Shown: piece after piece, positions 1-64,000 of the stretch | How positions within the stretch are numbered: the first letter of the stretch is position 1 | Layout of the letters: each line of letters starts with the position of its first letter | Assembly (NCBI GenBank): GCA_965248355.1 | Contig: OZ252098.1 | Span: 3,488,001-3,552,000, forward strand | Direction of reading: 5' to 3' | DNA length: 64,000 nt | Source of the DNA: Candidatus Latescibacterota bacterium | GTDB taxonomy: Bacteria; Latescibacterota; UBA2968; UBA8231 | Made by a program: the position numbers and the translations under genes | Notes under the pieces: generated by a model | What the model was told of the DNA's origin: nothing | Databases searched by the model: none | The model's input: only the letters and a program-made list of their open reading frames with translations

Positions 1-378
1 ACACCTTCCACGAGGTGACCAACTACTACCCGTACCGCGGCCTTCGGGGGCGCCGCTACGTACGTGCGCAACCTCTACCCCGAGCTGACGCGGCCCCTGC
101 CCAGCGACCTGTGGGCCTCCCCCACGTGGAAGGCCGTCGAGGGCGAAGGGATGGAGATGATGGGGAAGCGCCCGACGCAGGCCTTCCTGCACCAGCCGGC
201 CGAGGCGCTCTTCGACCTCGAGGCGGACCCCGAGGAGTCGACGAACCTCATCGACGAGCCGGCCCTGCAGCCGGTGGCCGGGGAGATGCGGAACAAGGTG
301 AAGGAGTTCCGGGTACGGACGCGGGATCCGTGGGTGCTGGCCTCGCGGCAGATGGGGGAGACGGGGCTGGAGGGCTGA
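1..378 (+). pseudogene. C-terminal part of a sulfatase (N-sulfoglucosamine sulfohydrolase-like), truncated by window edge, apparent frameshift at about nt 60
   Basis: Frame 3 reads TFHEVTNYYPYRGLRGRRY, then frame 1 continues YVRNLYPEL...ALFDLEADPEESTNL, a typical sulfatase C-terminus. A lone G at 60 separates the frames. Confidence 0.7.
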
Positions 379-403
379 CAGCCCCGGGGGATCCGGCGGC
401 CCC

Positions 404-1312
404 TCAGGGCTGGTAGGGTGTGCCCGTTCGCCGCAGTCTTTTTGTGATGGCCAGCTGCACCGTGCAGTAGTCGCCGATGTACTCGGTGGCGAACCCGGGC
501 CGCGCGTCGGCGATCGTACCGACGATCATGTTGGCGTACTCGTAGGTCGTGTCGTAGCGGTCGATGATGAGGGCCACCATCTCGATCCAGGCCTTCTTCA
601 GCGCCTCCCCCCAGTTCGGTCCGATGCCGCCCGTGAGCCACTCCTCCGCCTCTTCCACGTGGCGCGTCTTCTCCACCACGGGGCTGGCGTTCGGGAAGCC
701 GGGGGAGCGGTCGACGCGGATGGTCACCGCCGCGTCGATCTCCACCCCGGCGGCGGTCAGCTCGCCCTCGCCCATGCGGGCATGGGTGTCCCCCATCGAC
801 AGGTAGGCCCCCGGCTTCTGGGCGCGGATGTGGACGGTGCTGCCCGGCTGGATGGAGTTGAAGTCCATGTTGCCGCCGTGGTCGATGGGATGGGGGGCCA
901 CCGACGCCAGCTGGATGACGCCGACCATGGGCCGCACGGGCACCACGAAGTCCGGCGGGAAGTGGATGAGGCCGTCCCGCACCGGGGCCACCGCCCGCCA
1001 GTAGCCCCAGTGGGGGCCGGCGTTCCGGTAGAACCCGTAGGGCCCGCACTCCATGTCGAGGATCTCGATGGCGACCCAGTCGTCGGGCTCGATGCCCTCG
1101 ATGATGAAAGGCCCGCCGTGGCGGGAGTGCCGCGGCGTGTCGGCGGCCACGATCATGCCGGCGCGGGTCTCGCCGGCGGCCTCGTAATCGTGGTCGGCGC
1201 CGCCGACGGTCTCGACGACTACCGTCTCGCCCAGTTCCAGGGTGCCGCGGGGCTGACCGCGCTCGGGGTCGTCAGGTCCGGAGTAGCAGGGGGTTCGGGT
1301 GAAGCTTCGCAT
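404..1312 (-). CDS. Acetamidase/formamidase family protein
   Basis: Motifs GPFIIEGIEPDD, HGGNMD and SMGDTHARMGEGE. Confidence 0.85.
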   Translation of the reverse strand: MRSFTRTPCYSGPDDPERGQPRGTLELGETVVVETVGGADHDYEAAGETRAGMIVAADTPRHSRHGGPFIIEGIEPDDWVAIEILDMECGPYGFYRNAGPHWGYWRAVAPVRDGLIHFPPDFVVPVRPMVGVIQLASVAPHPIDHGGNMDFNSIQPGSTVHIRAQKPGAYLSMGDTHARMGEGELTAAGVEIDAAVTIRVDRSPGFPNASPVVEKTRHVEEAEEWLTGGIGPNWGEALKKAWIEMVALIIDRYDTTYEYANMIVGTIADARPGFATEYIGDYCTVQLAITKRLRRTGTPYQP

Positions 1313-1343
1313 GTGCTTATCCTGTGTGAGAGGTCAGGTCATC

Positions 1344-2837
1344 ATGCAACCTCAACCGACGCCCTTCCTCGACTGGTACGGCATCTGGCCCTCCCACCGC
1401 AAGCTCGAGGAGGACGGCACCGTCTGGTCGCAGGACCCGCCCCGGGGCATCGAGCTGACCCCCGAGTTGGCGCGCAAGTCCGAGGTCTTCTTCCACAAGG
1501 AGCGCCCCTGGGAGCAGGGAGCCAACCTCCACGTCAACGCCATGCTCCACACCGAAGGGCGCTACCGCCTCTGGTACGGAGTCCAGCGCCTGGAGGACCT
1601 GGCGCGCTCCTATGTCTGCTACGCCGAGAGCGACGACGGCTTCGCCTGGCGGCGGCCGGAGCTGGGACTGTGCGAGTACGAAGGCTCCACCCGCAACAAC
1701 ATCATCAGCGCCGGTCTCGACCATCCCCTCGGCTGGGTCTTCATCGACCCTGCCGCCCCGCCCGCCGAGCGCTACAAGGCCGTCGGCCCGGGGGCGCGCT
1801 ACTTCCGCGGCGGCCGGCCCGACCCGGAGATGGACGCCGCGCGCTTCAAGGCCCTGCTGGCGGCCCGGGACCTGGGGGATGTGTCGGCCGGAGAAAAGGC
1901 CCGGGGCATCGAGATCCGGCAGCAGCTCCTGGGCGCGACCTCCCCCGACGGCATCCACTGGCACAACCTCGGCGCCCCCGTCTTCGATGCCGGCGCGACC
2001 CAGCTGGATACCCACAACCTCTGCGTCTACGATCCCCACCAGGGGCAGTACGTGGCCTACCTGCGCGGCCATCTCGACCGCCGGCGCCTGGTGCGCCGCG
2101 TCTCGGGCCCGCGCTTCGAGTCCCTCGCCGAGCCGCGCCCCTGCCTCTTGCCCGACCCCCTGGACGCGCTTGACGACGACCTCTACAACCCCTGCTACAC
2201 GCCGTACCCCGGCACCCGGCCGCGCTACCTGATGTTCCCGTCGGTATACCATCGAATCGCTTCTACGGTCGATGTCCAGCTCGCGGTCAGCCGCGACAGC
2301 CACCAATGGATCCGGCCCTTTCGCCAGCCCATCGTCGACCGCGCCTATGAGGGGGGAACGTACGGCCAGCTCTACGCCAGCCCGAATCTCATCGCCGCCA
2401 ACAGCATCTGGCGGCTGCCTTTCAGGGGCTATCAACGCCGCCACGACTTCCTCCGCCGCGGCGCCACCTACCCCGAGGACGGGGAGTTCCGCTGGGCGTG
2501 CTGGGACCCGGACCGGCTCGCGGGGATAGAGGCCAGAGGCGAGGGGCGGGTCACGCTCATCGAGCGGCCGTGCTGCGGCCGCCAGCTGCTGCTCAACTTT
2601 CGCACCGCCCCGGACGGCTGGATCAAGGTCGAAATCGTCCGGACCATTCACACGCCTCCCCGGCCCGTAGAAGCTCACCCCGGCTTCTCCCTCGACGAGG
2701 CCGATCCCCTCACGGGCGATTCCATCTCCGAGGCGGCGCGCTGGCGGGGCCGGTCCGACCTGGCAGTCCTGGCGGGCGAGTCCGTCGGCCTCCGCTTTCA
2801 CCTCTACAAGGCCAAGCTGTTCTCGGTGTCGATCTGA
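1344..2837 (+). CDS. Hypothetical protein, glycoside hydrolase-like beta-propeller
   Basis: Repeated Asp-box-like motifs (YAESDDGFAW, ATSPDGIHW, AVSRDSHQW); start set at ATG 1344. Confidence 0.6.
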   Translation: MQPQPTPFLDWYGIWPSHRKLEEDGTVWSQDPPRGIELTPELARKSEVFFHKERPWEQGANLHVNAMLHTEGRYRLWYGVQRLEDLARSYVCYAESDDGFAWRRPELGLCEYEGSTRNNIISAGLDHPLGWVFIDPAAPPAERYKAVGPGARYFRGGRPDPEMDAARFKALLAARDLGDVSAGEKARGIEIRQQLLGATSPDGIHWHNLGAPVFDAGATQLDTHNLCVYDPHQGQYVAYLRGHLDRRRLVRRVSGPRFESLAEPRPCLLPDPLDALDDDLYNPCYTPYPGTRPRYLMFPSVYHRIASTVDVQLAVSRDSHQWIRPFRQPIVDRAYEGGTYGQLYASPNLIAANSIWRLPFRGYQRRHDFLRRGATYPEDGEFRWACWDPDRLAGIEARGEGRVTLIERPCCGRQLLLNFRTAPDGWIKVEIVRTIHTPPRPVEAHPGFSLDEADPLTGDSISEAARWRGRSDLAVLAGESVGLRFHLYKAKLFSVSI

Positions 2838-2859
2838 GACGGCCGTCCCGCCGCTCTCC

Positions 2860-3093
2860 CTACGGAGCGTACGGATCCTCCGCATCGAGGATCTTGCGCA
2901 GGGTCTCGTCGTCACCGAAGCGGTTGATCTCGTCCTCGTAGTTGCTGTTCTCCGTGCGCACCTGCTTGACGTGCCAGAGGATCCACAGGGCCACGCCGAC
3001 CACGACCATCAGGCCTTCCAGACCCACGAAGGGATAGAGGGGGCCGATCTCGGAGATGTTGCCGCCCCAGCTCTCGATGTTTCCAGTAGCCAT
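2860..3093 (-). CDS. Small single-pass membrane protein downstream of amt
   Basis: 77 aa, one hydrophobic helix, RBS AGGAGAG, GC-rich third codon positions. Confidence 0.75.
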   Translation of the reverse strand: MATGNIESWGGNISEIGPLYPFVGLEGLMVVVGVALWILWHVKQVRTENSNYEDEINRFGDDETLRKILDAEDPYAP

Positions 3094-3127
3094 GACTCTC
3101 TCCTGTGCGTTCCGAAGCGGTTTCGGT

Positions 3128-4495
3128 TCAGGCCTTGCCGAGCTCCTCGCGCTCAGCGTCGATGATGCCCTGCTCCTCCTGGGCCCGGTCGTAGGCGTTG
3201 GCGTAGTCGAGACCGGCCAGCTCGATCTGGCGCGGGATGCGGAGGATCCCCGCGCGGTTGAGGATCTTCGCGGCGATCCAGCCGGGGATGAAGCCCAGCA
3301 CCAGGAACATGATCACGGCGCCGGCGATCTGCCCGAGGGGATTGATGCTGGCGAAGCTCGCGTCCGGCGAGGAGGGATAGCCCCAGAGCACGAACCCGCA
3401 AATGACGACGCCGAAGAAGCCGGCGTACCCGTGCACGGCCACGGCGCCCACCGCGTCGTCGATCTTGAAGCGGCGCTCCACGAAGTAGTGGACCTTGTAC
3501 ATGAACAGGACGCCCAGGGCGGCGATGATCATGGCCTGCACCGGGTGGTAGAGATCGTTGCCCGCCGAGGCGGCGATGATCCCGGCCAGACCCGAGGAAT
3601 AGGTCCAGTAGGCGTCTCCCCTGGAAATGATGTAGCCGGCCAGCAGCCCGCCGGAGAGAGCCATGAGGAAGTTCACGGTGATCGCCGACAGGGTCGTGGG
3701 CGCCAGGTAGATGTTGGTGGCCGAGAAGAAGGTGCCGTCGCCGCTCTGCACGTCCCACATGGGCACGTTGCAGGCCACGTAGAACCCCCAGAAGCCGGTG
3801 TAGATCAGGAACAGGCCGATCGTCACCAGCCACGGGTTGCGGGGATTCAGGCTCCGCGGGGTGCCGTCGGCGGCGAACTTGCCGATGCGCGGACCCAGGA
3901 CCACCAGCACGCCGAGGGCGAAGCCCCCGGCGATGGCGTGGATCACGCCCGAGGCATAGGCGTCATGGTAGCCGAGGATCTTCACCATCCAGCCTTCGGC
4001 GTGCCAGCCCCAGGCCGCGTCGATGACCCAGAACACGGACCCGATCAGGATCGCCAGGATCCAGAAGGCCGAGGAGCGGATCCGCTCGATCACCGACCCT
4101 GAGACGATGGAGGCCGCCGTCCACGAGAACAGGAGGAAGGCCGCCCAGAACACCCCGTTGATCCGCGCCCAGCCGTCCGGATCTCCCGCGCCCCCCATGT
4201 GGGGCCCCATGAGCTGGCTCCAGGCCACCGCGTGGGGCGCTTCCACCAGCCCGCCGGTGATGCCCGGGCCGTTGGGGAGGGCGAAGTAGATCCACCACCC
4301 GAAGAAGAAGAAGGTGATCGTCACCAGCGGGATCAGCATCGTGTTCTTCATGAGGGTGTGCATGTGGTTCTTGTGCCGCGAGACCCCCACCTCGTACATG
4401 CAGAAGCCCACGTGGATGAAGAACATGAGCACCACCGTGATCCAGTAGTAGAACTCGGTGAAGATGACGCTGAGGGAACCCAGCTCGGTGGTCAT
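3128..4495 (-). CDS. amt: Ammonium transporter (Amt family, divergent)
   Basis: About 11 TM segments; SGSVIER, HDAYASGVIH and DDAVGAVAVHG (twin His); RBS GGAGGA. Confidence 0.9.
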   Translation of the reverse strand: MTTELGSLSVIFTEFYYWITVVLMFFIHVGFCMYEVGVSRHKNHMHTLMKNTMLIPLVTITFFFFGWWIYFALPNGPGITGGLVEAPHAVAWSQLMGPHMGGAGDPDGWARINGVFWAAFLLFSWTAASIVSGSVIERIRSSAFWILAILIGSVFWVIDAAWGWHAEGWMVKILGYHDAYASGVIHAIAGGFALGVLVVLGPRIGKFAADGTPRSLNPRNPWLVTIGLFLIYTGFWGFYVACNVPMWDVQSGDGTFFSATNIYLAPTTLSAITVNFLMALSGGLLAGYIISRGDAYWTYSSGLAGIIAASAGNDLYHPVQAMIIAALGVLFMYKVHYFVERRFKIDDAVGAVAVHGYAGFFGVVICGFVLWGYPSSPDASFASINPLGQIAGAVIMFLVLGFIPGWIAAKILNRAGILRIPRQIELAGLDYANAYDRAQEEQGIIDAEREELGKA

Positions 4496-4697
4496 GCTCT
4501 TCCTCCGTGTTGCCTGGGGATGCTGCTTACCCGGTTGCGGGCAATAAACGGCGGGAGGGGCGGGGGGATCAAGAGGAAAGTGGCACGAGGGTCCGGCAGG
4601 GGGTCAGAAGGGCACGTTGCCCCCCCCAACGGAGAAGACCCGGTTGCTCCGACAAGGGGTCCCGGTCCTCCTTCAGCACCTGCCTCAATCCTTGGGC

Positions 4698-5402
4698 CTA
4701 GCCATTCGGCCCGGGAGGCGTTCCAGCAAGTTCCAGCCAGCGCCGGAAGTGCGGGCATGCGGACCGAATCGCGTCGAGCCCGACTTGGATAGAGGCCAAG
4801 CTACCCATCAACGGCTTTTGATACCCGGGCACAAGCTCGGCCACGCGCTTCGAAGGTGCAGTGTCCGGCGAGTCATCGATTTCTTCCGGACTGGCGAATT
4901 GGTCTCGAATCTCCTGGAACCTATGTGTCAGTTCGGGGCGCCCGATTCCTTGGCCGAATCGGTCACAATCACTGAATAGCAGGGCTTCGAACTCGTGCAT
5001 TGCCACATACGCTATGAATCGCTTCTGATCGAAGTCCGAGCCCATTTCAAAGGCGATGTCCTTCGAGAGCGCATCTTCGACTGTGGACGCTCTCTCCGAT
5101 GAAGATCCGTGCCTGGTAGCTTGCAGGCGCCCAGGCCATGCCCTTGGACCAGTTTCCGGCATCCCGTAGTAGTCCACCATTGTGGTGGCAAGGCACCCTG
5201 GATCTTCCTTCAGGTGATTTGCGATCTCCCTTCGCACCGTGCTCCACGCCCTGGCTCCGCCACGCCGGTCCCGCTGGCGAGCGTTTCCAACCAGACGTGC
5301 GCCGACTCTGGAAAACCCATGACCATAGAGATGCGGCGCCAGCAGTTCGTTGACGAATTGCTCTTCGGTCTGGCCCTCGACATGGACAAGCAGCCGGTTC
5401 AC
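4698..5402 (-). CDS. DUF4276 family (TOPRIM-like) protein
   Basis: VHVEGQTEE, TTMVDYYG, HEFEALLFSD, APSKR and CPHF motifs; GTG start overlaps the ATPase stop (GTGA). Confidence 0.8.
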   Translation of the reverse strand: MNRLLVHVEGQTEEQFVNELLAPHLYGHGFSRVGARLVGNARQRDRRGGARAWSTVRREIANHLKEDPGCLATTMVDYYGMPETGPRAWPGRLQATRHGSSSERASTVEDALSKDIAFEMGSDFDQKRFIAYVAMHEFEALLFSDCDRFGQGIGRPELTHRFQEIRDQFASPEEIDDSPDTAPSKRVAELVPGYQKPLMGSLASIQVGLDAIRSACPHFRRWLELAGTPPGPNG

Positions 5403-6267
5403 GGTGAGAATCCACGGTTGTCCTCCTGCGAAGGACGTCCGCCGATTTCGTTCTTTTCCCAAAGCTGACCCAGGCTGTACTCCTCCAACCAGGCTGCGAG
5501 GTTCTCGCCGTCCAGCCTTCGGAGCGTCGTTGCCCCCTCCACTCGGTCGGCCACGATCACGTCTTCTGGCTCGAAATGATCCAGCAGCACCGGCGACTGC
5601 GTCGCGACGATGATCTGCGATTCCACGGACGCCTGCTTCAGCATGGAAGCCAGCAGAGTGATGGCAAAAGGATGCAGTCCCAGCTCCGGTTCATCCAGAA
5701 GAACTACGGAAGGCCGAAGCGAAGCCGGCTGAAGCAGGAGAGTGGTCAAGGCGATGAACCTCAGCGTGCCGTCGGACAGGGATGACGCGTCGAAGTAGGC
5801 GTCCGATCCGGAATGCCGCCATTCGAGACGGATCGTGGCTTCGTTCAGAGCCTGAGGTTCAAGGGCGAAGTCATCAAGGAAGGGCGCCGCCAATTGAACG
5901 GTGCGAAGGATCTGCGTGTAGGATCCGCCATGCTTCTCTCTGAGAAGAAACAAGAACGCAGCGAGATTCGAACCGTCAGGGCGAAGGTACCGATTGTCAT
6001 TCACCTCGGCGGTCGCTTTCATCGGCGACGCAGAGCCGGTGTCGTGAAAGTGGTAAAGCTGCAAACCTTCGATGAGTCGGCGAACGTGCTCCGGCGGTAG
6101 AGGATAACTCCCTGAATCGTCCCAATTCACTTGCCCTGTTTTCTCGCCAGGGAGACCAGACGGATGGTAGCCCATGATACCCACAAAGAGCCCATCGGAA
6201 TCGTTTCTGCCCAATTCGATTGCATACCCGGCCCTGTCTTCGTCAAAGGAGACTTGCATCTCGAGTT
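5399..6267 (-). pseudogene. 3' part of AAA_21/ABC-type ATPase interrupted by IS256
   Basis: LSDGTLR signature, Walker B LLDEPELGLHP and ATQSP; joins in frame to the 5' part at 10816. Confidence 0.85.
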
Positions 6268-6932
6268 TTGAGGTCGGGCAAGTCCCATTCTCAGTTGAAA
6301 CGTAGCCCAGGCTCGAGTGGATGAGTCAGCCCGTCATCGCGAGCTGCTGGATGCCGAGTTCGGCTTGGAGCGCTTGCCGGAGCATCGGCAGGTGGTGGTA
6401 GCCGTTGACCCGGCGGAGGCGAGGTTCGATGTCAAGCAACGCCGTGGCGACCCAGCGGTGACGCTGCGACGAGTTGGTCCAGCGCCGCACGTTGTGCGTC
6501 AACTGCTCCAGGAGACTGTTGACGTTCTCGATACAGTTGGTGGTACGGAAGGAGGCCTTCAGCATCGGCATCAGGCCCAGGCGGTGGAGCGTGAGGGTTT
6601 CTTCCTGGCCTTCCTCCAAGCTGCGCAGGGCCGACTGGTTCATCAACTGCAACCCCGGTTTCAGCGCCTCCAGGGCGGCTTGGGCCTCCTCGTACGTCGA
6701 GTGCCCATACGCCGCTTCCAGCTTTCGACGAAGGCCGGCCTGCTCGCTCTTGGGCAGGTACGAGACCACGTTCTGGCGCTTGTGATACTGGCATCGCTGC
6801 ACGCAGGCATGGCCTTGAAGCACCGACCGCACCGCCTTGTACACCCTCTGGTTGCATAAGAACAGGGCTTTTTCCTCCTCCGAACGGCCCATTGTCACTT
6901 GCGGCGCCCTCTGAAAAAGGGGTATTTGATAC

Positions 6933-8488
6933 GGGTGTAGCCTCGGTTTTACGCAGCCGTCTTGTCGGTCTGTTGTGTAGTCTGATGGAGGTACCAGTTC
7001 CAGAAGGCCTCCCATCGTTGGGATTGCACGTGGACTCGTAGATTGAGGATCTGCTGGCCTCCTTGGCGGGTCCAGCGCATGCCGCTGCGTTTGAGTCGAT
7101 GGCCGACCAGGGTCTTGGCGGCGGCCTCCACGGGACCACTGGAGAGGATCAACCCCGAAGCGCGATAGCGCGCGTAGTCCATCTTGTCCCGGTTGTTCCG
7201 GAAGTAGCCCAGCTCGGTGGTCACCTGACGATGGCGTTGGGAGCCGGGACGAAGGTTGCGGCGGTGGTAGGCCAGGGAGCGGATCAGGCCCTGAACGGCC
7301 CCGGGCTCATGACGCAGTTTGTGCCGCCAGGATCGGTACCAGCGAGCCGCTTTCGACGACCGCTTGCCGAAGAGGGGCTCGGCGGCCTTTGACAGGTGGT
7401 GGGCCGCGTGATAGAAGTCGAGAATCCGGGTGAAGCCGTCGAACACCGGCTGCCGATCCACGCTGCGCCAGATCTGGCGCTGGCCGTCGGCCAACACCAC
7501 CCGGTGGTCATACTCCCCCCGCTGCAGGGCCCGGGCCGTCTCCTCCACCAAGCCGTGGACCAGGGTCTTCATCTTGGGCTCCGGCATGCGCGCGGCGTAG
7601 CGCACATCGACGCGTTGGGGGTCTTCCGTCGCCGGGTCCAGCGGCGTCCCATACGTGGCGACCATCCCTACCCCGGCCTCCTTCCAGGCGGTGGGCGCGC
7701 GGTCGGGGTCGGGATCCGTCGGTCGTTCGGCGGGCCGTCCGCGTTTCGGCGCCGGCTCCCGCAGCGGCACGGTGACGCCGTCCCAACTGACCACCAGGGT
7801 GTCGCCCTCGGTCTTTAGGGGCGCCGCCTCCTGCAAGGCCAGCTCGAGTTGCTCGGCGTGGTCCTCGGCGTACTGACCGACGGTGGTCAACAGATGCTGA
7901 ATGGCGGTGCGCGACGGGGACGCCGGCAACAGCTCGGCCAAGCTGGCCTCGACTTCGGCCGGGACCAGGCGGGCGCCCAGAAAGGCCGTGAAACGCTCCA
8001 GCGCCGGCACCATGAATCGGTGGACCATGCCGCAGCGCTCATCCAAGGGCACCCGGCTGGGGCCGCCCCGATCGGGCTGATACAGCCGACGCGGCACCTG
8101 GACCTTGCCCCACAGGGTCATCCATTCCTTGTGGACCACTTGCTTGAACCGGTAGACCCGACCGTGGTGGACCACGGTGTCGTCGGCGATCTCGCACGCC
8201 TGCGCCAGCCGTTGGAAACCGATTCGACCGAGGTCGTCCAAAGCATCTCGCAACTCGCTCACCCTCTCGCGAAAGTCCTCCGGGCCGGCCTCCGGGGATT
8301 GCGGGCGATGCTCCCACTGGAGGACATTTTCCTCGAACTTTGTCAGGCGAGCGTGAAAATCCTTCGTATCTTCCATCAGGGACCCCTTTCCGGGTTTGGG
8401 CGTAAGTCCTTACACCCAAAGATACATTCGTGCCCGGACTTGGGGTCCCCCTTTTATCGACAATCTGCGTAAAGTGAAGGCTACACCC
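6933..8488 (-). mobile_element. ISKra4-family element (1556 bp)
   Basis: 8-bp duplication TTTGATAC (6925-6932, 8489-8496); 24-bp IRs GGGTGTAGCCTCGGTTTTACGCAG / GGGTGTAGCCTTCACTTTACGCAG (20/24). Confidence 0.88.
6949..8376 (-). CDS. ISKra4-family transposase
   Basis: VSWDG, LADG, LDFYHA, SSGPVEAAAK and RLKRSGMRW motifs. Confidence 0.85.
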   Translation of the reverse strand: MEDTKDFHARLTKFEENVLQWEHRPQSPEAGPEDFRERVSELRDALDDLGRIGFQRLAQACEIADDTVVHHGRVYRFKQVVHKEWMTLWGKVQVPRRLYQPDRGGPSRVPLDERCGMVHRFMVPALERFTAFLGARLVPAEVEASLAELLPASPSRTAIQHLLTTVGQYAEDHAEQLELALQEAAPLKTEGDTLVVSWDGVTVPLREPAPKRGRPAERPTDPDPDRAPTAWKEAGVGMVATYGTPLDPATEDPQRVDVRYAARMPEPKMKTLVHGLVEETARALQRGEYDHRVVLADGQRQIWRSVDRQPVFDGFTRILDFYHAAHHLSKAAEPLFGKRSSKAARWYRSWRHKLRHEPGAVQGLIRSLAYHRRNLRPGSQRHRQVTTELGYFRNNRDKMDYARYRASGLILSSGPVEAAAKTLVGHRLKRSGMRWTRQGGQQILNLRVHVQSQRWEAFWNWYLHQTTQQTDKTAA

Positions 8489-8541
8489 TTTGATACTGTC
8501 GACCAAGACATGTATCGACCCCTTTCAGAAGGACACCGCAA

Positions 8542-9915
8542 GTGAGGTTCAGAAAAGAAGACATTTTGGCCCGTTTTCACAAGCTCCCGCATCTTCGCTT
8601 CGAGGATCAACAGCTGACTTCCTTTGCGGGAGCCATCGTTTTTCAACTGCTCTTCCGGCGCCTGGATCTGAAGACTCGGCTGAAGTCGTGCTTCCCCGCC
8701 AAGAGCTCCGCGATCTTTGGTCCCCATCTCATGGTGTTGTTGCTCATCGTGCATCTGCTGCTGGGCTTCCGGCGGCTGCGAGACATGGACTATTACCGGG
8801 ACGATCCGGTGGTGCTGCGTCTGTTGGGCTTGCGCCGCCTGCCGGACGTGGCCACCCTCAGTCGCGCCCTCGCAAGAATGGGCCGTTCGAGTATCGAAAA
8901 AGTGCGCCACCTGTCTTCGGTCCTGGTGGTGCAGGCGCTCCAGCGCGAGCGGTTCCCCCGTCTGACCCTCGACTTCGACGGCTCGGTGATCTCCACTTGT
9001 GGTCATGCCGAAGGGACCGCCGTGGGCTATAATCCGAAAAAGAAAGGGGCGCGCAGCTATTACAACCTGTTCTGTACGGTGGCGCAGACCGGACAGTTCT
9101 TCGATGTCCTTCACCGCCCCGGCAACGTCCATGACAGCAAGGACGCCCATGCGTTCATGATGGACGCCTTCGATCGGGTGCGCGACGCGCTGGCGCCTAC
9201 CGTGCTCGAGTCCCGACTCGACAGTGCCTTCTTCAGCCAGGACACGCTCACGCTCCTGGACCTGTATGGCGTCGAATGCACGATCAGTGTCCCTTTCGAA
9301 CGCTTCCCCGTACTCAAGGACCAGATCGAAGCGCGCCAGCGCTGGCGCTTTCTCGATGAACACTGCGCCTATTTCGAGAGTGACTGGAAACCCCAACGCT
9401 GGCCCGCCTCGTACCGATTTCTCTTGGTCCGCCGTGCGGTCGCGCGTCAGACCAAGGAACCGCTGCAACTGGATCTGTTCGAACCCCGGCCCATCGATCA
9501 TGAGTACCGCGTTCTGGTGACCAACAAGAGGATCTCGGCCCGCCGCGTGCTCCTCTTCCACTATGGCCGCGGCGCCCAGGAAGGGATCTTCGCCGAGGCC
9601 AAGCAACAGGCCGGGCTGGATCTGATCCCCACCCGGCGGCTGCTCGGCAACCAGATGGTGACTTTGTGTGCGATGATGGCCCACAATCTGGGACGCGAAA
9701 TGCAGATGCGGGCGCAGGCGCGATCCAACTATTCGCGCGCCAAACGCCCGGCGGCGTGGACCTTCCAGACCTTGGACACTCTGCGTCATCGCTTCATTCA
9801 GCGCGCCGGGCGCCTCACTCGGCCCAAGGGCGAGTTGACCCTGACCCTGAACTCCAATCCAAAAGTGGAAAAAGATCTGTTGCATTTCCTCGAAACACTG
9901 AAGGATGCCGCCTGA
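8542..9915 (+). CDS. IS1380-family transposase
   Basis: LTSFAG, LDFDGS, RPGN, RLDSAF and YGRGAQEGIFAEAK motifs. Confidence 0.9.
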   Translation: MRFRKEDILARFHKLPHLRFEDQQLTSFAGAIVFQLLFRRLDLKTRLKSCFPAKSSAIFGPHLMVLLLIVHLLLGFRRLRDMDYYRDDPVVLRLLGLRRLPDVATLSRALARMGRSSIEKVRHLSSVLVVQALQRERFPRLTLDFDGSVISTCGHAEGTAVGYNPKKKGARSYYNLFCTVAQTGQFFDVLHRPGNVHDSKDAHAFMMDAFDRVRDALAPTVLESRLDSAFFSQDTLTLLDLYGVECTISVPFERFPVLKDQIEARQRWRFLDEHCAYFESDWKPQRWPASYRFLLVRRAVARQTKEPLQLDLFEPRPIDHEYRVLVTNKRISARRVLLFHYGRGAQEGIFAEAKQQAGLDLIPTRRLLGNQMVTLCAMMAHNLGREMQMRAQARSNYSRAKRPAAWTFQTLDTLRHRFIQRAGRLTRPKGELTLTLNSNPKVEKDLLHFLETLKDAA

Positions 9916-10815
9916 TCACACCACCGCCTTCAAACAGATTTATGCAACGTTAGGGTACAGGCCCTTGCCTCCATCGATCACCACGAGCAGCCCGGCTTCG
10001 TATTGCAGGCCCCGCTCGACCAGCTCCGCCAGGAAGCGGCGACAGACGCGCTCGTTCTCGGTGGCCGCCTGCACGAAGCCCAAGGGCACCTTCTGGCCCT
10101 CCAGAGTCACACCCAGGGCGATGAGGATCTCCTCGTCGGCGAAGCTCTTGCCGTCCAGAAACAGCGCCACCAGGTCGTAGCCTTCCAAGGATCGCTGCTG
10201 GAATTCGGCCAGCTTGCGCGCCGTGCCTTTCACGTACCGGCGAGAGACCGAGGAACGGGACAGACCGAAGGCTTGCGGGACGGTCTCGGCGCAGGCCTCG
10301 TAGTTGCGCGTGGCCAAGCCCTTCAGCACCCGCAACAACAGCCCCTGGTCCATCTGCCTCGGCGTCTGCAGGGCCTGATAGGCCTCCAGCGGGACCTCGG
10401 TGCCGCGGACCACATCGCGCACGCGCGGCACCTCGACCGGCAGTTTCTGATCGCCCAGGTACACCGACCCGGCCTGCGCCCCCCAGCGGCGCAACGCCTG
10501 ATCCGGACCCTTGCGCTGATACCGAGGTCCGGCCAAGGCCTCGACCGACTGCTGCAGCTCCTCCGAGACCGCCTGCAGACCCAAAGGGATCAGCAGCTGG
10601 ATGACCTCGATGCGAGTCTCCAGATCGTCCATCGACGCGGTGGCTTGGCGGTTCACGGGGCCGATGGCCACGGTCCGTTTGACGCCCTTCTTCCGTGCTT
10701 GTAGCTTGCTCATGGCAGGCTCCTTGGGTTACCGATACGAGGCTTCTTGGGGATTTCTCGTATCAAACGTAACGATGGGAGCCTGTGCTATTTCAACTAA
10801 GATCGGGACAATGCC

Positions 10816-11044
10816 TTGAGGTCGCCTTGGACCCGAAGTGCAGGATCCTGTCGGCTCCGCCCGCTTGTTTGACGTAGCGTTCCAACTGCCCTTGCACGAT
10901 AGTGCGCAAGAACGAGATGGCATCAATGAAGTTGGACTTGCCCGATCCGTTAGCCCCGATAAGCACGTTCAGAGGACGCAGCTTCAGCATGGTATGGCCA
11001 ATGCTCTTGGACCCTTCGACTACAACCCCATCAAGTCTGGACAT
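10816..11044 (-). pseudogene. 5' part of AAA_21/ABC-type ATPase
   Basis: LRPLNVLIGANGSGKSN Walker A; rejoined junction reads SKATSKLEMQVSF (365 aa total). Confidence 0.85.
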
Positions 11045-11055
11045 GGCTCGTTTGC

Positions 11056-13995
11056 CTACACCCGGAACACCTTCATCACCTCGTCCCCGAGGTGGTTGAT
11101 CACCTTCACCGCGATCCGGCCCGACGCCGGCTTGGGAAAAGGCCGGGAGGTGTCGCTGTGCAGGGTCTCCCAGGCTTCCTGGTTGATCTCGGCCTTCAGC
11201 GTCGTCCGCAACGCCTTGTAGGGATCGCTGGCGCCCAGGAAGTAGGCGTGGCGGACGAAGAAGCTCTCCTCGTTGTAGTCGCTGTCGACGAACCAGCAGG
11301 CGATGCCGTCGGCGTTGTCGCTGCGGATTTCTCCGGTGTTGGGGTGGAACACGTCGACGCCGTTGACCTTGACCTGGATCTGTCCGTCCTCTGCGTCGAG
11401 CAGGTCGATGTCCGGCTCGCCGAAGATGACGAAGAGGTTGCCCTTGCCGGTGTTCTTGAGGTCGTCGGCCATGTGGAGGTCGGCGTTCATGCGCGCCTTG
11501 AGGACCGGGACGCGGCCGAGCTTGCTGAACTCCGAGGCGTGGGCGTCGTAGTTGAAGGCGCAGGCGACCAGCACGTCGAAGTCGGCGTCGGCGGCCTCGC
11601 GCACCGCCGACACGAGATCGGGGCGCGAGACGGTGCCGAACTCCGGGCCGATGAAGATGCCGGCGCGTCTCTGGGGCCCGGAGTCGCCGTTGCCGTCGAG
11701 GTAGGTCCCCTCGGCGCAGACGAGGTCGCCGGGCCAGGGCCTGATCCCGGAGAAGGAGATGCGGTCCTCCTTGTGGGCCTGCTGGACGCCGGTGGTCTTG
11801 AGGTTGTCGAGGATCATCCCGGCGAAGTCCTGCTTTTCGCCGTACCCAAGGCTGGCTTCGGCGATGTTGTCGATGAGCTCGTCGTTCTCATTGACACCGA
11901 GCAGGCGGTGCGGAGAGAGGCTCTCCACGGTGAAGGGACCGGCGACGCGGACCTTCCTGTTGTCCTCGTAAGGCTTGTCGTAGAGGTATTCGTAGTCGGC
12001 CTTGGCGGCGATGGAGGCGTCGATCTCCTTCTGCCGGGCGATGCGCTCCTCCCACCAGAGGCTGTGAAGGTCGGATGCCTCCGCGGCCCAAGGGTCGCGC
12101 GGCTGGGCGGGAACGTCCTCGAGGGCGTACTCCCGGCCCAGCGCCCTGTTCAACTCGCGCAGGGCCGAGGACTTCTCCCCGTCCGTGCGCGCGGCCTGGA
12201 CCCTGCCCCAGGCCCGGGTGGCCGCCTCCGGCCACGGGTCACCCACCTCCCGGGGAATCTCCCACTCCTCCCACTCCTGGTACAGCGCCGCGTTCAGCTC
12301 TTCCCTCAGCGGCTCCAGCCTCTCCTGGAACTTCTCCCAGATCACGTCGATCTCGGCGTTGTTGGCGATGGACTTGAGGGTGATGTGGGGGACGCGCTCG
12401 TACACGAAGCCCTGGCGGATGTCGTTGTACGTGGGCGCTTCCGAGGGGGCCTTGCGGGAGATCTCGCCTTCCTTGACCTGGCCGTCGCGGCTGTCGGCGA
12501 GCAGGTAGTAGGGATAGCGGGCGCCCATGATGCGGGCGCGGGCGAGCGCGAGGGCGACGCGGGAGGTGTCGATGGTGATCCAGCGGCGGCCCCACTGCTC
12601 GGCGACGTAAGCGGTGGTGCCGGAGCCGCAGGTGGGGTCGAGGACGAGATCTCCGGGGTCGGTGGCCATTAGGATGCAGCGTTCGACAATCTTGTGCGCG
12701 GTCTGAACGATGTAGAGCTTATCACCGCCCACGCTGCTTCCAACATCTGACCAGATGTTGGTAATTGCCTTCACAGGAAAATCTCGGATGAAACGGACAT
12801 AGTTCAGAGTTCTTCTCCCCTTCATTAAGCGGTTGGCAAATAATAACCGCCTCATGCCCTCTTCATTTGTCTTCCATCGAGCCTTAATGCTTGGTCGAAT
12901 CTCTGCACCCTCAATGGATACGGGAAACCAAGACGCAGCCCCCTCACCTTTATCACGCCCCATGCTCTGGCTTGTCATGTCACTTAGACGAAAGTAATGA
13001 CCTTCGGATAATTCGAGCCCTTGACGCACAGCCTCCATCTCACGCAATCGTTGCCCGTCAGCAAACTCTATGAACTGATATGCCTGCCCACCCGAGCCAC
13101 CCGGCGCTTTCTCAAGGTGTTGAGTACGATACTTTAACTGTCGATGATCTTTTGCATACCATAGAAGGAAGTCAGCGGTGTTTGACAGGTAATCCTGAGT
13201 CGAACTACTCGTTTTCGTGACAGTAATCAGACTTACAAAATTGCCGTCACCCATAGTTTCGTCCAACAACGCCCGCACCCGATGCACATTCTCGTCCCCA
13301 ATCTGCACGAAGACCGACCCGCTATCAGTCAACAAATCCCGCGCCACCGTCAGCCGATCCCGCAGATACGTCAGATACGAATGAATCCCGTCCCGCCACG
13401 TATCTCGGAACGCCTTCACCTGCTCCGGCTCGCGCGTGATGTGCCCGGCGTTGCCGTCCTTGACGTCGCGGCTGGTCGTTGACCACTGGAAGTTGGAGTT
13501 GAACTTGATGCCGTAGGGCGGGTCGATGTAGATGCACTGCACCTTGCCGCGCAGCCCTTCCCGCTCCGCCAAGGACGCCATCACCTGCAGGCTGTCCCCG
13601 AGGATCATCCGGTTCGACCAGTTGGCGTCGTGCTGGTAGAACTCCGTCTGCGCGTCCCCCGCCGGCAGCCCGTTGAAGTCCGCGAACAGGTCGGCCTGGT
13701 CCTCCATCTCCCTGGTCCGCTGCCGCAGGTCGTCGATCAGGACCTTCGGATGCACTTTCTCCTGGATGAACAGCGGCGGCGCCTGCACCACCAAGTCCGA
13801 CCAGTCCTGCTCGTCCTTGCCGCGCCAGACAAGCTGCGGGTCGAGGTCCGGGTTGCGCCGCTCATACGCGACCCTGACCGGATTGCGGTCGTCCTCCGCC
13901 ATCACCGCCTGGTACTCGGCCGTGGGGATGTTCTTCCGCGATGCCTCCTGGTGCCGCAGGCTCTCGACGGTCTTCGTCGACTTTCGTTTCGTCAT
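11056..13995 (-). CDS. mod: Type III-like R-M adenine DNA methyltransferase (Mod, beta class)
   Basis: IYIDPPY catalytic motif precedes LVLDPTCGSGTT SAM motif; C-terminal IAVKVINHLGDE. Confidence 0.9.
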   Translation of the reverse strand: MTKRKSTKTVESLRHQEASRKNIPTAEYQAVMAEDDRNPVRVAYERRNPDLDPQLVWRGKDEQDWSDLVVQAPPLFIQEKVHPKVLIDDLRQRTREMEDQADLFADFNGLPAGDAQTEFYQHDANWSNRMILGDSLQVMASLAEREGLRGKVQCIYIDPPYGIKFNSNFQWSTTSRDVKDGNAGHITREPEQVKAFRDTWRDGIHSYLTYLRDRLTVARDLLTDSGSVFVQIGDENVHRVRALLDETMGDGNFVSLITVTKTSSSTQDYLSNTADFLLWYAKDHRQLKYRTQHLEKAPGGSGGQAYQFIEFADGQRLREMEAVRQGLELSEGHYFRLSDMTSQSMGRDKGEGAASWFPVSIEGAEIRPSIKARWKTNEEGMRRLLFANRLMKGRRTLNYVRFIRDFPVKAITNIWSDVGSSVGGDKLYIVQTAHKIVERCILMATDPGDLVLDPTCGSGTTAYVAEQWGRRWITIDTSRVALALARARIMGARYPYYLLADSRDGQVKEGEISRKAPSEAPTYNDIRQGFVYERVPHITLKSIANNAEIDVIWEKFQERLEPLREELNAALYQEWEEWEIPREVGDPWPEAATRAWGRVQAARTDGEKSSALRELNRALGREYALEDVPAQPRDPWAAEASDLHSLWWEERIARQKEIDASIAAKADYEYLYDKPYEDNRKVRVAGPFTVESLSPHRLLGVNENDELIDNIAEASLGYGEKQDFAGMILDNLKTTGVQQAHKEDRISFSGIRPWPGDLVCAEGTYLDGNGDSGPQRRAGIFIGPEFGTVSRPDLVSAVREAADADFDVLVACAFNYDAHASEFSKLGRVPVLKARMNADLHMADDLKNTGKGNLFVIFGEPDIDLLDAEDGQIQVKVNGVDVFHPNTGEIRSDNADGIACWFVDSDYNEESFFVRHAYFLGASDPYKALRTTLKAEINQEAWETLHSDTSRPFPKPASGRIAVKVINHLGDEVMKVFRV

Positions 13996-14367
13996 CTATA
14001 CGGAGTCCTCGTTGGTCGTACTCAGCAGGGTTCGCAACTCTGGCAGCAGATCTGGAATCGCATCTTGAATGAGTGTCCAGATGATACCGTTACTGATGCT
14101 CAGATAGCTGTGGGCCAAGCGGTTGCGCGTCCCCACAATCGCATGCCAGGGAATGTCCTGGTACGCCTCACGCACCTCGCTCGGAATATGGGTTGCTGCC
14201 TCGCCGATCAGTTCCAGATTGCGCAGGGTGGCGTCATAGGTGAGTCCATCCGCGATGAACGCGTCCTGATCCAGGCCCTCGGTATAGGTCAGCACCTTCT
14301 CGCTGAATTCGATCATGTCCTGAACGTAGAACCGCCATTCTCGCGCTCCTTGCTCAGCATCAGACAT
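13996..14367 (-). CDS. HEPN/DUF86 (HepT-like) RNase toxin
   Basis: LELIGEA, IPW and RNRLAH (RX4H) motifs. Confidence 0.85.
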   Translation of the reverse strand: MSDAEQGAREWRFYVQDMIEFSEKVLTYTEGLDQDAFIADGLTYDATLRNLELIGEAATHIPSEVREAYQDIPWHAIVGTRNRLAHSYLSISNGIIWTLIQDAIPDLLPELRTLLSTTNEDSV

Positions 14368-14650
14368 TGATCACCTCCCGCTCCACGTAGGGGCGAATCT
14401 CGGCGCGAAGGTCCTGATTGGTTGCCAGGTCCACGGGCCGCCCTAGTAGCTCTTCCAAGTAGCCTTGAGCTCCGAAATAGCGTTGCCAATTTGGGGGCAT
14501 GCCGAACCGCACCAGGACGTCGACGTCGCTGTCGTCGGTAGCCTGGTCACGCGCGAAGGAACCGAACAGGGCGAGTTCGGTGACGCCAAAGCGTTCGGAG
14601 AGTGTCGCCTTGTGGGTTCTGAGCACCTTCAGGACTTCATCCCTGTTCAT
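14360..14650 (-). CDS. Minimal nucleotidyltransferase (MNT) antitoxin
   Basis: FGSFARDQATDDSDVDVLV (GSx10DxD); ATG 14650 with RBS. Confidence 0.85.
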   Translation of the reverse strand: MNRDEVLKVLRTHKATLSERFGVTELALFGSFARDQATDDSDVDVLVRFGMPPNWQRYFGAQGYLEELLGRPVDLATNQDLRAEIRPYVEREVINV

Positions 14651-14681
14651 TGACCCTCTCCCTTCCGTGCCAGTCGTCGGA

Positions 14682-14870
14682 TCATCCGATCCGTGGAACG
14701 GCGAGGTTCGCGCAGATCTCGCGGACGAGCAAGTTGTCCACTTCCACGTGGCGCGGAATGGCCGTCTGCCGGTCACCACGAGCGTTCTGCCAGATCGAAT
14801 GCCGGCGACCTGCGCGTAACAGCGTGCAGCCGTGCCGCCGCAAATGCCTGAGAAGCGTCGTGCGCTTCAT
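14682..14870 (-). CDS. hicA: HicA family toxin
   Basis: 62 aa basic protein, GRRHSIW and IPRH; ATGA overlap with hicB. Confidence 0.85.
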   Translation of the reverse strand: MKRTTLLRHLRRHGCTLLRAGRRHSIWQNARGDRQTAIPRHVEVDNLLVREICANLAVPRIG

Positions 14871-15076
14871 GCAACGGAGATCTTTGCCGTCTCATAGCCG
14901 TCCCCGGCCGCCGATCGGGCCGCCTGGCGTCTGATCTCCAACATCTCCCCGAGCGTGACGGCGAGCGTGTCCACGAGCTCTTCGCGGGTGCGTTCCTGGC
15001 AGGTCACGCCGGGTACTTCCTGGATCCAGCCGATCCACCATTCGCCCCTGCGATTCACGATTGCCGTGTATTCCAT
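14867..15076 (-). CDS. hicB: HicB family antitoxin (short form)
   Basis: WWIGWIQEVPGVTCQERTREEL. Confidence 0.85.
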   Translation of the reverse strand: MEYTAIVNRRGEWWIGWIQEVPGVTCQERTREELVDTLAVTLGEMLEIRRQAARSAAGDGYETAKISVA

Positions 15077-15311
15077 GTTCGTTCCTCTCTCGACTTCTGA
15101 ACTTCCTCACTGGGCATTGGAGTTCCCTTGGCACTTCCGACGCCTCTCTGTCCCCTCTCGCAATTTGTCAAGTGCCACGGTCTTTCCGGTGCAAAGGTGG
15201 TGCTGTATTCCGGAGCCGAGTGGCTAAAGCCTGGTGGTCTGTTCCTACGCACCATTTGCGCGACCTCCTCTCTCAGATTTTGGGGCGCTGTACCCGCCAC
15301 GGAGTGGCTAG

Positions 15312-18300
15312 TCATTCGCTGGCCTGGATCTCCACTTCGGAGCGAAGCTCCTCAACCAAACGATTGAACGCAGCTTCCACCTCGAAGACATCCGTAAACT
15401 CGGCAAATACCCAGCGCCCGTAGTCCCCGTGGTTGTTCACCCCGGGGACCCAGTAGGTGTCCATGGTCGCCTTCTTGTCCCTGGCGTCCTCCCCCCGGTA
15501 GCCCTTGATCTCGACGACCAGGTGCAGGAGATCTTCCTCGCCTTGGCCGTCGTCGACGAGGACGATGAAGTCCGGCAGGTAAGTCCGCGTTTCGGAGCCG
15601 GAACGGTAGGGGACCTCCAGGCCGAGGTTGTGGTTCTTGACGTAGGCCCTGACCTGCGGGTGGGACTCGGCGACGCGGCAGAACTCCGCCTCCCAGTCGC
15701 TGTCGAGGACGACCCAGTTGATGTGGCAGCGGCGGGAATCGGTCTGGTACCGGCTGGTTTTGGTGGTGGTGAAATTAACGTGGGCCGTGGAACCGACGGG
15801 ATTGTATGGATCGAGTACGGCCTTGACTGGGCGACGGTCAATTCCCGCTTGCGTGATGGCCGCGGCGATGCGCTCGCAGGCCGTGTCGGCCAGTTCCTGG
15901 TACATGAGTTGGGCGGGATACGTGCCCCCCTTGCAGACGAGATAGCCGTTGAGCCACTGCCTGGTGATCCGCTTGAGCTGTCCGAAGAGATGGAGCTTCG
16001 GCTCCTCGCCCGGGTCGCGGTATTTCGTGTAGAGGAGGCGCTGGGTCAGGTGGAACAGCAGGGTCGAGGTCCGCAGGCCGTCGGTGTGAACGAGGTTCAG
16101 GTCGACCCCCTCGCCGATGATCCCCTGGTTTCTCGTGATCGAGGGACCGACCACTTCGGGGGTCAAGCTGAACTCCGAGACTTCGTTGAACTCGGCTTCG
16201 AGCCGGTCCTCCGGCAGCTCCACCCGGTACCCGGCCACCCGGGGGAAACGGATCTCCAGCGCGTCTCGTTCCGGGCGCACCGCCCGCACGTGGACCGTCG
16301 GTCTCGGCGGCTTCGCCGGGGCCAGGACTGGCTTGGCGGTAAAGTCGAAGGGGATCCCCAAGACGTCGGCGTACTCGACGTCGAACAGGCCGTCTTCGTT
16401 GAGGTCGTATGACTGCCGCCGCAGGGCGCGGCCGACGACCTGCTCGCAGAGCAGCTGCGTCCCGAAGGCACGGACGCCGAGCACGTGGCTGACGGTGTTC
16501 GCGTCCCACCCTTCGGTCAGCATCGACACCGACACCACGCAGCGGATCGAGTCCCCGAGCCGATCCTCCTTGCCGACGGTGTTCATGACCTCCCGGAGGA
16601 GGTCCTGGTCGGTGATCTTCTCCGCCTGGCGGAGGTCGCCGGTGCGCTCGACGATCTCCCTGCGGAAGCGCTCGATCTCGTCGGCGGCCATGTCGCGGAA
16701 GTTCCTGTCCAGCGCCTCCCCGGACTCCAGCTGCTCGCTGTCGATCAGAAGGGTTCGGGGCCTCGGGAGTCGAGTGCCGTCCTCGTCGAAGTTGCGGAAC
16801 AGCTCGAGGCGCCCGTTCTCCAACGTCGTCGGGCGGTTCTCGTTCTCGCGGTGGAAGCCGGAGATGTAGTCGTAGACCAGCTTGGAGGTCGAGGTGTTGT
16901 TGCAGACGATGATGAAGCAGGGAGGCACGGAAATGCCGGCCTCCTGCATCATTTCAAAGGTTTTGCGGTAATGGCCGTACAGCGCCTCCAGAGCGGTCTG
17001 CAGCTCAACGGGCAGGCTCAGGGGATCGAGGTGACTAACCTTGCCCCGCCCCTTCTTCGGCATGTCCTCGCGGATATGCTCCCACAGGTTGCGGAACTTC
17101 GGCATGTCGCCGCCGGGGATGTTGTCGGCCACCGGCACCCGGGGCAGCTTGACGATGCCGCACTCGATGGCATCCATGAGCGAGAAATCGCACATCGTCC
17201 ACGGGAAAAGGGTGCCTTCGGCGTAGCCGGACCCGCGCAGAAAGAAGGGGGTCGCCGAGAGGTCGAATACCCGGTTGATGCCGAGCTTTTCGCCGACGGT
17301 TTCCAGCCCCGAAATCCACAAGCGGGCGGCCTCCGTGTTCTTCTCGGCCTCCTTCCTGTCGTCTCCCTTCAGCGTTTCTTCCTCGACCTCTCCCGGCTTC
17401 TCGCGGTAGCAGTGGTGGGCCTCGTCGTTGAGGACGAGGACGTTCTTCATGCCCATGAGCTCCGGCATGACCCGCTGCAGCATCTGCCCCTCGGTCTCCA
17501 GGGTCGCCAGCGACTCGCCCCGTCCCTGGAGCAGGGAACGGCCCCCCTTGGACAGCTCCATGCGCTCGCGCAGCTTGAAGGCGTGGTAGTTGGTGATGAC
17601 GATCTTCGCCTTCTCCAGGTCGGAGCGCATGTCGTTGGGGACCAGCTCGCGGCCCTGGAAGTAGCTGTCGGGGTCGTTCGGCTGCAGCACCCGCAGGCGG
17701 TCCTTGATGGTGATGCCCGGGGTGACGACGAGGAAGCCGCGGGTGAAGCGGCTGCTCTGGGGCCGGCGCACCGCGTTTATGGTCTGCCAGGCGATCAGCA
17801 TCGCCATGACCGTGGTCTTGCCGGCGCCGGTCGCCAGTTTGAGGGCCAGCCGCGGCAGGTCCGGGTTGGCCTCTTCGTTGGCGTTGGCCAGATGGTCGAG
17901 GAAGTCGCGGCCGGCACGCGCCCTGGGCGCCACCTCGGTGAGCCAGATGGCGGTCTCGGACGCTTCGAGCTGGCAGAAGAAGGGGCGGATGCCGCTGAAG
18001 TGGTGGTGCCGCCAGTGCCGGAGCAGGCGGGCTGTCTCCGGGGTCACCTGCCACTGGGCCTCCGGCAGCTCGCGCCAGCGGTCGACCTGCTGGCGGACCC
18101 CGTTGATGATGGCGGTCAGGTCGTACTGCTGGCCATCGGTCCCGAGCTTCTGGGCCTTCTCGTCGAATACGAGCCTGGCCTGCTGCGCCGAGCCTTTGCG
18201 CTTCCGGGGCTTCGGGATCGGCGTGATGAACTCCGCCTGCCGGCGGCTCTCGATGGTCTTATGGGTCGGCTGCCCGGTCTCGTCCAGCTCCCATTGCCGG

Positions 18301-18356
18301 GACGGCCGCTCGTAGGGAGAGTTGAGAATTGGTCCTTTGAAGAAAGCTTCAGTCAT
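15312..18356 (-). CDS. res: Type III-like restriction endonuclease/helicase (Res)
   Basis: LATGAGKT Walker A, NDEAHH, LSATP, MLTEGWD, QVVGRALRR and C-terminal PDF...VEIKG nuclease. Confidence 0.9.
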   Translation of the reverse strand: MTEAFFKGPILNSPYERPSRQWELDETGQPTHKTIESRRQAEFITPIPKPRKRKGSAQQARLVFDEKAQKLGTDGQQYDLTAIINGVRQQVDRWRELPEAQWQVTPETARLLRHWRHHHFSGIRPFFCQLEASETAIWLTEVAPRARAGRDFLDHLANANEEANPDLPRLALKLATGAGKTTVMAMLIAWQTINAVRRPQSSRFTRGFLVVTPGITIKDRLRVLQPNDPDSYFQGRELVPNDMRSDLEKAKIVITNYHAFKLRERMELSKGGRSLLQGRGESLATLETEGQMLQRVMPELMGMKNVLVLNDEAHHCYREKPGEVEEETLKGDDRKEAEKNTEAARLWISGLETVGEKLGINRVFDLSATPFFLRGSGYAEGTLFPWTMCDFSLMDAIECGIVKLPRVPVADNIPGGDMPKFRNLWEHIREDMPKKGRGKVSHLDPLSLPVELQTALEALYGHYRKTFEMMQEAGISVPPCFIIVCNNTSTSKLVYDYISGFHRENENRPTTLENGRLELFRNFDEDGTRLPRPRTLLIDSEQLESGEALDRNFRDMAADEIERFRREIVERTGDLRQAEKITDQDLLREVMNTVGKEDRLGDSIRCVVSVSMLTEGWDANTVSHVLGVRAFGTQLLCEQVVGRALRRQSYDLNEDGLFDVEYADVLGIPFDFTAKPVLAPAKPPRPTVHVRAVRPERDALEIRFPRVAGYRVELPEDRLEAEFNEVSEFSLTPEVVGPSITRNQGIIGEGVDLNLVHTDGLRTSTLLFHLTQRLLYTKYRDPGEEPKLHLFGQLKRITRQWLNGYLVCKGGTYPAQLMYQELADTACERIAAAITQAGIDRRPVKAVLDPYNPVGSTAHVNFTTTKTSRYQTDSRRCHINWVVLDSDWEAEFCRVAESHPQVRAYVKNHNLGLEVPYRSGSETRTYLPDFIVLVDDGQGEEDLLHLVVEIKGYRGEDARDKKATMDTYWVPGVNNHGDYGRWVFAEFTDVFEVEAAFNRLVEELRSEVEIQASE

Positions 18357-18402
18357 GGATTGTCCAGCCAGAATCTACTGTCGGCCGCCCCCCACCGCAG
18401 AC

Positions 18403-19212
18403 TCAATCCCAGGGATCCACCCCCGCCAGCTTCCGCCCAAGGCTGGTCAGCTCGGCCGTCTTCCCTTCGCGGGCCTCCCGTTCCTCGGCGTAGCGCCCCA
18501 GGCCGGACAGCCGCCGCTGCCAGAAGTCCGTGCGCTTCCGCCGCGCCTCTTCGCCATCGCCGGCGGGACCCATGGTGATGTACTGGGCCACGCGGGGACT
18601 GTCGCCGCGGTTGAGGCTCGCCGTGTGCGGCAGGGCGGTACGCCAGATGACCAGGTCCCCCGCCTCGGCACCGATGCGCCGCGTTCCCAGGGCCAGCAGG
18701 TCCTGCGCGCGGGGATCGGCCCCCTCCGGCAACTCGTCGAGCCACGCCTCCAGGCGCTGGTGGAACCCGGGCACGCAGACGAAGGCGCCCTGCTCGGCGG
18801 GCGTGTCGTTCAGATAGAGAACACCCTGCACGCCAAATGACAACGGACGGTTATCCAGGGACGCGTCCCAGTGCAGACCGTGCTCGGGCGCATCCTTGTC
18901 CGGGGCCGGCGGACTGATGCTGGCCCGGTCGTGGCTGACCCACAGCTTGTCCGTGCCCCAGATCTGGCTGAAGGCCCGGTGGACCCGGGGGGCCGTGCGG
19001 TTGTCCCACATGGTCTGGTGCTGGTAGATCTCGACCATGATGCCGGGCCGGTCCTCCGGGTACCAGGTCCCGGGATCGTCCGGGTCCATGCCCGTGAAGG
19101 CCCACACCGCCCGCGCGGTGCGCTCCGCCTGGTCGCGGTCGATCACCTGACGAGCGACGACATACCCCTGTTCGGCAAAGGAATCGAGCTCTTCACTGCT
19201 CAGGACATCCAT
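18403..19212 (-). CDS. PhyH-family Fe(II)/2OG dioxygenase
   Basis: F.EQGYVV, LHWD, VPGFH, AGDLVIW and LPH. Confidence 0.85.
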   Translation of the reverse strand: MDVLSSEELDSFAEQGYVVARQVIDRDQAERTARAVWAFTGMDPDDPGTWYPEDRPGIMVEIYQHQTMWDNRTAPRVHRAFSQIWGTDKLWVSHDRASISPPAPDKDAPEHGLHWDASLDNRPLSFGVQGVLYLNDTPAEQGAFVCVPGFHQRLEAWLDELPEGADPRAQDLLALGTRRIGAEAGDLVIWRTALPHTASLNRGDSPRVAQYITMGPAGDGEEARRKRTDFWQRRLSGLGRYAEEREAREGKTAELTSLGRKLAGVDPWD

Positions 19213-19293
19213 GGGTTCTCCCTCGCTATGCGCTCGTGGAAGTGAGCCCCTCGAGCTCCGGCTTCGAGCGCGGGGTCGGCCGTCGCTGGTCGC

Positions 19294-19977
19294 TCAGGGC
19301 CCTGCGGCCTCGGGTCTCTTCGCCAGCTGTTTCAGGACTTCCCTCTCCAGTTCCTCGTAGTCGATCTTCCCCGTCCACTGGGCCACGATCCGGCTCTCTC
19401 CATCGAGCAGATACATCGCCGGAATCGCCTTCACCTTGAACTGGTACCAGGCGGGCGTCTCTTTGGCGTCCACAAAGATGGGATAGGTGATCTCCAGCTT
19501 GCCCACCATCCTCCTGATCTTCCTGACCCGGTTTTTCTCTTCGTCGATGGACACACCCCACACGTCGAACCCCCTGTCGGAATAGGCGCCGTGGAGCTCC
19601 TGCAACCGGGGCATCGTCTCGAGACAGGGCTTGCACCATGTGGCCCAGAAATCCACCAGCACGACCCTGCCCTTCATGTCCTCCAACGCCATGTCCCCGC
19701 CGTCCAGCATTTCAACAACGCAGTCTGGTGCGGGTCGTGGAAAGACCGGTGGCAGGTAGGCCACGGGATCCGAGTCGAACTCCACTTTGCACTCTTCAGA
19801 GCAGAAGTAGTACGCCTTCCCGTCATGTTCCGAATGGGCCTTGACCTTCTCCAACTCCGTCTCGCCCCCTCTCAGTGCACAGACAGTGCAAAGGGCCTTG
19901 TCGGGAACCTGGACTTCGGCCATAAGCGCGGCCGAACCCGCCAGGACAATCGGAAACAGGAACCTCCAGTAGCGCAC
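19294..19977 (-). CDS. Exported YHS-domain + TlpA thioredoxin-like protein
   Basis: Signal peptide, CTVC...YYFCSEEC...FDSDP (YHS/TRASH-like), DFWATWCKPC; RBS GGAGGA. Confidence 0.88.
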   Translation of the reverse strand: MRYWRFLFPIVLAGSAALMAEVQVPDKALCTVCALRGGETELEKVKAHSEHDGKAYYFCSEECKVEFDSDPVAYLPPVFPRPAPDCVVEMLDGGDMALEDMKGRVVLVDFWATWCKPCLETMPRLQELHGAYSDRGFDVWGVSIDEEKNRVRKIRRMVGKLEITYPIFVDAKETPAWYQFKVKAIPAMYLLDGESRIVAQWTGKIDYEELEREVLKQLAKRPEAAGP

Positions 19978-19986
19978 GGATCCTCC

Positions 19987-20655
19987 TCACCAGAATCCAA
20001 GAGAAAGGGAGAGGCCCATGGTCTCGAGCCACACATACATCAGGCTGACACCGTATTGGGCGGCGAAATAGTTCAGCAACAGATGTCCCCGGTCGCCATC
20101 GTACATCGGTCGAAGTGAAAAGCCCTTGCCCAGTTCAACCCCCGCGCCAACGGGGAGATTGAACTTCCCATCCCATTCCGAATAGTTCAGACTGCCGTAG
20201 AGGGACGTGCGCACCCAGGGTATGTACTTGCTGACAGTGGCGAACCAGGACTGCTCTCCCGCCGGCGAGCCGATTCGATCCGAGCTCGTGCCCAGGAAGA
20301 GCGCAGGACGCCTCTCCGTCTCGGTCAGCAGGAACAGGGTCGCAAGCGGTCCCGCCTCTCTGGCCTTGGGATTCACCTCGACGCCGACCTGCAGGCGTTC
20401 GTGCAGGCGGTAGTTGGCGGTGAACCGCCACTGGGGACGGTCCATTGAGGTATCAACATACCGTCCCGATAGCGTGACCTTCCTGTGAATGCCGCTCCCC
20501 CGGAGCGGTGCGCCTTCGCCGGGTCAGCCCACTCAGGTGGGCGTCATCGAGAAGACCGGCCGTTCGCTCCGCGTAGAGTCCTCTGGCGCTTCCAGGGCAA
20601 GGACAGGCGACGTGCCCAGGTATGGGAATAGAAGAAACAGGAGACTGAATCTCAT
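19987..20655 (-). CDS. Putative selenoprotein with UxxU motif: signal peptide plus beta-barrel-like domain (222 aa)
   Basis: ATG 20655 with RBS GGAG; MRFSLLFLLFPYLGTSPVLA...TPT-TGA-GTG-GGC-TGA-PGEG... in frame with ORF 19987..20445; SECIS-like hairpin follows. Confidence 0.75.
20492..20508 (-). promoter_or_regulatory. Candidate bacterial SECIS hairpin
   Basis: CCGCTCC-GGG-GGAGCGG; loop starts 22 nt after the second UGA and 31 nt after the first. Confidence 0.6.
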
Positions 20656-20686
20656 CAATGATGCTCCGCTGTGTGGAAGAGTCCGT

Positions 20687-21490
20687 TCATGGTTTGTTGA
20701 GGGACGCGCCCTTCGCCTCCCGCCGCCGCCTCGCCGCCTCCCGTTCCCCCTCGCGCCAGGCCCGGTACGCGGGCGTGTCCACGTGGTCGTGCAGAGTCGC
20801 CCGCGTGCGGTAGGGGACGTAGCTGCCGATGTGCCACAGGGTATTCCGGTAGAGGCAGAAGTCCCCGGCCCCCAGGTGCAGCTGCCGGGCGCCGGGCAGG
20901 GACCGGCAGTACTCCAGGCAGGCGCGCTCCCGCTCCGTCGAGGTGAGACCGTCCAGCTCCGGCCGGGGCACGGGCCGTTCGGGGAAGCGCGCCGCCTCCC
21001 GGGGCAGGTCGGGCCGCAGGTGGGACCCGGGCACCACCCAGGTGGAGGAGTCCTCGTAGAGGGCGCAGTTCAGCTGGTTGAAGAGCGCCGGGTCGCGGTA
21101 GTCGGCCTCCCAGCGCTCGCGGTCGAGGTCGATCACGTTGTCGCGCCAGTCACGGTGCCAGTGGGTGCACCAGGGCTCGTCGGCCGGCTCCAGCAGCACG
21201 CCGAGTTCGCGCCGGCCGTAGGTGTGCTCCGGCGACAGGGTCCGGTGGACGGCGTCCACCAGCTCGGGAAGCTCGGCGAAGTCGGTGAAGGGCCCGTGGT
21301 CGAGATCGTACTCGAAGACCGGCTGCAGACGCTGGGCCTGAGGGCCGGAGCGCTCGCGGGCCAGCTCCCGGGCCCGCCGGCAGACGCGGCGCAGGTCGGA
21401 CAGCAGCGACGGCGGCAGGATCCCGGCGAAGACCGTGTACCCCAACATGCCGTGCTCCTCGATGTGGCGCTCGCTCCAGGTCCAGGACAT
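20687..21490 (-). CDS. PhyH-family dioxygenase
   Basis: WHRD, VVPGSH, AGDFCLY and LWH. Confidence 0.85.
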   Translation of the reverse strand: MSWTWSERHIEEHGMLGYTVFAGILPPSLLSDLRRVCRRARELARERSGPQAQRLQPVFEYDLDHGPFTDFAELPELVDAVHRTLSPEHTYGRRELGVLLEPADEPWCTHWHRDWRDNVIDLDRERWEADYRDPALFNQLNCALYEDSSTWVVPGSHLRPDLPREAARFPERPVPRPELDGLTSTERERACLEYCRSLPGARQLHLGAGDFCLYRNTLWHIGSYVPYRTRATLHDHVDTPAYRAWREGEREAARRRREAKGASLNKP

Positions 21491-21491
21491 G

Positions 21492-22199
21492 TCAGCCCAT
21501 CTTCAGGGAGATCCAGCCGGTCACGAGCTCGACCATTGGGGCCGGATCGTCGCTGAAGACGTGATCAGCGCCGGTCTCCGCCACCAACTCCGCCCGCGGG
21601 GAGACGATGTCCTGCGAGTCCTGCAGCGGGACAACGTCGTCCTCGGTCCCGTGATAGAGCAGCCACGGCACGGTGACGGCGGCGCCCTTGTCCACGACCG
21701 AGCCGATGGCCGCCATGTCCCGCATCCAGGCGCTGGATAGCGGGCAGTCGGGCTCGTCCCACATGCAGCCCTCGTCGGGCGTGACGTCGCCGAACTCGCG
21801 CTCGGCGAAGGCCCGGGTGTGGACCATGCCGGCCAGGGAGACGAGCCAGCCGATGCGGCGGTCGAAGCTCGCCCGCAGCACCCCCACGGCCCCGCCCATG
21901 CTGTGGCCGACGTAGCACAGGGGCCGCTCGCCGACAGCGGCGAGGACGCTGCCCAGATCGTCGACCTCCTTGGAGATGGTGCAGTCGGCGAAGCGTCCCT
22001 CGGAGTCGCCGTTGCCGGCGAAGGAGAACCGCAGGGCGTGGATGCCGGCCGCCGACAGCCCCTCGGCCAGGGCCGCCACGAAGGGCCGGTCCTTGTTGCC
22101 GGTGACGCCGTGGCCGATGACGACGAGGCCCTCGCCGCGGCCGTCGTGAACGGTGTAGTCGAGCCTCTCGCCCCGGGCGTTGCGGATCTCGCCGAACAT
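21492..22199 (-). CDS. Alpha/beta hydrolase
   Basis: GHSMGG nucleophile elbow, HGTEDDVVP and ADH. Confidence 0.88.
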   Translation of the reverse strand: MFGEIRNARGERLDYTVHDGRGEGLVVIGHGVTGNKDRPFVAALAEGLSAAGIHALRFSFAGNGDSEGRFADCTISKEVDDLGSVLAAVGERPLCYVGHSMGGAVGVLRASFDRRIGWLVSLAGMVHTRAFAEREFGDVTPDEGCMWDEPDCPLSSAWMRDMAAIGSVVDKGAAVTVPWLLYHGTEDDVVPLQDSQDIVSPRAELVAETGADHVFSDDPAPMVELVTGWISLKMG

Positions 22200-22214
22200 G
22201 GGTCGTCCCTTCCT

Positions 22215-23291
22215 TCAGCCGCTGCGCACGACGATGTCGCGGTCGGCGCCGGACAGGGGCAGCTCCACCCAGGCGCCGCCGGCGCGGTGGGAGGCGTGGA
22301 AGGCGACGATCGCCTCCAGGGTGCGCACGGCTTCGGAGGCGTCGTAGGAGAACGGCCCCGCCCCGTCGAGCCAGTCGACGATCTCGGCCACGGCGCGGTC
22401 CATGCCGCTGTCGGCGGAGTCGTCGGGCAGCAGCTCGCGGTCGTCGCCGCGCACGATCTCGATGTCGCGCTGGCGGCAGACGGCGTAGCCCTCGGTGCCG
22501 TGGTAGCGGTGGCGCGCCGGCGCGGTGCCGTAGTCGGCGCCGTCAACCGTGCAGATCAGGTCCCCGCTCGGCCCCTCGCCGTCCCAGGGCAGGTCGCGCC
22601 CGAGGCGCAGCAGGCCCCAGCCGCCGGGATCGGCGAAGTCGGACCCGCGGCAGTCGGGTTTCCCCGACAGGTCGAGGGTGCCCGAAACCGCCGTCACCGG
22701 CAGGCCGGTGACCATCTGCAAGCCGTCGAACTGGTGCGTGCCCACGTTGCCGAGGCGGCCGGAGGTCCACTGGAGCGAGGCCGAGGTCAGGGTGCCGAGG
22801 GCGCCTTCGGCGATGCGGTCCCGCAGCTTCCGGTAGCCGGGGTGGAAACGCAGGTTGTGGTTGACCAGCAGCAGGGTCCCGGCCCTGGCGCAGGCGGCCA
22901 GCATCGCCTCGGCCTCGGTCAGGGTCGCCGCCACCGGCTTCTCGCAGTAGATGGCGCGGACGCCTGCTTCCACCGCCGCCTCGGTGATCTCGGCGTGGGC
23001 GGGGGTGTAGGTGGCCACCGAGAGGATGTCGAGGGGCGCCGCCTCGCGCAGCATCTCGCCCCAGTCGGCGAAGACGGGCGCCCCGTAGCTGGCGTGGAAG
23101 CGCTCCCGGCGGCCCTCGTCGCGGCTGCTGCCGCCGACCACATCGACCCGGGGGTGGCCGCGCAGGGCCGCCACGTGGGTGCCGTCGAGGTCGACCACGC
23201 GCTGGCCGACGCCGTCGCCGGAGACCTGGTCGGCGCCCCCGATGAAGCCCAGCCCCACGATCGCCGAGCGGTACCTCGTCTCTGCGGACAT
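22215..23291 (-). CDS. Gfo/Idh/MocA oxidoreductase
   Basis: GLGFIG, CEKP and GTHQFD. Confidence 0.88.
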   Translation of the reverse strand: MSAETRYRSAIVGLGFIGGADQVSGDGVGQRVVDLDGTHVAALRGHPRVDVVGGSSRDEGRRERFHASYGAPVFADWGEMLREAAPLDILSVATYTPAHAEITEAAVEAGVRAIYCEKPVAATLTEAEAMLAACARAGTLLLVNHNLRFHPGYRKLRDRIAEGALGTLTSASLQWTSGRLGNVGTHQFDGLQMVTGLPVTAVSGTLDLSGKPDCRGSDFADPGGWGLLRLGRDLPWDGEGPSGDLICTVDGADYGTAPARHRYHGTEGYAVCRQRDIEIVRGDDRELLPDDSADSGMDRAVAEIVDWLDGAGPFSYDASEAVRTLEAIVAFHASHRAGGAWVELPLSGADRDIVVRSG

Positions 23292-23315
23292 CGCTCCTTC
23301 TCCTCTGTAATGGAT

Positions 23316-24479
23316 TCAGGTTTCCGCCTCGCCGCCGAGACCGAGGACGCGGGCGCAGGCGCCGCCCATGATCGCGGCCCGGTCTTCGGCGGAGAGGAAC
23401 TCGCAGTACTCCTCGATCCAGCGGCGCGACTGGCGGTAGGTGCAGAACCGGTTCTGGAAGGGCATGTCCGTGCCCCACAGCAGCCGCCCCGCCCCGATGC
23501 GCTCCACCATCTGCTCCAAAGTCGGCCACACCTCCCGGTAGGGGTAGTCGAAGAGGTCGCCCAGGCGCACGGGGAAGCAGACCTCCAGGCTCAGGTTGGG
23601 GTTGTCGAAGGGCGCCCAGACCCCCTCGGGCAGCTCGACCCGCGTCGGGGAGCCCGAGGGCTCGTCGTCGAGGAACAGGCGCCACGGGAAGCCGTGGGTG
23701 AGGCTGCAGAGCACCTCCGAGTAGCGGTCCATCCAGCGCGCCAGGATGCCCAACTCGGCCAAGTAGCCGCGGCGCCGGCTCTCCAGACCCTGGGACACCG
23801 AGGCCTCGCCGGGACCGGTGCCGAGGGTGAAGAACACGGGCACGCCGAGCCCGGCCACGGCCTCCCAGAACGGCCGCAGGTGCTCGCCGTCCCACGGGTC
23901 GGAGCGGTAGTAGTAGGCGTGGGGCGGGTTGAACTTGATGGCGTGCAGGCCGTGCTCCTCCACGGCGGCCACGGTCTCGGCGATGACCGCGTCCAGCTCA
24001 CCGGCCAGCCGCCACTCGTCCACGGGAGCCATGGAACAGATGCGCCCGGGATCGGCGGCCACCGCCTCGGCCTGGAAGGCGGGATCGCGGCCGAGCATGG
24101 CGTCCACGTGGAGCAGGACCTTGTCGACGCCGGCGTAGTCCATCTCGGCGATCAGGTTGTGTGGCGTGTACTCCAGATGCGCCAGGTTGGGCGGGTAGAA
24201 CTGCTTGGTGTAGTCCTCGCCGCCGAGGGTCCACACGACCCGCCCCTTGTCGTGATCGACGCGGAAGTCGACGTCGGGCAGGTTGTCGAAGTCCATGACG
24301 CCGCCGGGGGCGGCCAGCACCTCCGAGGAGGCCGGCGCGCGGTCGCGGATGCGCCAGGCCGGCTGGTGGTGGGAGGCCTGGCCTCCCTGGACCCACTTCA
24401 GGTGGTCGGGGGCCGAGGCGTGGCCGGCGGCCGAGTCGGCGGGCGGGAAGCAGTAGGCGTGGGAGTCGATGATGCTCAC
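23316..24479 (-). CDS. Amidohydrolase_2 family protein
   Basis: IIDSHAY, LTHG and LLWGTDMP; GTG start overlaps the upstream stop. Confidence 0.8.
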   Translation of the reverse strand: MSIIDSHAYCFPPADSAAGHASAPDHLKWVQGGQASHHQPAWRIRDRAPASSEVLAAPGGVMDFDNLPDVDFRVDHDKGRVVWTLGGEDYTKQFYPPNLAHLEYTPHNLIAEMDYAGVDKVLLHVDAMLGRDPAFQAEAVAADPGRICSMAPVDEWRLAGELDAVIAETVAAVEEHGLHAIKFNPPHAYYYRSDPWDGEHLRPFWEAVAGLGVPVFFTLGTGPGEASVSQGLESRRRGYLAELGILARWMDRYSEVLCSLTHGFPWRLFLDDEPSGSPTRVELPEGVWAPFDNPNLSLEVCFPVRLGDLFDYPYREVWPTLEQMVERIGAGRLLWGTDMPFQNRFCTYRQSRRWIEEYCEFLSAEDRAAIMGGACARVLGLGGEAET

Positions 24480-25381
24480 GACAGTTCCCGCGTGAACTCG
24501 TAGGTCCAGTCCACGACCCGGAAGCCGTGGTTGGTATAGAACAGGAAGGCGCGGTCGTTGCGAAGGGCGGTGCTGATGGCGCCGTGGCGGTAGCCGCGCT
24601 CCCGGGCGAGGTACATGGCCTGCGCCAGCAGGAACCGTCCGAGCCCGTTGCCCTGGTGGTTCTCGTTGACGCCGAGCCAGTCGCAGAAGGCGAAGTCGTG
24701 GGCCTCGTCGGCGGGTGAGGACTCGGCGCCGCTGACCAGGACGCACTCGCCGATGCCCTCGCCGTCCTGGAGGGCCCGGAGCCGCAGTCCCGGGCGGCGG
24801 CCGGCGCCCGGGCGGTCCTCCACGCGCAGGTCGAAGTCCAGGCCCTCGGGGCCGGCGGCCGGCTCGGGCCGCATGTCGGGCCAGTCGAGGAAGACCTCGC
24901 CGCCCGAACGGGTGTAGCCGCGGAAGCGCACCAGGGCCTGCACGTGGTCGAGGCGGTCCGACAAGTAGGCGTGGGGGAAGGCGTAGAACGGGTAACGCCA
25001 GGACTGCGGCATGACGGCGCTGTGCCGCAGCTCCCGTTCGGCCATCCAGGATTCGGCCGCTGCAAGCAGAGCGTCTCCCAGGGCGCGCTGCCCGCGGCGG
25101 TAGGCGAGGAAGCGGATCACGCCCACCTCGTGCTCCTGCCACTTGTGGACCGCCTGCCGGCCGACGTGGACGAATCCGTCGGCTCCCGTGCCCGCCACGA
25201 GGACGGCCTGCTCGAGCAGCCTCACCCCCTCGAGCTCGACCTCGCCTTCCCGCAGCGTCCCGTCCAGGGCGGACGGCGCCACCGGCCAGCAGTGGGGGAC
25301 GCGGCCCACGACCAGCGCGTGGTAGAGGTCGAGGACGCCGGGCAGGTCGTCCGGATGATAGGGTCGGACCGGAATCGTCAT
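24476..25381 (-). CDS. GNAT acetyltransferase (tandem GNAT)
   Basis: V..HQGNGLG acetyl-CoA motif and FYTNHGF. Confidence 0.8.
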   Translation of the reverse strand: MTIPVRPYHPDDLPGVLDLYHALVVGRVPHCWPVAPSALDGTLREGEVELEGVRLLEQAVLVAGTGADGFVHVGRQAVHKWQEHEVGVIRFLAYRRGQRALGDALLAAAESWMAERELRHSAVMPQSWRYPFYAFPHAYLSDRLDHVQALVRFRGYTRSGGEVFLDWPDMRPEPAAGPEGLDFDLRVEDRPGAGRRPGLRLRALQDGEGIGECVLVSGAESSPADEAHDFAFCDWLGVNENHQGNGLGRFLLAQAMYLARERGYRHGAISTALRNDRAFLFYTNHGFRVVDWTYEFTRELS

Positions 25382-25657
25382 GGCGGCCAGAAAGAAGAGT
25401 ATGCGAGGCGGCGGGCTCAACTGCCGCTGCGGTCTCGAGCCGGGTGCAGATATTGCATCGGACTCCTCGTGCGGTCCTGCACACACTCCGGGTGCAGGAG
25501 TTCCCACGACCGGGGCCGGACACCGGGATCGTCGCCCGCCGCGCGGATGCCGGTGCCAGCAGCCGTGGAAATCTGAGATCCGTCTCAGGAATTGCCCGGG
25601 GGCCGTCCGAAGCCCCATATCGCCCGAACCAGCCGCAAAACTCCTCCCCAGTTCTCG

Positions 25658-25670
25658 CAAGTGATTGATT
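25658..25670 (-). promoter_or_regulatory. IHF-binding consensus site
   Basis: AATCAATCACTTG matches WATCAANNNNTTR. Confidence 0.4.
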
Positions 25671-25826
25671 GGGACGGGGTTGCGAGAGAGTTGCTGCGAC
25701 GGACCCGCCCCCTCGGAAGGGCCGTGGACCGATGCGTCACCTCCGGAGGCGCCGTGGGAAGGCCACCGCCGCCCCTTTCGGCGAACCTCCAGGGGCCGAT
25801 CGGCCTCGATCCGGGGCTCCAGAGGT

Positions 25827-25843
25827 CTGGCACGGGTTTTGTA
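25827..25843 (+). promoter_or_regulatory. Candidate sigma54 promoter
   Basis: CTGGCACGGGTTTTGTA versus consensus YTGGCACGRNNNTTGCW. Confidence 0.55.
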
Positions 25844-25891
25844 TGTGTTCTGGGGCGAGACTGAGTGCTGAGGCAGCGAAGGGAGGAAGCG

Positions 25892-26131
25892 ATGTCCAAC
25901 TACCGGTACGCAGGAGCCAACGGCAGCGCCGACGAGATCACCGTCATCGAGGACAAGGGCATGTTCGTCAAGGACGGAGACGGGAACTGGTCGCCGGGCT
26001 TCCAGTTCATCGACAGCCGCACGGTGAAGGCCCACCCCTTCATCATCGACGCCCTGATCCAGGATGCCGAACGCCTGTGGTCCCTGGACGAGATCCTCGC
26101 CGAGTTGGAGACCGGTACCCGCAAGTCCTGA
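25892..26131 (+). CDS. Small hypothetical protein (79 aa)
   Basis: RBS GGAGG, strongly GC-rich third codon positions, downstream GC hairpin at about 26147-26173. Confidence 0.75.
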   Translation: MSNYRYAGANGSADEITVIEDKGMFVKDGDGNWSPGFQFIDSRTVKAHPFIIDALIQDAERLWSLDEILAELETGTRKS

Positions 26132-26198
26132 GGTCCCGGGGCCTTCCTCCGGCCCGGCGCCGCCGGGCCGGAGCCGCGCCGGATCCAGCTCGCACCTT

Positions 26199-27242
26199 TC
26201 ACCCCCGCTTCACCATCGGCAGCATCTTCTTCCACGCCAGGTCGGCGTAGAACCGGTGCCCCTCGCCGCCCACCACTAGATGGCAGCGGTCCTCGGCCCC
26301 GGCGGCCTGGTAGATCTCCTTCAGTCGGCGGAAGGCCTTGCGCACCCCGCGGATGGGGAAGATGGCGTCCTCCCGGCCGGCCACGCAGACCACCGGCCGC
26401 GGCGCGAAGAGTCCCATCACGTCGGCCATCTCCGCATCCTGCAGCAGGCCCGGCACGTAGTTGTCGGCGCAGTGGTAGATGGACATGATCGAGTCGCGGA
26501 AGGTGCAGAAGTAGCAGGAAGGCATGGCGAAGCGCAGGCGCGGCAGGGTGGCGGCGGCGAAGAGGCTGATGGTCCCGCCCCCGGAGTTGCCCATGACGCC
26601 GACGCGCTTCCAGTCCACGTCCGACCGCGTCTTCAGGTAGTCGAGCCCCCGGTCGACGTCGAAGACCCGCTCGCCGATCAAGGTGCGGCCGAGCATCAGG
26701 GCGTGCATGGCCGCGTCGTGGCATCCGTGCTGGGAGATCCTCTCCTGGTGCTGCTCGCGGCGCTCGCCGAAGGAGCGCTGCTCGATGCACAGGGCGGCGA
26801 TACCCCGGCGCATGCAGCCCAGGCCGAAGTCGCGGTCCCCCGGCACCTCCATCTCCCGGGTCTCGTCCTCGCGCTCGACCCCGATCGAGAAGTGGGCTCC
26901 CGTCGTGTGGCCCTGGACGCAGACGAACCACGGGAGCGGCCCGTCCACACCCTCCGGCAGGCAGACATAGGCCATGACGTCGGCCCGAGGCTCCGCGCGG
27001 AAGAGGATCTTCTCGATCGTGCCCAACTCGTGCCGGCGCCTCCACAGGGAGCGCACCCGCAGGGGCTCGCGCTCACCCGAGGGCCATCCGATGCGCTCCC
27101 GCACCCGGCGGCGCAGCCGGCGCTGCCAGACCTTCAGGTCGCCGCCGTCGAAGGCGAGGGCCGGCTCCGTGCGATCCATGAGCCAGCGGTGGTGGAGAGA
27201 AGGCGAGAGCTGCGGAGCGGAGGAGCGGGGGCTTCTTGTCAC
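26199..27242 (-). CDS. Alpha/beta hydrolase (dienelactone hydrolase/esterase-like)
   Basis: GNSGGG, HCADNYVPG and GEGH; GTG start with RBS GGAG. Confidence 0.82.
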   Translation of the reverse strand: MTRSPRSSAPQLSPSLHHRWLMDRTEPALAFDGGDLKVWQRRLRRRVRERIGWPSGEREPLRVRSLWRRRHELGTIEKILFRAEPRADVMAYVCLPEGVDGPLPWFVCVQGHTTGAHFSIGVEREDETREMEVPGDRDFGLGCMRRGIAALCIEQRSFGERREQHQERISQHGCHDAAMHALMLGRTLIGERVFDVDRGLDYLKTRSDVDWKRVGVMGNSGGGTISLFAAATLPRLRFAMPSCYFCTFRDSIMSIYHCADNYVPGLLQDAEMADVMGLFAPRPVVCVAGREDAIFPIRGVRKAFRRLKEIYQAAGAEDRCHLVVGGEGHRFYADLAWKKMLPMVKRG

Positions 27243-27300
27243 GGCAAGGATCTCCGGGTGAAGCGGAGGAGCGGGCGATGGCGGTTGCGAGCCGGCGGCG

Positions 27301-28938
27301 CTACCCGGCTGGGCCGCCAGACCTGCCGGCCGCGGCCACTTCGTCGGCCGACAGGGAGCGGTCGTGGACGCGCACATCGGCGAGCCACCCCCGCAGACCC
27401 GCGTGGCAGCCGCCGCCGATGCGCAGCGGCACCCCGGCGTCCACGTCGTAGTCGCCGGGAGAAAAAGCCGCCGAGGGGCCGGTGGGCTCGCCGTCGACGA
27501 ACAGCTCCAGCCGCCCCGAGCGGCGCACCGCGGCCAGGTGGTGCCAGCCGGGGCTCAGCACGTCGTCGAAGGTCGCCATGGCGCCGGCGCGCAGGCTCCA
27601 CACCCGGCCGGAGGGCAGGGTGCCGGCGAACAGTTGTCCGTCGTACACGGACATGGACCACACCCGCCGCAGGGTCACGCCCGGAGTGGCGTCCAGGGTG
27701 CCCACGAAGGTGAAGGCGTCGCCGCCGCCGGCCGCCGGGTCGTGGCGGTAGACGCTGCCCATCGGCAGTCCCCCCACGTAGAGCTTCTGGTTGCACACGG
27801 CCATGGCCATGATCTCGCGCTCGTAGCCCGGCCGCGTCAACTCCGTCCAGCGTCCGTCCTCGCCGCGGCGGTGCACGGTGCCGACCGGCCAGGTGCCCAC
27901 GTGCAGGCGGTCGCCGTAGACCGCGGCCGAGTAGGTCTGGGTCGAGCCCTCCGGATGGCCCCACGGCTCCCAGCTCTCGCCCCCCGCGTAGCGCAGCACC
28001 GGCCCCCCGTTGACCAGGGCCAGCAGGTTCCCCTCGTAGACGGCGAAGGAGATGAGCCGCTCCCGGGGCCCGACGTAGCGCCAGTCCCGGCCGCCCTCGT
28101 ACACGAAGGCGCCGCGGCGGTGGAAGCTGGTGCAGTAGAGGCGCCCCTCGAAGACGGTCAGCGCCGAGGCCTGATCGGCCTTGCCCGTGTCATAGCCGGG
28201 CACCTCCACCTCCTCCGGCGTGGCGTCCTCCCCGCCCGGCCGCCCGCAGTCGACCCAGCCGCCGTCGCCGTCGACGCGCCACACCGTCCCGCCCGGCCGG
28301 CTGTTGCGCACCGGCCCCAGGGCGGAACCGAAGGGCATGTAGCGCCCGGTGCCGCAGTAGAGGCCGCCGTCGAAGCGCGCGATGGTATCGACAATGCTCG
28401 ACCCGTCCGGCGCTCCGCCGAGGTCGTGCCAGAGGTCGCCGCCGCCGTAGCGCCACAGGTGTCCGCGCTCGCCGGCCTCGATCTCGAAGGTGCCGGCGAA
28501 CAGGTCGCCCCCCGAGGTGTGCAGGGCGGCCACGTGCACGGCGGCGCCGGGGCGGCCGCGGTCGATCCACGGCGTGGGCTGCAGGATCAGGTCGCCCGCC
28601 GGCTCGGCGGCGTCGGGCAGCCGTCCCGCGTCGATGCCGAACTGAAGTCCGCGCAGATTCGCCTGGCTCGTGGAGGTGACGCCGCTGTTGCTGACGCAGG
28701 AGAGGGCGAAGCCGCGGCGCGACACGGGATCGAAGCGCGACACCAGGTCGCCCACGGTGCCGCCGTCGTCGTCGGCGTGCAGCCACAGATCGATGCTGAA
28801 GTCCCCGCTGCCCAGCGCCGGGGTATCCGCCGCCGGCAGGGTCAGGCCCTCGCCTCCGTCGAAGCGTCGCGCCCGCGCCGGCCCCCCCGGCGGCGCCTCG
28901 GTGTCGTCCAGCGGCAGGTGCAGGACCGGATCACTCAT
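27301..28938 (-). CDS. LamG/ConA-like domain protein with inserted beta-propeller
   Basis: N-terminal DFSIDLW and C-terminal WHHLAAVR...LFVDG...LADVRVHDRSLS flank repeats of the ..LYxGT type. Confidence 0.7.
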   Translation of the reverse strand: MSDPVLHLPLDDTEAPPGGPARARRFDGGEGLTLPAADTPALGSGDFSIDLWLHADDDGGTVGDLVSRFDPVSRRGFALSCVSNSGVTSTSQANLRGLQFGIDAGRLPDAAEPAGDLILQPTPWIDRGRPGAAVHVAALHTSGGDLFAGTFEIEAGERGHLWRYGGGDLWHDLGGAPDGSSIVDTIARFDGGLYCGTGRYMPFGSALGPVRNSRPGGTVWRVDGDGGWVDCGRPGGEDATPEEVEVPGYDTGKADQASALTVFEGRLYCTSFHRRGAFVYEGGRDWRYVGPRERLISFAVYEGNLLALVNGGPVLRYAGGESWEPWGHPEGSTQTYSAAVYGDRLHVGTWPVGTVHRRGEDGRWTELTRPGYEREIMAMAVCNQKLYVGGLPMGSVYRHDPAAGGGDAFTFVGTLDATPGVTLRRVWSMSVYDGQLFAGTLPSGRVWSLRAGAMATFDDVLSPGWHHLAAVRRSGRLELFVDGEPTGPSAAFSPGDYDVDAGVPLRIGGGCHAGLRGWLADVRVHDRSLSADEVAAAGRSGGPAG

Positions 28939-29765
28939 GGCGCCTGCACCTGGGGCTCCCGGGGCAACAGCTCCAGGGGCTGCACGATCTTGCGGCGCTC
29001 CGGTGTCAGCCGCTCCAGCAGCTCCGGCGACGGCGCGTACCCGAGCCGGAAGTTGCCCCACGACGGGCCGTAGCGGTAGACGCAGACGCGCCGCTCCCCC
29101 GGTTTGCTGCGACGGGCCGAGCCGTGGGAGATGCCGTCCACGAAGATGAGGACGTCGCCGGCGGCGATGTGCACCTCCTCGGCGGCCTCGACGCCCTCCA
29201 CGGTGGCGCCGCCGGGTTTCATGTGGTGCCGGTGGAACTCCGGGTGCTGGAAGTTCGACTTGTGACTGCCCGGGATCAGCATGGTGCAGCCGTCGCCCGG
29301 TCCGATATCGGTGAGAGCCATCAGCACGTTCACCTGGCCGCACATGAAGCGCCCGCCGTGGAAGCGGAACTGGTTGCGGTGGATGGGCGGATGCCCGCCC
29401 GAGTGCAGGCCGATGGCCTCGCCCGGGCCGCGGAAGCCGGCCAAGCACTCGTCGATGAAGAGCGGGCCGTGGTGGTAGTCGAAGGTGCCCGCGCCGCCGA
29501 CGAAGAGCTTGACGTGCTCGATCCAGGAGGGGTGGTCGATGAGCCGCTCGAAGGGCTCCCCGGCCTCGTAGATCTGCTGGTAGTTGAGGCCGTCCAGGGT
29601 GCCGTAGGTGTGGCCCTGGACATGGCCGTACCACTGGCCCGGCTCCAGGCGCGGGATGGCGTCGAGGCCGGCGTTGCAGGCGGCGACCTCCGCCGGCGAC
29701 AGGGCGCCGGGCAGATGGATGTAGCCGCGCAGGTCGAAGAGGTAGACGTCGAGATCGGGGACCAT
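28935..29765 (-). CDS. PhyH-family dioxygenase (HxG variant)
   Basis: FDLRGY, LHSGG, LIPGSHK, AGDVLIF and SHG. Confidence 0.85.
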   Translation of the reverse strand: MVPDLDVYLFDLRGYIHLPGALSPAEVAACNAGLDAIPRLEPGQWYGHVQGHTYGTLDGLNYQQIYEAGEPFERLIDHPSWIEHVKLFVGGAGTFDYHHGPLFIDECLAGFRGPGEAIGLHSGGHPPIHRNQFRFHGGRFMCGQVNVLMALTDIGPGDGCTMLIPGSHKSNFQHPEFHRHHMKPGGATVEGVEAAEEVHIAAGDVLIFVDGISHGSARRSKPGERRVCVYRYGPSWGNFRLGYAPSPELLERLTPERRKIVQPLELLPREPQVQAP

Positions 29766-29774
29766 GTCGGGCCT

Positions 29775-30161
29775 TCAGGCCGCCCGGGGCAGCTGCGGCA
29801 GCCGGTCGAAGTGGGCGTCGCGGGAGAGGAGGTGCACGTCGTTCTCCACGACCAGCGCAGCGATCCACAGGTCGTTGGTGGGGATCGGCGTCCCCTGGGT
29901 GCGCAGCTGCAGGAAGAGCTGTGCGTACTGGCGCGTCGTGGCCGCGGTCGGGAAGAGGACCTCGACTCTCGGCGAGGAGAGGAACCGATCCAGCACGCGC
30001 TCGTTCTGCCCAGTCCGAGAGCCGGCCAGGAAGCCGGCGCGCAGCTCGCCTAGTGTGATGAAGGGCAGGTAGACGCGCTCCGCTCGCTGCACCAGGTCGA
30101 GGCAGGCGGGATCACCCGCGCAGAAGTCCCGGTAACGATTGGTGTCGATGGCGATCCTCAC
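29775..30161 (-). CDS. vapC: PIN-domain toxin
   Basis: IDTN, GELRAG, NDLWIAA and SRDAHF. Confidence 0.9.
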   Translation of the reverse strand: MRIAIDTNRYRDFCAGDPACLDLVQRAERVYLPFITLGELRAGFLAGSRTGQNERVLDRFLSSPRVEVLFPTAATTRQYAQLFLQLRTQGTPIPTNDLWIAALVVENDVHLLSRDAHFDRLPQLPRAA

Positions 30162-30418
30162 GACCAGGATTCTTCGTCGATCACGTCCATCTCCGCGATC
30201 GCCTGGTCGAATCCGGGGTCTTCGACCCAGGTTCCGGCCAGGTGGTCGAGGTCGTGGAACCGCCTTTCTACCCGCTCCAGCCCAAGCCCCTGCTCAAGGG
30301 CCTCCAGGGCGACCCGGTTCAGACTCCAGCCGTAGCTCGCCGCCCTCTCGCGGAGGGCGCGGTCGACGTGATCGGGAACGCCCCGAAGGGTGTACTGGGC
30401 TTTGTGCCTGCTGTTCAT
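30158..30418 (-). CDS. RHH/FitA-like antitoxin
   Basis: YTLRGVPDHVDRALRERAA...SLN; overlaps the vapC start; start uncertain. Confidence 0.8.
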   Translation of the reverse strand: MNSRHKAQYTLRGVPDHVDRALRERAASYGWSLNRVALEALEQGLGLERVERRFHDLDHLAGTWVEDPGFDQAIAEMDVIDEESWS

Positions 30419-30470
30419 GCCTGCAAGGTAGGCATCATTGTGCATGCCCACAAGTGGGGACGGGACCGCC

Positions 30471-31481
30471 TCAGCCCACCCGGTACTTCTCCACGGCCGC
30501 CTTGTCCAGCTCCACCCCCAGGCCCGGCGCCGTCGGCACCTCCACCATGCCGTCCTTCGGCGTCAGGGCGCCGCCGATGAGGTCGCTCTCCCGGGTGAAG
30601 TGCAGGGAATCGGACGGGATCGTGGCGTTGGGGATCACGGCGTGCACGTGGGTGCCGTAGGCGCCCGAGACCCCCAGGCCCAGGCCGACCACCTGCAGCC
30701 ACACCGGCAGGCCGGCGGCCCCGGCCATGCCGGCCATGACCTGCACGCTCTCCACCGAGCCGCCCAGGTTGAAGGCGTCGGCGGCGTCGGCGCGGATGGC
30801 GCTCATGACCTGCTCGGGGTCGTGCAGGTGGGGCGCCAGGGGGATCGTCGAGTGTTGCCGGAAGTGATGGTACTGGTGCCAGCCCGGCCGGTACCGGAAG
30901 GGATCCTCGAAAGCCTGGATGTTGTAGCCCTCCAGTTGCCGGGCCAGCCGCAGGGAGGTGGCGAGGTCCCCGAAGGAGAAGTTGGGATCGACGATGATGC
31001 CGTAGTCCGGCCCGGCGATCTGGGTCATGAGCTCGACCGTCTCGACGATGCTCCAGGGACGCGCCTTCAGCTTGTGGGTCTTGTAGCCGAGCCTGGCTCC
31101 CTCCTCCGCCATGGCCGCGAACTCGGCCGGCTCCAGGGGCGGCGACCACCAGCCCACGGGGACCGCGCTCCAGTGCCTGGCCCCCATGAGGCGGCAGGCG
31201 GGCACGCCGTAGGCCTTGCCGGCGATGTCGTAGCAGGCCATGGCCATGGCGCCGCCCATGGACGCCAGATCCACGGCCAGGGGATCCCTTCCCACCCACT
31301 CCTTCTCGACGCCTTCCATCAGGTCGCCGCGCCCCCCCTCGCCGAGGCCCGTGAGTCCCTCGTCGGTGCGCACCTCGACGATGGTGATCGGGCTGTCCCG
31401 GTACTGGCCCGGCCGGCTCTTCTCGATGGCGGGGATGTGGGGAACGGCGGTGACGTAGCGCTCGATGCTGGTGATCTTCAC
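30471..31481 (-). CDS. Mandelate racemase/muconate lactonizing enzyme (enolase superfamily)
   Basis: TDEGLTGLGE, KLK, VDPN, EDP and PGLGVELD. Confidence 0.88.
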   Translation of the reverse strand: MKITSIERYVTAVPHIPAIEKSRPGQYRDSPITIVEVRTDEGLTGLGEGGRGDLMEGVEKEWVGRDPLAVDLASMGGAMAMACYDIAGKAYGVPACRLMGARHWSAVPVGWWSPPLEPAEFAAMAEEGARLGYKTHKLKARPWSIVETVELMTQIAGPDYGIIVDPNFSFGDLATSLRLARQLEGYNIQAFEDPFRYRPGWHQYHHFRQHSTIPLAPHLHDPEQVMSAIRADAADAFNLGGSVESVQVMAGMAGAAGLPVWLQVVGLGLGVSGAYGTHVHAVIPNATIPSDSLHFTRESDLIGGALTPKDGMVEVPTAPGLGVELDKAAVEKYRVG

Positions 31482-31505
31482 GGATGATCTCCTCTGTGGG
31501 GCCTC

Positions 31506-32003
31506 TCAGGCGGCGGCCCGGGAGGCGTTCCCGGCCTCGAGCTCCAGGAGAAAGCGCTTGATCCGGAGGCCGCCCGCATAGCCCGTCAGGGACCCGCCGG
31601 CGCCGATCACCCGGTGGCAGGGGACGACCACGGGCAGGGGGTTGCGGTGGTTGGCGCCGCCCACGGCGCGCGCCCCCTTCGGCCGGCCGAGGCGGCGGGC
31701 GATCTCCCCGTAGGTGCTCGTGGTTCCATGGGGGATCTCCGCCAGGGCCCGCCACACGCGGCGCTGGAAGGGGGTGCCGCAGGCGTCGAGGGGCAGGTGA
31801 AACTCGACCCGCTCACCGGCGAAGTAGGCGGCCAGCTGCTCGCCGGCGCCGAAGGCGGGCTCGGGCCGGTGCTGCCACTCCGCCGGCACCGCCGGCGCGG
31901 CGTCGGCGCCGACGAACCAGATGCGGCGCAGGCCGGCGGCCGACCAGGCCACCCCCAGGCGGTCGAGGGGCGTGTCCATCACCGCGTAGTTCACTGAGCT
32001 CAT
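31506..32003 (-). CDS. ogt: Methylated-DNA--protein-cysteine methyltransferase
   Basis: GTPFQRRVW, ARAVG and PCHRV. Confidence 0.92.
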   Translation of the reverse strand: MSSVNYAVMDTPLDRLGVAWSAAGLRRIWFVGADAAPAVPAEWQHRPEPAFGAGEQLAAYFAGERVEFHLPLDACGTPFQRRVWRALAEIPHGTTSTYGEIARRLGRPKGARAVGGANHRNPLPVVVPCHRVIGAGGSLTGYAGGLRIKRFLLELEAGNASRAAA

Positions 32004-33037
32004 TCGATCACCTCCCGGGCGTAGCCGAAGAGCGCCGGGTGGCCGCCGGTGTGCAGGAACACCACGGGACCGTCCTGCTTCGTCAGTTGGCCCTGGCGCA
32101 CGTGGGAGAACAAGGCCGACATGGCCTTGCCCGTGTAGACCGGATCCAGCAGCACCCCCTCGGTGCGGGCCGTGGTGCGGACCGCCTCGAGGCAGGCCTC
32201 GGTGGGGATCCCATATCCCTCGCCGACGAAGGACTCCTCGTTGTCGAAGTCGCCGGCCGAGAGCTCCACCTCCAGGCCGATGCGGCGGGCCCCCTGGGCG
32301 GCCAGGCGGCGCATCTCCTCGTGGCGCCGGGGGTGGTTCTCGATGGGGGTGAAGCCGCGCACGTGGATGCCGCTGCCGAGGAACTTCAGGCCGAGCACGA
32401 CGCCGGCCTGGGTGGTGTCGCAGGCGGCCACGTACAGGAACCGCGGCTCGATGCCGAGCTGCCGCGACTGCCGTACTACCTCCAGAGCCGCCTCGGCGTA
32501 GGCCAGGGCGTCGAGGTCGACCGTCTCCTCCGTGCGCGGCACGTAGACCTTGCGGCCCTCGGCGCGCAGCTGGCTCGCCTTGTCGTCGAGCGCCCGGGCG
32601 TGGGACCCGCGGCAGGACTCGTGGTGGACGGTCATCCGGGCGCCGAGAAGGCGCATCAGCAGGTGGTTGCCCTGGATCTCCTCGTGGTCGATGCCGCGCA
32701 CCGGCCGCAGGACCAGGTGCAGCTCGAGGCCGAGGCGGGCGCAGGCGGCCGACATCTGCCGGCAGTAGTTGGACTGCACGGCGGCGCCGGTGACGATCGC
32801 CTCGGCCCCCTGCTCCAGGGCGTCGGCCAGGGAGAACTCGAGCATGCGCGTCTTGTTGCCGCCGAGGGCCAGGCCGGTCAGATCGTCGCGCTTGATGAGG
32901 ATGTCGGGTCCGCCGAGCTCGGCGCTGAGACGGGGCAGGGGCTCCAGCGGCGTCGGCCGCACCGACGCCAGCTGCACGCGGGGCAGGGTGGCCAGCGCGG
33001 TCTCGAGCTCGCGCTCGCGCTCGGGGGTCATGTTCAT
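32000..33037 (-). CDS. D-cysteine desulfhydrase/ACC deaminase family PLP enzyme
   Basis: KRDDLTG.ALGGNKTR, QSN, LDPVYTGK and FLHTGG. Confidence 0.88.
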   Translation of the reverse strand: MNMTPERERELETALATLPRVQLASVRPTPLEPLPRLSAELGGPDILIKRDDLTGLALGGNKTRMLEFSLADALEQGAEAIVTGAAVQSNYCRQMSAACARLGLELHLVLRPVRGIDHEEIQGNHLLMRLLGARMTVHHESCRGSHARALDDKASQLRAEGRKVYVPRTEETVDLDALAYAEAALEVVRQSRQLGIEPRFLYVAACDTTQAGVVLGLKFLGSGIHVRGFTPIENHPRRHEEMRRLAAQGARRIGLEVELSAGDFDNEESFVGEGYGIPTEACLEAVRTTARTEGVLLDPVYTGKAMSALFSHVRQGQLTKQDGPVVFLHTGGHPALFGYAREVIE

Positions 33038-34146
33038 CGTCCTTTCGGCCAGTCCCTGGGCGGCCGCTTCGGCAGCTTCGACTGGCGGTGGCACGCCTCC
33101 ATCACCGCCATCTGCACGCGCACCTGGCGGGGGGTGATGTGGAGCTCCTCTCGGCCGCGCAGAACACTATGAAGGTGATCGTAGAACCGGCGCGACATCC
33201 ACCCGAAGGAGTTGGCCTGGGCCTTCGTCGGCGTCCAGCTCTTCTCGGTGAACTTCAGCTCCTCGCGGCAGTAGGCCCGGTCGGGGAGAGGCGAGCGGAT
33301 GAGCCGCCGCTTCGGCGCCGTTTTCTCATCGAAGTACCGCCAGCGCAGGCCTCCGTCGCCGCCGCTCAGGCCGCCCCGCGTCCCCTGGACGGTGATCGTC
33401 TCCCCCGGGTAGGCGTCGCAGCTCGAGATCTCCAGGTCGATCACGGGAGCGCCCTTCCTCCGGAGCACCACCTTCACGTAGTCCTCGGCGTCGCCGGAGG
33501 TGTTGGCCCGGTCCATGGCGCAGAACACCTCCTCAGGCTTCTGGAAGCCCTGCAGGCAGACGGCCCAGTCGAGGAAGTGGGGACCCGTGTTGAGCAGGTT
33601 GCCGCCTTTGAACTCCTGCAGCGTCTGCCAGTCCCAGCGGCGGGCGAAGCCGCTGGCCGTGATGCGCACCTGCAGGATGCGCCCGAGCACGCCGGAGTCG
33701 ATGACCTCCAGGGTCTTGAGGAACAGGGCCCGGTAGCGGGACTGCTGAAAGGGGGCCAGCACGCGCCGGGCCCGGCCGGCGGCGGCGATCATGCGGTCGA
33801 GCTGGGCCACGTTCCAGGCGGCGGGCTTCTCGCAGACCACGTCGTGGCCGGCCTTGAGGGCCTCGATGGTGACCGGCGGGTGGAGGTGCGAGGGCAGGGC
33901 GTTGACGATCAGGTCGAGGTCGTCGCGGGCCAGCAGGTCGCCGTGCTCCCGGTAGCTGTCGCAGCCGAAACGGGTCTCGGCGTGGCGGCGGCGCTCGGCG
34001 AGCAGGTCGGCCACGGCGGCGATGCGGTACTTCCGGGGCGACTGCTCGAACCAGCGGCAGTGGATGCCGTAGCCGCTGCGGCCCTGCCCCAGGACGCCGA
34101 CTCGCAGGGGTCCGGTTGTGCGGCGGCGTGGGTTGGCAGCGGACAT
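33034..34146 (-). CDS. Gfo/Idh/MocA oxidoreductase
   Basis: GQGRSG, CEKP and GGNLLNTGPHFLD. Confidence 0.88.
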   Translation of the reverse strand: MSAANPRRRTTGPLRVGVLGQGRSGYGIHCRWFEQSPRKYRIAAVADLLAERRRHAETRFGCDSYREHGDLLARDDLDLIVNALPSHLHPPVTIEALKAGHDVVCEKPAAWNVAQLDRMIAAAGRARRVLAPFQQSRYRALFLKTLEVIDSGVLGRILQVRITASGFARRWDWQTLQEFKGGNLLNTGPHFLDWAVCLQGFQKPEEVFCAMDRANTSGDAEDYVKVVLRRKGAPVIDLEISSCDAYPGETITVQGTRGGLSGGDGGLRWRYFDEKTAPKRRLIRSPLPDRAYCREELKFTEKSWTPTKAQANSFGWMSRRFYDHLHSVLRGREELHITPRQVRVQMAVMEACHRQSKLPKRPPRDWPKGR

Positions 34147-34244
34147 GGAAGGCAAGACTACGAACGGCCGCTGGCCGCAGCCACCCGGCGGGTGCCCCGC
34201 GCGCCTCCGTTGCCGGCGGTGGGCGCCGGCTTACCTTACCCCGC

Positions 34245-34964
34245 ATGATCCAACGCCTCGATGACGTCGCCCTCTCCACGGGGGAGCCCGTGGCCCTGTT
34301 CCCCGGAACCCCGCGGCGGACGCCGTGGCCGCAGCTGGATCTGCTCGACCTGCCGGCTGGAGCGGTGCACGACGCCCACCCGGCCCCCGACGTGGAGTGC
34401 GGCTACCTGCTGCTGCGGGGAACGGCGGCGGTGGAGCCTGGCGGCGGCGGCGAGCCTGGGGTCGCAGAGGCGTCCGCCGCTCTCCTGTGCGGGGTGGGCG
34501 CGCCCCACCGGCTGACGGCCGGAGGCGGCGGAGCCCGCCTCATCGCCATCGGGGTGAGCGGCGCCGACCCGCGCCGCGGGCGGTTCCGGAGCGAGTCCTT
34601 CGCCCGCGAGCGGCTTCCCTGGCGCGACGCCATCCACGGCGGCGGCGGACGCATCGCCACCCGCCACCTGTGGGGGCCGGAGGACTTCGCCAGCAGCTGG
34701 ACCTTCGTCGACCACGCCGTCCTGTCCCGGGGCAGCTCCCTGGGACGCCACTACCACGAGCACATGGAGGAGTTCTTCGTGGTGTTCTCGGGAGCCGGGG
34801 ACATGACGATCGGCGACCGCACCTTCCGCATCGGTGCCGGCCACGTCACCCTGCAGCGCCATGCCGAGGGCCACGGGCTCCTCAATCCCTGCGAGGAGGA
34901 CCTCGACTTCGCGCGCGTCGCCGTGGCCGCGGAGGGCGAGGCCTTCACCACCATCGATCTGTAG
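34245..34964 (+). CDS. Cupin-domain protein
   Basis: GRHYHEHMEEFF...GHGLLN cupin motif; degenerate N-terminal cupin. Confidence 0.78.
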   Translation: MIQRLDDVALSTGEPVALFPGTPRRTPWPQLDLLDLPAGAVHDAHPAPDVECGYLLLRGTAAVEPGGGGEPGVAEASAALLCGVGAPHRLTAGGGGARLIAIGVSGADPRRGRFRSESFARERLPWRDAIHGGGGRIATRHLWGPEDFASSWTFVDHAVLSRGSSLGRHYHEHMEEFFVVFSGAGDMTIGDRTFRIGAGHVTLQRHAEGHGLLNPCEEDLDFARVAVAAEGEAFTTIDL

Positions 34965-34979
34965 ATCCGGAGACCTGAC

Positions 34980-35948
34980 ATGACGAGCACCACCGATACC
35001 GCCCGCCGCATGGCCGATGCCGCCCTGGCCTTCCTCGACGCCCTCGACGAGGACCAGCGGACCATGGCGCGCCTCGACTTCGCCGACGAGTCCGAGCGCA
35101 CCAACTGGCACTACATCCCGCGCGAGCGCGCCGGCCTGCCGATCAAGGACATGGACGCCGTCCAGCGGGCCCGGGCGCTGGACCTCGTGGCCACGGGGCT
35201 GAGCACGCCGGCCCACCAGCGGGCCCGGACGATCATGGCCCTGGAGTCGGTGCTGGGCGGGCTCGAGGGGCGGGGCCGCCGGTTCCCGCGCGACGAAGAC
35301 CTCTACTACGTGAGCCTCTTCGGCCAGGTCGGCGGCGGCGGCCCCTGGGGCTGGCGCTTCGAGGGCCACCACATCTCGCTGAACAACACCATCGCCGGCG
35401 GCCAGGTGTCGGCGGCGCCCCTGTTCTTCGGCGCCAACCCCGCCGAGGTCCGCCACGGCGAGCTGGAGGGACTGCGGGCCCTGGCCGCCGAGGAGGACCT
35501 GGCCCGCGACCTGCTGTCCCAGCTCGACGGCGAGCAGCGGGGGGCGGCGGTGATCTCCGACCAGGCGCCGGACGACATCCTGACCCGCAACGCCCCGCGC
35601 GTCGGCGGCGAGGTGGCGGCCGAGGGGCTGGCCGCCGGGGACATGAGCCCCGGCCAGCGGGAGTTGCTCGAAGCCCTGGTGCGCGTCTATGTCGAGCGCC
35701 AGCCGGAGGCCCTGGCCGGGATCCAGCTGCGGCGGCTGCGCCAGGGGGACCTGCAGGCCGCCCAGTTCGCCTGGGCGGGTTCGACCCGGCGCGGCCAGGG
35801 GCACTACTACCGCGTCCTGGCGCCGGCTTTCCTGGCCGAGTACGACAACACCCAGAACGACGCCAACCACATCCACGCCGTGTGGCGCGATCTCGCCGGC
35901 GACTTCGGCGGAGATCTCCTGCAACGGCACTACGCGCAGAGCCACTGA
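34980..35948 (+). CDS. DUF3500 family protein
   Basis: WHYIPRER, WGWRFEGHHISLN and NHIHAVWRD. Confidence 0.85.
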   Translation: MTSTTDTARRMADAALAFLDALDEDQRTMARLDFADESERTNWHYIPRERAGLPIKDMDAVQRARALDLVATGLSTPAHQRARTIMALESVLGGLEGRGRRFPRDEDLYYVSLFGQVGGGGPWGWRFEGHHISLNNTIAGGQVSAAPLFFGANPAEVRHGELEGLRALAAEEDLARDLLSQLDGEQRGAAVISDQAPDDILTRNAPRVGGEVAAEGLAAGDMSPGQRELLEALVRVYVERQPEALAGIQLRRLRQGDLQAAQFAWAGSTRRGQGHYYRVLAPAFLAEYDNTQNDANHIHAVWRDLAGDFGGDLLQRHYAQSH

Positions 35949-35975
35949 TCGCGCGGACACCGGAGGAGAGATCCC

Positions 35976-36788
35976 ATGAGCACGATCGGCGCCATCCACC
36001 ACAACTGGCCGGGGTACGACCTGGAGGGCTTCGCCCGGCGGGCGAGCGAGATCGGCTTCGAGTCCTGCGAGCTGCAGATCCGCGACATCTGGGACCAGGC
36101 CGACGACGACGGCGGCCGCCGCGCCGAGGCGGTGCGGGCCATGCTCGACCGCCTCGGCCTGCGGGCCTCGGCCGTCTCCGCGGGCAACGACTTCATCCAG
36201 GCGGACCGGGACGACTTCGAGGCCCAGATCCGCCGCTACCGGCGGGTCTGCGAGATCATCCCGAAGACCGGCACCGACATCGTGCGCTCCGACGGCGGCT
36301 GGGACCGCGGCGGCCAGGTCCCCCGGGAGCGCTGGGACGGCATGATGCTGGAGGCCTTCCAGCGCTGCGCCGAGTTCTTCGAAGAGCTCGACGTGCGCAT
36401 CGCCCTGGACAATCACGGGGTCTCCACCAACGACGGCGACTGGCAGGTCCACCTGATCGAGCGCGTCGGCTCCGACCGCCTCGGCGTCAATCTCGACACC
36501 ATGAACTACCGCTGGTTCGGCCACGACCTGGACCGCATCGACCACTTCTACGAGATCGTCGCCCCCCACACCTTCCACACCCACATCAAGGACGGCACCG
36601 GCTCCCGCTCCGAGTACAAGGGCGCCGCCCTCGGGGAGGGGGAGATCCACCTGGAGCACGCCGTCCGGTGCCTGCGCGACGCCGGGTACTCCGGCGCCTG
36701 GACAGCGGAGTACGAGGGCCCCGAGGGCGAGGGCGGGATCGGCTACGAGAAGTGCTTCCGGTGGCTGCGGGAGAACGTGCCGGAGTAA
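35976..36788 (+). CDS. Sugar phosphate isomerase/epimerase (TIM barrel)
   Basis: DNHG, LDTMN, HTHIKD and EYE. Confidence 0.85.
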   Translation: MSTIGAIHHNWPGYDLEGFARRASEIGFESCELQIRDIWDQADDDGGRRAEAVRAMLDRLGLRASAVSAGNDFIQADRDDFEAQIRRYRRVCEIIPKTGTDIVRSDGGWDRGGQVPRERWDGMMLEAFQRCAEFFEELDVRIALDNHGVSTNDGDWQVHLIERVGSDRLGVNLDTMNYRWFGHDLDRIDHFYEIVAPHTFHTHIKDGTGSRSEYKGAALGEGEIHLEHAVRCLRDAGYSGAWTAEYEGPEGEGGIGYEKCFRWLRENVPE

Positions 36789-36806
36789 GCCCCCGGCCCG
36801 AAGGCG

Positions 36807-39800
36807 TCAGTCCGCCTTCGCCACGTCCTCGATCGCCCGCTCCAGCCGCGCCGCCGAGACGCGTTCGGCCGTGCCCAGCTCCTGGGCGAAGACGGAGACC
36901 CGGAACTCCTCCACCAGCCAGCGCAGCGCCTCGGCCCGCCGGCGCCGCTCCGGCGAGGCCCCGTCCAGGCCTTCGCGGACCTTCTTCCAGGCCTGGCCGA
37001 AGGGAGCCACCTGGGCCGCCTTGGCCCCGTCCCGGCCGGCGTCGGCCTGAAAGCGGTCGGCGCGCACCCTCACGGCCTTGAGATAGCGCACCAGGTGCGG
37101 CAGGCGGTCGAACTCGAGTCCCGCCAGGAAATCCGCCGGCAGCAGGCGCTCGAGATCCTCCTTCAGCCCCGGGTAGGGACGCGGGTGGGCGATCAGCCCG
37201 GACCTCAGGTCCAGGATCTCCCGCATCAGGTCGAGGAAGCGCTGCGACAACCCCTCCAGCCGCTCCCGGGAGCGGGCCACGCGGGCCTCGAAGCGCTCCC
37301 GGGTCAGGGGGAAGACGCCGCCTTCCTGGAACAGGTAGCGGGCCAGGTGCTCGTAGGCCTGCAGCCGTCCGCCGGCCAGGGCCCGCAGATCCATCAACTC
37401 CCGCCGCAGCCAGACCGTCTCGTCCTTCAGGGCCAGCTCGCAGAGCCGCTGGAAGCCCGCCGGAGTGGCGGCGCGCGCCTCCTCGCGGTCGGGGAAGAGG
37501 CGCACGTGGACGGCGTTCTGCTCGAGCACCAGACCCGGGAAGGCGAACACGGGCACGCCGGAGACCCGGGTCACCTCAAGACGCTCGGGGAGGTCCACGA
37601 AGTCGAAGTCGACCACGTCCTCCCGCTCCCAGCGGCCGGCGGCCTCCCGCCAGGCGTCGAGCTGCACGGCGCCGGCCCCCGCCGGCCGGTCGAGCTGTCC
37701 GGACAGGGCCGCCAGGTCCCGGCCCGCGGCCAGGGTGGCGCGGCCGTCGCCCTCGACCTCCACGCGCAGGCGCAGGTGCTCGGGCACGGCTGCCAGATTC
37801 CAGTCGGCGCGGCGCACCTGCAGGCGCCAGTGCTCCTCGATGTAGTGCTCCAGGGCGCTGAGGAAGGCGCCGTCTCCGTGGGCGGGCTTCAGGTCGGCGG
37901 CGATCCGGCGGGCCGTGGACGGCACCGGCACGAAGCGCTTGCGCAGGGCCTTGGGCAGGGAGCGCAGCAGGGCGGTGACGCGCTCCTCGAGCAGCCCGGG
38001 GACCAGCCAGTCGAGGACCTCCGGCCGCACCGCGTCCACCAGGCGGTAGGGCAGGTGCAAGGTGATGCCGTCGGCCTCGGTTCCCGGCTCGTGCCGGTAG
38101 GAGAGGGCCAACTGCTCCCCCACCACGTCGACGGCCTCGGGAAACGCCTCCGTGTCGACGGGAGTGCCGGTGGCGCCGAGCAGTTGCTCTTCGCCGGCGA
38201 ACAGGAAGTCGTCGCGGCCTCCGCGCTCCCGGATCACCCGGTTCAGATCGTGGACCGAGGCCGTGCCCTCCGGCAGCAGCCCGGCGTAGAAGTCGTGCAG
38301 GGCGTCGTCGAGGTCGACCTGGGGGCCCTGGCGCCGGCGGCTCTGCCAGACCTCGAGCCGCTGGTGCAGGCGGCGGTTGTGATCGAGGAAGCCGTGGGCG
38401 ACACTGTCGATCTCCCCGGCGATCAGGCCTTCCCGCAAGAAGATGTCCCGCGCCTCCCGCGGGGCGATCCGGCCGTAGCCGACGCGTCGCTCGGCGACCA
38501 CGAGACCGTGGAGACGGACGGTCTCGTGCGCGAGGACGCGGCCGTCGGAGCGGCTCCAGTGGGGGTCCCGGCAGCTGGACCGGCACAGGTGCTCCCCCAG
38601 ATCCAGGATCCACTCGGGCCGGATGGCGGCGCAGGTGCGCGCGTAGAGCCGGTTCGTCTCCACCATCTCCGCGGCCACCACCCACTCCGCCCCCACAGCG
38701 GCGGCCTCCGCACCCGGCCCCTCCGCCGCCGGCGTCTCCACCCGGCGCTGCCTCGACTCGGAGCGCTGGAACAGCCCCGAGCCGGGAAAGAGCATCGCCC
38801 GCCGCCCGCGGGGCGCCGCATAGAGGTTGCGGTCCTCCCGGCGGGCCACGTGGCTGAAGAGCCCGGTGAGCAGGCAGCGGTGCACGGCCTCGTACGCCGC
38901 CTCGCCTCCGGGGCCGTCCTCGTCGAGCGGGAAGCCGCCCAGCTCCCGCAGGTTGGCGCGCACCTGCGCGTGGATGTCCCGCCATTCGCGCATGCGCAGG
39001 TAGGAGAGGTAGTGCTGCCTGCAGAACCTGCGCAGCTGCGACTGCGTGCCCTGCTCCAGCCGCTCGTGGCAGGCGCGCCAGATGTTGAGCAGGGTGAGGA
39101 AGTCGGAGCGCGGATCGACGAACCGCCGGTGAGCGAGATCGGCCTTCTCCTCCTCCTCGGCCGGGCGCTCGCGCGGATCCTGGACCGAGATGCCGGCGGC
39201 GATGACCAGCACCTCCGCCAGGCTGCCCTCGGCGCGGGCCTGCAGGACCATGCGCGACACCGCCGGCGAGATCGGAATGCGGGCCATGTCCCGCCCCAGG
39301 GGGGTGAGGCGGCGGTCCCGGTCGATGGCGCCGAGCTCCTCCAGCAGCTGGTAGCCGCCGCGGATCGCGGCCTCGGAGGGCGGCTCGAGGAAGGGGAAGC
39401 TCTCGACCGTTCCGAGCTCCAGGTCGAGCATGCGCAGGATCACCTCGGCGAGGTTGGCGCGCTGAATCTCCGGCTGGGTGTGCTCGGGCCGCGCCTGGAA
39501 GTCCTCCTCGCCGTAGAGACGGACGCAGATCCCGTCCTCGACGCGGCCGCAGCGCCCCTTGCGCTGCTCGGCCGAGGAACGGCTGATCTCCTCGATGGGC
39601 AGCCGCTGGGTCTGGGTGCGCGGGTTGTAGCGCGAGATGCGGGCCAGCCCGGTGTCGACGACGTAGCGGATGCCGGGGATGGTGAGGGAGGTCTCGGCGA
39701 TATTGGTGGCGATGACGATGCGCCGGCCCGTGTGGGCGCCGAAGACGCGGTGCTGCTCGGCGGCGCTCAGGCGCGAGAACAGGGGCAGGATCTCGACGCC

Positions 39801-40802
39801 GCCCGGCCCCTGGCGCCGCGCCTCCAGCCTTGACGACAAGAGGTCGCGGGTCTCGCGGATGTCGCGCTCCGCCGGCATGAAGACGAGCACGTCGCCGCGG
39901 GTGGACTCGGCCATCAGCCTTTCGCAGGCGGACACGGCCCCGTCGGTGTACGAAAACCCGCCTTCCTCCCCCTCCAGCAGCTCCTCCAGCGGCCAGTGCC
40001 GGACCTCGACCGGGTAGACGCGGCCCGACACCTGGATGACGGGGGCGCCGTCGAAGGCCCGGGAGAAGCTCTCGGTGTCGATGGTGGCCGAGGTGACGAT
40101 GATCCGGAGATCGGGACGGCGGGCCCTCAGCGTGCGCAGGTAGCCGAGGAGGAAGTCGATGTTCAGGGAGCGCTCGTGGGCCTCGTCGATGATCAGGGTG
40201 TCGTACTCGAGCAGATCGCGGTCGGAGCGGACCTCGGCCAGCAGCAGGCCGTCGGTGACGAACTTCACCAGCGTCTCCGGCGAGGTGCGGTCCTGGAAGC
40301 GGATCCTGGCGCCCACCTGCCGCCCCCACTCGACGCCGAGCTCCTCGGCCAGCCGCCGCGACAGGGAGGTGGCGGCGACCCGCCGGGGCTGGGTGACGGC
40401 GATGCGGGCGTCGCGCCCGCGGCCGGCGAGCAGGCAGATCTTGGGGATCTGGGTCGTCTTGCCCGAGCCGGTGTCCCCGGCGACGACGACGACGGGATGC
40501 TCCCGGACGGCGGCCTGGATCTCGTCCGCGCGCCGGCTGATCGGCAGCGGCTCCGGGAAGTCGATGGTCATCGACTCCAGGGCCCGCAGGCGCAGGGCGC
40601 GGGTCCTCCGCGAGCGCTCCGCGCGCTCGGCGATGTGGTCGAGATCGCGGACCAGGCGCCGGGGCGGCCGGCCGCGGGACAGGGCTTCCCGCAGACGCCG
40701 GAGACGGCGGCCCAGGCGCACGCGGTCGGACATCATGCAGCCCTCGAGGCTGTTCTCGAGATCGGCCAGTCTCTCGTCGGGTGGGGGGGCGGCGGAGCTC
40801 AT
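36807..40802 (-). CDS. hrpA: ATP-dependent RNA helicase HrpA
   Basis: GDTGSGKTTQ, DEAHER, SAT, QRKGRCGR and C-terminal EEFRVSVFAQELGT. Confidence 0.93.
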   Translation of the reverse strand: MSSAAPPPDERLADLENSLEGCMMSDRVRLGRRLRRLREALSRGRPPRRLVRDLDHIAERAERSRRTRALRLRALESMTIDFPEPLPISRRADEIQAAVREHPVVVVAGDTGSGKTTQIPKICLLAGRGRDARIAVTQPRRVAATSLSRRLAEELGVEWGRQVGARIRFQDRTSPETLVKFVTDGLLLAEVRSDRDLLEYDTLIIDEAHERSLNIDFLLGYLRTLRARRPDLRIIVTSATIDTESFSRAFDGAPVIQVSGRVYPVEVRHWPLEELLEGEEGGFSYTDGAVSACERLMAESTRGDVLVFMPAERDIRETRDLLSSRLEARRQGPGGVEILPLFSRLSAAEQHRVFGAHTGRRIVIATNIAETSLTIPGIRYVVDTGLARISRYNPRTQTQRLPIEEISRSSAEQRKGRCGRVEDGICVRLYGEEDFQARPEHTQPEIQRANLAEVILRMLDLELGTVESFPFLEPPSEAAIRGGYQLLEELGAIDRDRRLTPLGRDMARIPISPAVSRMVLQARAEGSLAEVLVIAAGISVQDPRERPAEEEEKADLAHRRFVDPRSDFLTLLNIWRACHERLEQGTQSQLRRFCRQHYLSYLRMREWRDIHAQVRANLRELGGFPLDEDGPGGEAAYEAVHRCLLTGLFSHVARREDRNLYAAPRGRRAMLFPGSGLFQRSESRQRRVETPAAEGPGAEAAAVGAEWVVAAEMVETNRLYARTCAAIRPEWILDLGEHLCRSSCRDPHWSRSDGRVLAHETVRLHGLVVAERRVGYGRIAPREARDIFLREGLIAGEIDSVAHGFLDHNRRLHQRLEVWQSRRRQGPQVDLDDALHDFYAGLLPEGTASVHDLNRVIRERGGRDDFLFAGEEQLLGATGTPVDTEAFPEAVDVVGEQLALSYRHEPGTEADGITLHLPYRLVDAVRPEVLDWLVPGLLEERVTALLRSLPKALRKRFVPVPSTARRIAADLKPAHGDGAFLSALEHYIEEHWRLQVRRADWNLAAVPEHLRLRVEVEGDGRATLAAGRDLAALSGQLDRPAGAGAVQLDAWREAAGRWEREDVVDFDFVDLPERLEVTRVSGVPVFAFPGLVLEQNAVHVRLFPDREEARAATPAGFQRLCELALKDETVWLRRELMDLRALAGGRLQAYEHLARYLFQEGGVFPLTRERFEARVARSRERLEGLSQRFLDLMREILDLRSGLIAHPRPYPGLKEDLERLLPADFLAGLEFDRLPHLVRYLKAVRVRADRFQADAGRDGAKAAQVAPFGQAWKKVREGLDGASPERRRRAEALRWLVEEFRVSVFAQELGTAERVSAARLERAIEDVAKAD

Positions 40803-40867
40803 GCGACTGGAAGGTAGGGGCCGGCGATGTACCTGTGAATGGCGATGCCTTCGTACCTTAGCGGGAC

Positions 40868-42109
40868 ATGCATGAGTTCATCGATACCCTGACGGGATGG
40901 CTCGCCGGGCACCCGCTGGGGAGACAGGTGGTGTACACCGCCGGGCTCTTCCTGGTGGCGTGGGGCGCCCATCTGCTGGCTCGCAAGGTCCTCCTGCGCT
41001 CCGTGACCCACCTGATCCGGGCCAGCAGCACGAAGATCGACGACGTGCTCCTGGACCGGGGGGTGCTGAACCGCGCCGCCCTGCTGCTCCCAGTGCTCGT
41101 CTTCTACTACGGCGCCGGCGTCCTGCCCGGCTCGAGGGAGACGGTCCTGCAGGTGGTCAACGCCGCCCTGCTCATGGTGGTGCTGCTCGTGGCGGGAGCC
41201 CTGATCGACGCCCTGCAGGAGGCGATGGCCGACTACGACGCGCGCACCGAGGTGCCGATCAAGAGCTACGCCCAGATCCTCAAGATCGCCCTCTACGTCA
41301 TCGGCGGCCTGATGACGGTGGCGGTCCTGACGGGGCGGTCCCCGTGGGTGCTGCTCTCAGGCGTCGGCGCCCTGATGGCCGTGATCATCCTCGTCTTCCG
41401 CGACACCCTCCTGTCGCTCGTGGCCAGCTTCACCATCGCCTCCAACCGGCTGGTCAAGGTGGGCGACTGGATCGAGGTCCCCACCTTCGGAGCCGACGGC
41501 GACGTCATCGACATGGCCCTGCACACGGTGAAGGTGCAGAACTGGGACAAGACGATCACCACGATCCCGACCCACAAGCTGGTGGACGTCTCCTTCAAGA
41601 ACTGGCGCGGCATGCAGGACAGCGGCGGGCGCCGGATCAAGCGCGCCATCCACATCGACATGCACTCGATCCGGTTCTGCGATCCGGAGATGCTGCAGCG
41701 ATTCGAACGCTTCGAGCTGATCCGCGGCTACCTGAGCGCCCGCCGGAAGGAGGTGGAGCAGTTCAACGCCGAATCGCGGATGGACGCTTCGGAGCTGGTC
41801 AATGGCCGGCACCTGACCAACGTGGGCACCTTCCGGGCCTACGTGGCCGCCTATCTGCGCAGCCACCCGCGCATCCGCCAGGACATGACCTTCCTGATTC
41901 GGCAGTTGGCGCCGACCGGGCAGGGGCTGCCCCTGGAGATCTACGTGTTCACCAACACCACGGTGTGGGCCGAGTACGAGGACATCCAGTCCGACGTCTT
42001 CGACCACCTGCTGGCGGTGGTGCCCCGCTTCGGGCTGCGCGTCTTTCAGGAGCCGGCGGGGTCGGATTTCGCGGCCCTTGCACACATCGACGCCGCGGGC
42101 ATAAGGTAG
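40868..42109 (+). CDS. MscS-family mechanosensitive channel (YbdG-like)
   Basis: GDWIE, VKVQNWDKT, NWRGMQDSGGRRIKR and GLPLEIYVF. Confidence 0.9.
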   Translation: MHEFIDTLTGWLAGHPLGRQVVYTAGLFLVAWGAHLLARKVLLRSVTHLIRASSTKIDDVLLDRGVLNRAALLLPVLVFYYGAGVLPGSRETVLQVVNAALLMVVLLVAGALIDALQEAMADYDARTEVPIKSYAQILKIALYVIGGLMTVAVLTGRSPWVLLSGVGALMAVIILVFRDTLLSLVASFTIASNRLVKVGDWIEVPTFGADGDVIDMALHTVKVQNWDKTITTIPTHKLVDVSFKNWRGMQDSGGRRIKRAIHIDMHSIRFCDPEMLQRFERFELIRGYLSARRKEVEQFNAESRMDASELVNGRHLTNVGTFRAYVAAYLRSHPRIRQDMTFLIRQLAPTGQGLPLEIYVFTNTTVWAEYEDIQSDVFDHLLAVVPRFGLRVFQEPAGSDFAALAHIDAAGIR

Positions 42110-42163
42110 GGCCCGAGGAACGGACGTACGGCCCAAGGAGTCTGAGCGGGGTGAGATGAGAGC

Positions 42164-42736
42164 ATGAGAAGGAGCCGCCACAAGACCTTCGAGGTGTACG
42201 CCGTCCCAGGGCGGCTGTTGGCCCTGGCCATCCTCGGTCTGGGGCTCCTCCTCCCGGCGGAGGCGCCCGCGGCGTCGAAGGCCCAGTTCACCCTGCCGGC
42301 CATCGACGGCGAGCAGTTCTCCCTGCGGGAAGCGCTGAAGGAGGGGCCGGTGGTCCTCGACTTCTGGGCCACGTGGTGCAAGCCCTGCATCAAGGGGCTG
42401 CCCAAGCTGCAGGAGATCGCCCAGGAGTACGGCGAGCGCGGAGTGGGGGTGTACACCGTGAACGTCGACGGACCCCGCAATCAGCCCAAGGTGAGGCCCT
42501 TCCTGAAGCGCCACCGGCTGGAGCTGCCGGTCCTGCTCGACCACTCGAGGCAGGTGATGAAGCAGTTCCAGATACCCGCGGTTCCGGCGACCATGATCAT
42601 CTCCACCGAGGGCGAGGTGGTGTACAAGCACTTCGGGTACAAGCCGGGAGACGAGATCCGCCTGCGCGCCAGGCTGAAGGAGTTGCTGCAAGAGGCTGAA
42701 ACCGACTCCACGAAAGGGGGAGCCGATGAGGGTTAG
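42164..42736 (+). CDS. Exported TlpA-family thiol:disulfide oxidoreductase
   Basis: Signal peptide, DFWATWCKPC and cis-Pro AVP. Confidence 0.9.
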   Translation: MRRSRHKTFEVYAVPGRLLALAILGLGLLLPAEAPAASKAQFTLPAIDGEQFSLREALKEGPVVLDFWATWCKPCIKGLPKLQEIAQEYGERGVGVYTVNVDGPRNQPKVRPFLKRHRLELPVLLDHSRQVMKQFQIPAVPATMIISTEGEVVYKHFGYKPGDEIRLRARLKELLQEAETDSTKGGADEG

Positions 42737-43616
42737 AGGTATTCTCCGGAAGGGGCGGGTCGCCTGCGCGGCCATCGCCCTCACCGCTTCACACATGGGC
42801 GGAGCGAGCGAGGCCGAGGCCCAGGCGACGGCCGGCGACCCGGCCCCCGCCTTCGAGCTCGAGACCGTGGACGGACAGCTCGTGTCGCTTGGTGACTTTC
42901 TCGGCGAGAAGGTCGTCTACATCAACTTCATCGGGAACACCTGACCGTTCTGCATCGCGGAGGCCGCGAGTTCCGAGGCAATATGGCAGAACTACGGGAG
43001 CGATGGCTTCACCGCCCTCGGCATCGATCTGTGGGACGCGAGGGCCTCCAACGTCAAGTCCATCTGGGTCGACGACGGCCTGGCGTCCTACCCGATGCTG
43101 GTCAACGGCTCGGGGGTGGCCCGGGACTACGGCGTGGTCCAGGACTACTACTTCGTCATCGATCACGAGGGGATCGTCCGTTACCGGTCGCCCGACGCAA
43201 GGCTTGGGAACCGCTTCAATGACGGGGAGATCCGCGATGCCATCGACGATGCCCTGGCCGATCTCGCCGCCGCCCTGGAGGTCGTCGAAGTGGAGGAGGA
43301 GCCGGAGGTGATCACGGCGGTTTCGTCCGCCCCCCAGGTGCCCGACGGGTTCGAGCTGGGCGCCTATCCGAATCCCTTCAACGCGGAAACGACCCTCTCC
43401 TTCACGGTGAGCACGGCGGGCCCGCTGGTCCTGACCCTGTCCGATCTCCAGGGGCGCATCCTGCGCGACTGGTCCGGACACTACGGGACCGGGAGCCACT
43501 CCCTGACCTGGGACGGACGCGGCGAGAGCGGTGAACCCGTCGCCTCCGGGGTCTACGTCGCCACCGCGCGCCAGGGGGCCGCGGCCATCACCCGAAAGGT
43601 CACCCTGCTGAAGTAG
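42726..43616 (+). CDS. Putative selenoprotein: TlpA/redoxin domain with UPFC motif plus FlgD-Ig C-terminal domain (296 aa)
   Basis: ORFs 42726..42944 and 43095..43616 are in frame and separated only by TGA 42942-42944, in context INFIGNT-U-PFC; C-terminal AYPNPFN...WDGR...VASGVY. Confidence 0.85.
42955..42969 (+). promoter_or_regulatory. Candidate bacterial SECIS hairpin
   Basis: TCGCGG-AGG-CCGCGA, G-containing loop 16 nt after the UGA. Confidence 0.65.
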
Positions 43617-43634
43617 GGAGGAGCGGTCCCGCTC

Positions 43635-45185
43635 CTACAGCACCTTGCTGATCAGGCGCAACTCGAGGCCCTCGAAGCCCAACACCTCGTAGCAGCTGCC
43701 CCCGGTGCAGGCCAGCCCCGTCCTCCGCCGGCCCGCAAAGGCGTCCAGCGTGTGGGCCTCGCGGAACCTCCAGCTGGCGCCGAGAGCCCCCCAGTACGTC
43801 GCCCCCGACTCCGAGGCCCCGGCCTCCAGGGGGTCGTTGGACCTCTGCAGCTGCAGCGACCACGTCCACGCCGGATAGCGGCTGACCTCCACGATGGCCA
43901 GCAGGTTCTCGTGGGGGAACTCACTCCGGCCGAAGCGCCGGTCCACGTCCTGCAACTGCAGGTCGGCGCTGACGGCGTGGCGCCCGCCGGCGGACCACTC
44001 CCAGCGCGTGCCGGCGGTCAGGCGCCGCTCGTTCTCGAGGATGCGGTTGCGCGTATAGTCGAGGAACAGCTGTCCGTGGAGGACCTCGCCCACCGGGGAA
44101 TCCAATTGCAGGAAGTACTCCCGCAGCGACTTCTCCTCGCCGGGGCGCGAACCCCGGCGGGTGGCCAGGTTCCAGGCGGCGATCAGCCCGACCTGGCGGG
44201 GCAGGGCCCAGGTGAGCTCGGCCTGGACCCCGGTCTCGTCGTCGGCCAGCAGGGCGTGGGTCTCCCGGTTGAGCAGGAAGGCCTCGTGCTCCCGGATCAG
44301 GGTGGGCGGGTTGTTGATGCTCGCAAAGGCGAAGTCGTGGTAGTCCTTCCGTTCCAGGCTCAGCCCCCAGTCCCCGCCCGTCAGGGTGGCGGCCAGGTAG
44401 AGGGCCCGCGGGCGCTTGCTGTCCAGGGAGAACCAGCGGCCCGGGGCGGGATCGAGCTGGGCGTACTCGCCGTAGAGATCGCCGTACCAGCCACCCAGTC
44501 CGAGCCCTTCCAGGAGCGACCCGAAACGGAACTCCCCATGGGTGGTGGCGGCCAGCTCCTCGCGCCCGTCGAAGGAGAACTCCATCAGCGCCGCCCCGAT
44601 CTCGATGTCGCGGCTCAGGCGGGCGCCGACGGCCCCGCCGGAAACGCGGCCCCGGCGCCGTTCCAGACCCTTCAGCCCGGGGGCCAGCTCGCTGTTCACG
44701 GGGGTGCCGCGCAGCCACAGCACGTCCACCTTCCCCCGCCGGGCGCGCACCTCCACGCCATCAAGGTCGCGCACGATCTGGTAGCGGCGGCGGGCGACGC
44801 GGTCCTCGGTGACGACGCCCGGAAGCTCGAAGGCGTGCAGGAGGAGTCCGCGGCCCACCAGGGTGTAGAAGTGTCCGGCCGTCGCCTCGAGGCCGCCGTG
44901 CCGGTAGGAGAGGGATCGCTGCGCGAGGTGAGCGTAGTCCCGGCCGTCTCCGCTGGAGCGGAAGGCCTCGCTTCGGGCGCTGGCCAGGAATCCCGAGGAC
45001 TCGAAACCGAGGTTCACCTGCTGGTACACGGCCCGCAGATCGGCCGGCTCCGCGTCGGGAAGGTTGCCGAGCTGGTATTCGTGGTGGGCCGTGAGCCGCA
45101 CCTGGCCGTGGAGGGGGCCGGCCGCCAGCAGGGCGGCCGCCAACAGGGCGAGGAGCCCAGGGCTGGCGCGACAAGGAAGGGTCAT
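43635..45185 (-). CDS. DUF6029-like outer-membrane protein
   Basis: Signal peptide, GHFYTLVGRGLLL, NNPPTLIREH and C-terminal GLACTGGSCYEVLGFEG. Confidence 0.72.
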   Translation of the reverse strand: MTLPCRASPGLLALLAAALLAAGPLHGQVRLTAHHEYQLGNLPDAEPADLRAVYQQVNLGFESSGFLASARSEAFRSSGDGRDYAHLAQRSLSYRHGGLEATAGHFYTLVGRGLLLHAFELPGVVTEDRVARRRYQIVRDLDGVEVRARRGKVDVLWLRGTPVNSELAPGLKGLERRRGRVSGGAVGARLSRDIEIGAALMEFSFDGREELAATTHGEFRFGSLLEGLGLGGWYGDLYGEYAQLDPAPGRWFSLDSKRPRALYLAATLTGGDWGLSLERKDYHDFAFASINNPPTLIREHEAFLLNRETHALLADDETGVQAELTWALPRQVGLIAAWNLATRRGSRPGEEKSLREYFLQLDSPVGEVLHGQLFLDYTRNRILENERRLTAGTRWEWSAGGRHAVSADLQLQDVDRRFGRSEFPHENLLAIVEVSRYPAWTWSLQLQRSNDPLEAGASESGATYWGALGASWRFREAHTLDAFAGRRRTGLACTGGSCYEVLGFEGLELRLISKVL

Positions 45186-45267
45186 CGATCTCTCATCCGC
45201 GGACTCCGTCCCTCCCAGGGTACGCCTGCCAGCCGCCCGGACTCAAATCGCCCACCCCGGGTTCTCC

Positions 45268-46974
45268 TCAGGTCCGCGTCCCTTCCATGAGAATCCGCGC
45301 CACCTCCGGCCTGGTGAACTCCATGGGCGGGACCTGTCCCTTGGCCAGCATGTCGCGCACCTGTGTGCCGCTCAGATTCACGCGTTCCTCCGCGCCGTGC
45401 GGGCAGGTCTTCATGGAGGCCATGCCCTCGCAGCGCTTGCAGAAGAAGGAATGATCGAAGAACAGCGGGGTGATGCCCAGGTCGGCCGGGGGCAGGCTCC
45501 GCAGCAGGTCCTGCGCCTCATAGGTTCCGTAGTAGGACCCGACACCGGCGTGATCCCGTCCGACGATGAAGTGCGTGCAGCCGTAGTTCTTGCGGACGAG
45601 GGCGTGGAACACGGCCTCGCGCGGTCCCGCGTAGCGCATCGCCGCAGGCAGGACCGACAGATGCACACGGTCGGACGGGTAGTAGCCCTCCAGGAGGGCC
45701 CCATAGCAGCGCATCCGGATGTCGGCGGGGATGTCGTCCGGCTTGGTCTCTCCCACAAGGGGGTGCAACAGCAGCCCGTCGACGATCTCCAGGGCCGCCT
45801 TCTGGATGTACTCATGGGCGCGGTGGACGGGATTGCGGGTCTGAAACCCGACGATCGTCCGCCAGCCTCGCTCGGCGAAAGCGGCGCGCGTCTCGGCCGG
45901 GTCCTGCCGGTGGGACAGCAGAGCCGCCTCGAGGTCCTCGCGCTCGATGGCGGTGACCGCTCCGCCGATCAGCGCGTCATGCTGCCGGTAGACGGAGGCC
46001 ACGCCGGGGTGCGCTTCCTCCTGGGTGCCGAAGACGCTCTGCGCCTCGACCCTCTTGTCGTACGGATAGACCTCGTCAACCGTGATGACGCCGACGAGGC
46101 GGCCGGCGGGGTCGTGCAGGGCGGCTTCGTCGCCCCTTTCGAGTCCCGAGGCCGCTTCCCAGGGCGCGGACAAGGTGATCGGCAGGCTCCACAAGGTGCC
46201 GTTCGCGAGCCGCATCTCGCGCACCGTGCGCTCATAGTCGCCCCGGCTCATGAAGCCGGCCAGCGGGCTCATCGCCCCGACGGCGATGAGGTCGAGGTCA
46301 GCGGACTCGCGGGGAGAAAGCCCGAGGCGGGGCAGGGCCGAGGCCCGGGCGCGAATCTCCTGCGCCTCCTCCGGCGAGGCCAGTCGGTGGATGAGAGCGC
46401 CCCCGTGGGGCGCGATGGCCGTCATGGTGGCCGTGCCCTGTGGCGCGAATCCCCTCTCCTTCAGCGCGGACAGGACCTTGCCGAGGCTCTCCTCGATGGT
46501 CTCCTCCTCCGTGTTGACCAGGACCTCAGGGCTTGGCGGCGCCTCATACGGGTCCGAGACACCGGTGAAATTGGGAATCTCGCCCTTGAGCGCCTTCTCA
46601 TACAGGCCCTTCACGTCGCGCCGCACCAGCTCATCGAGCGAGGCGTGGACATGAACCTCGATGAAGCGGCCGATCTCCCGCCGCACCTCGTCGCGCACTT
46701 CGCGGTACGGCGAGATGGCCGAGACGATGCTGACCACGCCGTTGCGCGTGAGGAGGTTGCTGACGAATCCGATGCGCCGGATGTTGGTGTCGCGATCCTC
46801 CTTGCTGAAGCCGAGTCCCTTGCTGAGGTTCGTGCGGACCACGTCGCCGTCGAGCAGCTCGCAGTTGATACCCCGCTCCCCGAGGACCGCGAGCAACCGC
46901 TCCGCGATAGTGCTCTTGCCCGCGCCCGAAAGGCCGGTAAACCAGACCGTCACTCCCTGCGGATCTGTCGTCAC
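45268..46974 (-). CDS. sat: Fused adenylyl-sulfate kinase (CysC, N-terminal) and sulfate adenylyltransferase (Sat, C-terminal)
   Basis: [12 protein letters not shown]...[11 protein letters not shown] followed without a stop by PHGG...[11 protein letters not shown]...GRDHAG. Confidence 0.92.
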
Positions 46975-47004
46975 CTTGTTTCCTCCCTTGTCCGGGTTCG
47001 TGTT

Positions 47005-47772
47005 CTATGGTGTGGCGATGCCGGCGCCGTTTCCGGGCGGGATCGCAGTCCTCGAGATGTGGATGCCGCACTCCACCTTGTCCCCGAAATCGGACCAGCG
47101 GCCGGCTCTGCGGTCCTCGCCGGGCCGGACGGCGCGGGTGCAGTGGGTGCAGCCGATGCTGGGATACCCGCGGTCGTGCAGGTCGTTGTAGGGCACGTCG
47201 TTCTCGCGAATGCAATCCCAGATGTCCTCCTCCGTCCAAGTCGCCAGGGGGTTGATCTTGACGAGGTTGAACTTGATGTCCCATGCGACGATGGCGACAT
47301 CCTTGCGCCTGGTGCCCTGATCACGGCGCAAGCCGGCCATCCAGGCGTGCTGCCCGGCGAGGGCCTCCTCGCTGGGCCCGACCTTGCGGATCTCGCAGCA
47401 GAGATCGGGGTCGACCTTCCAGAGTTCCGGGCCGTGCCGTGCCGCCTGTCGCTCGACGGAAACGTCCGCCTTGAAGGCCATGGGACGGATTCCGTAGCGG
47501 CGCGCGGCCCGGTCCTTGAGGGCGTGTGTCTCCGGGAAGAGAAAGCCCGTATCGACGTAGAAGACGGAGACGGCGGGATTGATCTCCATGGCCATGTCGA
47601 GCAGGACCATGCCGGAGACACCGCCAAAGCTGCAGGCGAGCGTGATGTCCGGGAAGAAGGTCTCCAGGGCCCAGCGCACGATCTCCCGCGGGTGGGCGTC
47701 CTCCAGCTCGGCTCTGACCTGTCCAAGCCTCTCCTCGGTCCATTCCGTCCTCAGCGCTCCAATGTCCGCCAT
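47005..47772 (-). CDS. cysH: APS/PAPS reductase, Fe-S type
   Basis: SFG, DTG.LF.ET, CCEIRK, GYPSIGCTHCT, RAGRW and ECGIH; ATG 47772 with RBS. Confidence 0.92.
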   Translation of the reverse strand: MADIGALRTEWTEERLGQVRAELEDAHPREIVRWALETFFPDITLACSFGGVSGMVLLDMAMEINPAVSVFYVDTGFLFPETHALKDRAARRYGIRPMAFKADVSVERQAARHGPELWKVDPDLCCEIRKVGPSEEALAGQHAWMAGLRRDQGTRRKDVAIVAWDIKFNLVKINPLATWTEEDIWDCIRENDVPYNDLHDRGYPSIGCTHCTRAVRPGEDRRAGRWSDFGDKVECGIHISRTAIPPGNGAGIATP

Positions 47773-47803
47773 GTCTTCCGCTCTCCCTCCGTATCTGGCT
47801 GGC

Positions 47804-47843
47804 AAGAAAAAACCCGCCCCCCTTGGCTGTCGGGGGGCGGGTT
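47804..47843 (-). terminator. Intrinsic terminator (attenuator) upstream of cysH
   Basis: AACCCGCCCCCC-GACAGCCAA-GGGGGGCGGGTT followed by TTTTCTT. Confidence 0.85.
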
Positions 47844-47900
47844 CGTGCGCTTCTTCCTGGTTGATCAGGCGTGCCGCGCCGCTGTGTCAGTGAGGCCGGC

Positions 47901-48020
47901 TTACGTCGCTCGTCCGGCCTCCCGCCCCTGGATGGGCGTACAACAACACGAGCAGGTCACCGCGGCGCGGGGCGCCAGGGCAATCGCTGAGCAGTCAGGT
48001 ATGTGGAATTGCGCGTTCAT
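47901..48020 (-). CDS. Cys-rich leader peptide (39 aa)
   Basis: MNAQFHIPDCSAIALAPRAAVTCSCCCTPIQGREAGRAT with codons TGC TCG TGT TGT TGT. Confidence 0.75.
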   Translation of the reverse strand: MNAQFHIPDCSAIALAPRAAVTCSCCCTPIQGREAGRAT

Positions 48021-48043
48021 CGTCTCACGATCCGCTTCAACGC

Positions 48044-48071
48044 AAAATAGGCGACCGGCCTATGCTGTCAA
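48044..48071 (-). promoter_or_regulatory. Sigma70-like promoter of the cys leader
   Basis: TTGACA-16 nt-TATTTT. Confidence 0.6.
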
Positions 48072-48252
48072 TGCGTCGACGCTGGCCGCGCCCTCACCGC
48101 CCAGCTCGCTGCCGAAGAGGGCCTGCCTTGAGCAACCGCCTGCTGCGCCAGGCGCGCCGAATCCTCCTGCCAGGTGCCCTCGCTCCAACGACGGCCAGCC
48201 TGCACTGGTGCGCGCCCCCTGAATCCCTCCGGCAAGGCAGCATGACCCTGTC

Positions 48253-49383
48253 ATGTTTGCCCTGATCTTCCTGGCCCTGCTGGGCTCCGTCCATGCCTAT
48301 TCGGGCTGGCGGCTCATCCCCCATCTTCCTCCCCCGGCTCACTTCGGTGCCGCATCGGTGTTGGTGCTCCTCCTGTTGCTGCCCCTGTTGCTCTTCCGCC
48401 TGCGGTCCCGTCCACATCTGGCCTGGCTCACGGATCCCCTTGCCTGGGTGGCCTATCTGGGCATGGGTCTCTTCACCGTCTGCTCGACTCTGCTGGTCCT
48501 GCGCGACGTGGGAGCCCTGCTCTGGGGCCTGGTCCATCCTGTCGGCGCGGGGCTCGACGCCCGCCTCGACCTGGTCACCTTTGTCCTGGCCCTGGTGGTA
48601 ACGGGCTATGGCTGTTACCAGGCCCGACGCACGCCGGTGGTCCGCCGGGTCGAGATCCCTATTGCGGATCTCCCGCCCGCATTGGTGGGGCTGCGCATCG
48701 TGCAGATCAGCGATCTCCACGTGGGCCCCACCATCAAGGCCCCTTTTGTGGAGCGCGTTGTCACCCGCGTCAACGAACTGCGGCCCGACCTGATCGCCTT
48801 CACCGGCGATCTCGCCGACGGCGCCGTCGAACGACTCGCCCCTCATACGGCCCCCCTGGCCCAACTCACCGCTCCCCTCGGGATCTATTTCTGTACCGGC
48901 AACCACGAATACTACTCGGGCGTGGAGAGCTGGACCGAACAGGCCCGCCGACTCGGATTCGATGTCCTGATCAACGAAGCACGCCACATCGACTGCGGGG
49001 ACGGGCGCATCGCCTTGGCCGGCGCCACCGACTTCAGCGCCGGCGAGCTGGTCCCCGGCCACGCTTCCGATCCGGCCAAGGCCCTTGCCGGGAGCGACGG
49101 CGCCCACGTGCGAATCCTGCTCGCCCACCAGCCGCGCAGCATAGAGGCGGCCGCCACCGCCGGTTGCCACCTGCAACTGTCGGGGCACACCCACGGCGGC
49201 CAGTTCGTGCCGTGGAAGTACACCATCCTTCTGCAACAGCCCTATATCGCGGGACTGCACAAGGTTCGCGGCACCTGGATCTACGTCCACCGGGGCACCG
49301 GCTACTGGGGGCCCCCGCTGCGGCTCGGCGCCCCTTCCGAAATCGCGCTCCTCACCCTGAGCCGGGCGCCGCCGACCGGTTAA
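48253..49383 (+). CDS. Membrane metallophosphoesterase (YkuE/YaeI-like)
   Basis: N-terminal TM helices, SDLH, TGDL.D, GNHE and GHTHGGQ. Confidence 0.9.
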   Translation: MFALIFLALLGSVHAYSGWRLIPHLPPPAHFGAASVLVLLLLLPLLLFRLRSRPHLAWLTDPLAWVAYLGMGLFTVCSTLLVLRDVGALLWGLVHPVGAGLDARLDLVTFVLALVVTGYGCYQARRTPVVRRVEIPIADLPPALVGLRIVQISDLHVGPTIKAPFVERVVTRVNELRPDLIAFTGDLADGAVERLAPHTAPLAQLTAPLGIYFCTGNHEYYSGVESWTEQARRLGFDVLINEARHIDCGDGRIALAGATDFSAGELVPGHASDPAKALAGSDGAHVRILLAHQPRSIEAAATAGCHLQLSGHTHGGQFVPWKYTILLQQPYIAGLHKVRGTWIYVHRGTGYWGPPLRLGAPSEIALLTLSRAPPTG

Positions 49384-50126
49384 CCGCCAGCTGTCGCCGC
49401 CCGCTCTCCCGTCCACTGGCGCAGGGCGGCGTCCAGCGCCACCCGGTGCACGGCCGCCCGTTTCTCCAGCGGCCACTCCGTCGGGGTTTCGAAGATGCAG
49501 GCGCGGGAAGCGTGTCCGTGCAGGACATAGGGGGCCAGCCCTACCTGTCCCCAGGACGGGGAGATCTCGTAGACACCCGGTGATAGGGGCCTGCTGTCCT
49601 CGCCGCTGTCCGGGTCGATGGAAGCCCGCTCCGCCACCTCGGCAATGACGGCGGGTCCCACCGCGGAGCCCTGCCGCAGGCCCTCGTACATGTAGAAGCC
49701 ATTGGCCTCCCAGTCTTCATGGCAATCGACAAAGGCGTCCACCCGACACCCCTCCAGCACCTTCTTGACCAGTTGCACCTCGGGCACGTCGCTGCCCTCG
49801 AAGGAGCGGTTGATATCCACTCCGGCCCCGTTGTCGCGGGTGCCGCGCACGTAGCCCACGGGATTGACGCAGGGCATGGCCGTGAACTCCACCTGCCCGA
49901 GCCACGGTTCCATGTCCTCTTCGACGAAGCGCAGGACCGCCTCCACCCCGGCGGGCTCGTCGCCGTGGACCCCGGCGGTCAGGAAGACCCGCAACCTCCG
50001 GGGCCGGCCCGCACGGATGCGGAGAATCGGGTGGCCCTCGACCGTCCCGATCGTCTCCACGGTCCGGCCCGGGCTGGCCAGAGCTTCCACCCGGCGCACG
50101 ACCTGATCGTAGGACCGCTCTGTCAT
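49380..50126 (-). CDS. M14/succinylglutamate desuccinylase-like metallopeptidase
   Basis: GVHGDE, DINRSF, DCHED and FETP. Confidence 0.82.
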   Translation of the reverse strand: MTERSYDQVVRRVEALASPGRTVETIGTVEGHPILRIRAGRPRRLRVFLTAGVHGDEPAGVEAVLRFVEEDMEPWLGQVEFTAMPCVNPVGYVRGTRDNGAGVDINRSFEGSDVPEVQLVKKVLEGCRVDAFVDCHEDWEANGFYMYEGLRQGSAVGPAVIAEVAERASIDPDSGEDSRPLSPGVYEISPSWGQVGLAPYVLHGHASRACIFETPTEWPLEKRAAVHRVALDAALRQWTGERAATAGG

Positions 50127-50139
50127 TTGTGGGGCCGTG

Positions 50140-51534
50140 CTACCCCGCCACCTCGGCCCGGTTGAAGGCCCACAGGGCGAAGAAGAAGGCCAGGGCCGTC
50201 TCCAGCACCAGGACGAGGATGGGCGCCACGCCCGCGGCCACGCTCTCCTCCAGCGGCAGGGGGACTTGCTGGAAGCGCGGGATGTGGCGCGGGTCCAGCT
50301 CTTCCCGGGACATGTAGTCGCCGAGGAACAACACGTGAGGTGAATCCGCGTCGGCCGCGTCGCGGGCCCTCAGGAAGTCGCGCAACGTCTCCCGGTAACC
50401 CCATCCCTGGCGGGCGAAGCTGCGGAAGCGCTGGATGCCGTTGCGCAGCAGGGCCTCAAGGGAATACTGGAAGGCGTAGCCCGGGGAGAGCAGGTTCACC
50501 GTCCGGGCGACCTCGAACTGCCGGATCTCCTGGTCCAGCGCCTCCCAGCGAATCCGGTCCTTCCCTTTCTCCATCTCCTGGATGCGTCGTGCATAACGCT
50601 TCTCCAGGGCGTAGTCGTCGGCCCGGGCCAGCTCCAGGGGGCGGGGCTCGATCCCTTCCCGCTGCAGCGCCGCCCGCACCTCGTTCTCGTGGGTGTCGAT
50701 CTCTTCCCAGATGCCGTCCGGGGATTTCACCGCCGTCACCGCCGCCAGGTATGACGTCTGCGGAATGACGACCATGAGCACGGTCCAGGCGGTGACGAGC
50801 AGCACCAGGGAGGAGGCCGAGCTGCGGGCCAGGGCCGAGACCCCGGCGGCCAGCAGCAGGAAGAGGGCGATGAAGATCGCCGTTCCCAGCAGGAAGAAGG
50901 CGTAGCTCGACCAGATCGCCCCGTCCGGTTCCAGCACTCCGCCGAGGACCAGGATGAGCAGGCTGAGCAGGCTGCCCACCGCGGTGGCGGCCAGCAGGGT
51001 GACCAGGTGGGCGCCGACCTTGGCCAGCAGGAAGCGGCCCCGGGACAGGGAGTTGGTCAGCACCAGCAGCAGGGTGCCGTTCTCCCGCTCTCCGCAGACG
51101 GCGTTGTAGGCCAGGACGACACACAGGAAGGAGAGCACGTAGCGCACGATGACGGCCCAGTCCACCACCTCGAAGCGGCGCATCCACCGGTTGGTGGTGC
51201 GCGAGCTGGCGAACCCGGGAATGGCGCCCGATGCCGGGTTGACGTACATGGCGTACCGGAACCAGTCGGAGCCGGCCTCGGCCATGAACTCGGTGCCCAC
51301 CTCGGCGCCCCGGATCTTGTAGCTGGTCGCGGCGGCGTCCCCCGTGGTCTCCACCCGCCCGTAGCGCTCCTCGTTGAGCTTGGTGATGCGCGCCACTTCC
51401 TCGGAGAGGTTACCCGTCTTCATGGTGTAGATGACGCCATTCGCCCCGAAGAACATCAGCAGGATGATCAGGCTGATCTGGAAGCGCAGGGACAGGAGAT
51501 TGTCGCGCAGCTGGTGGAGGAAGATCGGTCCCAT
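50140..51534 (-). CDS. ABC-2 type transporter permease
   Basis: AYNAVCGERENGTL...LSRGRFLLAK. Confidence 0.82.
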   Translation of the reverse strand: MGPIFLHQLRDNLLSLRFQISLIILLMFFGANGVIYTMKTGNLSEEVARITKLNEERYGRVETTGDAAATSYKIRGAEVGTEFMAEAGSDWFRYAMYVNPASGAIPGFASSRTTNRWMRRFEVVDWAVIVRYVLSFLCVVLAYNAVCGERENGTLLLVLTNSLSRGRFLLAKVGAHLVTLLAATAVGSLLSLLILVLGGVLEPDGAIWSSYAFFLLGTAIFIALFLLLAAGVSALARSSASSLVLLVTAWTVLMVVIPQTSYLAAVTAVKSPDGIWEEIDTHENEVRAALQREGIEPRPLELARADDYALEKRYARRIQEMEKGKDRIRWEALDQEIRQFEVARTVNLLSPGYAFQYSLEALLRNGIQRFRSFARQGWGYRETLRDFLRARDAADADSPHVLFLGDYMSREELDPRHIPRFQQVPLPLEESVAAGVAPILVLVLETALAFFFALWAFNRAEVAG

Positions 51535-51550
51535 GAGAGCAGCTCCGGAG

Positions 51551-53113
51551 TCAGCGCGGATCGTAGCGCAGGAAACGCGAGATGGTGATCAGCACGGCCA
51601 GGCCGAAGCTCAGGACCAGGATGACGAGGCCCGGCATCATCACGCCGAAGGAGGCGGCCAGCGATCGCTGCCAGCGGCCTCCGAAGCGGGGCATGTCCGT
51701 CAGGTCCAGCCCCACCGCGCCCGCGGACCGGCCCTGTTCCCGGGCCTCCGCCCAGGCCATGCGCTGTCTCATGAAGGGCGCGTCGGCGGCCAGCATCGCC
51801 TCGGTCACCGACGCCGGATCGGCGATCATGGGCTCCTGGCCTTCCGGGTCGTCGCTGAACCAGCGGCGGCTGGAAAAGGCCTCCTTGCCGCGCAGGTACT
51901 CGATGTAGGTTCGGCGGTAGTCCCGGCCCTCCCCCACCAGGTGGAAGCGGTCGTCCAGGGTGGTGCGCGCCAGCAGGTAGGAGAGCACCTGGTAGTTGGT
52001 GAAGGGCGAGAGGATCGACCACTCGTCGACCAGATGGCTCATCCGCGCCAGGGGCCCCCAGTTGGCCCAGTGGTATCGGTACCGGCGGTCGGCCAGCTCC
52101 AGGCGCTTGTCCATGGCGAAGGCGTTCCTCCGCTGCATCCACTCGTATCCGCGGGGATGTGCGTAGCGCAGCACGCCGCGGCGCTCAAGCCCCTTGAGGT
52201 AGGCTTCGGGCGGCGAAGGGTGCCTCTCCTCCCACTCCTCCATCGTCTTCTCGAACTCGTTCCAGAGTTGCCGGTTCTGTTCGCGGAACTCGTCGGCCGG
52301 CGGGGCCTTCACGCCGTAGCGGCTCAGCGACGGCAGGACGTTGATGTATCCCACGCCGCCCACCAGCCAGGCGAAGAGGCAGATGATCAGGGCCGTGTCC
52401 GTGCCGCGCACCAGGGAGGAGACCATCAGGCTCAGGGCGAAGACCTGGCCGAGGAACAGGCAGGAGAGGAGGAAGAAGACGCCCAGGCGCACCCAGTCGT
52501 CGCCGGCCAGATGAATGTCGGGGTGGCCCACCAGGATGAGCAGGGAAAGGACGAAGGCCAGGGCGAAGGGGATCCACAGGGAGATCATGCCGCTCAGCAG
52601 CTTGGCCAGGACCACGTGGCCCCGCGGTACCGGGTTGACGAGCAGCTGCTTGAGCGTGCCCCTCTCCCGCTCCCCGCAGATGCCGTCGAAGCCCAGGACC
52701 ACGGCCAGGAAGCTGAGCAGCACGGCCACCACGGTGGCGAAGTCGATCTGCACCAGGATCCTCATGAAGTTGCTGTCGAAGCTCTCCGCCAGCTCCCAGG
52801 CCGACACGGGCACCTGGTCCAGGCGGATCCAGATCGACTGTCCCGCCGTGCTCACCACCCCCCGGCAGAGGATGGCCAGGGGCTGGGGCGGCACCACGAC
52901 GCGGGGGCCGACCTGGGAATAGACGGCCACCTCCTCCAGGTTCTCCTCGATCTCCCGTATCTCCCTCTCGTAGACATCCACGTTGCGTGCATAGTCCACG
53001 GTGCCGATGAAGGTCGTCAGCACCGACAGGACCACTGTGAAGGTCACGGCCACGCCCAGGCGCAAGGTGAGCAGGTTGGTCAGCAGCTCCTTGCGTACGA
53101 GGGTCCAGATCAT
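51551..53113 (-). CDS. ABC-2 type transporter permease
   Basis: GFDGICGERERGTLKQLLVNPVPR...LAK. Confidence 0.82.
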   Translation of the reverse strand: MIWTLVRKELLTNLLTLRLGVAVTFTVVLSVLTTFIGTVDYARNVDVYEREIREIEENLEEVAVYSQVGPRVVVPPQPLAILCRGVVSTAGQSIWIRLDQVPVSAWELAESFDSNFMRILVQIDFATVVAVLLSFLAVVLGFDGICGERERGTLKQLLVNPVPRGHVVLAKLLSGMISLWIPFALAFVLSLLILVGHPDIHLAGDDWVRLGVFFLLSCLFLGQVFALSLMVSSLVRGTDTALIICLFAWLVGGVGYINVLPSLSRYGVKAPPADEFREQNRQLWNEFEKTMEEWEERHPSPPEAYLKGLERRGVLRYAHPRGYEWMQRRNAFAMDKRLELADRRYRYHWANWGPLARMSHLVDEWSILSPFTNYQVLSYLLARTTLDDRFHLVGEGRDYRRTYIEYLRGKEAFSSRRWFSDDPEGQEPMIADPASVTEAMLAADAPFMRQRMAWAEAREQGRSAGAVGLDLTDMPRFGGRWQRSLAASFGVMMPGLVILVLSFGLAVLITISRFLRYDPR

Positions 53114-53196
53114 GCGGCTCTTTCCAGATGGCAACGGTGCCGCCGCCCCAGGTTCCGTTGCGCCGGGAAACCCTGATCCCGGCGATCAAAGGGTCG

Positions 53197-54714
53197 CTAT
53201 TCGAGGTAGAGCAATCCCCGGCTGTGCACGCCGCCGGGGTGGACCAGGCGCGCCAGATAGACTCCCGCCGCCACCGCCGATCCGCGCTGGTCCCGGGCGT
53301 CCCAGTGCACCCGGTGGGAGCCGGCGGACTGGAACTCGTCCACCAGGACCCGCACCGGTTGGCCGAGCATGTTGTAGATCTCCAGGCGCACGTGTCCGGG
53401 GGCGGCCAGCCGGTAGGGAATCCAGGTGGAGTTGTTGAAGGGGTTGGGTGAATTGGGCTCCAGGCCGCTGGAGACGGCAGCCTCTTGCGCTCGCGCCTCC
53501 CTGGCCGCCCCTGGCTCGACCTTGCCCCGCAGGGCCTGCACCTCCGCGGCCGTCAGCGCCCGGTCGTATATCCAGAGATCGTCCAGCGACCCGTCCAGGA
53601 CCTGGTTCGGGTCGAAGTCCCCGCCCAGCCGGTCCTGCTCCTGGCCGATGATCAGGCCGCCCTCCTCGACCGTCAGCGCTCTGTACTCGAGGTCTCCGCA
53701 AAGGTCGGTCTGGCCCACGCCGTCCACGTAGAAGGCGGCGTTCCCCTCGGCGGCGTTGCGGACCACGACGATGTGATGCCACTGCCCGTCCGCGATCGGC
53801 GGGATGTCCACGTCACACCACCCGTAGTGGTGACCCTGCGTCCCGTGCGAATAGAAGCGGAGGATTCTCTGGCTCAATAGGTAGACGATGTGCTCGTTGT
53901 CCTTGCTCCGGTTGGCGGCGCTCACGATGGCCTGGCTGCCGGACTTGGTGGTCCTGAGCCAGAAGGAGATGCTCACGTCCCGCAGGCCGTCGAGCACCTC
54001 GTGGGGCAGATCGATGCGATCCTGCGTCCCCTGGAACACCAGGGCCCCGGCCTCGTTGCCGAAACGATCCTCCCCGGCATCCGGACCGGAGAGGGTGCCG
54101 TGATAGGCGTTGACACTCGCGTCCCGGGCGTCTCCATCGAGGGGATAGTGGGCTACCAGTCTCCCCCCGGGCCCGGCCGGGAGCCGCCGCACCAGGCCTG
54201 AATCCAGTACCAGTTCCAGCGCCTGGCGGCGGTTGCGGTTTATTGGGATGCTGCTCCAATGCCTGACCACCTCGCCGGCGGGATTGAGCGCCCGGGCCTG
54301 GTAGTACCCGCTGACAAAGGACCGGTCAGCGGCGGGAATGGTCAGTACCAGCCGGCCGGATGCGTCGGTGACGCCGCTCCAGGCGTAGTCGGGCGGCCGG
54401 CCGGAGATGGAACGGGAAAGCTCGATGGTCAGGCCCGAGACCTCACCGCCCCGGAGGGTCACCTCGATCACGGTGACATCCTGGACGGCCATCGGCGCCG
54501 CCCATGCGGCGGGTCCATCGATCACCAGGGAGACCGCCAGCAGAAACGAGCGGACTCCGAATCCGTGCTCGCCTGTTGGTTGCGCTCCCGGGCCGGAAGT
54601 ATCCCCGCGAACCGTCCGCGAAGGCCCCGTGGGGCGCGCACCTGGTGATGGGAGCCGCCGTCGGGCGGACCGGCCGGACCCGGCAGGCGCACTCGTAGAC
54701 CACTCACGCAGCAT
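53197..54714 (-). CDS. LamG-domain protein with FlgD-Ig C-terminal domain (start uncertain)
   Basis: LVAHYPLDG, WHHIVVVR, LDDLWIYDRAL and PNSPNPFN...WDARD...GVY. Confidence 0.75.
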   Translation of the reverse strand: MLREWSTSAPAGSGRSARRRLPSPGARPTGPSRTVRGDTSGPGAQPTGEHGFGVRSFLLAVSLVIDGPAAWAAPMAVQDVTVIEVTLRGGEVSGLTIELSRSISGRPPDYAWSGVTDASGRLVLTIPAADRSFVSGYYQARALNPAGEVVRHWSSIPINRNRRQALELVLDSGLVRRLPAGPGGRLVAHYPLDGDARDASVNAYHGTLSGPDAGEDRFGNEAGALVFQGTQDRIDLPHEVLDGLRDVSISFWLRTTKSGSQAIVSAANRSKDNEHIVYLLSQRILRFYSHGTQGHHYGWCDVDIPPIADGQWHHIVVVRNAAEGNAAFYVDGVGQTDLCGDLEYRALTVEEGGLIIGQEQDRLGGDFDPNQVLDGSLDDLWIYDRALTAAEVQALRGKVEPGAAREARAQEAAVSSGLEPNSPNPFNNSTWIPYRLAAPGHVRLEIYNMLGQPVRVLVDEFQSAGSHRVHWDARDQRGSAVAAGVYLARLVHPGGVHSRGLLYLE

Positions 54715-54761
54715 GAGTTGCTCCCTTGGGAGAACCTGCCGGGCGTCCGTGGTTGGCCTGC

Positions 54762-55406
54762 TCAGTTCGACCCCGCCCAGCGCACACCCTGGGTGATGAG
54801 CGTCTGCATGGCAGGGCGGCGGAAGGTGTCGGCGGTGTGGCCCAGGGTGGTGTAGAACACGCGGCCCTCCTCGTAGGGCCTGACCCAGGCCATGGGATGG
54901 TCCTTGCCGCTCCACTCGGCGGTGGCCAGGATCCGAATGCCGGGATCCCAGGCGGACATGTAGATCTCGTCCTCCACCTCGAAGTCGGAGAGACCCCGGG
55001 TCACGGGATGAGAGGGGTCCGCGATGTTGACGGTGAAGGTCAGGCCGGGGGGATGCCAGTTGGCGTGGCCTCCGAGGAGATCTACGGCGCGCGTGTCGAC
55101 CCACCAGGCGGTGCCGTGAACGCCCACCAGGCCCCTGCCGCCGGCGACGAACTCGAAGAGCCCGTCTTCCTGGGCGGGTGTGAGGTCGCGCTCCCTCGCG
55201 ACTTCCCCGTCCGGCCTCTGCACGGCGCGCGTGAACCCGGTGCCGAACACGCAGACATGGAACTCCTGAAGCGACGGAGAGGTGAGTATGGCCTTGTCCT
55301 TCTCCAGCTCCACCTCCAGGTCGCCTGCCGAATCGAGAAACGCGCGGATCACCTCGGCGCTCTGGTCGAAGCCGTGGTTCTCGCCTGACAGAACCAGAAT
55401 CCTCAT
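54762..55406 (-). CDS. ThuA-like domain protein
   Basis: GGRGLVGVH, HPVTRGL, DEIY and GRVFYTTLGH. Confidence 0.88.
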   Translation of the reverse strand: MRILVLSGENHGFDQSAEVIRAFLDSAGDLEVELEKDKAILTSPSLQEFHVCVFGTGFTRAVQRPDGEVARERDLTPAQEDGLFEFVAGGRGLVGVHGTAWWVDTRAVDLLGGHANWHPPGLTFTVNIADPSHPVTRGLSDFEVEDEIYMSAWDPGIRILATAEWSGKDHPMAWVRPYEEGRVFYTTLGHTADTFRRPAMQTLITQGVRWAGSN

Positions 55407-55588
55407 CGCGTCCTCCCCGGATGCAGGCCGGCCTGCGTGCCCGGCATCCCTTTGACATGGTCGCTGCCCCGAACCTAAAATCCGCGCTGGACCACCGCCA
55501 GGGTGGTTTTTCCTTGCCGGCTGCACCGCCCCGCGGCCGGATGTGGTATCCATCGCGCGCTCCGGCATTCCGCCACCAAGGGAGCTTC

Positions 55589-57076
55589 ATGTCCACCGAT
55601 CCACCCGGCGGCACCGGTCCGTCGAGCCAGGCCGGGACATCGCTGCGGGAGCGGGCCGACCGGTTCGCCGATCTGGCCTGTCTGTCCTATTTCGGCACCG
55701 ATCACGTCAGCCGCCGCGAGCAGGCCGCCCGGCTGCTCGCCGAGTCTCCGGAGCTCACCGCGGTGAGCTGCCATGCCGCTGCCGCCGCCTTCGACCTGGA
55801 AGCCCTGAGAGAGCATCTGGCCCGGGATGGCGGCGCCGCCGTCGCCGCCGGAGGGCCGCGGGACTGGCCGCCCCTGCTCTACGTCTGCTACAGCCGCATC
55901 CCCGAGGCCCCGCACCGCGACGCCGTGACCGCCGCGAAGGTGCTGCTCACCGCGGGCGCCGCCGGGGATACGTGCATTGTCGCCGAGGAGTTGGGCGGCT
56001 GGCGCTGGACGGGTCTCACCGGAGCCATGGGTGAAGGGGAGGACGGCCTCCTCCAGCAGCCGCCCCATGCGAGGGCGCGGGAACTGGCCGGGATCCTGCT
56101 GGACGCAGGCGCCGATCCGAATGATTCGCAGGGGCTCTACAACACCATGTTCACGCCGGACAACCAGTGGCTGGAGCTGCTCCTGTCCCACGGGCTGAAG
56201 GCCTCCGACGTCGTCGACCCGGACGGGGACCCGCCGATCAGGACCCTGGACTACCAGCTGTCCCAGGCGGTGAAGATGGGCAACCTGGAACGGGTGTCGC
56301 TCCTGCTCGAGCACGGCGCCGACATCGACGCCACCGACATCTACAACGGCCGCTCCAACTACGAGAACGCCCTGCTCCACGGCTATCCCGAGATCGCGGA
56401 GATGCTGGCCGGGCACGGCGCCGAGATCCGGGAGCTGTCCCTCGAAGACCGGTTCACCGCCGCCGTGATGAGCGGCGACGAGAGCGGGGCCGGAGAGCTG
56501 CTGGAGGCCGAGCCCGGCCTGATCGAGAACCCGGCCCTGCTCCAGGAAGCGGTCAACAACCCCGCGGCGACCCGGTTGCTGCTGGAGCTGGGCGCCGATC
56601 CGAACGCGCCGAAGGTGAATGGCCGCGCCCCCCTCCACGAGGCGGCCTGGTCCGACAACGCCGAGGTCGTCCAGCTCCTGCTGGCCCGTGGAGCGCGCTG
56701 CGAGATCCGCGAGCGCGAGCACAATGCCACGCCGGTGGGCTTCGCCAACCACGCCGGCAACTTCGAGCTGCGCGATCTGCTGCTCGAACACAGCCGGGAC
56801 GTCTTCGACCTGGCGGCCTTCGGCCGGGCCGGCCAGCTGGCCGACCTCCTGGCTTCGGATCCGGCCCTGGCCAGGGCCCGCGGCGCCGGGGGCCACACAC
56901 CGGTCCACGCCGTCAAAGGGGGGCCCGCTTGCGCACGGATGCTCGACCTGCTGCTCGCCCACGGCGCCGACATCGAGGCGGCGGCCAACGACGGCGCCAC
57001 GCCCCTTTCCTCGGCCCTCGAACGCGGCGACGAGGCGCTCGCGGCGCTTCTGAGGGCTCGCGGCGCCCGGGAATGA
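55589..57076 (+). CDS. Ankyrin-repeat protein
   Basis: Repeated LLxxGAD(P/I)(N/D) and G.(T/A)P(L/V)H motifs. Confidence 0.88.
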   Translation: MSTDPPGGTGPSSQAGTSLRERADRFADLACLSYFGTDHVSRREQAARLLAESPELTAVSCHAAAAAFDLEALREHLARDGGAAVAAGGPRDWPPLLYVCYSRIPEAPHRDAVTAAKVLLTAGAAGDTCIVAEELGGWRWTGLTGAMGEGEDGLLQQPPHARARELAGILLDAGADPNDSQGLYNTMFTPDNQWLELLLSHGLKASDVVDPDGDPPIRTLDYQLSQAVKMGNLERVSLLLEHGADIDATDIYNGRSNYENALLHGYPEIAEMLAGHGAEIRELSLEDRFTAAVMSGDESGAGELLEAEPGLIENPALLQEAVNNPAATRLLLELGADPNAPKVNGRAPLHEAAWSDNAEVVQLLLARGARCEIREREHNATPVGFANHAGNFELRDLLLEHSRDVFDLAAFGRAGQLADLLASDPALARARGAGGHTPVHAVKGGPACARMLDLLLAHGADIEAAANDGATPLSSALERGDEALAALLRARGARE

Positions 57077-57133
57077 GGTATCATTAGTTCCGCCAGGCCG
57101 CCGGCCGACGGCGGCCCCACGGGGAGAATCGAG

Positions 57134-58009
57134 ATGGCCAAACGCGATGTAGACTTCGATCCCACCGAGGGGATCGGCTTCATGAACGTCGACGACATCG
57201 ACTACGGGGCCATGACCCTCGGCGAGAAGATGCGCCACCTCGAGGTCGAGGGGTACGTGGTCCTTCCGGACGCGCTCGACGCCGCCCACATGGAGCGGAT
57301 CAATCAGGAGATGGCGGCCGCGCCCATGGGGACCAAGGACTACAGCGACTGCCAGACCTTTCACCGGGAGCCCCAGTGGTACAGCCCGGCCGTGGCCGAG
57401 ATGATCGCCAACCCCCCGGTAGTGGAGCTCCTCGAGGCCCTGTGCGGGGAGGACATCGTCTTCACCCGCGGGCTGTTCACGCGGACCCTGGCCGGATCGC
57501 CCCCCATCTCCCTGCACACCGACGGTCAGCCCTTCGGCTCCTCGATCTTCGGGTACGAGGGCAGTTCCCCCAGGCTGCTGCGCGTGCTCTACTACCTCGA
57601 CGACCTCACGCCGGAGCGGGCGCCCCTGCGCGTGCTGCCGCGCTCCCACCTCTCCTATCACGCCGACGCCAACCCGTACGTCCGCTACAAGTCGCACCCG
57701 GGGGAGCTGACCATCTGCGCCAGTGCGGGCACCGCCGTCCTCTTCCCCGTCAACATCTTCCACGGCACCCATCCCAACCGGGACGACTCGCTGCGAACCC
57801 TGATTCAATTCGGGTACCGTCCGGCGTGGGCGGGTCCCATCCAGCCCATGGAGGAGTGGGATCCCGAGCTGGTCGCCGCGGCGCCGGCCGTGGCCCGGCG
57901 CTTTCTGCGGAGCCTCAACACCTCCGGAGTCGACTGGGAGCAGCCTCACAAGCCCGTGGGCATGAGGTCGGAGGCGCCGGCCATCGCTCCCGAGCGATGG
58001 GAACGGTGA
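57134..58009 (+). CDS. PhyH-family dioxygenase
   Basis: EGYVV, LHTD, LPRSH and FHG. Confidence 0.85.
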   Translation: MAKRDVDFDPTEGIGFMNVDDIDYGAMTLGEKMRHLEVEGYVVLPDALDAAHMERINQEMAAAPMGTKDYSDCQTFHREPQWYSPAVAEMIANPPVVELLEALCGEDIVFTRGLFTRTLAGSPPISLHTDGQPFGSSIFGYEGSSPRLLRVLYYLDDLTPERAPLRVLPRSHLSYHADANPYVRYKSHPGELTICASAGTAVLFPVNIFHGTHPNRDDSLRTLIQFGYRPAWAGPIQPMEEWDPELVAAAPAVARRFLRSLNTSGVDWEQPHKPVGMRSEAPAIAPERWER

Positions 58010-58056
58010 ACCCTCCGCCGACCCTCGACGGGACCTGAGAAAGCACCGCGCCGCCG

Positions 58057-59037
58057 ATGCTCCGGATAGCCCTCATCGGTTGCGGCGCGAAAGCCGACCC
58101 CTACGTCACGGCCGCAAAGCGGGTCCCCGACCTGGAGATCACGGCCGCAGCCGACCTGGACTCCGATCGGGCGGCCCGGGTGGTCCGCTCCGCCGGTTTC
58201 CACCTCTGGGCGGCGTCCCTCGGCGAGCTGCTCCACACCGCCGCCGAAGCCTTCGACGCCGTCATCGTCACCACCCCTCCGGCGACGCGGGCCTCCCTCG
58301 TTCAGCAGGCGGCGCGGGCCGGCAAGCACGTCCTGGTCGAGCCGCCCCTGGCGGCTGGCGCGGAAGAGGCCGAGCGAGTCACCGCGGCCGCACGCGCCGC
58401 CGGGGTTCGGCTCATGCCCGCCCACGAGGACCGCTTCCGGGGCGACGGCCGCGCCGTCAAGGCCAGCCTCGACCAGGGGGAGCTGGGGCGGCCGGGCCTG
58501 CTTCGCATCCACCATTGGGTCCCGGGCTCGGAAAACGGCAACGCCGCCCCCCGCGCCCTGGCGGCCCTGGACCTGGCCCTGTGGATGTTCGACGGCCTGC
58601 CCACCCACGTCCATGGGTCGGCGCGGCCCTGCGGCGCGGCCACCCTCTCCGAGGCCGAGTACCTCCAGGTCCACCTCGGCTTCGAGGGCGGGGGCATGGC
58701 GCTCATCGACCTGACGCGCACTCTTCCGGCCGGCGACGGGTACCGGTCCCTGGCCCTCATCGGGTCGCTGGGGGCCGCCCACGCCGACGAGCATCACAAT
58801 GTTCAACTGCTCTACGGCGGAGGCCGGGCGCAGGCGGTGCTCACGGAGGCCGATGAATCGGTGCCGGCCCTGGTGCTCGCGGAATTGGCCGCGGCCGTCG
58901 CCGACGGACGGGATCCCTCCGTGGCAGGCGAGGACGCAGCGGCCGTGCTGAGAGTCGCGGAGGCCGCGGCCTCCTCGTGGGCCGCCGAGGCCGCCTTCAG
59001 GCGTGGGAGTGCGGAAGGACGATATGACCTCGCCTGA
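58057..59037 (+). CDS. Gfo/Idh/MocA oxidoreductase (degenerate EKP)
   Basis: IALIGCG and AGKHVLVEPPL. Confidence 0.8.
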   Translation: MLRIALIGCGAKADPYVTAAKRVPDLEITAAADLDSDRAARVVRSAGFHLWAASLGELLHTAAEAFDAVIVTTPPATRASLVQQAARAGKHVLVEPPLAAGAEEAERVTAAARAAGVRLMPAHEDRFRGDGRAVKASLDQGELGRPGLLRIHHWVPGSENGNAAPRALAALDLALWMFDGLPTHVHGSARPCGAATLSEAEYLQVHLGFEGGGMALIDLTRTLPAGDGYRSLALIGSLGAAHADEHHNVQLLYGGGRAQAVLTEADESVPALVLAELAAAVADGRDPSVAGEDAAAVLRVAEAAASSWAAEAAFRRGSAEGRYDLA

Positions 59038-60079
59038 AGTGCTTCCGGTCCTGGTCATGGGCGGCGTGAAGCACCTCTACATCGTGAACGGCCTGGCGGC
59101 TCACCCTCGGTTTGAGCTGGCCGCCCTTACCGACGAGGAAGATGCGCCGGACTGGGTGCACGAACGCAACGAGGCCGCGGCCGCCGCCTTCGGCCTCCCG
59201 TACGAGCGCGGCGTGTCCGCGGCCATCGCCCGCTACCGGCCACGGGTAGCCTGTGTCAGCCCGGAGGTCGGGCGCCACGCAACCCTGAGCGTGAGGGCTG
59301 CCGAGGCGGGGCTGCACATCGTCCAGGACAAGCCCATGGCGCTGACCCTGGCGGAGTGTGACCGTGTGGTGGCGGCCGTGGAAGAGGCGGATGTGCGGTT
59401 CCTCATGTGGAACCGGAACACCTTCCCCTCCATCCTGCAGGCGTGCGAGGTCCTGGCCGGCGGCGGCATCGGAGATCCCCGCGCCGTCCACGTGGACTTC
59501 TTCTTCGCCAAGGATGCCGGTGTCCTGCTGGGCTCCGGCGAGCCGGAGGAGATCCCGGCCGGCCAGGAGGTCCTCGGAGAGCTGACCGTCGAGGGGATCT
59601 ACCCCATGGCCTACATCCACGGGCTCCTGGGCGTCCCCGTGCGGCGCGTCTTCGCCCGCACCACCGCCCACTTCTTCCAGCGCCACGCAGACCGCGGCGT
59701 GGAGGACCTGGCCTCGGTGACCTTGGAGATGGAGGACGGGACCCTGGGCTCCGTGTGCATCGGCCGCATCGGGGAGCCCGCTCACCCCAACATCGGCGAG
59801 CTGCGGCTGCACATCCTGGGAACCAGGGGAGCCCTCGTCCTAGCCGAGCCCCGGCCCGAGGTCTCGGTCTATGCCAGGGCACTCAAACCCGAGGACCACC
59901 GCCAGCGGCGAGTGGGCGTCGACTACGAGCGCCGCCTCCTGGACGACTTTGCCCGGGCCATCGACACCGGGTCCGACACCCTGGTGACCGCCCGCGACAG
60001 CCGGGCCATCGCCGCCACCGTGCTCGCCGCCGTCGAGTCAGGGCGGACCGGGCGGGCTGTGGATGTGCCGCGGGGTTGA
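59024..60079 (+). CDS. Gfo/Idh/MocA oxidoreductase
   Basis: AGLHIVQDKPM, VED.A and C-terminal AAVESGRTG. Confidence 0.8.
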   Translation: MTSPEVLPVLVMGGVKHLYIVNGLAAHPRFELAALTDEEDAPDWVHERNEAAAAAFGLPYERGVSAAIARYRPRVACVSPEVGRHATLSVRAAEAGLHIVQDKPMALTLAECDRVVAAVEEADVRFLMWNRNTFPSILQACEVLAGGGIGDPRAVHVDFFFAKDAGVLLGSGEPEEIPAGQEVLGELTVEGIYPMAYIHGLLGVPVRRVFARTTAHFFQRHADRGVEDLASVTLEMEDGTLGSVCIGRIGEPAHPNIGELRLHILGTRGALVLAEPRPEVSVYARALKPEDHRQRRVGVDYERRLLDDFARAIDTGSDTLVTARDSRAIAATVLAAVESGRTGRAVDVPRG

Positions 60080-60136
60080 CCTCCGCCGGTATGTGTAATA
60101 TGTATACACAGACTCACAAGGAAGGCGGAGGTAAGG

Positions 60137-60412
60137 ATGGCCAGGGTTCAACTCGTGATCCCCGATGAGGACCGTGATCACTTCGTCCATCAGGCGCGGA
60201 GCGAGGGCATGACCCTGAGCGCCTGGCTCAGGACCGCTGCACGCCAGCGCCTCGAAGAGCAGCAGAGATCCCACCCCTTCGAATCCCCGGATGATGTCGA
60301 GGGGTTCTTCCGCGCCTGCGATGCATTGGAAGGCCCCGGGGGGGAACCGGATTGGGAGCAGCACCTGGCCGTCATCGACGAATCGCGAAGACGGGACGCA
60401 TCCGGCACGTGA
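60137..60412 (+). CDS. RHH-type antitoxin
   Basis: ARSEGMTLSAWLR; GTGA overlap with the PIN gene. Confidence 0.78.
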   Translation: MARVQLVIPDEDRDHFVHQARSEGMTLSAWLRTAARQRLEEQQRSHPFESPDDVEGFFRACDALEGPGGEPDWEQHLAVIDESRRRDASGT

Positions 60413-60801
60413 TCTTCGTGGATACGAACGTCTTCATGTACGCCGTGGGCCGTCCCCATCCCCTCCGCGATCCGGCGCGGGAGTTCTTCAGCGAGTGCAT
60501 CCGCTCCCGCACCCCTCTGTGTACCTCGGCTGAGGTGCTGCAGGAACTCGCCCACGCCTACCTGCCCGTTGCACGGAAGCAGACCCTCGACGCGGCTCTG
60601 TCGTTGATCGCCAAGTCCCGGGTGGAGGTGTGGCCCCTGGAACAGGAGGACGTCGTCCTGGCGCGCCAACTCCACGAGCAGCATCCCACCCTTGGCGCCC
60701 GGGACCTCTGCCACCTGGCCAGTTGCCGCCGCCGCGGCATCAGGGACGTCCGGACCTTCGATCAGGCCCTCGGGGTCGTCCTCGGAGGGATGGCACGGTA
60801 A
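60409..60801 (+). CDS. vapC: PIN-domain toxin
   Basis: FVDTNV, EVLQE, ARDLCHLA and TFD. Confidence 0.88.
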   Translation: MIFVDTNVFMYAVGRPHPLRDPAREFFSECIRSRTPLCTSAEVLQELAHAYLPVARKQTLDAALSLIAKSRVEVWPLEQEDVVLARQLHEQHPTLGARDLCHLASCRRRGIRDVRTFDQALGVVLGGMAR

Positions 60802-60874
60802 GGCGAACTCAGCCGACTGGATGATCGCCGGCGGTTCAGGAAGCAGGCCGGACGGTCGGGACAGCCACACCGCG

Positions 60875-60994
60875 CTACAGCAGCTTGCGGATCCCCTCCA
60901 TGGCTGAGCGCCGGGCGCGGTTTCGGATCAGCGGGCCCGGTCCCCGCGAGGCGGCGGAGAACAAGCTGAGCAGCGAGAGCAGCCTGTACAGCAT
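60875..60994 (-). CDS. Possible small basic peptide (39 aa)
   Basis: MLYRLLSLLSLFSAASRGPGPLIRNRARRSAMEGIRKLL with GC-rich third codon positions; no clear RBS. Confidence 0.4.
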   Translation of the reverse strand: MLYRLLSLLSLFSAASRGPGPLIRNRARRSAMEGIRKLL

Positions 60995-61060
60995 CGTATC
61001 ATGGCTGCCTGTCAGAATAGGGGGGGGATTGCCCGATCCGGGCAGGTTGCATCGTGAGCT

Positions 61061-61136
61061 TGGTGGAGCTGAGGGGAATCGAACCCCTGACCTCCTGAAT
61101 GCCATTCAGGCGCTCTCCCAACTGAGCTACAGCCCC
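61061..61136 (-). tRNA. tRNA-Ala(GGC)
   Basis: GGGGCTGTAGCTCAGTTGGGAGAGCGCCTGAATGGCATTCAGGAGGTCAGGGGTTCGATTCCCCTCAGCTCCACCA: 76 nt, G3:U70 pair, encoded CCA. Confidence 0.97.
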
Positions 61137-61150
61137 CCAGGAAGGCCCAG

Positions 61151-61179
61151 AACGTAACCCCCGCCTGTTCTAGCGTCAA
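61151..61179 (-). promoter_or_regulatory. Sigma70-like promoter of tRNA-Ala
   Basis: TTGACG-17 nt-TACGTT. Confidence 0.65.
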
Positions 61180-61206
61180 CGGCCGCAGGCACCTGCGGCC
61201 GCTCCC

Positions 61207-61778
61207 TTACTGGTTCAGCGAAATGCCCAGGCCGATGTCGGAGCCGTACTCGTCCCGCTCCGAGGAACTGGGCCCGATGGACAGCAGGGTGAGGACCAGC
61301 CGGGCCCCGGTGGAGGCGTCGTATCCGGAGGCGGTGCGGATGCGAAGCGTCCCCAGGGCCTGGGTGCCGGTCACCGAGGTGGTGAGGCTGGCCCCGAGAA
61401 CCCGCAACTCCGCACCGGTTACCACCACCCCGTTCGGAACCGGGGTGACGAAAGGCGTCTCCAACGTGGCCTCGGCGTTGGCCAGGTCGAAGGCGGCCGG
61501 GGGCTCGGCTTCCAGCCTTATGTCGAACTGGCGCACTTGGTCGGCGCCGTCGACCTCGAAGGTGAGGGTGATCTCCTGCCCGGGTCCCGAGGCATCGAGG
61601 CCCTCCCCGACGATGCGGAAGCGCTCCGCGAAGGAGCCGGACAAGTCGGCCGTCAGGCGCAGGCCCGCCTCCCCGACCGGGGCGATGACCTCTACGGGGC
61701 TGGAGGGGTTGGCCTTGGGATCCTCTTCGGAGCAGGCGGACAGCCGGCGAGGCTTGCGAGGGCGAATCGAAGCAACAC
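61207..61778 (-). CDS. Putative lipoprotein with apparent frameshift in the signal peptide
   Basis: RBS AAGGAG + GTG gives MLLRFALASLAG; the adjacent frame continues LSAC-SEEDP into a beta-rich domain. Confidence 0.55.
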
Positions 61779-61847
61779 GGAATGCTCCTTGCTCGGTCCA
61801 CTGCACTTCCGGCAAGAAGATCGCCAGCCAACCCCGGACTGGCAAAG

Positions 61848-62645
61848 TCAGCGGCAGGCCCTCCCGACCGACCACGAAGGCGTTGCGCCGAGTTGGTGGT
61901 GGGTGCGCAGATGCACGCCCATGCGCAGGCTGCGGACCCCGGCCCCCAGGCCGAAGCCGTACTGGCGCGGCCGGTCGAGCCCGTCCAGCGTCATCGCCGC
62001 TCGTCCCCCGAGGGGCAGAGTCAGACCCACCTCCGGCCGGGCGGCCGTGCCCCGCCAGCGGACCCCCAGGGAAAGGGTGCCCTCCGGGCCCTCGTGGCGC
62101 AGTCCCACCGAAACCCTCCGCTCCAGCAGGTCCCCCGAGGCGCCGTGCCACCACCCCTCCACCTGCCATCCGCCAATGGCGCCGGCGCGGACCCCCAGGA
62201 CCGGCACCCGTGCTCGCCAGGCCGGCTGGCCGGTCCGCGTCAGCCGCACCTCCAGCACCCCGGCGCCGAGGTCCAGCCCGCGGGTCAGGGAAGCGGCCAC
62301 CCCCGCCAGGATCGCCTGCTCCCGGTGCTGAGGAGGCCCGCGAACGGCCAGTCCGAAGCCGGTCCGTGCCCGACCGATGCCGGGGGCCGCTACGAGAAGG
62401 TTGTGGCCGGCCAGCTCCTGCAGCCCGAAGGGGCGGTCGTGGCCGACATGTCCGCAGACGGCGGCCGTGGCCGAGGCCAACCGGGCGGGGTTGGCCCCCA
62501 GCCGCTCCGGTGCCGCCAGCGGATCGGCGAAGGGACCCCGCTCAAAGGCGCCGCCGGCCACCGCCGCGGTGCCGAGCAGCAGCGCACCGATCCACAGCGG
62601 AACGCGGGGCGAGAGAAATGGGCAGGGGGCCACGGGGGAGGCCAT
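61848..62645 (-). CDS. Hypothetical exported/outer-membrane protein
   Basis: Signal-like segment, NPARLA, RPFGLQEL and HHQLGAT with alternating beta-strand pattern. Confidence 0.55.
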   Translation of the reverse strand: MASPVAPCPFLSPRVPLWIGALLLGTAAVAGGAFERGPFADPLAAPERLGANPARLASATAAVCGHVGHDRPFGLQELAGHNLLVAAPGIGRARTGFGLAVRGPPQHREQAILAGVAASLTRGLDLGAGVLEVRLTRTGQPAWRARVPVLGVRAGAIGGWQVEGWWHGASGDLLERRVSVGLRHEGPEGTLSLGVRWRGTAARPEVGLTLPLGGRAAMTLDGLDRPRQYGFGLGAGVRSLRMGVHLRTHHQLGATPSWSVGRACR

Positions 62646-62748
62646 GCAAGTCCCGGGCCACGCCTTCTCCTCGAGGGCCTCCGCCGGCCCCGGTCACGAC
62701 GGTGTCACCCGGTGCACACGGCCCTGGGGCCTGGGAGACCCGTTCCCC

Positions 62749-63522
62749 TCAGGCGGCGGCCCCCTTGCGCACGGTGAAGCGGTCCTCGTACTCGCCGCGG
62801 CGGAAGCGCTCCAGGTCGAGGTCGCCGGGCACGTAGTGCCAGGCCGTGGAATAGCGGGTTCGCTCCGGGTCGTCGTTGTCGGCGGTGCCGTGCAGGAGGT
62901 TGGCCGAGAACAGGACCACCGTCCCCGCGCGGACGGCCAGGTCCACGGCGCGGGCCTCGTCGACCTGGGTCCAGGAGCCGTGCATGCCCTGCTCCCGCTG
63001 GTGATCGACGATGACGGCCTCGTGGTGGCTGCCGGGGACAACCCGCAGGCAGCCGTTGCGCCGGTCGGCGTCCTGCAGATAGATGCCGCAGGACAGGATC
63101 CGCCGGGAGTTGGTGCCGAAGTAGAAGCTGTCCTGGTGCCAGTGGGTGGAGGTTCCGCCGCCCGGGAGCTTGGGGAAGAACTTGGTGCCGAAGACATCCA
63201 CCTCCCCGGAGCCGAGCAGCTCGGCGGCCCGGTCGACGATGGCGGGCTCACCGGCCAGGTCGAGGATCCTCGGCTCGGCGACGCAGACGCCCTGCACCTT
63301 GTGCAGCAGTCCCGGCAGGGGCCGGCCGTCACCGTCCAGCTCCAGGCTGAAATGCCCTTCCGGCTCGCTCAGGGCGCGGCCTCGTGCGACCAACTCGTCG
63401 AGCACCGACTGGTAGTGGGCGAGTCGCGCCCCTTTCAGCAGACCCTCGAAGACCAGGTACCCGCGGTCGCGAAACTCCTGCCTCTCGGCTTCGGTGAGCA
63501 CCGGCAGACCTCCCTTCTTCAT
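62749..63522 (-). CDS. PhyH-family dioxygenase
   Basis: FRDRGY, WHQD, NGCLRVVPGSH and LLHG. Confidence 0.88.
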   Translation of the reverse strand: MKKGGLPVLTEAERQEFRDRGYLVFEGLLKGARLAHYQSVLDELVARGRALSEPEGHFSLELDGDGRPLPGLLHKVQGVCVAEPRILDLAGEPAIVDRAAELLGSGEVDVFGTKFFPKLPGGGTSTHWHQDSFYFGTNSRRILSCGIYLQDADRRNGCLRVVPGSHHEAVIVDHQREQGMHGSWTQVDEARAVDLAVRAGTVVLFSANLLHGTADNDDPERTRYSTAWHYVPGDLDLERFRRGEYEDRFTVRKGAAA

Positions 63523-64000
63523 CTATAGCCCCCAGCGGACCGACACGCGGATTCCGGGCGGCCCCGGGTTTGCGGCATCGACCTGGAAATCCTCCAGGTG
63601 GGCGTCGACGTAGGCGTCCAGGGCGGACAGGGTAGCGGTTACGAGATAGAGCAGGACCCGCGTATTGCGTCGGGCGGCGCGATTCTCGTGGTCCTGCGGG
63701 GTGGGTGCGTCTCCCACGCGGGCGCTCTCGACGATGGCGGAGGTGAGCCAGCCGGCGCCGGCACCGGCGAAGAGCAGAGCCTTCAGCCCGTGGCCGGTGG
63801 CGGCCTGGCCCCATCCCGGCAGCACGGCCGAACGCACCAGGACGGCGCGCGGGGAGAGCCGCCCGTCGTCCTGCCGCACGGAGTCGACCGCTGCTTTCGC
63901 CACGGGTCCGGCCTGCCGCACGGAGTCGGCCTCGGCCTTCATCGCAGGTGCGGACTCCTGGGCGCCAACCGGCAGCGTCGTCAGCAGCAGCACCAGGACT
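63523..64000 (-). CDS. DUF5683-like membrane protein (5' end outside window)
   Basis: SPRAVLVRSAVLPGWGQ and LDAYVDAHL. Confidence 0.75.
   Translation of the reverse strand, partial: VLVLLLTTLPVGAQESAPAMKAEADSVRQAGPVAKAAVDSVRQDDGRLSPRAVLVRSAVLPGWGQAATGHGLKALLFAGAGAGWLTSAIVESARVGDAPTPQDHENRAARRNTRVLLYLVTATLSALDAYVDAHLEDFQVDAANPGPPGIRVSVRWGL

Follow-up and report, generated by a model that had tools for sequence, protein, structure and literature searches.

SelL is a eukaryotic selenoprotein with a thioredoxin/peroxiredoxin-like fold, and its SECIS element is located in the 3'-UTR. The motif PT[C/U]xG[C/U], which is the subject of this study, may resemble the MTCxxC motif of heavy-metal-associated (HMA) domains. 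Among outer-membrane channels, FapF possesses an N-terminal periplasmic extension, and we know of no CxxC or UxxU motif in FapF, KdgM or NanC. In the envelope, TlpA acts together with ScoI and CoxB in copper-centre assembly, and the Scs envelope thiol system is induced by Cu. A UxxU motif is also listed for the heavy-metal-binding selenoprotein NF041115, for which a role in soft-metal binding was proposed, and the outer-membrane selenoproteins in a 2026 catalogue include the GSU2204 family (MtrB/PioB-type barrel, NF041027) and a TonB-dependent receptor with an FCYXU motif (NF049945).

Here, we investigated a gene in a 64-kb stretch of DNA (called the window throughout) that had been singled out in a preliminary description. 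We show that positions 20655..19987 of the window (minus strand) are a single gene encoding an exported 222-residue protein, composed of a signal peptide, a linker of about 20 residues, the sequence Pro-Thr-Sec-x-x-Sec and a 12-stranded outer-membrane-type barrel. Annotation shows this gene as a short hypothetical protein. The actual product is a secreted barrel protein of the outer membrane, and its true start was overlooked because the gene holds two selenocysteine (Sec) codons, both UGA.

Results

A reading frame with two in-frame TGA codons

The full coding sequence occupies positions 19987..20655 on the minus strand (222 codons, followed by TGA as stop at 19989-19987); the frame is kept in 79 of 80 related loci and shows the codon-position pattern of coding DNA. 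The ATG at 20655-20653 is preceded at a distance of 8 nt by GGAG (20664..20667), read directly from the sequence and probably serving as ribosome-binding site. An in-frame TTG is located at 20658, one codon 5' of this ATG. The frame starts with MRFSLLFLLFPYLGTSPVLA, a hydrophobic N-terminus assigned as signal peptide (residues 1-20, 20596..20655) with a putative cleavage site at its end, and continues through a low-complexity linker (residues 21-40, 20536..20595), in which Arg32-Pro33 and Pro39-Thr40 are conserved in the alignment, to ...MTPT-TGA-GTG-GGC-TGA-CCC GGC GAA.... The TGA codons at 20535-20533 (Sec41) and 20526-20524 (Sec44) are the sole interruptions, and the protein ends with ...SLGFW. 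The list of open reading frames obtained with translation table 11 contains 19987..20445 alone (152 aa), a protein lacking a signal peptide. The preliminary description had proposed GGAG and ATG 20655 as start, a signal peptide, two TGAs followed by a hairpin and a SLGFW end, all of which proved correct when the sequence was read again.

Conservation of both TGA codons

The family is carried by 181 genomes. We compared 80 related genome loci with 13 phylum labels; one of the loci is cut by a contig end before the TGA site. The order of signal peptide, linker, PT-U-x-x-U-PGEGAPLRGSG and barrel within the frame is shared by 79 of the 80 loci. Starts could be assigned in 78 loci, most of which have an in-frame hydrophobic N-terminus; the starts chosen in L036, L041 and L055 lack it, and these picks are probably too short. 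Both codons are TGA in all 79 loci that reach the site as well as in the window. A stretch of 60 codons round the site contains exactly two stops, i.e. the two TGAs, in every one of the 79 sequences that could be used (the window and 78 loci, without L012), and the other two frames of the same stretch contain on average 1.2-1.4 stops (range 0-4). This two-stop pattern lies far beyond chance.

Nucleotide differences among 18 close sequences were concentrated at third codon positions upstream of the TGAs (codons -20 to -1; 0.314 per site versus 0.146 and 0.120 at the other two positions), from the TGAs to the annotated Met (0.394 versus 0.072 and 0.046) and in the barrel body (0.340 versus 0.112 and 0.057). 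The codons flanking the TGAs change synonymously while both TGAs stay invariant (79/79), and the 26 codons from the TGAs to Met71, which include strand 1 of the barrel, are under purifying selection. These observations are hard to reconcile with TGAs acting as true stops, in which case the locus would consist of a gene for a secreted 40-residue peptide and an independent protein of 152 residues initiated at ATG 20445, or of a pseudogene with two nonsense codons. A barrel started at Met71 would moreover be devoid of the signal peptide and of one strand, and annotated homologues begin at scattered ATG, GTG or TTG codons shortly past the TGAs, so that the annotated start position is not conserved. 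Even though true stops agree with table-11 ORF calling and public annotation, and one relative, L012, looks decayed (a TAG inside the signal peptide, hairpin pairs broken as well), we consider this explanation scarcely credible. Homologues that start at the downstream Met would have spoken against the preliminary reading; instead, conservation of the protein sequence extends upstream of this Met, where the signal peptide and strand 1 of the barrel are located as well.

Annotated homologues are 130-166 aa long in 118 of 120 cases among the matches listed. Two long database proteins carry W at both Sec sites; one of them, P0070, corresponds to locus L075, and these entries represent gene calls of the code-4 type because the DNA of L075 reads TGA. 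A search for annotated proteins with residues 21-70, which is word-based and of limited power with so short a query, gave three candidates, none with E <= 1, and we read this as a probable absence of the N-terminal block of the Sec clade from annotated proteins. Genome-wide reassignment of TGA was rejected because the gene itself terminates at TGA both in the window and at 33 of 78 loci; the idea that the region is a leader RNA and not coding sequence was rejected as well. The upstream neighbour gene in the window also ends at TGA. A window-wide scan for other TGA-interrupted frames yielded 97 candidates and was uninformative because stops in this window of 68% G+C are often TGA.

A covarying hairpin downstream of the TGA codons

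The TGAs are followed by the SECIS-type hairpin CCGCTCC-GGG-GGAGCGG (20492..20508, minus strand), in which a stem of 7 bp (20508-20502 with 20498-20492) closes the loop 20501-20499 and which encodes Pro-Leu-Arg-Gly-Ser-Gly. It begins 15 nt past the second and 24 nt past the first UGA. The model of bacterial SECIS (bSECIS) elements comprises a stem of 4-16 bp, a loop of 3-9 nt with G in its first two positions, a distance of 16-37 nt from the UGA and a minimum free energy <= -7.5 kcal/mol. The spacing between loop and UGA is 22 nt for the second and 31 nt for the first UGA, both within this range, the hairpin by itself folds at -11.5 to -12.6 kcal/mol, and stem, loop, spacing and energy agree with the model for both UGAs. 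The loop is GGG or, written with its closing pair, C-G-[G 67 / U 12]-G-G, in line with the published N1-G-[G|U]-N-N2.

Across the alignment 98.9% of the hairpin pair cells are paired. Two pairs covary (GC 50 / GU 13 / AU 10 and CG 49 / UA 24), both at synonymous third codon positions, and the values for covariation and pairing were reached in 0 of 500 shuffles. Codon choice is restricted within the hairpin (CTC or CTT for Leu, CGG or CGT for Arg, AGC or AGT for Ser), whereas four codons are used for each of the invariant Ser and Arg located 9-11 codons further downstream. The hairpin that had been proposed 3' of the TGAs is therefore present and conserved with compensatory changes. Rfam at the gathering cut-off and at E <= 10 returned no SECIS family and two chance matches. 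The 76-nt region folds no better than shuffled sequences (z = -0.88, single-sequence folding in G+C-rich DNA), so that the evidence at the RNA level consists of covariation and codon choice. In the mechanism that we propose, SelB bound to the single hairpin would recode both UGAs as Sec; the hairpin should remain outside the ribosome with either UGA in the A site and could thus recruit SelB twice.

Searches for the Sec machinery were restricted to the surroundings of the gene. Neither selA, selB, selD nor tRNA-Sec was found within the 64-kb window, Pfam detected no SelA, SelB or SelD among 64 further window ORFs, and ARAGORN, applied to the window and to 60 loci (L001-L060), detected no tRNA-Sec. 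The promoter and terminator scan of the window returned nothing relevant. According to one paper, COGs of SelA and SelB are present in most sponge-symbiont bins of several phyla.

Cysteine-containing relatives

At the aligned positions, 11 of 26 distant homologues that were fetched read xPT-C-AG-C-AGEAR. In the tree, the Sec sequences (34 rows) group into one clade (SH-aLRT 97) that is sister to a Cys clade (99) with Cys-x-x-Cys at both Sec positions. The two clades thus provide Sec/Cys pairs, and no Cys form was found inside the Sec clade. A YHS domain is fused ahead of the CxxC-barrel in P0147, P0155, P0166 and P0169, and P0152 carries a fused YHS at 29.7 bits, just below the cut-off. Proteins of the P0132 type have C..W at the two sites. 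Searches that rely on close Sec/Cys pairs can miss such families because the Sec clade lacks a Cys form and its Cys relatives are only about 27-33% identical to it.

The presence of Cys, the counterpart of Sec, and not of Trp at the homologous positions of the sister clade bears on the possibility that the UGAs are read through by other means, i.e. by near-cognate decoding as Trp or Cys or by another local recoding event, giving WxxW or CxxC, with a hairpin that only slows the ribosome. Gene callers have indeed yielded WxxW versions for the databases, but the W-containing protein mentioned above corresponds to TGA in the DNA. Loop, stem length and spacing fit a SelB-type bSECIS closely, down to the alternation of G and U at loop position 3, and two successive leaky read-through events would yield very little product. 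Read-through of this kind is in our view very improbable. The proposal of a hidden exported UxxU selenoprotein is supported by the invariant TGAs (79/79 loci), the upstream signal peptide, the covarying hairpin and the Cys at both positions of the sister clade, the conservation of Cys or TGA at these codons having been named in the preliminary description as a check.

Predicted fold and topology

AlphaFold2 modelled the protein with a pTM of 0.73 and a pLDDT of about 75-90 in the body. The predicted barrel (residues 60-222, 19990..20478, minus strand) has 12 long strands in residues 60-221 with very short loops, an extra strand of three residues (164-166) within a loop, the invariant GTSSDRIGSP and the C-terminal ...GFW. 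A helix covers residues 2-20 (signal peptide), and residues 21-58, including the linker, are modelled at pLDDT < 50, which places the UxxU motif in a disordered segment. Foldseek gave a probability of 1.00 for FapF, KdgM and NanC (E = 2.8e-5 for FapF; TM-score 0.63 at an rmsd of 4.4 for KdgM) and also matched designed transmembrane barrels. The full and the short protein have no family in Pfam or NCBIfam at E <= 0.01, and a sequence search against the PDB returned no relative at E <= 0.1. A beta-barrel body instead of a thioredoxin fold, as anticipated from the sequence in the preliminary description, is thus what AlphaFold2 and Foldseek give, in the form of a 12-stranded outer-membrane-type barrel, and there is no Pfam match to thioredoxin or peroxiredoxin round the motif. 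In an even-stranded barrel both termini would face the periplasm. Sec-x-x-Sec, carried by a flexible tether, would then be situated at the periplasmic opening of a small outer-membrane channel.

A neighbouring YHS-thioredoxin gene

A gene with a GTG start 9 nt past the stop of the barrel gene (19294..19977, minus strand) encodes a hydrophobic N-terminal signal or anchor segment, a YHS domain (TRASH-like, 4 Cys) and a TlpA/ResA-like thioredoxin domain with WCKPC. YHS (PF04945, 37.3 bits, cut-off 30.3), AhpC-TSA (70.3), Redoxin (59.5) and Thioredoxin_8 all score above the Pfam cut-offs. The NCBIfam score for ResA (91.6 bits) is under the cut-off of 170, and those for the TlpA and DsbE equivalogs are below their cut-offs too, so that this partner is a domain-level relative of TlpA/ResA and not a named orthologue. 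In 27 partners the YHS ligands C30, C33, C59 and C63 do not vary, and WCxPC is present in all 48 with a readable motif. The YHS-TlpA-like gene adjoins the barrel gene in 52 of 80 loci and was the only neighbour conserved across phyla in the clustering of neighbouring ORFs; the remaining large clusters were antisense or alternate-frame shadows or specific to Poribacteria. The pairing is not obligatory at the locus: none of the 23 Poribacteria loci has the partner beside the barrel, nor do L036, L041, L067 and L074. No metal-transport genes are conserved near the barrel gene among the loci. If co-transcribed and membrane-anchored, the partner would act as a thiol:disulfide oxidoreductase that keeps the Sec pair reduced.

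The YHS-thioredoxin neighbour and the YHS fusions of the Cys forms would point to soft-metal handling or to a redox role at the outer membrane. We tentatively prefer, at slightly less than even odds, a function in which the diselenol binds a soft thiophilic metal, e.g. Cu(I) or Hg(II), and hands it over between the YHS domain and the channel; this would parallel TlpA preparing the Cys pairs of copper chaperones. In the same two-Sec barrel, Sec-x-x-Sec could instead be a redox catalyst or switch that alternates between the diselenide and the diselenol, the TlpA-like partner being its reductant, and might reduce an envelope oxidant or chalcogen (peroxide, polysulfide, selenite, tellurite) or gate the channel by its redox state. 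SelL is cited for a redox motif that contains a diselenide, UxxU is found in Prx-like oxidoreductases, and the partners have the canonical WCxPC, all of which speak for a redox role; the motif is however not surrounded by a thioredoxin/peroxiredoxin fold and sits on a disordered tether, and the YHS domain of the partner and of the Cys-form fusions, annotated as metal-binding, would be superfluous for a pure redox cycle. According to a review, most known bacterial selenoproteins have redox motifs such as UxxC or CxxU. We regard a purely redox role as the main alternative, a little less probable than the preferred function.

Discussion

The gene belongs to a widespread selenoprotein family for which no description was found in the literature. 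Nothing similar is contained in Pfam, NCBIfam or the 2026 catalogue of 119 selenoprotein families, and the motif strings were unmatched in publications, whose supplementary files may list candidates. Together with the barrel model, this bears out the suggestion of an unannotated outer-membrane family. Our explanation as a whole, namely an exported two-Sec barrel recoded by means of a single hairpin, with a YHS and TlpA-like partner and preferably a soft-metal role, has a probability of roughly 0.78.

It follows that hundreds of entries of about 150 residues are mis-annotated as cytoplasmic hypothetical proteins, the true form being exported and having an additional strand and two Sec. These entries comprise 706 clusters at 90% identity together with one look-alike cluster that has 1183 members. 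Selenium chemistry would be placed at the outer membrane of little-known, mostly uncultured phyla (Latescibacterota, Gemmatimonadota, Poribacteria, Acidobacteriota, Eisenbacteria and others). The barrel and the YHS-thioredoxin provide a defined two-gene module for testing, and two UGAs with one hairpin of 17 nt are a compact natural system to study how SelB serves neighbouring Sec codons. More speculatively, and with the odds clearly against so far-reaching a claim, this may be the first small outer-membrane channel with a Sec pair as its working part, kept for long by a Sec-obligate clade across at least nine phyla and never reverted to Cys. The diselenol might then form a selenium-based selectivity filter, or a gate worked by redox changes, for a thiophilic metal or chalcogen, with a dedicated YHS-thioredoxin to service it, and one SECIS hairpin would decode two UGAs three codons apart.

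Comparison with known systems

As in the TlpA-ScoI/CoxB system, an envelope protein is matched with a periplasmic, membrane-anchored reductase of the TlpA type. The client there carries a copper-binding Cys pair; here it would be an outer-membrane barrel in which Sec replaces Cys, and the reductase has a YHS domain of its own. No cytochrome oxidase or scs genes were found near the barrel gene in the window or in the loci. With SelL the protein shares a UxxU motif able to form a diselenide, but the present gene is bacterial, its SECIS lies within the coding region and the predicted fold is a beta-barrel. NF041115-type selenoproteins are similar in having two Sec spaced as CxxC and two UGAs 9 nt apart in a bacterial coding region; the protein has no NCBIfam match to this family and its predicted fold differs from that of HMA domains. 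The UxxU motif is here on the disordered N-terminal tether of a barrel and not within a ferredoxin-like, thioredoxin-like or zinc-ribbon fold. NF041027 and NF049945 likewise have Sec in an outer-membrane beta-barrel protein, but these are large barrels with one Sec each and with NCBIfam models of their own that do not match here, whereas the present protein has 12 strands in a barrel of some 160 residues and carries both of its Sec ahead of strand 1. FapF (5o68), KdgM (4fqe) and NanC (2wjq) resemble the model in its 12 antiparallel strands and C-terminal aromatic residue; despite this likeness, identities of 8-14%, TM-scores of 0.43-0.63 and the lack of a Pfam match place the protein outside their sequence families.

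A gene read through two in-frame TGA codons

Table-11 ORF calling reports only 19987..20445 (152 aa) for the barrel gene. The preliminary description had extended this frame upstream on the minus strand, and re-reading of the window sequence (68% G+C, no N) bore out all of its coordinates and letters: a putative ribosome-binding GGAG (20667-20664) stands ahead of ATG 20655, from which the frame runs to a stop TGA at 19989-19987. It encodes a typical signal peptide, a short polar linker, the motif ...MTPT-TGA-GTG-GGC-TGA-PGEGAPLRGSG... (TGAs at 20535-20533 and 20526-20524) and the body. We put the probability of this two-TGA read-through gene model at roughly 90%, and the residue inserted at the UGAs is very probably selenocysteine (Sec).

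The read-through protein, with Sec written as Cys, matched 706 database proteins at E ≤ 0.001. Among the 120 matches listed, 118 are 130-166 aa long and cover only the C-terminal 58-74% of the query; their annotated starts (ATG, GTG or TTG) lie at differing positions, and despite this scatter the conservation in the alignment extends upstream of Met71, the annotated start in the window. The two long entries (P0031, 218 aa; P0070, 233 aa) carry a signal peptide and read APT-W-S[GA]-W-PGEGAPL. Since the DNA of the locus corresponding to P0070 (L075) has TGA at both W sites, these tryptophans reflect gene calls under a TGA=Trp code and not real Trp codons.

Conservation of the frame across genomes

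A genome scan returned 181 relatives, the best 80 of which were kept for locus analysis. Their record titles span Latescibacterota, Gemmatimonadota, Poribacteria, Acidobacteriota, Eisenbacteria, Calditrichota, Bacteroidota, Fibrobacterota, Krumholzibacteriota, Planctomycetota, Myxococcota and Deferribacterota. TGA-NNN-NNN-TGA followed by PGEG is present in 79 of the 80 loci, the remaining one (L026) beginning inside the gene. In 78 of these 79 (exception L012) the frame opens 25-75 codons ahead of the TGAs with a start codon and a hydrophobic N-terminus; the automatic choice of start is visibly too short in a few loci, e.g. L036, L041 and L055. The gene itself terminates with TGA in 33 of 78 loci, with TAA in 31 and with TAG in 14, so TGA serves as an ordinary stop in the genomes that bear the barrel.

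Third codon positions take most of the differences, equally in the part ahead of the TGAs, in the stretch from there to the annotated Met and within the body, and exactly two stops interrupt the frame in all 79 sequences (78 loci plus the window, L012 left out). Taken together, these findings exclude a pseudogene, two separate genes and a non-coding leader. The Latescibacterota copy L012 (5070-5138 and upstream) keeps both TGAs and looks like a recent, decaying pseudogene, as judged from a TAG in the signal peptide, changes at invariant residues and broken hairpin pairs.

A SECIS-type hairpin proposed to serve both UGAs

The hairpin downstream of the TGAs (20508-20492, minus strand) has a stem, CCGCUCC/GGAGCGG, in which 98.9% of cells are paired in an alignment of 80 sequences (A2). 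One stem pair occurs in distinct sequences as G-C (50), G-U (13) or A-U (10), another as C-G (49) or U-A (24). None of 500 shuffles reached the observed pairing or covariation, and pairing was lost in shifted registers. Variation in the stem falls on the third positions of Pro, Leu, Gly and Ser codons. Within the hairpin only CTC/CTT are used for Leu, CGG/CGT for Arg and AGC/AGT for Ser; a few codons further on, an invariant Ser and an invariant Arg each use four codons. Because codon choice is restricted in the hairpin only, the conservation of PLRGSG is partly imposed by the RNA. In agreement with this, the Cys-containing clade described below has PT-C-x-G-C-x-GEA in common with the Sec form and diverges after that point.

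The bacterial SECIS model in a 2026 review specifies a 4-16 bp stem, a 3-9 nt loop N1-G-[G|U]-N-N2, a distance of 16-37 nt from the UGA and a minimum free energy ≤ -7.5 kcal/mol. The present loop, C-G-[G in 67, U in 12]-G-G, starts at a distance of 22 nt from the second UGA and 31 nt from the first, and the isolated hairpin folds at -11.5 to -12.6 kcal/mol. Loop, spacing and energy thus fit the model for both UGAs, and SelB would insert both Sec residues from one SECIS. Two results counsel caution: the whole 76-nt stretch was no more stable than shuffles (z = -0.88), and no Rfam SECIS family matched.

A second small hairpin, CCCAC-CUGA-GUGGG (20527-20540, minus strand), has the first UGA as part of its loop. 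Its 5 pairs, including U-A and U-G variants at the synonymous pair, all form in 20 of the 22 alignment rows with Val (GTN) after the first UGA; it does not form in the other 58 rows and may be a mere consequence of the Pro-Thr and Val-Gly codons.

Cysteine counterparts

Searching 1.84 billion representatives (E ≤ 0.001) with a profile built from 34 full-length sequences gave 226 matches, 150 of them listed, and 26 of those were read at the motif positions. Eleven align xPT-C-AG-C-AGEAR with PT-U-x-x-U (P0151, P0153, P0162, P0224, P0161, P0179, P0147, P0155, P0166, P0169 and P0152), the Cys forms being 27-33% identical to the window's body. One has a different CxxC (P0208), one is a W..W call of Sec type (P0216), one starts after the motif (P0131), and eleven have no motif (P0165, P0146, P0251, P0238, P0241, P0257, P0254, P0214, P0200, P0203 and P0204). 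The last, P0132, reads ...PA-C-VG-W-PGEG... at the two sites. It may represent a CxxU form whose TGA was translated as Trp (code 4), in which case it would link the CxxC and UxxU clades as an intermediate.

A quick maximum-likelihood tree (56 rows, rooted on one motif-less row, with long branches flagged by the program) groups all 34 Sec rows in a single clade (SH-aLRT 97) whose sister is the Cys clade (99). P0132 attaches to the Cys clade (support 90), and the motif-less barrels fall outside both. No Cys form was seen within the Sec clade, either in the 79 loci or in a word search of proteins.

A predicted outer-membrane barrel

AlphaFold2 on a 34-row alignment returned a model (mean pLDDT 76.7, pTM 0.73) with twelve long strands joined by very short connections (residues 60-221). 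Body blocks reach a pLDDT of 75-90, and residues 27-55, including the motif, stay below 50. Strand 1 (residues 60-67) precedes the annotated Met71. A Foldseek search of the PDB returned 18 matches at E ≤ 0.001, the best being FapF (2.8e-5), then a designed 10-stranded transmembrane barrel. Next, at E between 1e-3 and 4e-3, came KdgM (TM 0.63, rmsd 4.4) and NanC, along with a designed 12-stranded barrel. The C-terminal residue is Phe in most homologues, and the window's protein ends in ...GFW. Look-alikes in the ESM Atlas, which serve as leads only, are unnamed bacterial clusters, one with 1183 members, and a YjbH cluster. An outer-membrane location is thus a well-founded prediction.

The YHS-thioredoxin partner and the neighbourhood

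The partner gene (19294..19977, minus strand) starts with GTG at 19977, 9 nt past the barrel stop, with GGAGGA ahead. Its product combines a hydrophobic N-terminus with a YHS domain, in which four Cys are invariant, and a TlpA/ResA-like thioredoxin domain that carries WCKPC. In 52 of the 80 loci the barrel gene has a homologue of this gene as neighbour, as a rule 13-130 nt downstream; in L003 the distance is 1.8 kb, and in L068 the homologue is on the upstream side. It stands beside the barrel in none of the 23 Poribacteria loci and is missing from five of the 57 others (L004, which ends about 120 nt past the gene, L036, L041, L067 and L074). Several proteins of the Cys clade (P0147, P0155, P0166, P0169 and, at 29.7 bits, P0152) have YHS domains, matched in one to three stretches each, fused ahead of the CxxC barrel. 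Neighbouring genes in one clade and fused domains in the other speak for joint action of the YHS module and the Cys/Sec pair. The YHS-thioredoxin neighbour of the decaying copy L012 is intact.

The other neighbours in the window recur in only 0-2 of the 80 loci, and ORF clustering around these loci gave no further cross-phylum neighbour. The upstream gene (20687-21490, minus strand, 267 aa), 31 nt from the barrel gene, belongs to no Pfam or NCBIfam family and has no homologue beside the barrel gene in the 80 loci. A candidate defence pair (4698-6259, minus strand) comprises a DUF4276 protein (PADLOC HEC-01B, 235 bits) and an AAA_21 ATPase (HEC-01A, 329 bits) whose ORFs overlap by about 60 nt. 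A restriction-modification block (11056-18356, minus strand), whose end lies roughly 1 kb from the operon of the partner gene, encodes a type III-like methyltransferase (PADLOC MTase_III, 1481 bits) and a restriction endonuclease of the BPTD_3080 family (NCBIfam, 1367.8 bits). It also includes an MntA-like nucleotidyltransferase (14360-14779, PDC-S09), accompanied by a small ORF (13996-14367). Between the two blocks lie a DDE transposase (8542-9915, plus strand) and a piece of a Mutator-family transposase (9940-10713, minus strand), and the whole suggests a mobile or variable island. Elsewhere are sulfate assimilation genes (45268-47805, minus strand: a fused APS kinase/ATP sulfurylase and a PAPS reductase), coding for enzymes of a type that also handles selenate, three PhyH-type dioxygenase genes (18403-19212, 57134-58009 and 62749-63522) and at least five scattered GFO/IDH/MocA oxidoreductase genes.

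Proposed function

Both ends of an even-stranded barrel lie on the periplasmic side, so the tether carrying the motif would face the periplasm, where the TlpA-like domain could reduce the Sec pair. The motif appears to resemble the MTCxxC of heavy-metal-associated domains, and TlpA-type reductases prepare copper-binding Cys pairs. On the strength of these two analogies, the YHS modules and a catalogued UxxU metal-binding selenoprotein, we tentatively favour soft-metal binding and hand-over. A redox catalyst or redox gate formed by the Sec pair is nearly as good an explanation.

Comparison with known selenoproteins

The family of predicted two-Sec outer-membrane barrels with a conserved YHS-thioredoxin partner is genuine and widespread. 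The accessible part of the 2026 review gives 119 selenoprotein families in Table 1, nearly all with NCBIfam or Pfam models; no such model matches the window's barrel protein. As far as that part goes, UxxU occurs there only in a Prx-like family, the NF041115 metal-binding protein and an FmdB-family protein, and outer-membrane barrels are represented only by the GSU2204 family and an FCYXU-type TonB-dependent receptor. The accessible portions of a 2022 review and of the GOS paper contain nothing closer, and literature searches with the motif strings found no paper. We regard the two-Sec barrel family as undescribed in the literature searched; supplementary tables might list it. The recoding mechanism is ordinary for bacteria, and what is new is the protein context and the obligate double Sec.

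Follow-up and report, generated by a model that had tools for sequence, protein, structure and literature searches.

The window, a stretch of 64,000 nucleotides of contig OZ252098.1 from a Candidatus Latescibacterota bacterium, carries on its minus strand a gene for a 222-residue precursor (19987..20655) that we predict, from its sequence, its homologues and its modelled structure, to be a beta-barrel protein with two selenocysteines. The frame runs from ATG 20655 to the TGA at 19989-19987, and its 222 codons include two internal stops, both of them TGA. The preliminary description of this DNA had proposed that a ribosome-binding site, a start codon, a signal peptide and two in-frame TGA codons lie upstream of the annotated frame, and that one open frame runs across them. 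We found each of these elements at the proposed position, with no further stop before the terminal TGA. The ribosome-binding site GGAG (20664..20667, minus strand) lies 8 nt 5' of the ATG. Residues 1-20 (20596..20655) form a putative signal peptide, judged by eye from a hydrophobic N-terminus ending V-L-A and from the same pattern in homologues (for example SPVFA followed by QE). The internal TGAs are codon 41 (20533..20535) and codon 44 (20524..20526), which places U41-V-G-U44 in the context P-T-U-V-G-U-P-G-E-G. Residues 41-59 (20479..20535) make up a segment that we call the UxxU arm, and residues 60-221 (19993..20478) a predicted 12-stranded beta-barrel with an aromatic last residue. The annotated table-11 ORF (19987..20445) covers only residues 71-222 of the full protein.

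Both TGAs were crossed, with no differences, by contigs from two other runs (X2 record 8 and X3 record 16), so that faulty assembly does not account for them. Contigs from RNA libraries cover both TGAs; such contigs cannot reveal transcription, DNA was possibly present in those libraries, and stretches without coverage carry no meaning. In all four runs compared, contigs of other organisms matched solely at 20484-20526, a segment holding the second UGA and the hairpin described below, which identifies it as the most conserved DNA of the gene.

Nine nucleotides past the barrel stop begins a second minus-strand gene (19294..19977), which encodes an exported partner protein of 227 residues. The partner carries a YHS/TRASH-type metal-binding module (19789..19890, C30-x2-C33 ... 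C59-x3-C63, Pfam YHS E 2.7e-9) followed by a thioredoxin domain (19342..19734, W-C115-K-P-C118) that matched AhpC-TSA and Redoxin above cut-off. Its matches to ResA (E 5e-26) and TlpA (E 1e-17) both fell under the curated cut-offs, so the assignment is at the family level only. An exported thioredoxin-like domain with WCxxC, here WCKPC, is the trait of the TlpA/ResA family. The partner lies directly downstream of the barrel gene in 89 of 103 loci; ten of the others have no room for it, two have it further off and two lack it. A DsbD-type gene is also present in this genome.

The barrel and partner genes (19294-20655) have a GC content of 0.60-0.61 and a GC3 of 0.73-0.79, compared with 0.70-0.74 and 0.87-0.97 for their neighbours, and the two-gene module was not found in the nine other genomes of the genus. 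The low GC and the lack of matches in congeners suggest a recent horizontal gain of the module. Minus-strand genes for PhyH-family dioxygenases flank it at 18403-19212 and 20687-21490, the upstream one weakly matched. We do not count these genes as part of the module, and they do not recur generally; PhyH genes were otherwise seen near two further loci (L120 and L141). Farther along, the minus strand holds at 11056-18356 what we take to be a type III restriction-modification-like pair, with a methyltransferase at 11056-13995 and a helicase-nuclease at 15312-18356. Between these two lie what are presumably small toxin-antitoxin-like genes (13996-15076), and the ORF at 9940-10713 appears to be transposase-like.

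After removal of duplicates, TGA occupied both codons in 91 of 91 distinct related genes. The terminal stops of the same gene set, by comparison, varied (57 TGA, 35 TAA and 28 TAG, with two more lost to contig ends). Among loci from named genomes, 21 of 23 had the signal peptide and both TGAs, one of the others lying at a contig edge and one being disrupted. A pattern search over 134 loci, a set that spans genomes and metagenomes and includes duplicates and the window's own locus, returned TGA/TGA in 122, and not one locus had TGY or TGG. Of the remaining 12, four did have TGA/TGA and four were cut by contig ends; L030 and L061 were disrupted, L064 had both TGAs and then a later TAG, and L051 is by position apparently the same place as L017. 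In Acidobacteriota, both TGAs were present in all 29 loci read, each as U-x-x-U-P-G-E. Counting distant relatives, we found the family in 34 of 168 genomes of the organism's own phylum and in 34 of 401 sampled Acidobacteriota genomes; the latter sample represents the phylum of a Thermoanaerobaculia record, and its 34 include one unpublished genome whose locus was omitted. As a measure of chance, 58 of 5485 long TGA-ending frames in the genome have a second in-frame TGA three codons on. The preliminary description had reasoned that a pseudogene with two nonsense codons would show neither TGA nor Cys conserved at these positions, and that a shorter gene would have homologues starting at the downstream Met. 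Instead, homologues keep both TGAs and the upstream signal peptide, and Cys homologues exist. Broken copies of the barrel gene do occur (L017, L064, L030/L061 and L174), with extra TAA or TAG codons, a lost N-terminus or a shortened frame; the module is therefore under loss in some lineages.

A 7-bp hairpin with a G loop had also been claimed to follow the TGAs, and it is present, with a GGG loop, at 20492..20508 on the minus strand. The hairpin has a predicted energy of -11.5 kcal/mol and lies 31 nt from the first and 22 nt from the second UGA, so both codons fit the bSECIS spacing rule of 16-37 nt given in section 5 of PMC13188914. For both UGAs it also lies within all four limits of the bSECIS consensus model presented in that section. 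A bSECIS-type hairpin of equal strength was found at 27 of 600 sampled terminal TGAs of the genome, and at the true stop of this gene there was nothing of similar strength (-2.2). The isolated 17-mer stood out from shuffled sequences (z -2.6). Longer stretches around it, folded as single sequences, had no advantage over shuffled controls (z -0.86 to +0.32), and thus the signal for the hairpin comes from comparison. Over 20 distinct sequences, 96.4% of stem cells were paired, a value reached by none of 500 shuffles and set against 31-70% for slid controls. In the 91 genes, the wobble bases of the stem covaried: one such pair was G-C in 55, A-U in 15 and G-U in 12, and another was C-G in 80 and U-A in 8. 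Codon entropy for Leu, Arg and Gly in the hairpin was 0.44-0.62 bits in these genes, compared with about 1.3-2.2 bits in the conserved GTSSDRIG region. Acidobacteriota genes maintain the stem by changes on both sides while the encoded amino acids differ. The apical core of the hairpin resembles that of the selD hairpin of the same genome. Taken together, the comparison leads us to conclude that one shared bSECIS probably serves both UGAs.

The machinery for selenocysteine, which the preliminary description had asked of the genome, is complete: selA, selB and the gene for tRNA-Sec (selC) are clustered at G000:C1:2828867-2832304, and selD lies apart from them at G000:C1:4976879-4977802 (L007). 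The selD gene is itself a selenoprotein gene, with an in-frame TGA (T-C-G-U-A-A-K) and a hairpin of its own. A second match over the tRNA-Sec cut-off (L004, G000:C1:4145031-4145121, 49.9 bits) is probably a long-arm tRNA-Ser or tRNA-Leu. We rejected a reassignment of UGA to Trp (code 4) or Gly (code 25), because TGA ends 2360 of 3411 long frames and is the main stop of this genome, the code being table 11. Genomes with the close family had selA in 31 of 32 cases in the organism's own phylum (the exception, G095, is 81% complete) and in 31 of 31 cases in Acidobacteriota, against backgrounds of 131 of 168 and 83 of 101 genomes. We count this association as weak support, because selA is common in both phyla and related genomes are not independent.

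Homologues with CxxC in place of UxxU were among the relatives that the preliminary description had proposed to look for, and two kinds were found. The nearer ones read P-T-C-A-G-C-A-G-E, with CxxC at the same place as UxxU, and two records of this branch are named Fimbriimonadaceae. In a tree of 67 rows, with dense UxxU groups thinned and a midpoint root, the Fimbriimonadaceae-type CxxC clade was nested among UxxU forms (support 96/81). The nesting suggests a change from Sec to Cys in this clade, an apparent change on which, given the long branch and the midpoint root, we do not rely. The second kind is a more distant family with C-G-P-S-C-P-V-C-S-G, in which 67 of 70 proteins have CxxC; the family profile (alignment A4) places this CxxC opposite the U sites. 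Members of this distant barrel family (N-terminal C-G-P-x-C-P-x-C-S-G) lie at L190:10711-11388, L191:7410-8060, L187:3964-4626 and L188:7540-8181 and among proteins P0293-P0362, and they carry no annotation. Among the carriers of the distant family checked for selA, G198 gave a match and G013 and G469 gave none.

Could the gene instead encode no selenoprotein, being a pseudogene broken by two nonsense codons, a shorter gene starting at Met71, or one in which UGA means Trp? Several observations appear to speak for this: of the 120 closest homologues in the database, 118 have an annotated length of only 130-166 residues, the two long ones (P0030 and P0069) have W at both Sec sites, and the copies noted above are truly broken; a further homologue, P0136, reads C..W. 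A start at Met71 would leave out the first strand of the barrel as well as the signal peptide, and the annotated starts in the database scatter over all positions past the second UGA. A Trp reading is opposed by the complete lack of TGG and TGY among the 91 genes and by the use of TGA as the main genomic stop. As for the W residues, contigs of other organisms, read by eye at their loose ends, give T-S-T-A-P-T-TGA-S-A-TGA, which is the peptide context of P0069, and table-4 gene calling is therefore the likely cause of W in these records. Together with the Cys homologues and the covarying SECIS, these observations make a non-selenoprotein extremely improbable, and we regard it as nearly certain, as far as sequence comparison can tell, that the UGAs at codons 41 and 44 are decoded as selenocysteine.

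Two AlphaFold runs with different alignments each predicted 12 strands over residues 60-221 (mean pLDDT 87.6 and 84.3). The closest structure matches were outer-membrane barrels of 12 strands, namely FapF (Z 16.3, rmsd 2.4 A, 167 residues aligned), KdgM (Z 16.0) and the COG4313 protein Pput2725 (Z 15.9), and autotransporter structures followed at Z 13.5-14.7. From these models we predict with high confidence that residues 60-221 form a 12-stranded outer-membrane barrel. The proposal that the body is a beta structure rather than a thioredoxin fold is thus supported: the model contains no thioredoxin-fold helix, and no thioredoxin profile matched. The read-through protein likewise matches no family model, as had been suspected; Pfam and NCBIfam (June 2026) returned no family for it at E <= 1. 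Among 101 aligned members there was no meaningful match in either collection, with NF041027, NF049945, NF041115 and PF00578 absent at E <= 0.1, and sequence searches of the PDB with the barrel protein gave nothing meaningful.

The position of the arm was addressed through the aligned ranges. Alignments with open porins begin only at mature residue 38-41, and those with plugged barrels at residues 12-23. The FapF alignment starts at model residues 12-14, and we take the FapF arm to enter its barrel from the periplasm. EspP 1023/1024 and Hbp 1100, presumably in-barrel cleavage sites, are matched by model residue 22-23, and residue 2 of Pput2725 is matched by model residue 23. From residues 21-23 onward, the model thus lies alongside the segments that Pput2725, EspP, Hbp and FapF hold in the lumen. 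According to section 4 of PMC4493636, the first fourteen residues of Pput2725 fill the lumen from the periplasmic side and the N-terminus almost completely occludes the 12-stranded barrel. With much less confidence than for the barrel, we propose that the UxxU arm, with UxxU itself at mature residues 21-24, enters from the periplasmic side and sits inside the pore as a plug; this placement draws on aligned ranges only, and the pLDDT of the arm is 52-73. The invariant or near-invariant polar residues R45, R57, E73, D106, R107 and H171 (mature numbering) may line the lumen.

The partner domains also occur fused to the barrel. Among the 29 Acidobacteriota loci, 22 have a TlpA domain (a count that includes L153, which the pattern missed and which was added from reading the locus) and 4 a YHS-like domain fused in frame ahead of UxxU, and 3 have the free form. 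A YHS-TlpA or TlpA-type gene lies alongside in at least L179 (free form) and L180 (YHS-fused form). The PF00578 domain of the Acidobacteriota fusions keeps an ordinary CxxC, with UxxU downstream of it and before the barrel; gene callers split these fusions in two. No YHS domain was detected in the Acidobacteriota TlpA fusions scanned. In the Cys branch, up to three YHS domains precede CxxC, and YHS-fused CxxC proteins have no thioredoxin domain. This pattern of fusion indicates that the UxxU arm is the probable target of both the thioredoxin and the YHS domain. Ten fusions (L150, L155, L158, L163, L164, L167 and L169-L172) have an extra N-terminal domain of about 110 residues with CxxC and two more Cys, for which the members scanned gave no Pfam match.

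We also surveyed genes around the module at other loci. Metal-related neighbours were present at 3 of 12 extended Acidobacteriota loci, as a multicopper oxidase with TolC and CDF, as CDF with DsbA/DsbB, and as DUF4198 with a CYCXC (seleno)protein. At the other nine, no metal gene was seen among the ORFs scanned (52 proteins). Among 106/133 candidate neighbour ORFs of metagenome loci, taken from the same strand only and chosen by a rough GC3 filter, there was no recurring metal gene, and no third gene recurred around the module across the extended Acidobacteriota and metagenome loci. One distant CxxC relative lies directly after a TolC-MFP-CusA/CzcA operon. At least three His occur within the 45 residues before UxxU in 11 of the 22 TlpA fusions. 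Redox neighbours were a 1-Cys peroxiredoxin at L183, DsbA/DsbB at L177 and SelR at L144.

With such a partner, the selenocysteine pair would more likely undergo active reduction than persist as a stable diselenide. Against this step, the redox potentials of diselenides are very low, and the dithiol of TlpA may be unable to reduce them. We nevertheless consider it probable that the periplasmic TlpA-type partner, fed by DsbD/CcdA, would keep the pair reduced in the oxidising periplasm. As to what the reduced pair would do, our favoured explanation, held tentatively and somewhat short of probable, is by analogy that the diselenolate in the pore would bind a soft metal ion, most likely copper and possibly Ag or Hg, and exchange it with the YHS/TRASH domain of the partner. 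This would make the module a small site of metal capture or passage that needs no TonB, whether for uptake, export or sequestration, and an outer-membrane counterpart of TlpA with ScoI/CoxB. We favour metal binding because TlpA with ScoI and CoxB, whose Cys pairs are described as being kept reduced ahead of copper binding (PMC6669012), is the closest working model, and because the YHS domain is described elsewhere as a probable copper sensor (PMC4626032). The His-rich linkers, the metal neighbours at 3 of the 12 loci and the distant relative after the CusA/CzcA operon are in its favour; against it, most neighbourhoods have no metal gene, and the module's own neighbours encode PhyH-family dioxygenases.

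The main rival is an electron relay over the outer membrane, in which electrons would flow from DsbD through TlpA to U41/U44 in the pore and on to an oxidant that is outside the cell or enters the pore, such as disulfides, polysulfide, peroxide or selenite; the cysteines of the YHS domain would then be structural or a regulatory sensor. Thioredoxin is the most constant partner (adjacent in 89/103 loci and fused in 22/29, with no YHS detected in the fusions scanned), redox genes neighbour three loci, and section 7 of PMC13188914 regards most Sec-bearing CxxC-type motifs as redox sites. Yet a YHS/TRASH domain is adjacent or fused in three branches, the YHS-fused CxxC proteins do without thioredoxin, the His-rich linkers suit metal binding better, and no substrate clue recurs among the neighbours scanned; we rate a relay as rather unlikely. 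It is quite improbable that the barrel is a redox-gated porin or sensor, in which the diselenide or diselenol state would hold or free the plug and TlpA would open or close the channel for an unrelated solute. The occluding N-terminus of Pput2725 (PMC4493636), with which the model aligns from residue 23, would suit such a gate, and R45, R57, E73, D106 and R107 could hold a plug, but a U-x-x-U loop of four residues can close within itself without shifting the plug, and nothing points to any solute. Less probable still is a display function like that of autotransporters, in which the barrel would export its own N-terminus and leave UxxU, with any fused TlpA or YHS domain, on the cell surface. 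Such a function is suggested by the order of signal peptide, domain, linker and 12-stranded barrel and by the alignment with the presumed cleavage sites of EspP and Hbp. In most loci, however, a separate gene encodes the partner as an exported protein, which would remain periplasmic, TlpA requires periplasmic DsbD, the start of the FapF alignment fits an arm that presumably enters from the periplasm, and no autotransporter Pfam model matched.

Metal binding remains our preferred account of the reduced pair. More broadly, the adjacent or fused module points to an undescribed envelope system that handles metal or electrons. A bolder reading, which we think doubtful, is that the module is a heme-free and TonB-free redox or metal gate of the outer membrane, in which a diselenide/diselenolate within the 12-stranded pore would be charged from the periplasmic side by a dedicated, often fused, thioredoxin and would react with oxidants or metal ions that come in from the exterior. 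If true, selenium would carry the Dsb electron chain as far as the cell surface, and the gene would be a clean example from nature of one bSECIS decoding a pair of UGAs spaced three codons apart.

We found no description of the family in the literature. The catalogue of 119 families (PMC13188914) has in its Table 1, whose rows also cover the families of Haft and Tolstoy 2025, no small barrel with a TlpA partner and no entry that fits, and a term search of one BSepDB supplement (PMC13326102) gave no match. By these comparisons the barrel protein represents a new family of selenoproteins whose architecture is new as well, and we infer its function. It adds a widespread family that gene callers have shortened in nearly every record. 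Two-Sec proteins are rare, and Table 1 of the catalogue includes no outer-membrane UxxU protein. Natural UxxU and CxxC versions, both free and fused, make the reason for using selenium at the cell surface directly testable. The same variants allow tests of whether a periplasmic thioredoxin reduces a diselenide and of how one SECIS serves two close UGAs.

SelL is a thioredoxin-fold UxxU protein with a diselenide bond. The barrel protein shares with it two Sec three residues apart and differs in having neither a predicted thioredoxin fold nor a matching profile. Table 1 of PMC13188914, a catalogue of 2026, contains three UxxU entries and two outer-membrane selenoproteins. The UxxU entries, a Prx-like thiol:disulfide oxidoreductase (PF00578), the metal-binding NF041115 and an FmdB-family regulator (TIGR02605), likewise have two Sec three residues apart, but as catalogued there they are thioredoxin-like or small soluble domains rather than barrels, and their profiles did not match here. 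The outer-membrane entries, the GSU2204 family MtrB/PioB-type barrel (NF041027) and the TonB-dependent receptor of FCYXU type (NF049945), likewise place Sec in a predicted outer-membrane barrel. These have one Sec each and belong to other family models, which no member of alignment A4 matched at E <= 0.1, whereas the protein described here combines two Sec, a small predicted barrel of 12 strands and a TlpA/YHS partner.

In fold, the barrel protein shares with COG4313/FapF the predicted 12 strands and, at low model confidence, a putative N-terminal lumen segment (Z 15.9-17.4, rmsd 2.3-2.7 A over about 166 residues). It differs from these proteins in identity (10-16%), in length (about 200 residues against 270-320) and in having no sequence-level match, and the section of PMC4493636 that describes Pput2725 mentions neither a Sec pair nor a TlpA partner. 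Autotransporters of type Va are similar in fold (Z 13-15) and had no Pfam match. YjbH (PF06082) accounts for 14% and 48% of the members of the language-model look-alike clusters of two Cys homologues, but its Pfam model touches 1 of 101 family members, weakly (E 0.096), and YjbH is a distant relative at most. In function, the model is TlpA of Bradyrhizobium diazoefficiens with ScoI/CoxB, where a vicinal thiol pair is described as being kept reduced for copper (PMC6669012). Here the presumed client would be a Sec pair in an outer-membrane pore and the partner has a YHS/TRASH domain; a link to cytochrome oxidase was not seen for the barrel and partner module. Taken together, we conclude that the barrel protein, which by sequence belongs to neither family, would work like a client paired with TlpA and is predicted to fold like COG4313/FapF.

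Follow-up and report, generated by a model that had tools for sequence, protein, structure and literature searches.

A redoxin gene in the window (the whole stretch of 64,000 nucleotides that was analysed, from a Candidatus Latescibacterota bacterium) almost certainly encodes selenocysteine (Sec) at an in-frame TGA. Sequence comparisons further indicate that this gene belongs to a conserved module, consisting of a TlpA-like protein, a predicted DUF6029 barrel and a putatively exported redoxin. Redoxin selenoproteins with UxxC have been described before as a class. The likely function of the module would be new, and the selenoprotein itself is hidden in protein databases. The features of the locus are listed in Table 1.

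Table 1. Features of the Sec redoxin gene and its neighbours (positions within the window)
Feature	Position	Strand	Remarks
TlpA-like Cys redoxin (WATWCKPC, cis-Pro kept), predicted periplasmic	42164..42736	+	11-nt overlap with start of Sec gene
Sec redoxin gene, 296 aa, TGA read as Sec	42726..43616	+	signal peptide, UxxC thioredoxin-fold domain, acidic linker, T9SS type A-like C-terminal domain
Predicted signal peptide, aa 1-32, cleavage between A-E-A and Q33	42726..42821	+	by eye and hydropathy; similar N-termini in homologues
AhpC-TSA/Redoxin domain, aa 37-153, U73-P-F-C76, Asp140 at cis-proline position	42834..43184	+	
Predicted Sec codon, in-frame TGA	42942..42944	+	opposite first Cys of orthologue CxxC
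SECIS-like hairpin, 6-bp stem, A-G-G loop, 10 nt 3' of TGA	42955..42969	+	
T9SS type A-like sorting domain	43365..43613	+	exceeds cut-off of TIGR04183; FlgD_ig; model with seven beta-strands
7-bp inverted repeat between convergent stop codons	43619..43636	.	read from sequence
DUF6029 protein, predicted large outer-membrane beta-barrel	43635..45185	-	converges on Sec gene; C-x4-C hairpin near C-terminus

A single frame runs from the ATG at 42726 to the TAG at 43616, and its sole internal stop is the TGA of codon 73, within INFIGNT-U-PFC. Standard ORF calling returned 72 aa and a 173-aa fragment starting at M124, and missed 50 codons. The initial annotation had joined the two fragments into one frame through this single TGA, which can be read directly at 42942-42944, and had taken the 50 skipped codons for redoxin sequence. 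Upon read-through, AhpC-TSA indeed matched aa 37-153 (E 3e-16), together with Redoxin, and FlgD_ig matched aa 227-281 (Pfam). The proposed FlgD-Ig/T9SS-like C-terminal domain was also recovered by TIGR04183, with 29.5 bits over aa 214-292 (cut-off 23). An AlphaFold2 model of residues 31-296, built with Sec as Cys, had a mean pLDDT of 84.6 and consisted of two confident domains with a low-confidence acidic linker between them. Its C-terminal domain had seven strands; the T9SS type A C-terminal domain is defined with a seven-strand Ig-like fold in PMC10202324. Judged by eye and hydropathy only, the N-terminus has a basic n-region, a modest h-region (9-residue hydropathy maximum 2.4) and the A-E-A cleavage motif before Q. 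The signal peptide is clearer in homologues than in the redoxin of the window.

All four selABCD genes, which the initial annotation had named as a check on its Sec reading, were found in the genome, i.e. selA, selB, selD and, as selC, a tRNA-Sec with a UCA anticodon; selD itself has an in-frame TGA. Of 25 alignments spanning the site (23 loci), 24 had TGA, one of them being the window itself, and one had TGC. The same TGA occurred in 23 of the 24 non-self homologues, at 32-80% identity. A profile of the domain matched 66 times in 61 genomes, and 64 of these matches had an in-frame TGA; in the phylum, where 140 genomes were searched, it matched 118 times in 83 genomes, and 114 of these had an in-frame TGA. 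These tallies count a TGA within the match rather than at a position aligned row by row. Among copies selected by motif, the site was TGA in 76 and TGC or TGT in 67. CxxC was present at the motif in 143 of the 150 best full-length library matches, many of the 143 being generic multi-domain TlpA proteins. A large CxxC group comprises proteins of ~260 aa with G-x-x-C-x-x-C and a T9SS tag, and its named members belong to Calditrichota and Marinimicrobia. Hence, homologues carry TGA or Cys at the site rather than Trp or another non-Cys residue, and relatives in other phyla carry Cys at the codon-73 position, in agreement with the earlier alignment of the TGA with the first Cys of CxxC.

The distribution of selA followed that of the TGA, with selA present in 2/2 Sec-form versus 0/3 Cys-form genomes tested. 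In the own family, the five genomes without a selA match were also without a redoxin-profile match. G050, a fragmented genome, had a TGA-bearing redoxin match and no selA match, and one relative copy in G017 has an additional TAG. The TGA codon was unchanged in contigs of 4/4 runs; these runs came from four studies, and the DNA analysed here may itself stem from one of them. This recurrence in other runs and genomes speaks against a read error. Translation of the TGA as Trp or by other recoding was ruled out by Cys in the orthologues, by the single Trp tRNA (CCA) and by the tRNA-Sec (UCA) of the genome. In a word-indexed search of protein databases, 37/37 homologues began after codon 73, at residue 80 or later. 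Because all of these are post-TGA pieces, databases contain the Sec form as fragments, as had been expected of standard annotation.

A tree of 138 redoxin domains required 4-5 Sec/Cys changes, and in it a clade composed mostly of Cys forms lay amid the Sec forms; it came from a quick search with a midpoint root and 55 of the 133 inner branches open, which does not fix the direction of Sec/Cys change. At one locus (L033; G038:C178), Cys and Sec paralogues lie in tandem, and the Cys copy retains a similar hairpin sequence past the codon, which suggests a recent Sec/Cys switch. Other TGA-bearing redoxins occur outside the window. At G000:C1:3214024-3214404 (-), a second AhpC-TSA protein has an in-frame TGA in H-W-U-P-H-C and a signal-like N-terminus, and the halves of a TGA-bearing redoxin at G000:C1:1891934-1893545 (-) lie ~1.2 kb apart.

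The hairpin that the initial annotation had seen 10 nt past the UGA stood as to its position and its SECIS signal across the family, but not as to its significance in the window sequence alone. There, it did not fold above chance (z = -0.5 for a 69-nt stretch of 69% GC sequence), and 17% of synonymous recodings folded equally well. Across 20 sequences, 85.8% of the stem was paired, both-side changes occurred in 2/6 pairs and the covariation was reached in 0/500 shuffles, a result inflated by kinship among the sequences. The hairpin beat 90% of synonymous recodings in 14/21 copies, compared with 13/147 control windows. The same threshold was passed by 48/76 Sec copies and 10/67 Cys copies, which are not independent of one another, and the trend was the same per GC band. 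By these comparisons, the putative SECIS hairpin is significant at the family level only. That the TGA is a true stop, the mark of a pseudogene or a sequencing error is scarcely credible: the unremarkable hairpin of the window and the G017 and G050 copies would suit it, but the recurrence of the TGA among non-self homologues and phylum matches, Cys in orthologues, the selA distribution, the enrichment of the hairpin in Sec forms and the constancy of the codon across runs all count against it.

The closest solved folds to the redoxin in Foldseek were of the ResA/TlpA/CcmG type (E 4e-10, TM 0.82-0.85 over the target), with AhpE next to ResA among the closest, and the matches also included BCP peroxiredoxins. 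The position equivalent to cis-proline is Pro in ResA and in the neighbouring TlpA and Asp140 in the redoxin; neither Pro nor Arg occurred there in any of the 127 scored copies (of 138). According to PMC2757866, proline at this position is usual in thioredoxins and in proteins for cytochrome maturation, and Arg in peroxiredoxins; absence of cis-proline is atypical for protein-disulfide exchange, and cis-proline may prevent metal binding. Since it has neither residue, the redoxin belongs neither to TlpA/ResA nor to the peroxiredoxins. Membership of TlpA/ResA/DsbE was rejected by the missing cis-proline and by the NCBIfam scores (ResA 37 bits versus 170, DsbE 26 versus 123). Compared with ResA/TlpA, the redoxin has G-x-x-U/C-x-x-C instead of W-A-T-W-C, and where they are anchored in the membrane it bears a sorting tag. 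Membership of the AhpE/BCP peroxiredoxins was likewise rejected, as the motif F-I-G-N-T-U-P-F-C lacks PxxxTxxC/U and there is no Arg at the cis-Pro position. Omp28/HBP35-like proteins were discarded for want of a PF11551 match at E 0.01, and deiodinase-like/WAxxUGC proteins by NF038285 (20.3 versus 250 bits), NF041054 (21.4 versus 300 bits) and the lack of a deiodinase Pfam match. None of the NCBIfam selenoredoxin models reached its cut-off on the redoxin.

A 2026 inventory describes 119 prokaryotic selenoprotein families (PMC13188914, Table 1). Two of its UxxC entries, 'Prx-like thiol:disulfide oxidoreductase' (PF00578) and 'Redoxin family protein' (PF08534), have the same Pfam domains as the redoxin and share with it UxxC, a UGA with a downstream hairpin, and Cys orthologues. 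No mention of T9SS sorting domains or of a DUF6029 cassette occurs in the entries of Table 1; the comparison was made by description rather than by sequence, and overlap with a broad entry is possible. A T9SS-tagged surface thioredoxin is known in HBP35 of Porphyromonas gingivalis (PMC2907840, PMC10202324). HBP35 resembles the redoxin in its thioredoxin-like motif and C-terminal domain, and is reported to have a surface form and thioredoxin activity (PMC2907840), but it differs in having Cys instead of Sec, in its larger size and in binding hemin. HBP35 was not recognised among the best 60 of 62 solved-structure matches to the redoxin family profile.

The redoxin is probably exported beyond the outer membrane. 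The genome encodes SprA, PorV and two PorU-family proteins, all scoring over cut-off, and contains 137 similar C-terminal domains, 99 of them ending near a stop. The earlier claim of a secreted or surface-displayed Sec oxidoreductase thus gained the sorting tag, the SprA, PorV and PorU matches and the Sec evidence, while export itself we still infer. GldM had no match in the genome, with a search that was silent in control genomes too, and this may be listed against both the export and the relay discussed below. With two PorU-family genes and no GldM match, the type IX system is possibly reduced or divergent. The PorU-family genes lie at G000:C1:4989956-4994009 and 1932358-1935477, one of them directly before a PorV match.

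The tags of the redoxin vary. The tails of 72 Sec copies comprised 46 T9SS-like C-terminal domains, 10 repeat tails that we take to be dockerin-like, 5 SWGxK tails, 6 others, which look dockerin-like by eye, and 5 that were cut off. In L033, L036, L037, L079 and L080 dockerin-like D-F-D-G-x-G repeats replace the T9SS-like domain on the redoxin, and in L034 and L035 a short S-W-G-x-x-K tail does so. Both the repeats and the short tail may be unrecognised sorting signals. In L028 (G024:C25), a Sec redoxin is fused to a long middle domain ahead of the sorting tag; presumably this domain resembles the serine beta-lactamase fold.

The DUF6029 neighbour was modelled with a pLDDT of 90.2 and a pTM of 0.84, and by our own count from the secondary-structure list of the model it has ~24 membrane strands. 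Its C466 and C471 lie in a short two-strand hairpin between the last two strands, on the long-loop side of the model. By topological reading of the turn-length pattern, this hairpin would be an outside loop. Both cysteines were conserved to 90% or more among 100 sequences and invariant in 48/48, and C-x4-C was present in 6/6 barrels sampled by Pfam family. A Foldseek search with the barrel gave no real homologue, the best matches being ushers and porins at ~10% identity and an rmsd of 9-15, and a structure atlas returned only DUF6029-type clusters. The names of homologues of the barrel indicate Candidatus Latescibacterota. A possible role of DUF6029 in polysaccharide export has been proposed from its likeness to Wzi barrels (PMC9603273). 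The inverted repeat between the convergent stop codons is a possible terminator. A gene resembling cysH and another resembling a fused APS kinase/sulfate adenylyltransferase (45268-47805, -) share the strand of the barrel gene and immediately precede it. These sulfate-activation genes were rejected as parts of the module, as cysH and cysC-sat matched 0/20 relative loci; so were mscS and hrpA, which matched 3/20 relative loci, all of the same genus.

The barrel and TlpA flanked the Sec gene in 13/20 relative loci, in varying orders and orientations. In the remaining 7/20 the Sec gene had no barrel nearby; these copies belong to four genomes, and in two of the four the barrel and TlpA lie elsewhere. 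Among 36 genomes of the own family, the barrel was present in 19 and the redoxin in 20, and the two sets agreed except for G013: the redoxin occurred in 19/19 barrel genomes and was absent from 16/17 genomes without a barrel match. In named-genome loci found with the Cys-form alignment, TlpA followed by the barrel lay directly upstream of the redoxin in 31/35, and 4/35 were without barrel. The 31 loci came from Bacteroidales, Cytophagales, Rhodothermales and unclassified Bacteroidota, a range biased to Bacteroidota by the use of a tighter 20-sequence subset, the loose 64-sequence alignment being too variable for locus search. Of 211 metagenome loci with the barrel, the 80 best showed TlpA in 68, the redoxin in 66 (39 Sec, 25 Cys, 2 both) and both partners in 57, and among those of at least 9 kb both partners were present in 37/37. 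Of the two patterns used in the metagenome search, one included the Cys pair of the barrel, so that these loci are no test of its conservation. The counts overstate independence, because the loci are related and were picked by similarity.

The Cys version of the redoxin is present in the type strain Reichenbachiella agariperforans (L108), and 60 genomes drawn independently from its phylum yielded six further barrels. In the six loci sampled by Pfam family, TlpA was adjacent to the barrel in four, and in four an Omp28-family (PF11551) CxxC protein occupied the redoxin's place beside it, with a T9SS tag (three of the four) or a lipoprotein-like N-terminus. The Omp28-family proteins and the redoxin belong to different thioredoxin-like families. 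Two of the six loci had a tagged neighbour without CxxC, and two had no adjacent TlpA. The barrel loci L081-L083, L087 and L088 had TlpA and no redoxin alongside. In G059, two near-identical TlpA-barrel copies (L084, L085) each lie near transposase-like ORFs.

It is quite possible, though short of probable, that electrons flow from DsbD through TlpA and the barrel hairpin to the selenoredoxin, and on to a disulfide or oxidant outside the cell. We propose this relay because of the linkage of the three genes, the conserved Cys or Sec pair that TlpA, barrel and redoxin each carry, and the swap of CxxC families beside the same barrel. Sec would be inserted at codon 73, after which the signal peptide would carry the redoxin across the inner membrane and the C-terminal tag would take it across the outer one, through a type IX-like system. 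Outside, U73 would attack an oxidised substrate and C76 would resolve, and electrons from DsbD would recharge the redoxin via TlpA and the barrel hairpin. A full-length DsbD, with C-x3-C, is encoded elsewhere in the genome. The barrel would be the outer-membrane equivalent of DsbD's inner-membrane part, and its short Cys hairpin, serving thioredoxin-fold partners, resembles in our view the DsbD N-domain. The logic of a thiol relay is the same as in DsbD, but the proposed relay crosses the outer instead of the inner membrane. More tentatively, the trio might constitute an outer-membrane thiol-disulfide wire, a counterpart of DsbD, in Latescibacterota, Bacteroidota, Calditrichota and relatives, with a type IX-secreted selenoenzyme as its terminal in Sec lineages. 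Not only the outer partner but also the sorting tag is exchangeable, as Sec forms bear a C-terminal domain, dockerin-like repeats or SWGxK.

Several observations weigh against the relay. In barrel proteins, a Cys pair in an outer loop often has a structural role. With the hairpin predicted outside, it is hard to see how TlpA could get to it from the periplasm, and the lack of cis-proline in every scored redoxin copy would count against protein-disulfide exchange. Nor is the linkage absolute, given the loci above in which one of the partners is missing.

Rather unlikely, but the first of the alternatives, is capture and import: the exported selenoredoxin would bind or reduce heme, a metal ion or a small molecule that reacts with thiols; this the barrel would import, and TlpA would keep the periplasmic side reduced. 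Metal handling is a serious rival because the redoxin lacks the cis-proline that may prevent metal binding. Conversely, no metal-uptake, TonB or metal-regulator neighbour recurred in the loci listed (read without systematic count), no plug domain was evident in the barrel model, and a barrel Cys pair with two redoxins suits electron transfer at least equally well.

Somewhat less likely still, the barrel would specifically serve its tagged neighbour, as an exit pore, a shuttle or an anchor at the surface, with TlpA only maintaining the thiols of cargo and barrel during biogenesis. Its best structural matches were pilus ushers, which pass folded domains, albeit weak ones (TM ~0.5, ~10% identity), and a tagged or lipoprotein-like neighbour flanked the barrel in 6/6 Pfam-sampled loci, with or without CxxC. 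A private pore is not obviously needed, however, in a genome with SprA, PorV, PorU and ~99 similarly tagged proteins, and the frequent CxxC/UxxC identity of the partner would be left unaccounted for.

It is improbable that the redoxin acts as a periplasmic or lone fast Sec scavenger of peroxides or disulfides, with a generic Ig module at its C-terminus and uncoupled neighbours. The AhpE and BCP peroxiredoxins among the fold matches, the GldM result with its silent controls, and extra redoxin copies away from the barrel in several relatives would all agree with such a scavenger, but the sequence has neither PxxxTxxC/U nor Arg at the cis-Pro position, three different C-terminal tags interchange, and the linkage outlasts rearrangement and spans phyla.

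Among the papers searched, mostly outside subscription journals, none dealt with the TlpA-DUF6029-redoxin trio or with a type IX-secreted selenoprotein, although supplementary selenoprotein lists could include family members. The selenoprotein by itself would be a modest addition to a long list. The family occurs in 83 of the 140 genomes searched in the phylum, is predicted type IX cargo and is hidden in protein databases. To our knowledge, how Gram-negative cells keep their surface thiol enzymes reduced is an open question. The trio provides a named, testable route by which they might do so, and because the Cys version occurs in Reichenbachiella agariperforans, it is testable without the uncultured host. 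It also gives DUF6029 a hypothesis beyond the polysaccharide export considered in PMC9603273. If the relay is true, selenium chemistry would take place at the surface of cells of the Sec-using lineages, with electrons supplied from inside, by means of an enzyme that gene callers split.

Follow-up and report, generated by a model that had tools for sequence, protein, structure and literature searches.

The cysH leader in the window (the whole 64,000-nucleotide stretch of DNA analysed here) is probably a ribosome-mediated transcription attenuator of the trp type, keyed to cysteine and governing the cysH-cysC/sat operon, which supplies the reduced-sulfur precursor of cysteine. Control of sulfate assimilation is usually ascribed to regulatory proteins such as CysB and CymR, or else to RNAs of the S-box and T-box types. 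The classical attenuators of Escherichia coli trp and Salmonella his place a promoter-proximal leader ORF with codons for the pathway's final product ahead of segments that pair either as a sequestering 1:2 helix, as a 2:3 antiterminator or as a 3:4 terminator with a U-tract; the stop codon lies near segment 2, and in trpL two regulatory codons suffice. An earlier note on this DNA proposed a switch of this kind composed of a leader, an antiterminator and a terminator. Those parts are all present in the sequence, but the inventory was incomplete, as a hairpin that sequesters GGGGCGG, a lock helix and two spacer hairpins are predicted too. The features are as follows.

48071-48044, minus strand: promoter, with -35 box TTGACA (48071-48066), a 16-nt spacer and -10 box TATTTT (48049-48044)
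48020-47901, minus strand: leader ORF of 39 codons plus TAA, encoding the peptide MNAQFHIPDCSAIALAPRAAVTCSCCCTPIQGREAGRAT
47993-47991, minus strand: additional Cys codon TGC, leader codon 10
47964-47976, minus strand: hairpin a, GGCGC-CCC-GCGCC, within the leader ORF and 5' of the regulatory Cys codons
47954-47940, minus strand: regulatory codons TGC-TCG-TGT-TGT-TGT (Cys-Ser-Cys-Cys-Cys)
47934-47938, minus strand: segment 1, CGCCC, partner of GGGCG in segment 2 in the small hairpin c, which hides the putative antiterminator strand
47928-47921, minus strand: segment 2, GGGGCGGG, 5' strand of the putative antiterminator, complementary at 8/8 positions to 47841-47834
47892-47921, minus strand: hairpin P, GAGGCCGG...CCGGCCTC, whose loop holds the leader stop codon TAA (47903-47901)
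about 47870-47887, minus strand (ends approximate, from sequence and fold): lock strand ACACAGCGGCGCGGC, complementary to the Cys-codon block
47847-47879, minus strand: domain E, a variable hairpin (CCTG/CAGG in the window) closed by a GCGC...GCGC stem
47843-47804, minus strand: intrinsic terminator, with arms AACCCGCCCCCC (47843-47832) and GGGGGGCGGGTT (47822-47811), a 9-nt loop and TTTTTT at 47812-47807
47790-47783, minus strand: cysH Shine-Dalgarno sequence GGAGGGAG, preceding the ATG at 47772
47772-47005, minus strand: cysH, PAPS/APS reductase, 255 aa (PF01507 PAPS_reduct, E 5e-47)
46974-45268, minus strand: cysC-sat fusion, APS kinase + PUA-like + ATP sulfurylase, 568 aa (PF01583, PF14306, PF01747)

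The promoter, the 39-codon leader with its five Cys codons, the segment at 47928-47921 (100% complementary to the terminator 5' arm at 47841-47834) and the 12-bp hairpin with a U-tail followed by the cysH ribosome-binding site had all been read from the sequence in the earlier note, and each was recovered here. A scan of positions 43000-52000 returned a single sigma-70-like match, which is the leader promoter (mean for shuffled sequences, 0.4). An ORF upstream on the same strand (48094-49476) was rejected as a real gene, being without a Pfam match. The true upstream neighbor is a metallophosphoesterase gene encoded divergently on the plus strand (48253-49383), so that no upstream gene could end at the terminator. 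Its arms, 12 nt each, are 100% complementary in the window; the automated terminator scan, which admitted loops of 3-8 nt only, skipped it because of its 9-nt loop. Only ~30 nt separate the T-tract from the start of cysH in the window. With one promoter-like site, a strong terminator and so short an interval, cysH would be reachable only by read-through. In the three of 19 relatives that were scanned, the interval from terminator to cysH likewise contained no promoter-like site. The gene next after cysH is cysC/sat in 19 of 19 relatives, and homologues carry the name phosphoadenylyl-sulfate reductase.

The comparison set comprised the window and 19 relatives (L001-L019, Dehalococcoidia/Chloroflexota), giving 20 sequences. 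The whole element lies 5' of cysH-cysC/sat in all 19 related genomes, and this recurrence of the same arrangement discounts a chance layout. Searching the window and 24 loci with an nhmmer core profile found one copy of the element per locus in L001-L019 and in the window, and none elsewhere; the more distant cysH loci L020-L024 (Acidimicrobiales, archaea, Acetobacteraceae) were without a comparable leader. Two short Cys-containing ORFs upstream of cysH in L024 were considered and rejected, as they lack related features. In the relatives, the promoter reads TTGACA-17/18-TATAGT at the same alignment position (11 of 12 matches by scan in 3 of the 19). The -10 box ends 23 nt short of the leader ATG in the window (24 nt in the relatives), with a predicted 5' untranslated region (UTR) of roughly 17 nt. 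Looking in relatives, as the earlier note had advised, also revealed a coding signature. From the aligned ATG, a leader ORF of 34-39 codons is intact in 20/20 sequences; the +1 frame is closed in 20/20 and the +2 frame in 18/20, indels come in multiples of three, and variation in codons 8-14 falls mainly at third positions. Ser-Pro-Ser-Val-x-Ala (codons 9-14) is retained through such changes (AGC/AGT, CCA/CCT, TCA/TCT/TCC, and four different codons each for Val and Ala), and the N-terminal motif is HIPD in the window and HSPS elsewhere. Among the 19 relatives, nucleotide identity is 95% from the Ala-Ala-Val codons through the P stem, 58% in the spacer after the terminator and 70% at third codon positions of cysH. 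The relatives are close kin (mean CysH identity, 90%), so some conservation of the peptide is to be expected.

TGC-TCG-TGT (Cys-Ser-Cys) is invariant in 20/20 leaders. Most leaders contain two Cys codons (17/20), two contain three, and the window alone contains five; those of the window other than codon 10 occupy positions 23 and 25-27. Extra Cys codons beside the core are always TGT and are confined to the window, L010 and L019. The five-Cys run that the earlier note took for the sensor is thus present in the window but is not a conserved feature; the conserved sensor is Cys-Ser-Cys. The note was right that TGT is disfavored, with 20 TGT against 173 TGC codons in the 45 likely genes of the window, where Cys makes up 1.13% of codons. 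The chance of at least five Cys in 39 residues, as in the window leader, is ~8e-5, and that of at least two in 35 residues, the situation of most relatives, is ~0.06. Invariance of the two core Cys codons could also stem from the RNA helix that they join. The Shine-Dalgarno sequence of the leader ORF is weak, being poor or absent: duplexes with the anti-Shine-Dalgarno sequence reach -5.4 kcal/mol in the window and range from +0.2 to -3.9 kcal/mol in the relatives, against -6.4 to -10.0 kcal/mol for cysH (-10.0 in the window).

Alternative pairings were examined in the 20 sequences with constrained folds, in which a ribosome was masked at a set codon and the transcript was either full length or cut before the terminator 3' arm. 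The two conformations that the earlier note had suggested folding were both obtained: the terminator formed in 20/20 full-length transcripts, and with the ribosome on the last Cys codon of the cut transcript, GGGGCGG paired with the terminator 5' arm in 20/20. With the ribosome on the first Cys codon, the predicted antiterminator formed in 16/20. With the ribosome at the stop codon, it formed in 1/20, the sole case being the window, where the strand GGGGCGGG is left uncovered because its distance to the stop codon is 18 nt instead of 12. It also formed in 10/20 with the ribosome parked at codon 8 and, at equilibrium, in 14/20 cut transcripts without a ribosome, by a margin of just 0.2-6 kcal/mol. 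Since ribosome-free folds also give the antiterminator, termination behind an unstalled ribosome rests on a kinetic argument.

The terminator has an energy of -27.5 kcal/mol in the window (12 bp plus T6) and -16.3 to -19.2 kcal/mol in the relatives (8 bp followed by a T-tract). The terminated fold has 99.2% of alignment cells paired, against 37-52% with slid partners, and three pairs show compensatory changes, two in the terminator and one in hairpin P (CG 16, UA 2, UG 2), which 0/500 shuffles matched. The putative antiterminator helix, GGGGCGG(G) against the 5' arm, has 6 to 8 bp in 20/20 sequences and encloses a loop of ~80 nt. Its support comes from conservation, with zero covariation: GGGGCGG is found in 18/20 and GGGGCGA in 2/20, and four pairs never vary while three depart through unpaired cells only. 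Hairpin c folds in all 6 distinct versions (-6.7 to -10.0 kcal/mol; 99% of cells paired). Hairpin P folds in 11/11 distinct versions, and the leader stop codon falls within its loop region in every one of the 20 sequences. Domain E serves as a spacer, drawing segment 2 close to segment 3; its 16 distinct versions share one fold, in which the inner stems covary (CCUG:CAGG, UCUG:CAGA, UCCUG:CAGGA, GACU:AGUC) and the closing stem is invariant. The lock helix, between the Cys block and the downstream ACAC... strand, would form while the Cys codons are free of a ribosome and is present in the full-length fold of 19/20. Its duplex energies are -11.4 to -17.9 kcal/mol and its differing strand versions all remain complementary, with an excess over shuffles that is modest (z -1.0 to -3.0). 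The leader minus the terminator was not more stable than its shuffles (z -0.97; 33/200 equally stable). Hairpin a is paired in 100% of cells at alignment columns 111-115:119-123, with four pairs invariant and one varying single-sidedly; it is possibly an RNA polymerase pause hairpin.

We infer that the switch works through stalling at Cys codons, coupling between ribosome and polymerase, and a response to cysteine. Transcription would begin at the sole promoter, with translation of the 39-codon leader following close behind the polymerase. When Cys-tRNA is plentiful, the ribosome would travel as far as the stop codon, in the hairpin P loop, where GGGGCGG would be covered by the ribosome or return to the small hairpin with GCCC, and the Cys block would be free to pair with the downstream ACAC... 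strand. The terminator would then form, leaving cysH untranscribed. When Cys-tRNA is scarce, the ribosome would stall on TGC-TCG-TGT(-TGT-TGT). Segment 1 is within ~12 nt of the last Cys codon and so would lie inside the stalled ribosome, whose footprint would cover the Cys block and the GCCC strand and leave GGGGCGG free. The freed strand would pair with the emerging CCGCCCC of the terminator 5' arm, and the resulting helix would close a three-way junction that takes in hairpins P and E. This antiterminator would exclude the terminator, allowing the polymerase to read into cysH.

On an alternative hypothesis, translation takes place on the leader and the leader does govern the terminator, yet the signal is not, or not only, the charging of Cys-tRNA. 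The nascent peptide ..HSPS..ALARRAAVTCSCYMPVPGREA might cause ribosome arrest triggered by a small molecule or condition, much as the nascent peptides TnaC and SpeFL do, or might act in trans. Ser9, Pro10, Ser11 and Ala14 are held through synonymous changes and are not needed for codon-sensing; thirteen peptide columns of 39 are invariant and a further nine nearly so; and the residues after the Cys codons are rich in Pro. Against this, conservation in the C-terminal part is fixed at synonymous sites too, so that RNA pairing accounts for it; the close kinship of the relatives already predicts some peptide conservation; the N-terminal motif is altered in the window; and the Cys codons are placed exactly where a stalled ribosome frees GGGGCGG. 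A signal of this kind therefore appears unlikely. It is very unlikely that the RNA acts by itself, as a sulfur-metabolite riboswitch or a protein-binding leader controlling the terminator, with an ORF that is incidental or merely unfolds the RNA. Such a switch would suit the very high nucleotide conservation from codon 19 to the P stem, synonymous sites included, as well as the multi-helix fold with some covariation and the weak Shine-Dalgarno sequence of the leader. It sits poorly, however, with an ORF that is open in 20/20 against closure of the two other frames in 20 and 18 of 20, with indels in threes, with third-position variation in codons 8-14, with a stop codon that always falls in the hairpin P loop, and with a conserved fold made of small hairpins and spacers. 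There were also zero matches to Rfam families: at gathering score, one tRNA and nothing else passed in the whole window, and at E up to 10, positions 47600-48300 gave five sub-threshold chance matches with no SAM and no T-box among them. The best of these was RybB, lying on the terminator (19.8 bits vs 40), and Thr_leader scored 14 bits vs 55. A SAM or T-box riboswitch, the competing explanation named in the earlier note, was rejected on these scans.

The ORF with its own promoter and terminator could also be a free-standing gene for a small protein (e.g., a Cys-x-Cys peptide), with cysH expressed by constitutive leak-through or from an unrecognized promoter. The peptide is indeed conserved, and public gene calls predict the protein (P0121 and P0123). 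Yet the ~30 nt between the T-tract and the cysH ATG in the window leave no room for a promoter, the scanned relatives (3/19) lack a promoter-like site in that interval, and the element is always immediately 5' of cysH (19/19). A separate gene would moreover leave GGGGCGG, a duplicate of the terminator 3' arm, without a purpose, and we consider this reading highly improbable.

As a probable cysteine-keyed attenuator, the element resembles the trp and his systems in having a leader ORF with codons for the pathway product, a predicted four-segment logic and a stop codon close to segment 2. In contrast to those systems, the amino acid is cysteine, the operon is for sulfate assimilation and the phylum of the relatives is Chloroflexota. 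Rather than a simple loop, the predicted 2:3 helix closes a three-way junction that spans two conserved hairpins; the Cys codons are also joined to a downstream strand by an additional long-range helix, the core Cys codons are split by a Ser codon, and the leader Shine-Dalgarno sequence is weak. The statement in the earlier note that Cys leaders are known mainly from Actinobacteria proved too narrow in range, as one is also predicted 5' of cysS in Rhodobacterales. This leader, uORFC-8-2 (Alphaproteobacteria; Brewer et al. 2021, PMC8632094), is a ribosome-mediated attenuator by prediction, in which the Cys codons stand in tandem at positions 14-15 and the fold has two stems. As in the present element, two conserved Cys codons in a short upstream ORF (uORF) lie inside a stem, and its terminal U-run is consistent with an intrinsic terminator. 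Compared by description only, it differs from the present element, in which the target is cysH and not cysS (a cysteinyl-tRNA synthetase gene, outside cysteine and sulfur biosynthesis), the Cys codons are Ser-separated and there are more helices. In our literature search, uORFC-8-2 was the sole terminator-based Cys leader to turn up, and it is predicted only.

In mycobacteria, stalling on polycysteine leaderless short ORFs (sORFs) reports the supply of Cys-tRNA and turns on genes of cysteine metabolism (Canestrari et al. 2020, bioRxiv 10.1101/834739). That system is translational and acts on leaderless mRNAs; its Cys tract base-pairs with the following gene's Shine-Dalgarno sequence, and there is no terminator. 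The pairing of Cys codons with a downstream RNA strand is shared, but here the Cys block pairs with ~47887-47870, upstream of a strong terminator, and the position of the -10 box suggests that a 5' UTR (roughly 17 nt) precedes the ORF. The same preprint restates the attenuation principle in its introduction and describes uORF-mediated attenuation for cysteine as not previously described. A 2005 study (PMC1262725) likewise reports Cys-codon short ORFs 5' of cysteine genes, with the Cys codons near the stop. Conserved terminator hairpins were absent there, and its authors, who termed the mechanism unknown, put forward termination by Rho, whereas terminator and putative antiterminator are explicit and conserved in the present element. 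Our literature search found no published Cys leader for cysH or from Chloroflexi, and the published Cys-codon leaders differ from this element in mechanism, target gene and taxon. If the attenuator reading is true, an operon of the cysteine pathway has here a classical transcription attenuator that responds to cysteine and is both complete and conserved. Gene regulation in the phylum Chloroflexota is almost uncharacterized, and few members of this clade are cultured; the element would offer a concrete, testable handle on sulfur regulation in bacteria of which several have been seen solely as metagenome-assembled genomes. As a part, it is also compact enough to be tested in vitro.

Conservation of the leader peptide reaches well past the Cys codons, further than plain codon-sensing would need. 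Directly after the Cys codons lies the Pro-rich stretch M-P-V-P-G. An all-against-all representative search found two protein-database relatives only, P0121 and P0123; a 5820-aa protein from the same search was disregarded, as it was without an aligned stretch. Gene finders seldom call short ORFs, and the search therefore says little about the distribution of the peptide. There is a small chance that the leader does more than count Cys, with ..HSPS..ALARRAAVTCSCYMPVPGREA under selection at the amino acid level, maybe as a nascent-chain sensor or a trans-acting small peptide. Together with pairing between the Ser-Pro-Ser codons and the cysH Shine-Dalgarno sequence, this would make a two-level device, in an uncultured lineage, combining transcription attenuation with translational masking. 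In the 19 relatives, the codons for Ser-Pro-Ser (CCC-A/U-UC) show complementarity to GAGGGG, the Shine-Dalgarno sequence of cysH.

Everything that the earlier note had described on the minus strand upstream of cysH was recovered, and its observation on 48071-47770 is confirmed: a promoter, a Cys-containing leader open reading frame (ORF), a segment complementary to the terminator 5′ arm, a 12-bp hairpin with a U tail, and a ribosome-binding site ahead of the PAPS-reductase ATG.

48071-48044, minus strand: promoter TTGACA-16-TATTTT, a sigma-70-like site (promoter scan)
48020-47901, minus strand: leader ORF, product MNAQFHIPDCSAIALAPRAAVTCSCCCTPIQGREAGRAT (reading frame)
47928-47921, minus strand: antiterminator strand GGGGCGGG, an 8-nt match to 47841-47834 (inverted-repeat search)
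47843-47832 and 47822-47811, minus strand: terminator stem, 12-nt arms, 100% complementary, 9-nt loop (inverted-repeat search)
Downstream of the terminator, minus strand: GGAGGGAG, then the cysH ATG (sequence)
48253-49383, plus strand: metallophosphoesterase, divergently transcribed upstream neighbor
61061-61136, minus strand: tRNA-Ala (GGC), the sole RNA gene detected in the window

The promoter is the only sigma-70-like site in the scan of 43000-52000 (shuffle mean, 0.4). A T6 tract follows the terminator stem, and this hairpin is missing from the terminator-scan list only because that scan takes loops of 3 to 8 nt. The gene after the leader encodes a PAPS-reductase (PF01507; E = 5e-47), followed by an APS-kinase/PUA/ATP-sulfurylase fusion. 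Since the upstream neighbor is divergent, the element sits in a 480-nt divergent intergenic region and not at the end of another gene. The window is 68% G+C. On the plus strand, a 1,052-codon open frame (45064-48222) runs opposite the leader and all of cysH-cysC/sat. Its GC content (0.83 at first, 0.68 at third codon positions) is the reverse of that in the window's real genes; it is not a gene but a shadow ORF arising from the high GC content.

A CysH-based scan using one genome per species returned 24 loci. In 19 of these, labeled as Dehalococcoidia or Chloroflexota MAGs, CysH is 74 to 81% identical to that of the window; the other five (25 to 45% identity; Acidimicrobiales, archaea, and Acetobacteraceae) have no comparable leader and were excluded from the alignments. 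A search for the leader in relatives, suggested by the earlier note, found it in all 19 related loci: the 330 nt upstream of cysH can be aligned end to end, and cysC/sat lies directly 3′ of cysH. The shared order is a promoter (TTGACA-17/18-TATAGT), an ATG about 24 nt past the -10 box, an ORF of 34 to 39 codons, a hairpin whose loop contains the stop codon (hairpin P), a GCGC...GCGC domain, the terminator ACCGCCCC-loop-GGGGCGGT-TTTTCTT, a variable spacer, and the cysH Shine-Dalgarno sequence. With an nhmmer core profile, each of these loci and the window gave a single match (E = 1e-32 to 2e-55), and the 64 kb contain no second copy. Among the 19 relatives, CysH proteins are on average 90% identical. 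Nucleotide identity is 95% in the block spanning the Ala-Ala-Val codons through the P stem, compared to 70% at cysH third codon positions and 58% in the spacer after the terminator, indicating that the element is under strong constraint. The window leader is the most divergent of the set, its peptide being 49 to 59% identical to the rest. Between T tract and cysH, the relatives have a highly variable spacer of about 85 nt (about 5940-6003 in loci L001 to L019), and the window has one of about 30 to 35 nt (47772-47812).

Evidence for translation of the ORF comes from the same alignment. The frame from the aligned ATG is open in all 20 leaders (19 relatives plus the window), stops occur in frame +1 of all 20 and frame +2 of 18, and length differences are 3 or 6 nt. 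Codons 8 to 14 retain His/Tyr-Ser-Pro-Ser-Val-x-Ala with variable third positions (AGC 13, AGT 6; CCA 12, CCT 7; TCA 13, TCT 5, TCC 2; four codons each for Val and Ala). Synonymous sites are fixed too from codon 19 onward, which is what overlapping constraints from coding and RNA pairing would produce. An argument against translation is the leader's poor Shine-Dalgarno sequence: its duplex with the anti-Shine-Dalgarno motif has an energy of -5.4 kcal/mol in the window and between +0.2 and -3.9 kcal/mol in the relatives, compared to -6.4 to -10.0 kcal/mol for cysH.

Cys accounts for 1.13% of codons in 45 likely window genes, with TGT contributing 20 of 193 Cys codons. Against this background, a 39-residue peptide with five Cys (P ~8e-5), three of them encoded by TGT, stands out as unusual. 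The five-Cys run claimed for the window is present, but the conserved sensor has two: leaders carry two Cys in 17 cases, three in loci L010 and L019, and five in the window only. TGC-TCG-TGT (Cys-Ser-Cys) is invariant in 20/20, followed by a variable position (Tyr, Cys, Cys-Cys, Cys-Tyr, or absent) at which added Cys codons are TGT every time. Only two relatives of the peptide emerged when 1.84 billion representative proteins were searched by HMM, and one of these, P0123, is a further variant, ..TCSCMTVPGREALR. These sequences make the window run a local extension of a predicted sensor whose conserved core has two Cys. E. coli trpL likewise has two regulatory codons.

The consensus fold (RNAalifold and pair counts) comprises hairpin a within the ORF, hairpin c, hairpin P, the closing stem of domain E (the spacer before the terminator), and the terminator. 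Paired cells reach 99.2%, versus 37 to 52% with partners slid, and compensatory changes occur at three pairs (matched by 0/500 shuffles). All six sequence versions of hairpin c form, pairing (U/C)GCCC with GGGCG and thereby hiding the G-rich strand; hairpin P folds in 11 distinct versions and domain E in 16, with inner stems CCUG:CAGG, UCUG:CAGA, UCCUG:CAGGA, and GACU:AGUC. The Cys-codon block (C)CUGCUCGUGU is complementary to the strand 3′ of hairpin P, which varies among the 20 sequences with complementarity kept in every version (-11.4 to -17.9 kcal/mol; z = -1.0 to -3.0; 0 to 49 of 300 shuffles equally good), and the two are paired in 19/20 full-length minimum-energy folds. With its terminator, the whole window leader has a folding energy of -109.4 kcal/mol (z = -3.06); once the terminator is left out, the fold is not separable from shuffles (z = -0.97).

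Both conformations were recovered when the 20 leaders were folded with positions -18 to +12, counted from the first base of the A-site codon, kept unpaired to mimic a ribosome. Full transcripts without a ribosome form the terminator in 20/20. In transcripts cut before the 3′ arm, the 5′ arm pairs with GGGGCGG, the antiterminator 5′ strand, in 20/20 with the ribosome at the last Cys, 16/20 at the first Cys, 10/20 at codon 8, and 1/20 (the window itself) at the stop codon; without a ribosome it does so in 14/20, by a margin of only 0.2 to 6 kcal/mol. The modeled outcome thus differs clearly between a ribosome stalled at the Cys codons and one at the stop codon, consistent with the trp model. In 17/20 the stop codon lies 12 nt after GGGGCGG, close enough for a terminating ribosome to cover part of this strand; the distance is 18 nt in the window, L011, and L019. 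Over the alignment, 97% of antiterminator-helix cells are paired, without covariation because both strands are nearly invariant.

Classical ribosome-mediated transcription attenuation keyed to Cys-tRNA, as the earlier note had proposed, is therefore the best explanation that the comparative and folding evidence offers, although function is what we infer. Termination without stalling would be kinetic, with hairpin c and the Cys-block helix forming first. No promoter-like site lies between T tract and cysH ATG in the three relatives scanned; with the lone site upstream of the leader, cysH expression would have to rest on conditional read-through. We rate lower an RNA-only switch, for which the poor leader Shine-Dalgarno sequence might speak and against which the conserved frame stands. 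At Rfam gathering scores the whole window yields tRNA only; permissive filters gave five matches up to E = 10 in 47600-48300, all far under gathering scores (RybB on the terminator, 19.8 versus 40; Thr_leader, 14 versus 55), and no SAM, T-box, or other riboswitch was among them; a SAM or T-box match is what the earlier note had named as contrary evidence. A signal from the nascent peptide or another source, and a free-standing small gene, are likewise rated lower than attenuation; conservation of the peptide beyond the Cys codons speaks for a nascent-peptide signal, and against it stand the fixed synonymous sites nearer the C terminus, which RNA pairing would explain.

By sequence-testable criteria other than antiterminator covariation, the window element would work in the same way as the trp attenuator. 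For short ORFs with Cys codons upstream of cysteine genes, Seliverstov et al. (PMC1262725) report no terminators and leave the mechanism open. In Canestrari et al. 2020 (bioRxiv 10.1101/834739), mycobacterial polycysteine leaderless ORFs unmask a Shine-Dalgarno sequence and act on translation, and cysteine uORF-mediated attenuation is stated to be undescribed; the window element is not a member of this translational class. Nor does it belong to uORFC-8-2, the cysS motif of Rhodobacterales, for which Brewer et al. 2021 (PMC8632094) predict a uORF with two Cys codons plus a terminator. In the literature covered, with subscription journals sparsely represented, no Cys leader is reported at cysH or in Chloroflexi. 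Among sulfur-assimilation operons, this would be a first case of an explicit terminator-based cysteine attenuator; it would also be one of few regulatory elements defined in uncultured Chloroflexota.

The DUF6029 and metallophosphoesterase neighbors are not common to the relatives. In the window, cysC/sat is followed on its own strand by the gene for the DUF6029 protein (516 aa; E = 1e-15; 43635-45185, minus strand), which is absent from the matching place in 19/19 relatives. Past the metallophosphoesterase, 49380-53134 (minus strand) encodes an M14/AstE-like carboxypeptidase-family protein and two long ABC-2-type permeases, unrelated to the leader. In the 19 relatives, RNAalifold also joins the leader's Ser-Pro-Ser codons, through CCC(A/U)UC, to GAGGGG in the ribosome-binding site of cysH (columns 93-98 and 339-344 of the leader alignment A1; first pair CG in 13, UG in 6), a pairing missing from the window. 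By masking, it might add a second, translational layer to the control of cysH; chance, or a side effect of peptide conservation, would account for it just as well. Hairpin a, an invariant GC hairpin (GGCGC-NNN-GCGCC; 47964-47976, minus strand; A1 columns 111-123) just 5′ of the Cys codons, plays no part in the terminator/antiterminator choice and might be a polymerase pause signal synchronizing ribosome and polymerase.
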